A stretch of DNA of 25,884 nt from Lama guanicoe. Lineage: Eukaryota. The translations under genes and the position numbers were made by a program. The notes under the pieces were generated by a model. It saw nothing but the letters and a program-made list of their open reading frames with translations. It was not told the origin of the DNA and did not search any database. Below, in pieces: positions 1-25,884 of this stretch. How positions within the stretch are numbered: the first letter of the stretch is position 1; every line of letters starts with the position of its first letter. Where the stretch lies: NCBI GenBank assembly GCA_013239625.1, contig MU053684.1, positions 114,611 to 140,494 of the forward strand, written 5' to 3'.

Positions 1-340
1 GCAGAGGCACCAACAACATCAACTATATAATCAGATTTCTTCAAAGCAGCAGAGTGGAAATGATACCTTAGATGCTAGTGCAAGTTTGACCTACCAAAAC
101 TGTTTGTGCCATTTTTATAGGTCAATAATTTTTCTGTTGACAATCGTTGAAGAACATGTACCATTAATTTGCCCAAAAGAAAATTCAAACAGTAAACATA
201 TGGAGAAATATTAAGCACCAACAGTCACTAAATGAATTCTAATTTTAACTACTATAGTGTATTTCTTATATGTATTACATGATCATAAACAAAAATCAAG
301 ATGTTATAGTGAAAAAAAAGTTTTTCAGGTGTGTTTCTAG

Positions 341-364
341 ATTTAATTATCTTTAGATTTAAAG
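341..364 (+). CDS. Candidate 24-nt phase-1 micro-exon (xLIIFRFK) of the TSBP1-like gene; alternative in-frame acceptor at 328 gives 36 nt
   Basis: ttctag|ATTTAATTATCTTTAGATTTAAAG|gtaagt: consensus donor, length divisible by 3, no stop in phase 1. The polypyrimidine tract is weak. Confidence 0.35.
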
Positions 365-607
365 GTAAGTAACAAGTCTTCAAAATAATTCATTATTTGT
401 GTGTTTTAGCCCATAGTTTCAATTTGGGCATTACTAAGGATATGAAACAAATGAAAAGAACATGATTTCTAGAAATATATTTACAAGTAAGTAAATATCA
501 TGGCTAAAATCGAGAAGAGAGTCCAAATGCCATAGAAGAATTGGTGTTTAATATGATAACATATGACTTTATAACTAGAACTAACAATTTTTTTTTCTCT
601 GAATCAG

Positions 608-625
608 GATTTGCTGAACCAATTG
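608..625 (+). CDS. 18-nt phase-1 micro-exon (G-FAEPI) of the TSBP1-like gene
   Basis: Branch-like ctaac (581-585), T-rich tract, gaatcag|GATTTGCTGAACCAATTG|gtaagt; frame-preserving and the same phase as the terminal exon. Confidence 0.7.
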
Positions 626-696
626 GTAAGTTTTTTTTCTTTTCCTCACTATTATGTCTTTCAGTTTAAATAACACTCTGAAAGTTATTCCTACAG

Positions 697-844
697 TTTT
701 TTATTGAATATAATTAACATATAACTTTTATTAGTTTCAAGTGTACAACATAATTCAATATTCATTCATATTGTGAAATGATCATCACAGTAAGTCTAGT
801 TAACATCCATCACCATACATAGTTACATTTTTTTCTTGTGTTGA
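697..844 (-). mobile_element. L1 3' end fragment (L1MA9-like, Laurasiatherian)
   Basis: Poly-T followed by ttagtttcaagtgtacaacataattc...aaatgatcatcacagtaagtctagttaacatccatcacc, the reverse complement of a typical L1 3' UTR terminus. Confidence 0.75.
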
Positions 845-854
845 AAAAGAAAAA

Positions 855-1326
855 AGAAGAAGTGGTACATACGTACAATGAAATATTACTCAGCAACAAA
901 GAAAGAATGAAATTTTGCCATTTGCAACAACTTGGATGGACCTAGAAAGTATTATTCTTAGTGAAATAAGTCAGGCAGAGAAAGATAAATACTCTATATT
1001 ATCACTCATACGAGGAATCTAAAAAATAAAACAATTGAATGAATATAACAAAATATAAACAGGCTCACCAATACAGAGAACAAACTATAGGTTACCAGTG
1101 GGGAGAGGGAAGTGGGGAGGAGTGAGATAGGAATATGGAATTAAGAGACACAAACTATTATGTATAAAATAAATAAGCTACAAGGACATACTGTATGGCA
1201 CAGGGAAATATAGCCATTATTTTGCAATAATTTTAAATGGAGTATAATCTATAAAAATATTGAATCACTATGTTGTACACCTGAAATCAATATAATATTA
1301 TAAATCAACTATAGTTTAATAAAAAA
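855..1326 (+). mobile_element. 5'-truncated L1 (ORF2 C-terminus and 3' UTR)
   Basis: gtggtacatacgtacaatgaaatattactcagc...tttgcaacaacttggatggacctagaa...agtgaaataagtcaggcagagaaaga; ends aatcaactatagtttaataaaaaa. Confidence 0.85.
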
Positions 1327-1464
1327 GATGTTGTGGTATAAAGGTAAAAAGAAGACCTAACAAGTAAGTTACTCTTCAGTCCTGAGAGTGTGAATTTTAT
1401 GTCTCATATAGGACCATCCATCCCACTAGAAATCAAATTAACTGATGCAAAAGTCTTTGTGCTT

Positions 1465-1626
1465 TATTTTTTTAATATTTTTTTAATTTATTTTATTTTA
1501 TTTTTTGAGGGGGGAGGTCATTAAGCTTACTTATTTATTTATTTTTAGAGGAGGTACTGGGGATTGAACCCAAGACCTCGTGCATGCTAAGCACACGCTC
1601 TACCAATTGAACTATACCCTCTCCCC
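1465..1626 (-). mobile_element. Vic-1-type camelid tRNA-derived SINE
   Basis: Reverse complement reads GGGGAGAGGGTATAGTTCAATTGGTAGAGCGTGTGCTTAGCATGCACGAGGTCTTGGGTTCAATCCCCAGTACCTCC (A and B boxes) plus an A-rich tail; flanking TSD tttgtgctt at 1456-1464 and 1630-1638. Confidence 0.88.
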
Positions 1627-1709
1627 ATGTTTGTGCTTCTTGAATATTATTTTATAAGACCCTCACCAGGAATATTTACAAGGGAAATGTGTTGTATACT
1701 TAATAGCTA

Positions 1710-1763
<54 letters not shown>
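1710..1763. repeat. (AAT)18 microsatellite
   Basis: Perfect AAT run of 54 bp, directly upstream of a splice acceptor. Confidence 0.97.
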
Positions 1764-1779
1764 TGTGTTTTTATTTTAG

Positions 1780-1806
1780 CAAAAACCTCAACCTCACCAC
1801 TTCCTA
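1780..1806 (+). CDS. 27-nt phase-1 micro-exon (A-KTSTSPLP) of the TSBP1-like gene
   Basis: tgtgtttttattttag|CAAAAACCTCAACCTCACCACTTCCTA|gtaagt; frame-preserving, Ser/Thr/Pro-rich, C-rich against the intronic background. Confidence 0.7.
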
Positions 1807-2399
1807 GTAAGTACAATATTTTATAATTCTACTGATGTAGTCTATTGCTGCATGCACAGATCTGTTATTAAGCTCTATGGTTGTTATTTTCCAGTGGAGC
1901 AAAAGTCAAGAATTTTACTCTTTCTGACAATTATCTTGAAATTAAACCCAAATGATTTATAGAAAGAGTAAATACAGAAGTACACTATCATTTAGTCAAG
2001 TCAACTGACTTACCTGCAACAAAGAAGAATGTTCTGACTAGGGATAAAAATGAGTTGGAGCTGAGAAGAAAAAATAGAGAAATATATGGAAGAAGAATAA
2101 TTTTTTAAATACCTTGATAAATCTTCTAAATCTGACACACAGGATCCAAAAATTTAGCTGAGTGTTTGAACAAGTAAAGAGAATAAAAGAATGGACTATA
2201 TCCATGTTAATTCTAAGATATCAAAATTAATAGAATAGAATCAATTAGGATTAATATTACAAATAGGATGAAAAGAGAAATCCTGAAGAAAAAAAGATAA
2301 ATTAGATGGGGAAATGGAAACAGCAAAGCGCAAAAGAATCAAACTGACTATATTGTATCTTAATGAATAGAAGAAGCACATAGAGTTACCATTGACCCA

Positions 2400-2560
2400 A
2401 TTCATACTAACAAAAAGACTTGTACTAATAAGAAAAAGTATTTTTTAAAAGTAATGGATCACATGAGCCTAGATTTTGTGGTATCTGAGGATAAACAGCT
2501 AAAGATTGTCAAATATTCTAGACTAAATTTTAAGAAAGCCAACTTCAAAAGTTCCAATTA
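2400..2560 (+). mobile_element. Ancient CR1/L3 LINE remnant (endonuclease C-terminal region)
   Basis: 2457-2555 translates DHMSLDFVVSEDKQLKIVKYSRLNFKKANFKSS, resembling the CR1 ORF2 SDH..hEF...LDFRKADF motif. Confidence 0.55.
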
Positions 2561-2996
2561 TAAACCTAGAAGACTGCCATAGCTTGAGAAATTATGGTTC
2601 TCTTCAGTAAAAAAGAAACATTTAAAAACACTGGAGGAAGCTTAGACCATTTGGCCAAAAGTATGTCAGATTTATTGAAATGGACATCATGTATATGAAA
2701 AAATTAGGCAATATTGGTTCCAAGTCTGGCAGGGAAAAAGAAACATTCACAAAGTCATGTAAATGGAATGTTTTCCAGTGCCATCTTCCTCTGATCACCA
2801 TGTGGGGAAGCAGAAGAAATTCCTATTTCTATCCTGCCCAAAAGTCTTGTCTCAAATGATGCTATTCAAACTAGACCATGACCAGACCACTTCACCTCTT
2901 GCCTCTGCTGAAAATTCCAAATTTCAAGGTTTCATTTCTCAGAGGTTCTTCACTTCTTCATTCAATACCTTCTTGCAGAGGTATTATAAAGTTTTT

Positions 2997-4430
2997 AACA
3001 GTTTCTGATAGGTCTCCAATTCTAGTAGAGAGTGAAAGGAGAGTATGGAGCATGTTCCCCTCCATTTCCTCTTCCTGAAGTACTATATGGAATGGGACTG
3101 TGGCAGCACAGACACAGAGATGGAGAGGGTGGGGTTTCCCTCTTGATTAAGGATAGTATTAAGACCATAGTCCACATTTCTGACCATGGCATACTAAGAT
3201 ATATGTATTTATATTTATATTTCCATTTACATTTATATTTTAGCAAGATCTAGTAGTAACTACACACATATTATTTGCATTTTCCAGTTCCTGCAGGAAA
3301 ATACCATTTCTAATATTGAAAAAAAAGGATGTTTCTACATAACCCTTTCTCTCCTCATTCACCATCCAGTTAAGTTATTGATAATGTTTTAAAGGACATG
3401 ATTGTCAGGAAGAATGAATGGAGGAAAGAGAAGAGGAAAGATGGATAATGGAAACTAGAGGAAGAGGGTACTTAATGGGGTGACCCCAAAACAATCTCCA
3501 AAGAGTTTTACCTCTAGACTGAAGGGGAAGAACACACTGAAAGGGTTTCACTCCACATTATTTTAGTTGGCTGACACTATCGAAGTTATGGAGACACCGT
3601 GCAGAGCCTTTCTAAAGTCCCTATCACACACAGTACAGTACAACCTAGTGACTTGGAAGGGTTGGTTCTCCCTAAAAGTCATACATCTAAAGCTTACAGT
3701 AAACGCTTTGAATAAACTAGGTTGTTCAACAAAAAATAACCTGTTATTTTGTTTTCCTTCCACGGAACCTTCAGTACCCACTGGTAAGCTCTTTAATCCT
3801 CAGTTCCAGCATCTATAAAAACATCTTTCTCAATATTTTCTGCACTCACTAATTTCACTTCTAGATATTTACCCAGTAACCCCTTAACTTCTTGATTAAG
3901 TCTGAAAACAGAGATTTCACCTACCTAAGACAAAAAAAGTAAGCAAGTAATCTTCTAGAACTGCTTCTAGTAAGTTGTAGGCAGAAACTAAAAACTAAAC
4001 TACCTGAGTTTAATGAGGAGCAGGGGAGAGAATTAGAAAGTAAAGAAGATGCATAAAATTCAGTGCAGCAAATTTTTCAAAAGGAGACATTTGAACAGTT
4101 TCTGATAGGTTTCCATTTCTTATAGGGGCTGAGAGAAAAAAAGATGATAAAAGCCACTTATGTCTTCTGCCTCCTCCTAAAACTCTACCTTGAGCAAGGG
4201 TATTCCTCCACAGACACAGACACAGAGGGCTGGAGCTTCTTTCCTAAGAAGTACATCTTTATAACCATATTCAAGAGCCTGTGACCAAGTCACCTTTGTG
4301 TTTTTATTTTACAAAAATCTGTAGTAAAATCATACCCATGAACTCACATTATTTTCCCCCTAAACTACAATTTTGTTGTTGTTCTTTCATAGTTTCTAGA
4401 GGGAACCATCATTACTAACACTAAAGAAAC
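2997..4430 (+). repeat. Diverged intronic duplication (~2997-3330 versus ~4094-4430)
   Basis: Colinear anchors: aacagtttctgataggt (2997, 4094), cacagacacaga (3107, 4209), tgacca (3181, 4282); offsets 1097-1102. Confidence 0.7.
3766..3783 (+). CDS. 18-nt micro-exon (PSVPT) with a non-canonical GG acceptor; possible 9-nt form 3775-3783
   Basis: Strong pyrimidine tract ttttgttttccttcca, then cacgg instead of cacag, AACCTTCAGTACCCACTG and donor gtaagc. Confidence 0.4.
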
Positions 4431-5049
4431 CTGATAGTATAATTTCCACACTTTGTTTAGTATCAAGTTGTTAATGGTGTTATAGGAAAAACATATTCCC
4501 TTAATTAACTGAAATAACAAAGAGAGGAAAATTCTCCTGGTAAATACTTAAATGCTTATCAACAACAGGAAACCAGCAAGATATATAATTTTTTCTAGGT
4601 ACAGTGAACAATTCTAAGTGTTTATCTTAAAGAAAGATAATGTGGTTGTTGAGGCCAGTTAATGTTGTACTTTCTATGTCATCCAGAAGTCTAGTTCTCT
4701 AGACAATGTCTACATTAGAATTAGGCATGCAGACATGTCTAATTCTGTCAGCAAGAGGTGGTTGTTGAAAAGTCTGAAGCACAGTGATGTCAACAATGTG
4801 GTGGAATAGGAGGTCACCAGCTTGCTTCCCCAACACAAACTAACTGGTAGACATTCATGGACAAATGTGCCTTTTGTGGAGATTTGGGATCCAGGTAGTA
4901 GGTAAACCCCAAGACTGAGGATAGCTGCTTTGAAAAGGCAGGCCCACTTCCTGGTGGCAATCTCACCAAACATGGTTCTATCTGCCAGACCAAAAGTAGC
5001 CCCAACCCTCTATGGACTCAGCCCTACCCTGCTTGGCCATTGTCCAGCA

Positions 5050-5200
5050 ATTTATGATTAGGTAACGAGTATGCCTTTAACATATTTAACAGATCTGAGG
5101 CTCAGAGAAGTGATTTTCTACAGGTTGCCTAATTGCTAAGTGATAAACCTGAATTTCAAACCAGTTCTTTTGACTTCAGATTTTGTTCTCTTTTTTCAAT
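5050..5200 (-). mobile_element. MIR SINE
   Basis: acagatctgaggctcagagaagtg...ctaagtgataaacctgaatttcaaaccagttcttttgacttcaga matches the MIR core. Confidence 0.75.
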
Positions 5201-5284
5201 GCTAGCCTGCTTTCTAGGAAAATGCAAGTCCAAAGTTTGGAAGTTTTGGGAAGTCCTTAATATTAATCAATATCTTCCATTATA

Positions 5285-5927
5285 GTGGAGGTGAGGGAGA
5301 GTAAGAGGTACAAACTTCCAGTTACAAAATAAATGAGTCACATGTATGAAATGTAGTGTGGGGCATATAGTCACTGATAATGTAATATCTTTGTATGGTA
5401 ACAGAGGTAACTAGACTTATTATGGTCATCATTTGTAACACACAGAAATATCAAATCACTATGCTGTGTACCAGGAACTAACATAGTGTCATAGGTCAAT
5501 TATACTTCAAAAACATACTTATAGAAAAAGAGATCAAATTTGTGGTTACCAGACAAGAAGGTAAGGGGAGGAGGAATTGTATGAAAGTAGTCAAAATGCA
5601 CAAAGTTCCAGTTATAAGATAAATAAGTACTAGGGATGTAATGTACAACATGGTAAATACAATTAACACTGTTGTACGTTATACATGAAAATTGTTAAGA
5701 AAGTATATCTAAGAGTTCTTATCACAAGGAGAATTTTTTTCTTTTTCCTTTATTTTATATCTATATGAAATGATAGATGTTCACTAAACTTATAGTGGTA
5801 GTCATTTCATGATGTAAATAAGTCAAATCATTATGCTGTATACCTTAAACTTATACAGTGCTGTATATCAATTATATCTTAACAAAACTGGAAGAAAAAA
5901 TAATTTTTAAAAATCTAACTTTAAAAA
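5285..5927 (+). mobile_element. 5'-truncated L1 3' UTR (Laurasiatherian type with internally repeated UTR) with a 20-bp TSD
   Basis: aaacttccagttacaaaataaatgag and aagttccagttataagataaataag modules; TSD aatcaatatc(t/c)tccattata at 5265-5284 and 5928-5947. Confidence 0.88.
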
Positions 5928-6079
5928 AATCAATATCCTCCATTATAAAGATGTTTCATATCATTTTTTAAATGATTATTAGGTTATTTATATGCATTAA
6001 AAAATAATTTTTTTACTTTGTAAACTAACATCCTACAGTGCTCTCTTGAGCAACAAGATTATTTTCTAAGAATGATATA

Positions 6080-6880
6080 AAACACAGAAACTGTAATTTA
6101 AAAGTTTGATTAATTAGACTACATCTCTTTTTTATCTTCTATATTAAAGAAATTACCAAAAACAAAGTTGAAAAGCAAATAGAAATTTGGAAAACAAAAC
6201 CACTTATACCAGAAAAATATTTTCTCTCTTGAATATATAATGATTTCTGGGGGGAAAATAAATAAATAAAGCAAAAAATAAATGCTAAAGAAACAAAACT
6301 ACTAGTTAATAAAAAACACAGATAAAGAGGAGCTATTTTTTTTAATCTATCAGTTTGTGAAAGATCAAAGATATTTACAGAGAATAATGTTTTTAGGGTT
6401 TGGCCACATTTCTATTCCTATGCCCCATTTCTTTTTGGGTTTTTTTGGGGGGGTGCATAATTAGGTTTGTTTTTTTTTTAATGGAAGTACTAGGGATTGA
6501 ACCCATGACCTCATGCATGTTACACAGGCACTCTACTGCTGAGCTACATCCTCCCCTCTTTATGCCCTATTGATATTAAGGTAACTTGGCTTTAATGTTC
6601 AAGAGAGCATATGGCAATATGTTTCAAAATACAAAAAGTGCACATACTTTGCCTAAGAATTTATACCTCTAGAAATGTTTTCTATGAAAAAAAGAGCAGC
6701 TTTTCAAAGGAATATACATTAAGTGGTTTATTGCAGGATTATTTATAATAATTAAAACTTGAAAATAATACTTATTAACAGGAGGTTGTTTTAAAATTGA
6801 GATTATATAAATAGAATATCATGTAAACACTTAAATGATCATATCAATCAATATTATTGACACAGAACCATTAAATATTT
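6080..6880 (+). mobile_element. Old degenerate L1 (L1ME-like) remnant interrupted by a SINE
   Basis: Degenerate L1 ORF2-end motifs, e.g. aaacaaagttgaaaagcaaatagaaatttggaaaa, tatggcaatatgtttcaaaat, gtttattgcaggattatttataata. Confidence 0.55.
6430..6557 (-). mobile_element. Vic-1-type SINE
   Basis: ggaagtactagggattgaacccatgacctcatgcatgttacacaggcactctactgctgagctacatcctcccc; TSD tatgccc(c/t)att on both sides. Confidence 0.85.
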
Positions 6881-7012
6881 TTTTAATTAAAAGATCACTG
6901 TAGTAATTACTTTTTACAGTAAAATTTCCCTTGTGCTACAAATAGTTAATCTCATGTATTTGTCACATACTATTTTAGCAATTTTAAAAGACATCGATGT
7001 ACTTTTTCTCCA

Positions 7013-7180
7013 TTTGTCCTCACATAACTCTGTGAGGTGAATATGGCCAGTATTATTAACTTCATTATACAAATAAAAAAGGTAAGATACAAAAAGATTA
7101 AGGGTCTTTGGGAAAACCACATAATAAATAATAGAACTCAAATATTTTTTAACTCCTCATCCAATGATCTCTCCACTATC
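7013..7180 (-). mobile_element. MIR SINE (degenerate)
   Basis: tcctcacataactctgtgaggtg...attattaacttcattatacaaataaaaaaggtaagatacaaaaagattaag. Confidence 0.65.
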
Positions 7181-8450
7181 CTGAATTCAGTCCAACAAGC
7201 CTTCTCAAAACATGAAACAAGACTATTTCACAATGTCCACATTCCAGGATGGAAACCCTGTTTAGAATGTTCTTCACAGTTATCCTCTCCTATCTCTCTA
7301 CCCTCAACATCACCTGTCCAGTTTCACAAATTATAAATTACTTTATTCTTCCCACAACTTTCAAGCAGCTGTGTGTTCCCACTGCACAAATGTTAACCTT
7401 CCTTTGCTAATAAAATACAGAAAGGTTGGAAATGGGTATATGGGGGTACCCAGTACCCAAACACAAAACACCCACCTAGAATTCAGCCAAAGGGAAGAGC
7501 CAGTTAGAGGGTATGTCATCCACAGGTACAGAACCAACTGAATAAATCTGAGTGCTGAGTATCTGGAACTCTTATCAAGGGACACCACTATGAAGCACAG
7601 CATGAGGCCTCATTAAATTCTTGACCCACTCCCAATTTGGGGAGACCCTTAACTCTCAAAACTTGCTTAAATTATATTTTCTATCCCATTTCAGTAACTA
7701 CTGGTCCTATTTCCTCTATATTAAAATAAGGAAAGGGTATTGAAACATGACAGAAGCAAACACTCAAGATCAATAAAAAGATAAATTAATAACAAAATGT
7801 AACTAAAAGAATCTGTATTTCAGTAAAATAATCATGCTTTACTTTTCCTATTTATAAAAATATTAATTTTAATTTGCTATGTATCACACAGCAGTAAATA
7901 TTCCTATTTTTAGCATAGGCCCTACAAGAACCAGATGTTTTTTGACCTTAAGTCATGCTATCATCTCTAAATCACTTTAAATGCAGACTCCATGAAAACC
8001 TGTGAGATAACTAAGGAAAGTTCCAGCCTCACTGTCTCTCAAATTACTAGTTTAGCAATTCTTATCACTTAAAGGGAGATGAAGCTTCCTTAAGAAATCA
8101 TGAACATTATATAATAATATAATTTTCTCAGAAAAAGTTCTCCTTTTCAGTTTATATCTCTAATCATTTTAATCATACACTCTAGCCATATTCTACTAAG
8201 CAATTACCAATTCCTTTGTGTTGTATTTTTCCCTTTTCTCAATTCAATTTCTGAAAAGAGTCTGCATTTCAATGACCTCTTATCAAATCCTTTGTGTGTA
8301 TACAGCTTCACAAATTTTATATTATTGGGAAGACAAATTTATTGATTCAAGCTTAATGCAAAGTAAAAGTGTCTGATAACAAAAAATGCAAGCAGATAAA
8401 AATTACTTAAGATATGAATTATGCACTTATATGCTCTATTATATTTTCAG

Positions 8451-9373
8451 GTAATTTGAGAGAAGGTTCAAAAACAGAGGTAAAAAGTGGCACTAGAGAA
8501 ACAAGGAATGCTATCTCCAAACAGGATATTCATTTAAGAATTCAGGCAGTCCCACCACAAAATAGCCAAAGTGGTCCTAAGCACCAACATGAAAGAGAAG
8601 TAGGTGGCCCTGAGGAGACCTATGAAAAGGAACAAAAACAGAAAACTGGAGTGAAAGTTGAAGAGCTTCCTGGGAAAACTCAGAGTAAAGAAGAGAAGAG
8701 AGAGAAAGACAATGAAAGGAAACATACTAGGGAGGACATGGACAAAGAAAAGAAAATAGATAAGGACCAACCAAATAAAGGGGATGGTGAAAAAGATAAA
8801 GGTGAAAAAGGGGAACAAAGGGTGAACATGAAAAAGAAGGGAGATGAAGACAAGGAGGAGGACCAGGACAAGAAGGGAGATGAAGACAAAAATGAGCACA
8901 AGGACAAGAAGGAAGACGAGGACAAGGACATGAAGGGAGATGAGGACAAGACACAGGACAAGGTCATGAAGGGAAATGAGGACAAGACAGAGGACAAGGT
9001 CATGAAGGGAGACGAGAACATAAAAGAGGAGAAAGATAAGATGGAAGATGAGGACAAGACAGAGGACAACAGCATGAAGGGAAATGAGGACAAGACAGAG
9101 GACAAGGACAAGAAGGAAGACGAGAACATGAAAGAGGACAAGGATAAGACGGAAGATGAGGACAAGACAGAGGACAAGGGCATGAAGGGAGATGAGGACA
9201 AAAAGACAGAGACAGAGGACAAGAAGGGAGTCAAGGACAAAAAGGAGAGCAAGAATATCAAAGGTGATTCTAAGAATAAAAGGGACAAAACAAAAATAAG
9301 TAAAGAGGAGAAGGGTATAAACCAAAAAGAAGATTCCAGGAAGAAAAGGGACAGTAAAAAAAGGTCACGTTGA
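8451..9373 (+). CDS. Terminal coding exon of a Lys/Glu/Asp-rich repeat protein; TSBP1 (C6orf10)-like, orthology uncertain
   Basis: Acceptor attatattttcag|GT at 8450/8451 in phase 1 matching the upstream micro-exons; 923 nt open to TGA; AATAAA cluster 29 nt after the stop. The architecture and KQDI / ERE..G / EK..VKV motifs recall TSBP1 from memory. The ORF-track ATG at 8414 is intronic. Confidence 0.8.
8834..9292 (+). repeat. Coding 36-bp minisatellite (~13 units, consensus MKGDEDKTEDKD)
   Basis: Units start at 8834, 8870, 8906 (24 bp), 8930, 8966, 9002, 9038, 9074, 9110, 9146, 9182 (39 bp), 9221 and 9257; all length variants are multiples of 3. Confidence 0.9.
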
Positions 9374-9401
9374 AGAAAAATAGCACCAAATTTTATAAAC
9401 T

Positions 9402-9422
9402 AATAAAATAAAATTGAATAAA
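9402..9422 (+). terminator. Polyadenylation signal cluster
   Basis: AATAAA at 9402, 9407 and 9417; a further AATAAA at 9667 and ATTAAA at 9679 could be a distal site. Confidence 0.65.
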
Positions 9423-9914
9423 TTCACTCCAACACATCAGCTTCAAAACTAGCTCCCAGTCTTCTAAAGTATCAATTAAAATGACAGACTCCTTACATTT
9501 TCTTTAGCCACAAAGTTTCTACTCCTTTGCTTGCAATCTGGCAAAAGACCCTTCAGAAATTTTTTTCTTTTTAGGTCTCTTAGTCTCAAACTTCAGCTTC
9601 CAAGTGTAAATTTTTCAAAATGTATGTGCATGATGCATCACTGTCAGGAAATTACAATTTTTCTGAAATAAAACTCTGATTAAAGAAAAGTAGAACTCTT
9701 TTTCTCAATGAAGTATGGAATTTCCCTGCCTAATCAAATAGCTATTTACTTAGTCCCTACTAAATGCAACATCCATAGAGGAATACAAAAATATCTTCAT
9801 GAAGAAGATAAATATAAATGAAAAGACTAAAATAATGTTAAAAATATGAATATCCAAAAAATGATTCTGAGCAGTAAATACAATAGGAAAAATTCAGAAG
9901 AGAAAAACCTCTTT

Positions 9915-10058
9915 GTTTTGTTTGTTTGTTTGTTTTTGGTTTTTTGCAGGGGGAGGTAATTAGGCTTATCTATTTATTTTAAAAGGAAGTACTGGGGATT
10001 GAACCCAGGACCTTGTGCATGCTAAGCACATGCCCCACCACTGAGCTATACCCCCCCC
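9915..10058 (-). mobile_element. Vic-1-type SINE
   Basis: ggaagtactggggattgaacccaggaccttgtgcatgctaagcacatgccccaccactgagctataccccccc; degenerate TSD agaa(a/g)aa(c/t)ctcttt. Confidence 0.88.
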
Positions 10059-10365
10059 TCTGAGAAGAATCTCTTTGGACAGAGGTGATACATGAAGGAC
10101 TTTAACAGGCAGTAGAATTTGAGCTGGGCATCAGTAAAAGACAGGAGTTTTATATTGTTTGAGACTGTGGATTAGTAATTCCTTAACAGAGTATAAACTT
10201 TTTGAAGGAAAATCTGTTTCCTACCATTACCTTTATCCTCAGTGCCTGTTACAATCTTTACTAAACTGAATTGACTGGGAAAGGAAATGAGGGAACAAAA
10301 AAGAAAAAGGTTAGACATGAAAAAATGTATTCTAAATGCAGGGAGAAGAGCAGAGAATTTGTGTG

Positions 10366-10670
10366 CAGCAAAGTTCCCCAACGTTTAGTTCCCCAGACCA
10401 CCAATAATGCATAGAATGATTTCAGGTGGTACACAGGTAAATATTTTAATATAAAACTTAATATTTATTATTACATGAATTAGAAAAAAAGGTGTATACA
10501 GTCCATCAAGCCCATGATTTTGAAGAAATTATAGATTAGGATGAGACTAAGTAAAATGATGAGTCAATTTAAAGAAAAATACTGAATAAAAAATAGTACA
10601 GTTTGTATGTACTTAGATACGGCAACAATTATGACAAGTGGTGGGATATGAATGAAATTGGCAAACACTG
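10366..10670. mobile_element. Old hAT-Charlie MITE (MER112/MER113-like)
   Basis: Degenerate terminal inverted repeats cagcaaagttccccaac ... ttggcaaacactg; internal atgatttcaggtggtacacag. Confidence 0.5.
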
Positions 10671-10699
10671 AGGGTAATAGAAGAAAATAAGGTTGAAAT

Positions 10700-11080
10700 T
10701 AAAAACCAGGGTTCTGGAGGGACTTGGACTTTTATTTCATTTATTTGATAGGCAACAGAAATATAAGCTGGGATGTCTTTCAGGAAGAGTAATTTGGTGG
10801 TTTAGACATGAGAAAGGATGAGAGATCAGTAGAAGACTATTGTAGTGATACAGCCATAAAAAGACAAGAGACTAAATTAATTTGGAGGTGATGAGAATAA
10901 AATGAAAAAAACAGATGTGAAAATTATCTTGAAAGAGAAATGAACTTACTTTGACAACTAACTGAATGTATATGACATGGAGAACCTCAAAGATGATCCC
11001 AAGGTTTTGACAAAGCTGGGTAACTGATAAGATGAAGGCACCAATCATAGAAGGAGGGAAATTCAGTGGGAAAAAGGTAA
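10700..11080 (-). mobile_element. L2 LINE remnant
   Basis: ttggacttttatt, gaagactattgtagtgatacag, tcaaagatgatcccaaggttttg...ctgggtaactg are typical antisense L2 phrases. Confidence 0.7.
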
Positions 11081-11269
11081 GTTATTTGTTAACTGTTGGG
11101 ACATAATAAATAATGGCTTCACACTATTGCACTATAGTAATTATGATACTATATATAATTGAGAGACTTTTTATAATAACCATTATAACATAACACCAAA
11201 GTAGAGTTCATTTTTTTAATTATATGAGATCCAAGCTTATATTTCCAACTGCATACTTTACTCCTCCAT

Positions 11270-11530
11270 TTTGATTGATTCACTGACCAAACATGTATCA
11301 AGTGCCTGTTACATGCCAGGCATTGCCCTGAGTGCTGAAAATGAACTGGTAGGCACAATTAAATACAGCCCATGCTCTCATGGAACTTATTCCAAAGGCA
11401 AAGACATTAATCCAATAATAAACATGTAAAACTGCAATTATAACAACAATTATTCTTAAAATGACCTGTAATAGGAAGATTTCTACCTAGTCAACCAGGT
11501 CAGGGAAGGCTTAATATTAAGAAAGTACTG
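11270..11530 (-). mobile_element. L2 3' end
   Basis: attcactgaccaaacatgtatcaagtgcctgttacatgccaggcattgccctgagtgctg...catgctctcatggaactta. Confidence 0.78.
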
Positions 11531-11534
11531 CTTG

Positions 11535-11890
11535 ACAGAGAAAGACATATAAGATATCACTATATGTGGAATCTAAAATATGATACAAATGAACTTATTT
11601 ACAAAACAGAAACAGACTCACGGATATAGAAAACAAACTTACAGTTACCGGTGTAAAGGAGAGAGAGGGATAAATTAAGAGTTTGTGATAAACATATATA
11701 AACGACTAAATATAAATAGATAAACAATAAGGTCCTAGTATATAGCACAGGGAACTATATTCAATACCTTATAATGGCCTGTGGTGAAAAAGAATATGAA
11801 AAGGAATATATAGAGATGTATAAATGAATCACTACACTGTGCACTAGAATTTAACACATTGTAAATCAACTCTACTTCAATTAAAAAAAA
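11535..11890 (+). mobile_element. Cetartiodactyl L1 3' UTR fragment
   Basis: atgtggaatctaaaatatgatacaaatgaacttatttacaaaacagaaacagactcac...tatagcacagggaactatattcaat...ttgtaaatcaactctacttcaattaaaaaaaa. Confidence 0.88.
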
Positions 11891-12133
11891 TTTAAGAGAC
11901 TTAAAAAAGGGGTTAAATTCTCAAAAGAGTAATTCCTAAATCAAAGGTTATCTGGTACAGCAGCTATGGGGACTGGGGGTAGAACCCCTACTTTGCAATG
12001 ACAAGGCAGTGTTTTCCTCCCAACTAGAGAATGTGGGGCAAGAAAGATGATGGATAAAAGGGAAAGGAGATGGGGATATTCTGAATCTCTGTATGAAATC
12101 CTTCTGAGTGGTACATCTAAGAAACTGACCAGA

Positions 12134-12222
12134 CTATACACCAAAAACTAGCACAACATTGTAAATCAACTATATTTCCATTTAAAATTTTTAATTTTTA
12201 GTGTAGAAAACCTAAAAAAAAA
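12134..12222 (+). mobile_element. Very short L1 3' tip with a 12-bp TSD
   Basis: cacaacattgtaaatcaactatat and an A-tail, flanked by aaactgaccaga at 12122-12133 and 12223-12234. Confidence 0.75.
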
Positions 12223-12439
12223 AAACTGACCAGAAATGACACCTTAAGGGATCTGAGAACTGAGCATTGATCTGGAATACTACCAGGTTTCAAACTGGCC
12301 TCTGAATAAAACACAACTGGGGCAGGCCAGAAAAGCATTGCAAAGGCCTTAAAAACCATTAATATTTGACCACAGCCCACAAAAGTAGGTCAGTATGTGT
12401 ATTCCAAACTTAAGCAAGTTGACTGCCTGCTAAAACGAA

Positions 12440-15345
12440 GAGTTAAATAGAAGCAAGAGTCTCATAGTATAATATCCAAAATGTCCAACATATAATCAAA
12501 AAATCAGTTGTCATTACCAAGACCCTCAAAAATCACACCTCAGTAAGAAAATGCAAACAATGGCAACACCAAGATGGCACAGGTGTTAGAATTATCTCAC
12601 CAGGACTTTGCAGCAGCTATCATAAAAATGTTCCAACAAGCAATTGTGATCACCTTTGTAACAAATTTAAAAATAGAACATCTCAGTAAAGAAACAGAAA
12701 ATGTAAGGAAGAAGCAAATAGGAATTTTATAATTAAAAAATAAAATAACCAAAATGAAAAATTACTGGAGGGGGTTACCAATAATAGAACTGAGGTCACA
12801 GAAGAAAGAATCTGCAAACCTAAGGATAAATCAATTGAAATTACCCAATCCAAACTGAGAAAAAAAAATTAACAGATCACCACAGACACCTGTGGGAAAT
12901 AACAAACTAACTAACATTCTTGTCATCAGAATCTCAAAAAAAGAGGACAAAGAGTGCTAGAAAAAAATTGAAGAAATTACTGAAGGCTTTCCAAATTTAG
13001 TGAAAGACATAAACATGCAATTCAAGAAACTAAGTCAACCTTTCTTTAATACAATAAACTCTAAGAAATCCATGCTCAGTCATATCATACTCAAATTTAT
13101 GAACACTAAAGACAAAGAAAAAATACTGAAAACATTCAGAGAAAAAAAAAAGCATTACCTACAGAACAACTACTTGAATGACAGTGGACTTCCTATCAAA
13201 AACCATGAAGCTGGAAGAAAGTGGCATAACAGTTTTCAAGTGCTGAAAGACAAGAACTGTCAACTCAGAAGTTTATATCCAGAGAAAATGTCCCAAAGAA
13301 CTATAAAAACATTTCTAGAACTATTAAGGGAGTTTAGCAAGTCTACAAAATACAAATCAATCATATTTCTATAAACTAGCAAAAAATAGGAAACCAAAAT
13401 TAAAGCACAATACCATTTACAACCACTGCAAAGAAAACTAACACTTAGGTATAAATCAAACAAAATATATATAGAATCTGAATGCTAAAAACTACAAAAT
13501 GCTGATGAAAGATATAAAGATAGATCTAGTTAGAAATACATGCAGTGTTAGTTAACTGGAAGACTCAACAAAGTAAGGATATCATGTCTCCCCAAATTGA
13601 TCTATGGTTTAGCATAATTTGTATCAAACGCTTTCTTTTGTATATACAGACAAGCTGGTCCTAAAATTTACATGGAACAGCAAAGGAACAAGAATAACTA
13701 AAACAGTATTGAAAAATCATAATAAAATAGGTGGAATCACACAAACCAATGTTAAGATTTACGATATAACTACAGTGTCAAGACACTATAGTACCAGAAG
13801 AGGAATAGAACCTGTATCAACGGAACATGATAGCACAGAAAAAGAACCCAACTCATACTCCCAGCTGATTTTTCACAAAGGTGCAAAAGCAATTCAAAGG
13901 CAATTTTGGTATCCTTTGAAAATGGCATTTTTAATAAATGATGTGGCTGAAACAACTGGACTTCCACCAAACAAGAATAAAATTAATCTCAACCTCAATA
14001 TCACACTTTATTTTAAAAAAAATAAGCCAAAGTTGATCATAAATTTAAATCTAAAAACTGTAAAAATTATAAATGAAAATATAGGAGAAAAATATTGTGA
14101 TTAGATGTAACATGAAAAACACAATCTATAAAACAAAAATTAGATAAATTGGACTCTATCAAAATTTAAAACTTTGATTTTCAAAATTCCCTGTCAAGAG
14201 GATGAAAATACAAGCAATAGGCTGGGAGAAAACATCTGCAAAACACATATTCAACAAATGGCTTGTCTTCGGAATATGTCAAGAACTCTCTAAATTCAAC
14301 GTTAAGAAAACAAACAATCCCTTTAGAAAATGGGCAAAAGACCTGAACTGACACTTCACCAAAGAGGAGACAGATGAAAAGATTTAACAACATCAGACAT
14401 TAAAGACATGCAAATTTAAATATATGAGGTGGCACTAAAGATCTACCAGCTGGCTAAAATTTAAAAGTACTGATAACAACAGCAAGTGTTAAAACGATTA
14501 GAGCAACTTACTCTTACAGATTGCTAGGAGAATGTAAAATGATACAGCAAGTCTGGAAAACAGTTTGTCAGTTTTTTACAAAGTGAAACATACAGTGACC
14601 ATACAATCTAGCTACCATCATACTCCTGGATATTTATCCTGGAGAAATAAAACATGACCACACAGAAAAACTACAGGAACATTCATAGTAGCTTCGTTTG
14701 TAATAGCCTCAAGCTGGAAACAATCCAAATGTCCTTCAGTGGGCAAATAGATAACAAAATGCGGCATATCCATACAATGAAATACCATAAGCCATCAAAA
14801 AGGAACAAATTACTGATCCACACAATAACTTGGATGGACCTCCAGGGTGATTCGCTGTTTGAACCTCAAGTGATTACATATGTATGATTCTATTTATAAC
14901 ACTCTTAAAATGACATACTTATAGTGATGGAGAACAAGTCAGTGGTTGTCTAGGGTTAAGGCTGGGGGAAGGTCTAACTAAAAACATAGCATGAGGGAGA
15001 TTCTTTGTGGCGATAAAACTATTTTGTATTCTGACAGCAGTAGCAATTTCATAAACCTACATATGAGATAAAACTTCATAGTACTATAGACACCAAAAAA
15101 AGTATATAAAAACTGATGAGATCTGAATAAGGTCTGTAGTTTACTTAATAACACTACCTATGTCAGTTTCCTGGTTTTGAAAAATGTATGATCATGTAAA
15201 ATGGGGAAAGATGGGTGAAAGATACTTTGTGTCGGCGGAAGCTCTGGGGGAGGGGGTGGGTTGTTTGCTGGCTTCTTTGTTTTGGTTACACTATTTTTGC
15301 CACCACTTGTAAGTCTTAAATTAATTCAAAATAAAAAGGTTTATA
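12440..15345 (+). mobile_element. Old internally deleted L1 (L1MC/L1MD-like): ORF1 remnant, ORF2 remnant and 3' UTR
   Basis: ORF-track peptides show ORF1 motifs (HIILKFMNTKDKEKILK, LYPEK) and ORF2 motifs (DKLVLKFTWNSKGTRITKTVLK, YSQLIFHKGAKAIQ); 3' end tgtaagtcttaaattaattcaaaataaaaagg. The 5' limit may extend to ~11950. Confidence 0.85.
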
Positions 15346-15429
15346 GAAAGAAGGGAGGGAGGAAGAGTCCTACAGCTGCTGTTCTGGGAAAAAGTACAAG
15401 TCAAAAAGAACTGCATTTGTTCAGGTTTA

Positions 15430-15790
15430 GTCAGACTGCGAGCCACCACTGTAAGAGGTGGAAGCGGTGGAGAAGGAACTTACCGCTGTGGAAGAGGCGA
15501 GCGAAGTCTCTCTTCTGAAGCTGACCCTTCAGAGAATTCCTCTCAAAGCCAAACCTCCTTGCCGTGGTGGGTCTAACGGGGAAGATCCAGAAGGCACTCT
15601 CATAGCCTCGAGGTGGAGACCCGGAGCAGAGCAGGCGCGCGCCCGGCACAGGACCCGAGTCTCAGGCTGAGGCAGCTCGGGGAAGCGCTGCCTGCGGCTG
15701 GCGCTCCGGGTGCTACGCGCCCCTCGCCGGGCTCCCGCCCACCGCGCGCCGACCTGGCGTCTTCCCCGCCCCACCTCCACCGCGAACCTT
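15430..15790. promoter_or_regulatory. Small CpG island / GC-box promoter candidate
   Basis: Dense CpG in an otherwise CpG-depleted window; GC boxes cccgccc (~15734) and ccccgcccc (~15764). Confidence 0.7.
15484..15780 (-). ncRNA. Candidate first exon of an antisense non-coding transcript (5' end approximate)
   Basis: Minus-strand GCG|GTAAGT donor (acttac at 15478-15483) at the island edge; the minus-strand ATG at 15603 opens only 24 codons. Confidence 0.35.
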
Positions 15791-16860
15791 ATTCCTCTGT
15801 CTTTGACTTTCACCCCCTTCCTCACGACACTTTTCCCAGCTTCCCCCATTTCCCTCACCGCCTTGTCTCCTCAGTTTCCCTCATTATCTTCTCCCCTCAA
15901 AGTGTCCCGTCACAGACGTTTCTCCTCACACTTTTCTCTCAGGTCCCTGCTCCCCTCACAGGTTCCTGCTCCCCTCACAGGTTCCTCCTCACCACTTTCT
16001 ATCTTCACCTTTTCCTCTCAGTTTATCCTTTCACCTCTGTCTCCCCTGACAGTTTCTCCCTCACCACCTCTCTCCTCACAGAGTCCCTCTCACAGCCTTC
16101 TCCCCGCACATTTTCCCCCTCACTCTCTTCTCTCAGTTTCTGCCTCACGGCCAATTACCCCCTCTCCGCCTTCTACCCTCACACGTTTTCCCTCGGTGCC
16201 TTCTGTCCTCACAACTTTCCTTCAAGCCTCTTTTCCCCACAGTTTCCTATTTCTCTCTCTGTTTCTACCGCGCTGTGTTCTCCCCTCACAGTTTCTCACA
16301 GCTTCCTGTCAGTTTCCGCTCACAGCCTTCTCTCCCACCAAATTCCTGCTCAATGCCTTCTCCCTCAGTTTCCTCCTCCCTGCCTTCCCTCCTAGTTTCC
16401 CTGTATCACCTTATTTCCTCACACTTTCCGCTTTAGACCCTCTTCCCTCACAATGTCCCTCACCACCTTCTGTCTTCAGTTTTCCCCTCACTGCCTTGTC
16501 CTCGCAGTCTCCCTATCACTGTCTTTTCTCCTCACTGTTTCCTTCCCAATGCGTTCTCCCTCAGTTTCCTTTCACAGCCTTCTCCCCTCGGTTTTCCCCT
16601 CATCTTCACTCACAACAATTTGACCTTACAACCTCCTCTCTGCAATATCCCCCTCCCTGCTTTCTCCTCAGTGTCCCCCTCACTGCCTTTTCCCCTTTAG
16701 GTTTCCTCTCCCTGCTTTCTCTCCTTACACTTTCAAGCCCTCTCATTCCTCACAGTTTCTCCCTCACTGCCTTTTCGCCTCCCAGCTTCCCCTTACCACT
16801 TTATTTTCTCATATTTTCCCCTCACAACCCTCCTTCTTCACTGTTTCCCCTCATCCTCTG
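15790..16860. repeat. Degenerate pyrimidine-rich tandem repeat (core ttctcccctcacag / cctcag)
   Basis: Recurrent cctcac/cctcag separated by C/T tracts; exact 19-bp tandem cctgctcccctcacaggtt at 15946 and 15965. Confidence 0.85.
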
Positions 16861-16879
16861 TCTAATGCACAGACACCTA

Positions 16880-17360
16880 CACAGAGACTCAAGGAAAATA
16901 AAGAATCAGGCAAAGATGTTCCAAAGGTGCAAAATAAATCTTTAGAAAGTGGCCCTAATAAAACGAAGCTATGTAATTTACCTGACAGAGAATTCAAAAT
17001 CACTGATGTATATTTTCCTTAACAGCCATCCTGCTGTTTGTAATAAAGGCAGGACTTAAATCATATATGGGCATTATTTTGGAAATATTCTGCAAACCCT
17101 TACACAGCGCTCCCTTTGAATATAATATGTGTTTAATAAATAGCCTCCATTCACCCAAACACAAACAAAACAGGTGACTAAAAGCTCACCGAGGTCAAGA
17201 GAACAATGCATGAGTAAAGTGAGAATTTCAACCTAGAGGTAGAAATATTTCAAAATACTAAACTGAACTAACAAGCTGGAGAACACAATAATCAAACTGG
17301 AAACTTCATTAGAAGGGTTCAACAGACTAGATCAAGCAGAAAAAAACATCAACAGAGTGA
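16880..17360 (+). mobile_element. L1 ORF1 5' fragment interrupted by an insert at ~17008-17172
   Basis: atttacctgacagagaattcaaaat...ctcaccgaggtcaagagaacaatgcatgag...gagaatttcaac...gggttcaacagactagatcaagcagaa. Confidence 0.75.
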
Positions 17361-17363
17361 AAC

Positions 17364-17389
17364 CTCTGCCTGAGCTATATCCTCCACCC
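17364..17389 (-). mobile_element. Vic-1 head fragment at a deletion junction
   Basis: ctctgcctgagctatatcctccaccc resembles the A-box end of the other SINE copies. Confidence 0.4.
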
Positions 17390-17479
17390 ATGGCTTAGGC
17401 CCATTAATACAGCTTGACAGCCAGCATTGCACAAGTTTTGACTCATTAATTGATGTAGCCTAAGCTGCAAAATAAGTGC

Positions 17480-17740
17480 ACTCCTTTTCCTGAACTCCAT
17501 GTCTCAGCACCACATCCCCTTGCAGAGTAACTGGGAAGTATTCCAGATTCCGTTTTCAGGGCCACGTGCATTCCACCAGTACCGAGGCCTGTTAGTTCTG
17601 TCTCCTATCCACAAGCCCTCCATTCTACCCTTGCCTGAGAACAGGATTCCTAGACTTTTCATCTGAATGACTTAGTCTCCTGTGGGTCTGCCTATATCTT
17701 CATTCTCCACACAGTAGAGTAACCTAAAAACTGAAACTCT
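17480..17740 (+). mobile_element. L2 remnant
   Basis: tcatctgaatgacttagtctcctgtgggtctgcct...cattctccacacagtagagtaacctaaaaactgaaa. Confidence 0.5.
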
Positions 17741-17749
17741 TTTTCTATA

Positions 17750-19290
17750 AGTTTGTTCGTTTTTGTTTGTTTGTTTTTGAAGTCATAATTGAGCTGCAAC
17801 ACTATGTTAGTTCCTGGTGCACAACATAGTGATTGGATACGTCTACACATTTCAAAATGATCACCACAATGAGTCTAGTTACCACCTGTCACCAAACAAA
17901 AATATTACGTTATTTTTGACTATATTCTCCACACTGTATATTTCATACCTATCACTCATTTATTTTGTAACTGAAAGTTAGTACCTCTTCATCTCTCTCA
18001 TCTGTTTATCTCCTCCCCTCCTCCACTCTAGCTATCATCTATTTGTCCTCTGTAACTCGTGCTGTGTTTCTGTTTTATGTTCATTCATGTTTTTTAGGAT
18101 CCCACATATAAGTGAAATCATTCGGTAGTATGTGTCTTTCTCTGTCTGACTTAGCATTACACCCTCTAGGTCTATCCATGTTGTCATAAATACATAAATT
18201 CTCCTTTACAGCTAAGTAATATTCCATTTTATATATTATATATATATCAAATCTTCTTTATCAATTTGTCTATCAGTGAACACTTAGGTTGCTTCCATAT
18301 CTTGCCTATGGTAAATAATGCTGCAGTGAACATACAGGTGCATGTATGTTTTTGAATTAGTGTTTTTGTTTTCTTTGGATACATACCCAGGATTGGAAGT
18401 GCTAGATCATATGGAAGTTTTATTTTGAATTTTTCAAGGAAATTTCATATCATTTTCTATAATAGATGCACCAATTTACATTCCCAACAACAGTGTACAG
18501 GGGTTCATTTTTTCCATATCCTTGCTTATATTCATTATTTGTTATACTTTTGATAATAGCCATTCTACAGATGTGAGGTGATATCTCATTGTGGTTTTCC
18601 TTTGCATTTCCCTCATGATTAGTGATTTTGAGTATCTTTTCATGTGTTTCTGGGCCATCTTTTGTCTTCTTTGGGAAAATACCTATTAAAGTCTTCTGCC
18701 CAATATTTAGTTGGGCTGTTTATTTTTTTGATGTTAGGTTGTATGACTTTGTATATTTGAAGATTAACTCCTTATCAGGTATATAATTTGCAATTATCTT
18801 CTCTCTTTCAGTAAGTGGTCTTCTCATTTTGTTGATGGCTTTTTTCACTGTACAACAGCTTTTTAGTTTCATATACTCCCGTTTGTTATTTCTGCTTTTG
18901 TTTTCCTTGCCTGAGGAGACATATCAAATAAAAATTACCAAGATCAGGGTCAAAGAGCATACTGCCTATCTTTTCTTCTAGGAGTTTTATGGTTTGGGGT
19001 ATTAAATTTAAGTCCTTAATCCACTTTGAGCTTAGTTTTTAATATGGTGTGAGAAAGTAGTCCAGTTTGATTCTTTTGCATGTAGCTGTCCAGTTTTCCC
19101 AACACCATGTACTGAAGAGGCTGTCTTTTCCCATTGTATATTTTGCCTCCCTTGTTGTAGATTAGTTGACCATATAAGTTTCGGTTCATTTCTGGGCTCT
19201 CTTTTCCATTCCATTGATCTATAAGTCTGTTTTTGTGCCAGTACTATACTGTTTTGATTACTGAAGCTTTTGGAGTATAGATTAGAGAGT
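17750..19290 (-). mobile_element. 5'-truncated L1 (ORF2 C-terminus and 3' UTR; UTR related to 5285-5510)
   Basis: cactatgttagttcctggtgcacaacatagtgatt; gtgaggtgatatctcattgtggtttt; frameshifted ORF2 seen as 19032..19451. Confidence 0.9.
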
Positions 19291-19329
19291 GACATCCAGA
19301 TTTGTTCTATGTTCTCAAGATTGTAGCTG

Positions 19330-19505
19330 TTCGGGATGAGGATGATTCCCAGGTTTCTGGCATAGACACCTGGGTTGCTAGTAAGGACATGAATTAAGAG
19401 AGAACTGAGGGGAAAAAAGTAGTATTCTGCAATCAGGAGAGGGAGTAACATGTTATGTTTTGAACAACCTAGGTGTTAATTACTTGTGGTATGAGAAAGT
19501 GATTT
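19330..19505 (-). mobile_element. L2 remnant, split by the younger L1 and resuming at ~22370-22660
   Basis: aggatgattcccaggtttctggc...gttttgaaca; continuation aagtcacaagtatgtgggtgagagttga. Confidence 0.55.
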
Positions 19506-19507
19506 TA

Positions 19508-22261
19508 TTTTTGTTTGTTTGTTTGGATTGGTTTGGTTTGGGGTTTTTTTAACATTTTTTATTGAGTTATACTCATTTTACAATGTTGTGTCAAATTCCA
19601 GTGTAGAGCGCAATTTTTCAGTTATACATGAACATATATTATATATATATATATATATATATTATTCATTGTCACATTTTTTCCTCTGTAAGCTACCACA
19701 AGATGTTGTATATATTTCCCTGTGCTATACAGTGTAATCTTGTTAATCTGTTCAATATTTTGAAATCCCAGTCTGTCCCTTCCCACACCCTAACCCCCTT
19801 GGCAACCACAAGTTTGTATTCTATGTCTATGAGTCTGTTTCTGTTTTGTATTTATGTTTTGTTTTGTTTTGTTTTTGATTCAACATATGAGAGATCTCAT
19901 ATGGTACTTTTCTTTCTCTTTCTGGCTTACTTCACTTAGAATGACATTCTCCAGGAACATCCATGTTGCTCCAAATGGCATTATGTTGTCGGTTTTTATG
20001 GCTGATAGTATTCCATTCTATAAATATACTACCGCTTCTTTATCCACTCATCTGTTGATGGACATTTAGGCTGTTTCCATGTCTTGGCTATTGGAAATAG
20101 TGCTGCTATGAACACTGGGGTGCAGGTGTCATTTTGAAGTAGGGTACCTTCTGAATATGTGCCCAGGAGCGGGATTCCTGGGTCATATGCTAAGTCTATT
20201 CCTAGTCTTTTGAGGAATCTCCATACTGTTTTCCACAGTGGCTGCACCAAACTGCATTCCCACCAGTAGTGTAGGAGGGTTCCCTTTTCTCCACAGCCTC
20301 TCCAGCATTTGTTATTTGTGGATTTTTGAATGATGGCCATTCTGACTGGTGTGAGGTGATACTTCATTGTAGTTTTGATTTGCATTTCTCTGATAATAAG
20401 TGATATTGAACATTTTTTCATTTGCCTATTGATCATTTGTATGTCTTCCTTGGAGAATTGCTTGTTTAGGTCTTTTACCCATTTCTGGATAGGGTTGTTT
20501 GTTTCTTTCTTGTTAAGTCGTATGAGCTACTTATATATTCTGGATATCAAGCCATTGTGGATTTCATCTGCAAAAATATTCTCCCATTCCGTAGGTTGTC
20601 GTTTTGTTTTACTTATGATTTCCTTTGCTGTGCAGAAGCTTGTAAGTTTCATTAGGTCCCATTTGTTTATTCTTGCTTTTATTTCTATTGCTTGGGTAAT
20701 TTGCAAAAATATTCTCCCATTCCGTAGGTTGTCATTTTGTTTACTTATGCTTTCCTTTGCTGTGCAGAAGCTTGTAAGTTTCATTAGGTCCCATTTGTTT
20801 ATTCTTGCTTTTATTTCTATTGCTTGGGTAGACTGCCCTAGGAGAACATTTTTGAGATGTATGTCAGATAATGTTTTGCCTGTATTTTCTTCTAGGAGGT
20901 TTATTGTATCTTGTCTTATGTTTAAGTCTTTGATCCATTTTGAGTTTATTTTCGTGTATGGTGTAAGGGAGTGTTCTAGCTTCGTTGATTTACATGCTGC
21001 TGTCCAGTTTTCCCAACACCATTTGCTAAAGAGACTGTCTTTCTTTCATTGTATATTCTTGCCTCCTTTGTTGAAGATGAGTTTCTAGCTTCGTTGATTT
21101 ACATGCTGCTGTCCAGTTTTCCCAACACCATTTGCTAAAGAGACTGTCTTTCTTTCATTGTATATTCTTGCCTCCTTTGTTGAAGATGAGTTGACCAAAA
21201 GATTGTGGGTTCATTTCTGGGCTATTTTGTTTCATTGGTCCATATGTCTGTTTTTGTACTGATACCATGCTGTCTTGATGACTGTAGCTCTACAGTATTG
21301 TCTGAAGTCTGGGAGAGTTATTCCTCCTGACTCTTTCTTTTTCTTCAGTAATGCTCTGACAATTCTAGGTCTTTTCTGGTTCCATATAAATTTTATTATG
21401 ATTTTTTTCTAGTTCTGTGAAACATGTCCTGGGTAAATTGATAGGGACTGCATTAAATCTGTAGATTGCCTTGGGCAGTGTGACCATTTTAACAATATTG
21501 ATTCTTCCAATCCAAGAGCATGGGATATCTTTCCATTTTTTTAAAGTCTTCTTTAATTTCCTTCATCAATGGTTTATACTTTTCTGTGTATAATTCTTTC
21601 ACCTCCTTGGTTAGATTTATTCCCAGATATTTTATTGCTTGGGGTGCTATTTTAAAGTGGATTGTTTCTTTACTTTCTTTTTCTGTTGATTCATCGTTAG
21701 TGTATAGAAATGCAACTGCTTTTTGAACATTTATCTTGTAACCTGCTACCTTGCTGAATTCTTTGATTAGTTCTAGTATTTTTTGTGTGGACCTTTTAGG
21801 GTTTTATATATATAGTATCATGTCATCTGCACATAGTGACACTTTTACCTCTCCTTTTCCAATTTGGATCCCTTTTATTTCTCTCTCTTGCCTGGTTGCT
21901 GTGGCTAGGACTTCTAAGACTATGTTGAATAGGAGTGGTGAGAGTGGGTAGCCTTGTCTTACCCCATATTTCAGTGGGAAGCTTCTGAGTTTTTCACCAT
22001 TGAGTACTATGCTGGCTGTAGATTTGTCATATATAGCTTTTATTATGTTGAGATATCTTCCCTCTATAACCACTTTGGTGAGAGTTTTTATGATAAATGG
22101 ATGTTGAATTTTATCAAAAGCCTTTTCTGCATCTATTGAGATGATCATGTGACTTTTGTCCTTTCTCTTGTTGATGGGATGTATTACATTGATTGATTTG
22201 CATATGTTGAACCACCCTTGTGTCCCTGGGATGAACCCCACTTGACTATGATGTATAATCT
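19508..22261 (-). mobile_element. Younger camelid-type L1, 5'-truncated within the RT domain
   Basis: ORF2 RT motifs [63 protein letters not shown]-terminal [18 protein letters not shown]; degenerate TSD gagaa(a)gtgat(t/g)tta at ~19493 and ~22263. Confidence 0.95.
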
Positions 22262-22809
22262 TGAGAAGTGATGTTAAATTTTAAAATGTAATTTGGAAAT
22301 TATTTACCAATTAACTTACCTCCTCTTAATGGAAATCGAAAACAAAATCTTGTATTTCTACACACATGATGCCTCAGGTGTCTAGAAATTAAATGAAAAG
22401 GGAGTTCTGTACTTCGAGAAAAGGATTGAATAGGACATGTAGCTGCGGAAGTCACAAGTATGTGGGTGAGAGTTGACTTCTAGAGTATGGATGGGAAATA
22501 ATATCTAGGATGAAAAGAGAAGAGAGTCTAAGACTAAATCCTAGGAAACAACATTTTAAAAGCCAGTACAAGGAGAGTCTGCAAGAAAACGAAGTGACTG
22601 AGACAGATGAATGGAAGCGTTTGGCATTACAGAGCCAAAAAGGAGAAAATGAGAAGAAGGTTATGATCAGGAAAGTTCAATTCCTCAGCTACACGAGATA
22701 TTTCACTCATGTTTGGCTGGTTATATGTCTGCATATTTATTTATATGCTACCTTATTCTAAATAACAATTTTGAACAACTCTTAAAAAATGCTATCAAAA
22801 CAGCAATGA

Positions 22810-22916
22810 AGGGGTGGGGGTAATAGCTCTGTAGTAGAATGCATCCTTAACATGCACAAGGTCCTGGGTTCAATCCCAAGTACCTCCATCCAAATAAATA
22901 AGTAAGTTAAAATAAA
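22810..22916 (+). mobile_element. Vic-1-type SINE
   Basis: ggggtgggggtaatagctctgtagtagaatgcatccttaacatgcacaaggtcctgggttcaatcccaagtacctcc plus an aaataaataa tail. Confidence 0.88.
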
Positions 22917-23079
22917 CTGAAGAGATGAAATCAAAGAGAATGAAAATATAAAATAAAATCAAGACAGAATATACATCCAAAATGTATGATTATTACATAA
23001 TATTACATATTAGAAATATGTAGGCCACAAATTGACCTGAACATCTAGCAACAAAAACGAGGAAACATAAGCAGTTATA

Positions 23080-23360
23080 CTCATTCAACAAATATTTATT
23101 AAGTAACCATAATATAACAGGCACTGTAACCTCGGGCTTTGGGGATACATGTCCCTTATGGGACTTTCCTTGTGGGGAAGACTGAAGCATCAATCAAATA
23201 ATCAGGATTAACTGCAAATTGAAATAACTGCTCCAAAGTTAAGGAACAGTATTCTGGAGACACACTAATGGAAAGCATTCCATTTAAACTGCAGAGAGAG
23301 CCTAGGCATCAACTGAATGAGTAGCAACGAACAGAGAAAGAGTTCAGGAGAGAGGGCAAG
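23080..23360 (-). mobile_element. L2 3' end
   Basis: tcattcaacaaatatttattaagtaaccataatataacaggcactgt. Confidence 0.75.
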
Positions 23361-23549
23361 GTAAAAAATAAATCTGTTTCTCCATAGTACTGTCACTGGT
23401 ATGTAGCCCTATCTTACACAAAGAGTGTGTTTCCTGGGAAGGCAAATATTATGTAAGGTCAAAGCGACCCTTGAAAATCCTTTATCTTGCTCCTCAAGTA
23501 CAGCTCCACGGCTGGGATGCACAGCCCCATGCATAAAGTAGACATATAA

Positions 23550-23655
23550 TGTGTAAAGTTTACAATAATGGACATAACCTTATACATAGGGTTGTAACAA
23601 ATGAAACATGCATTTTAAACATGAAAATCCTACTCAGTGTTTGAAAACTCAGATG
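23550..23655 (+). mobile_element. MIR remnant
   Basis: tgtaaag...ataat...catagggttgtaacaaatgaaa...tactcagtgtttgaaaactcag. Confidence 0.5.
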
Positions 23656-25554
23656 GTGAGACCTGGGGAACAGAGGTCTCATAAACGAACAAAAGTTAAC
23701 ATCTCCCTTTACACACTGAAACCAAGGCTGACTCGTCCTGAGTCAAGTGAAATAGTTTTCCATTTACACTGCTGCCTTGTTTTGCCCAGTTCTTTTTTCT
23801 TCCCTTGGCAGAAAATTCATAGTGGAACTTATTATTCTTTCTGGAATTACTCAGGCAACTAGTCCTCTTGTTTAAAAAGATTATTCCTCTTTTGTGTGGA
23901 TGATTCATATCACACGCGTACCTTTCATTCTTTTCTTTAGTTTGAGGAAAATATGCCTATAGCTCCTCCAAAAGTAACAATATCATAAAGGTACAAGACA
24001 AATGGAAGTGGGGATAAGCATAATGGAAAATATATTAACATACAGAATACTTAAAATCCACACAAACACTCCAACAATGTACTTGTGTGACTTTGTTGCT
24101 GGGCTGAACCACTTTAATGAGTTTGTCAGCGCCTCCACTACTCCTTCCACGCGCTGGGGGCAGGGCAGGGCCCCGCTTCAACCTACACTGCAATTTAGAT
24201 TTTACGTCAGTCAGAGCCCAGTCAAAAGACAGAAATCACATAAGTCATTTGAACACGGAAAATTGAGATGAGAAATTCTTAACTAGCAAAAAGTAGTTAA
24301 CTATTAAAGGAGGAAAAAAACAAACCACACTAAGGAATAGAGAAACAGCAGGTAAGGGGGCACAGCACACATTACTTTTAGGGCTGAGGCAGACACCCAA
24401 GGAAAGGAGGAATTTGGGAGAAAACACTCGTTAGAGAGGATCTGGGATTCAGAGCTTGTTGGGCAAAAGGGGACCGCAGCCCCCTGGAAACTGAAGAATT
24501 CTCTGATGTGTCACCAGCCAAGGCTGCTGGGCAGGACACCACCCACTGGAGGACTGCAAGATTCCACGGGAAGCAAGCCTCTGGAAAACAGCCTGCTGCG
24601 ATGCCAGACACGTTCACAAAAAAAGAGAGATCTTAGACCTTGTGCAGGCCACTGGCTGTCCCATCGTAGGAAGAAAAGCATCAGACTGACAAGACAAGCC
24701 CTGCCCTCTGCTATGTCCGCGGTGTCCCCTTCACTTACTGACACTGCACCACATGCGAGAGGAGATGTTTATGGGCTTCAGCTCCAGGACCACAAAGCAG
24801 GGGAAATACACGGTAGGTTGGGGACCAAGAGGCAACAAATTGATAAGGAGCACAGTCCACACTTCAGCCACTCAGCTGCCACGCAACACACTTGAACTTT
24901 CACATAATAACACAACTGTGCCTTCTCACCCATTGAGACAAAGCTCCACTTACAACTGCACAATTTCTCACCCTTCCCACAAAATGAGAAGACAGATAGT
25001 CGCAGAAATGGGAGCCAACACTGCTCCGTTATCTACTCCTCAAACACAGTCACAATGCCTTGGATCATTCTGGTCCACAAAGACTATATTAAAAACATGA
25101 CCTGCAACAACTTGAATACAAGCATAAGGGAAAGAAGAAGGGAGAGGAAGAAAATGGAACATGAACACAAATCAACACACACTCACATATATGACAAGAA
25201 AGAGAAAACACGCAAGGCTGCTAAAGTCCTCTTTCTGTCACTGGTCACAGGGCAGAATCGGGACCCGTGACTTCTTCCACTTCCCACCTTCTGTGTCTTC
25301 TCACGCAGAACCAGAGCAGGTCAGGGTTGTCCACCTGGCTGAGTGACCACACCTCCATTCCCAGAGGTCTCAGTCCTCAACAGTCCTGCTTCTCTTTCTT
25401 TGCTGTAGTTTTCCATTAACCTTTACCAAAATTTTCTCTTATGTCTTAATTCACACAGCAATTCTCTATTTTCCACTTGCTATTGACAAAAATTAAAAAC
25501 CCACATCTTTCTCCTCAATTCTTCAAATAAACAAGGTACAAGTTTTTCTTTTCA

Positions 25555-25758
25555 NNNNNNNNNNNNNNNNNNNNNNNNNNNNNNNNNNNNNNNNNNNNNN
25601 NNNNNNNNNNNNNNNNNNNNNNNNNNNNNNNNNNNNNNNNNNNNNNNNNNNNNNNNNNNNNNNNNNNNNNNNNNNNNNNNNNNNNNNNNNNNNNNNNNNN
25701 NNNNNNNNNNNNNNNNNNNNNNNNNNNNNNNNNNNNNNNNNNNNNNNNNNNNNNNNNN
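25555..25758. other. Assembly gap (204 N)
   Basis: Run of N. Confidence 1.
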
Positions 25759-25884
25759 AAAGGGGGTGGGATAAATTGGGAGTTCGACATTTTCAAATAC
25801 TAACTTCTATGTATAAAATAGATAAACAAGTTTATACTGTATAGCACAGGAAACTATATTCAATAACTTGTAGTAGCCTAGCCT
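25759..25884 (+). mobile_element. Camelid-type L1 3' UTR fragment
   Basis: gggataaattgggagttcga...aaatagataaacaag...tactgtatagcacaggaaactatattcaat, similar to 11670-11770. Confidence 0.8.

What the first reader, a model, noticed from the sequence alone, without database searches (positions are those of the whole stretch)
341..9422. Micro-exon gene hidden from the ORF track: TSBP1-like, possibly a diverged paralog
Seen: 24-, 18-, 27- and 18-nt exon candidates, each with a gtaag donor, each phase 1 and stop-free, joining in frame to the terminal exon as xLIIFRFK-GFAEPI-AKTSTSPLP-KPSVPT-GNLREGSKTEVK... Any subset can be skipped without a frameshift. Knowledge: TSBP1/C6orf10 has many tiny exons and a large charged last exon. 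Inference: as I recall, the human last exon begins differently and has a different repeat, so this may be a sister gene or a very fast-evolving ortholog that annotation would miss or mis-model.
Basis: partly seen in the sequence, partly recalled or inferred. Interest (0 to 1): 0.7.

Follow-up and report, generated by a model that had tools for sequence, protein, structure and literature searches.

The report
Second last exon of TSBP1
This is the far 3' end of the testis gene TSBP1 in a camel-like genome: a set of tiny optional exons and a second, unrelated last exon that gives the sperm membrane protein a highly charged tail, already present in automated gene models of cats, dogs and buffalo.

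Summary
The window holds an alternative 3' arm of TSBP1 (C6orf10), not a paralog. The terminal exon (8451-9373, 'exon B') is 63-67% identical over its first 126 residues to RefSeq-named TSBP1 isoforms of cat, jaguar, tiger, dog and buffalo. In cat and jaguar, isoforms with identical N-terminal 224-250 residues end either in the human-type last exon (A) or in B. An unnamed camel-like model (P0082) carries A followed by this exon at 99%. Micro-exons 608-625 and 1780-1806 are supported: they give 7-9 identical residues across junctions of named isoforms. 3766-3783 is a homologous cassette but its acceptor reads GG, not AG. 341-364 has good splice signals but no homolog. All 24 primate proteins fetched end in A. 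Likely role: a single N-terminal membrane anchor with a disordered cytoplasmic tail, whose end is switched between a mostly basic (A) and an acidic, 60% charged (B) form. No junction reads or direct synteny were obtained. Known gene and isoform class; the two-tail layout was not found in print.

The parts
341..364 (+). Candidate 24-nt micro-exon; unsupported (possibly lineage-specific or spurious). Competing AG acceptors would give 36 nt (from 329) or 8 nt (from 357).
   Evidence: Consensus sites; no match to homolog cassettes (168 of 200 null peptides score as high); only 3 identical residues across its junction with 608-625
608..625 (+). Conserved 18-nt phase-1 cassette exon of the TSBP1 distal arm (FAEPI block)
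   Evidence: 0 of 200 null; block present in 31 of 36 B-type forms; 8 identical residues across a direct join to exon B in cat isoforms
1780..1806 (+). 27-nt phase-1 cassette exon, Pro/Thr/Ser-rich; relatives appear to have a 7-residue version
   Evidence: 9 identical residues across the 608-625/1780-1806 junction with 4 buffalo isoforms and 7 with 7 dog proteins; weak on its own (11 of 200 null)
3766..3783 (+). Homologous cassette (PVPT block) whose acceptor reads GG instead of AG in this sequence; probably skipped, or used as the 9-nt form 3775-3783
   Evidence: acceptor; 0 of 200 null; 10 identical residues across its junction to exon B with P0001; block in 10 of 36 B-type forms
8451..9373 (+). 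Coding part of alternative last exon B of TSBP1 (306 codons plus stop): near-neutral charged head, acidic repeat, basic end
   Evidence: 99% to P0082 residues 425-550 and 63-67% to named TSBP1 isoforms over the first 126 residues; profile search, 33 hits; charge
8834..9246 (+). Degenerate 18/36/108-nt tandem repeat coding the D/E/K-rich block (72% charged, net -21)
9402..9422 (+). Cluster of three AATAAA poly(A) signals; another at 9667
   Evidence: site usage not tested

Best explanation
The window is the distal, alternative 3' arm of the camelid TSBP1 gene. After the shared 5' exons, transcripts either end in the proximal human-type last exon A (upstream of the window), or skip it and splice through a second array of phase-1 cassette micro-exons into last exon B (8451-9373), with poly(A) signals near 9402-9422. 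Shown by comparison: gene identity, A/B alternation in cat and jaguar models, order A then cassettes then B, cassette skipping in models of relatives. Inferred (about 0.55): the protein is a type III membrane protein (N-terminal helix, tail in the cytoplasm) of spermatocytes, spermatids and sperm. Its tail is unstructured; the cassettes tune a Pro/Thr/Ser-rich, phosphorylatable linker; and the last-exon choice swaps a mostly basic Q/S/K-repeat end for a longer acidic polyampholyte end, changing spacing and electrostatic partner binding at the membrane. The stated confidence is for the gene-structure claim.
For: The only hit of the exon-B head among 168-536 aa proteins, P0001, has a TSBP1 N-terminal half: 131 hits, the named ones nearly all TSBP1/C6orf10. 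Of the 120 listed, 84 end in A, 29 in B, 1 has both and 6 neither. P0082, sheep P0121 and sheep-hybrid P0146 place A before B. N-terminal hydrophobic stretch (KD19 about 3), no K/R before it and 4 K/R just after it in 4 of 5 proteins; exon B has none. AlphaFold2 on cat B-type P0033: one helix (2-41), 665 of 717 residues below pLDDT 50. Exon B net charge -8 to -32 in 5 of 5; exon A net +4 to +24 in 7 of 8. Five RNA runs of two studies hold 51-64% of the sampled words of 8451-9700, four of them labelled reproductive system. Mouse Tsbp1 has 25-103 spermatogenic isoforms (PMC10953240); a TSBP1 phosphopeptide was found in boar sperm (PMC8322956).
Against: No genome was available, so linkage to exon A, BTNL2 and NOTCH4 rests on protein models. 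The named isoforms are automated predictions. One cassette has lost its AG and one has no homolog. The dog exon-A tail is acidic (net -7), so the basic-versus-acidic contrast is not universal. The AlphaFold alignment had only 10 rows, so low confidence is not proof of disorder. No function is known for TSBP1 in the papers read.
Confidence: 0.9

Rival explanations
1. A separate TSBP1 paralog (sister gene) lying next to TSBP1.
For: Exon B is unrelated to the human last exon; no genome was at hand to count 5' halves.
Against: A-type and B-type isoforms of cat and jaguar are identical over 224-250 N-terminal residues. No second, diverged TSBP1 5' half appeared among the 120 listed hits. P0082 has one 5' half followed by A then B.
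Confidence: 0.03
2. The distal arm is TSBP1-derived but decaying in this lineage: the cassettes are vestigial and B-type protein is rare or absent.
For: GG acceptor at 3764-3765; several cassettes seen in buffalo and dog between the FAEPI block and exon B were not found in 1807-8450; 11 codons fewer than P0082 at the start of the repeat.
Against: The 306-codon frame is intact, the indel is in frame, head identity to four other lineages is at least as high as for exon A, two cassettes keep consensus sites, and RNA runs hold the exon.
Confidence: 0.05
3. Exon B is a stand-alone or different gene's exon that gene predictors fuse to TSBP1 by read-through.
For: Some public ORFs call it alone from an upstream Met (P0122-P0124); P0082 is plainly an over-fused model.
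Against: Those upstream Met segments differ between species and overlap the acceptor tract. 36 full-length forms from felids, dog, buffalo and P0001 join TSBP1 to B in frame through conserved phase-1 cassettes.
Confidence: 0.02

Closest known systems
TSBP1 / C6orf10 B-type RefSeq isoforms (cat X4-X33, jaguar X13-X26, tiger, dog X106-X114, buffalo X1-X4)
   Same: Same last exon (63-67% over the head), same FAEPI, AK..P and PVPT cassettes in the same order, same phase.
   Different: In this genome the PVPT cassette lacks its AG, the AK..P cassette is 27 nt, several buffalo and dog cassettes were not found, and the repeat is shorter than in cat and dog.
Human/primate TSBP1 (exon A form)
   Same: Same gene family; many small in-frame exons and a large charged last exon.
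   Different: All 24 primate-labelled proteins among the 120 listed end in exon A; A and B are not detectably homologous (hhalign probability 0.3%).
Mouse BC051142 (Tsbp1)
   Same: Extreme isoform diversity in spermatogenesis, function unknown (PMC10953240, section 8 and passages read).
   Different: The text read does not describe a second last exon; no mouse protein was among those fetched.
Type III single-pass adaptors (LIME1, SCIMP and similar)
   Same: Works-like analogy only: N-terminal anchor and unstructured cytoplasmic tail; ESM Atlas feature leads at 0.78-0.82.
   Different: Scores are below 0.9, a level shuffled proteins often reach; no homology and no signalling motifs were shown.

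Membership tests
TSBP1 (C6orf10) gene | Best protein matches are named TSBP1/C6orf10 | tested here: met
   the named hits of the exon-B head are TSBP1/C6orf10 isoforms, plus two sheep hypothetical proteins that contain TSBP1 sequence
TSBP1 (C6orf10) gene | Joined to the TSBP1 N-terminal membrane helix and conserved core | tested here: met
   Indirect: the 5' half is outside the window, but B-type relatives and camel-like P0082 carry it
TSBP1 (C6orf10) gene | Small frame-preserving alternatively used exons | tested here: met
   (sequence and models; no reads)
TSBP1 (C6orf10) gene | Location in the MHC between BTNL2 and NOTCH4 | not testable with these tools
   No genome held; no second gene recognised in the window. 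Human adjacency seen in passages of PMC8193847
TSBP1 (C6orf10) gene | Testis-restricted spliced expression | tested here: inconclusive
Separate TSBP1 paralog | Own, diverged 5' half distinct from TSBP1 | tested here: not met
   A and B forms share identical N-termini in cat and jaguar; not testable directly in this genome
Exon B as a tandem duplicate of exon A | Detectable homology between the two last exons | tested here: not met
   hhalign probability 0.3%, E 0.2, score 12.88 against 7.58-12.86 for 30 column shuffles and 9.77 reversed
SRRM3/4-type neural microexons | At most 27 nt and frame-preserving | tested here: met
SRRM3/4-type neural microexons | UGC motif just upstream of the acceptor (motif recalled, from no call) | tested here: not met
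   No TGC in the 30 nt upstream of 341, 608, 1780 or 3766

The most novel reading that the evidence does not exclude
TSBP1 of carnivores, artiodactyls and probably horses carries a second cassette array and a second, unrelated last exon that primates lack, either gained in Laurasiatheria or lost in the primate line. A stage-regulated last-exon switch would flip the cytoplasmic tail of an MHC-encoded sperm membrane protein from basic to acidic, and cassettes are born and lost by single splice-site changes, one such loss being visible at 3764-3765. A decayed copy of exon B may lie between human TSBP1 and NOTCH4, near infertility- and autoimmunity-associated SNPs.
Probability: 0.4. Interest if true: 0.5.

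Novelty: already known. Interest (0 to 1): 0.27.

Why it matters
Mainly an annotation correction: camel models either omit this arm or fuse both last exons, so a major isoform class of a testis gene in the MHC is misrepresented. More widely, it shows that TSBP1, treated in human studies as one basic protein of unknown function, makes two unrelated tails in many livestock and carnivore species. That gives a concrete test (isoform-specific expression, localisation, exon-B deletion) and matters for sperm proteomics, where B-type peptides are missed if the database has only the A form.

Tried and rejected
Pfam: 0 families for exon B; one sub-threshold LED-repeat hit on P0001 (19.5 bits, cut-off 59), rejected as low complexity. 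ESM Atlas: nothing for exon B; leads below 0.9 for P0033 not used as evidence. Metagenome contig scan with the exon-B alignment: 423 pattern matches, none confirmed. Weak blastp hits of the exon-B head to primate proteins (31-36%, unmasked) were rejected as compositional: none scored with the exon-B HMM at E 10. Exon A profile against six frames of the window: nothing. Further cassettes in 1-8450: 65 relaxed AG..GT candidates were scored; 7987-8001 resembled a dog block but 46 of 200 null peptides scored as high; 3959-3969 is 11 nt and out of frame. Runs with small word shares (X15-X18) are not used. No read-level junction data were obtained. Earlier scan notes: three look-ups, nothing. One script stopped part-way and one failed; both were completed.
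Full report
Observation. Three of the four micro-exon candidates are as described: 341-364, 608-625 and 1780-1806 have YAG acceptors and GTAAGT donors and are stop-free in phase 1. The fourth, 3766-3783, has a good donor but its acceptor reads cacgg; only a 9-nt form (3775-3783) has an AG. The large exon opens at 8451 and runs 306 codons to a stop at 9373, with 17 and 32 stops in the other plus-strand frames and AATAAA at 9402, 9407, 9417 and 9667. A simple splice rule finds 5 candidates on the plus strand of 1-8450, against a mean of 0.15 (maximum 3) in 300 shuffles, 1 on the minus strand, and 1 per strand in 9700-25550. The rule was set after seeing the candidates.

Identity. Pfam and the ESM Atlas gave nothing for the large exon. 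Its first 130 residues found one protein, P0001 (66%). The first 200 residues of P0001 found 131 proteins, the named ones almost all TSBP1/C6orf10 (120 listed). Of those 120, 84 end in the human-type last exon (A), 29 in the window-type exon (B), 1 has both and 6 neither (by motif). The exon-B head is 63-67% identical to cat, jaguar, tiger, dog and buffalo isoforms and 99% (125 of 126) to P0082. P0082 is an unnamed model that shares a 318-residue identical block with Camelus bactrianus-labelled P0077, so the window is taken to be camel-like (inference). A full HMMER scan of 1.8 billion representatives gave 7 hits, all of this exon. A profile search of 224-2000 aa proteins gave 33 hits among 7999 scored candidates; the named ones are from felids, dog, buffalo and sheep.

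Not a paralog. Cat P0007 (A) and P0033 (B) are identical for 224 N-terminal residues, jaguar P0014 and P0015 for 250, under one gene name and contig length each. P0082 and two sheep models place A before B, the sheep ones with cassette sequence between. A and B are not detectably homologous (hhalign probability 0.3%; score 12.88 against up to 12.86 in 30 shuffles), and the exon-A profile finds nothing in the window. Exon B is not the faster one: camel versus cat, dog, pig and bovid gives 82-89% for the first 55 residues, 59-61% for the A head and 65-68% for the B head. The human last exon looks different because it is a different exon. All 24 primate-labelled proteins listed end in A; of the Glires proteins listed, chinchilla ends in A and guinea pig, hamster and rabbit matched neither motif; a donkey model has cassettes but stops before B. 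Absence in primates rests on protein models and limited searches, not on genomes.

The cassettes. Against 7 cassette segments of relatives (777 residues), 608-625 and 3766-3783 scored above all 200 random intronic peptides, 1780-1806 was reached by 11, and 341-364 by 168. Exact matches across junctions were 9 residues for 608-625 to 1780-1806 (4 buffalo isoforms; 7 residues in 7 dog proteins), 8 for 608-625 to exon B (cat), and 10 for 3766-3783 to exon B (P0001). They were only 3 for 341-364 to 608-625 and for 1780-1806 to 3766-3783. Among 36 B-type full forms the three blocks occur in 31, 9 and 10, and 8 different blocks directly precede exon B, which fits free skipping in those models. So two cassettes are well supported, one is homologous but has lost its AG here, and one is unsupported. 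Several buffalo and dog cassettes were not found in 1807-8450.

Expression. 23 runs hold words of 8451-9700; 8 are on record as RNA, from two studies, 5 of them with 51-64% of the words and 4 labelled reproductive system. No genome was held, so synteny with BTNL2 and NOTCH4 is untested.

Mechanism. Shown: TSBP1 proteins have one strongly hydrophobic N-terminal stretch with no K/R before it and 4 K/R just after it in 4 of 5 tested; exon B has none. AlphaFold2 on cat B-type P0033 gives a single helix (2-41) and pLDDT below 50 for 665 of 717 residues, from only 10 alignment rows. Exon B is about 60% charged with net -8 here and -12 to -32 in 4 relatives (head +2, repeat -21, last 40 residues +11); exon A is 34-48% charged with net +4 to +24 in 7 of 8, dog being -7. 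Inferred from the positive-inside rule (general knowledge): a type III anchor with a cytoplasmic, unstructured tail. My best reading (about 0.55) is a germ-cell membrane tether or adaptor whose linker length and phosphosites are tuned by cassettes and whose end is swapped by alternative last-exon choice.

Literature. PMC10953240 (section 8, passages, and a search of the 2 supplement files held, which showed primer rows only): mouse BC051142 has 25 to 103 isoforms, starting in leptotene/zygotene and rising; function unknown. Its isoform table, which I did not see, could show whether mouse has a B-like end. PMC8322956 (one table passage): TSBP1 phosphopeptide Thr317/Ser323 in boar sperm, isoform not determined. 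PMC7074441 (passages): intronic SNP rs498422 linked to non-obstructive azoospermia; function unknown. PMC8193847 (passages): human TSBP1 near BTNL2 and NOTCH4. Eight searches (listings only for all other papers) showed no paper describing a second TSBP1 last exon or a knockout; the library lacks most subscription papers.

Verdict. It is the camelid copy of an isoform class already in automated annotation of several mammals and mis-modelled in camel. Modest interest: the two-tail layout and its apparent absence in primates were not found in print and are directly testable.

Noticed in passing
window 15450-15800: CpG island (GC 0.73, CpG observed/expected 0.94 in 15601-15800 against 0.08 in 1-15000) with a minus-strand donor GCG|gtaagt at 15483: possibly the first exon of an antisense transcript facing TSBP1. 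A human TSBP1-AS1 is named in papers; that it starts at the equivalent place is recalled and untested.
   Followed up: partly
window 15800-16850: About 1 kb degenerate pyrimidine-rich minisatellite (79% pyrimidine, units 19-30 nt) next to the island; it produces long stop-free frames such as 15671-16945 that are probably not genes.
   Followed up: partly
window 8830-8840: Exon B here lacks 11 codons present in P0082 at the start of the repeat: an in-frame repeat-number difference or an assembly collapse.
   Followed up: partly
P0078, P0146: A camel-like model fuses a SPRY/B30.2 segment (PF00622) in front of TSBP1, and a sheep model starts with heptad repeats; both suggest a butyrophilin-like gene just upstream that predictors run into TSBP1.
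   Followed up: no
window 20569-20830 and 20969-21192: Two near-perfect local duplications (132 and 109 nt, 97-99%) inside a minus-strand LINE-1-like element (about 19600-22280): recent duplication or assembly artefact.
   Followed up: no
window 12300-15200: Fragmented reading frames resembling an old plus-strand LINE-1 ORF1/ORF2 (12961-13374, 13613-14104); family recalled, not tested.
   Followed up: no
window 1710-1763: A perfect (AAT)18 microsatellite ends 16 nt upstream of the 1780 acceptor, over the expected branch-point region; length variation could alter inclusion of that cassette.
   Followed up: no
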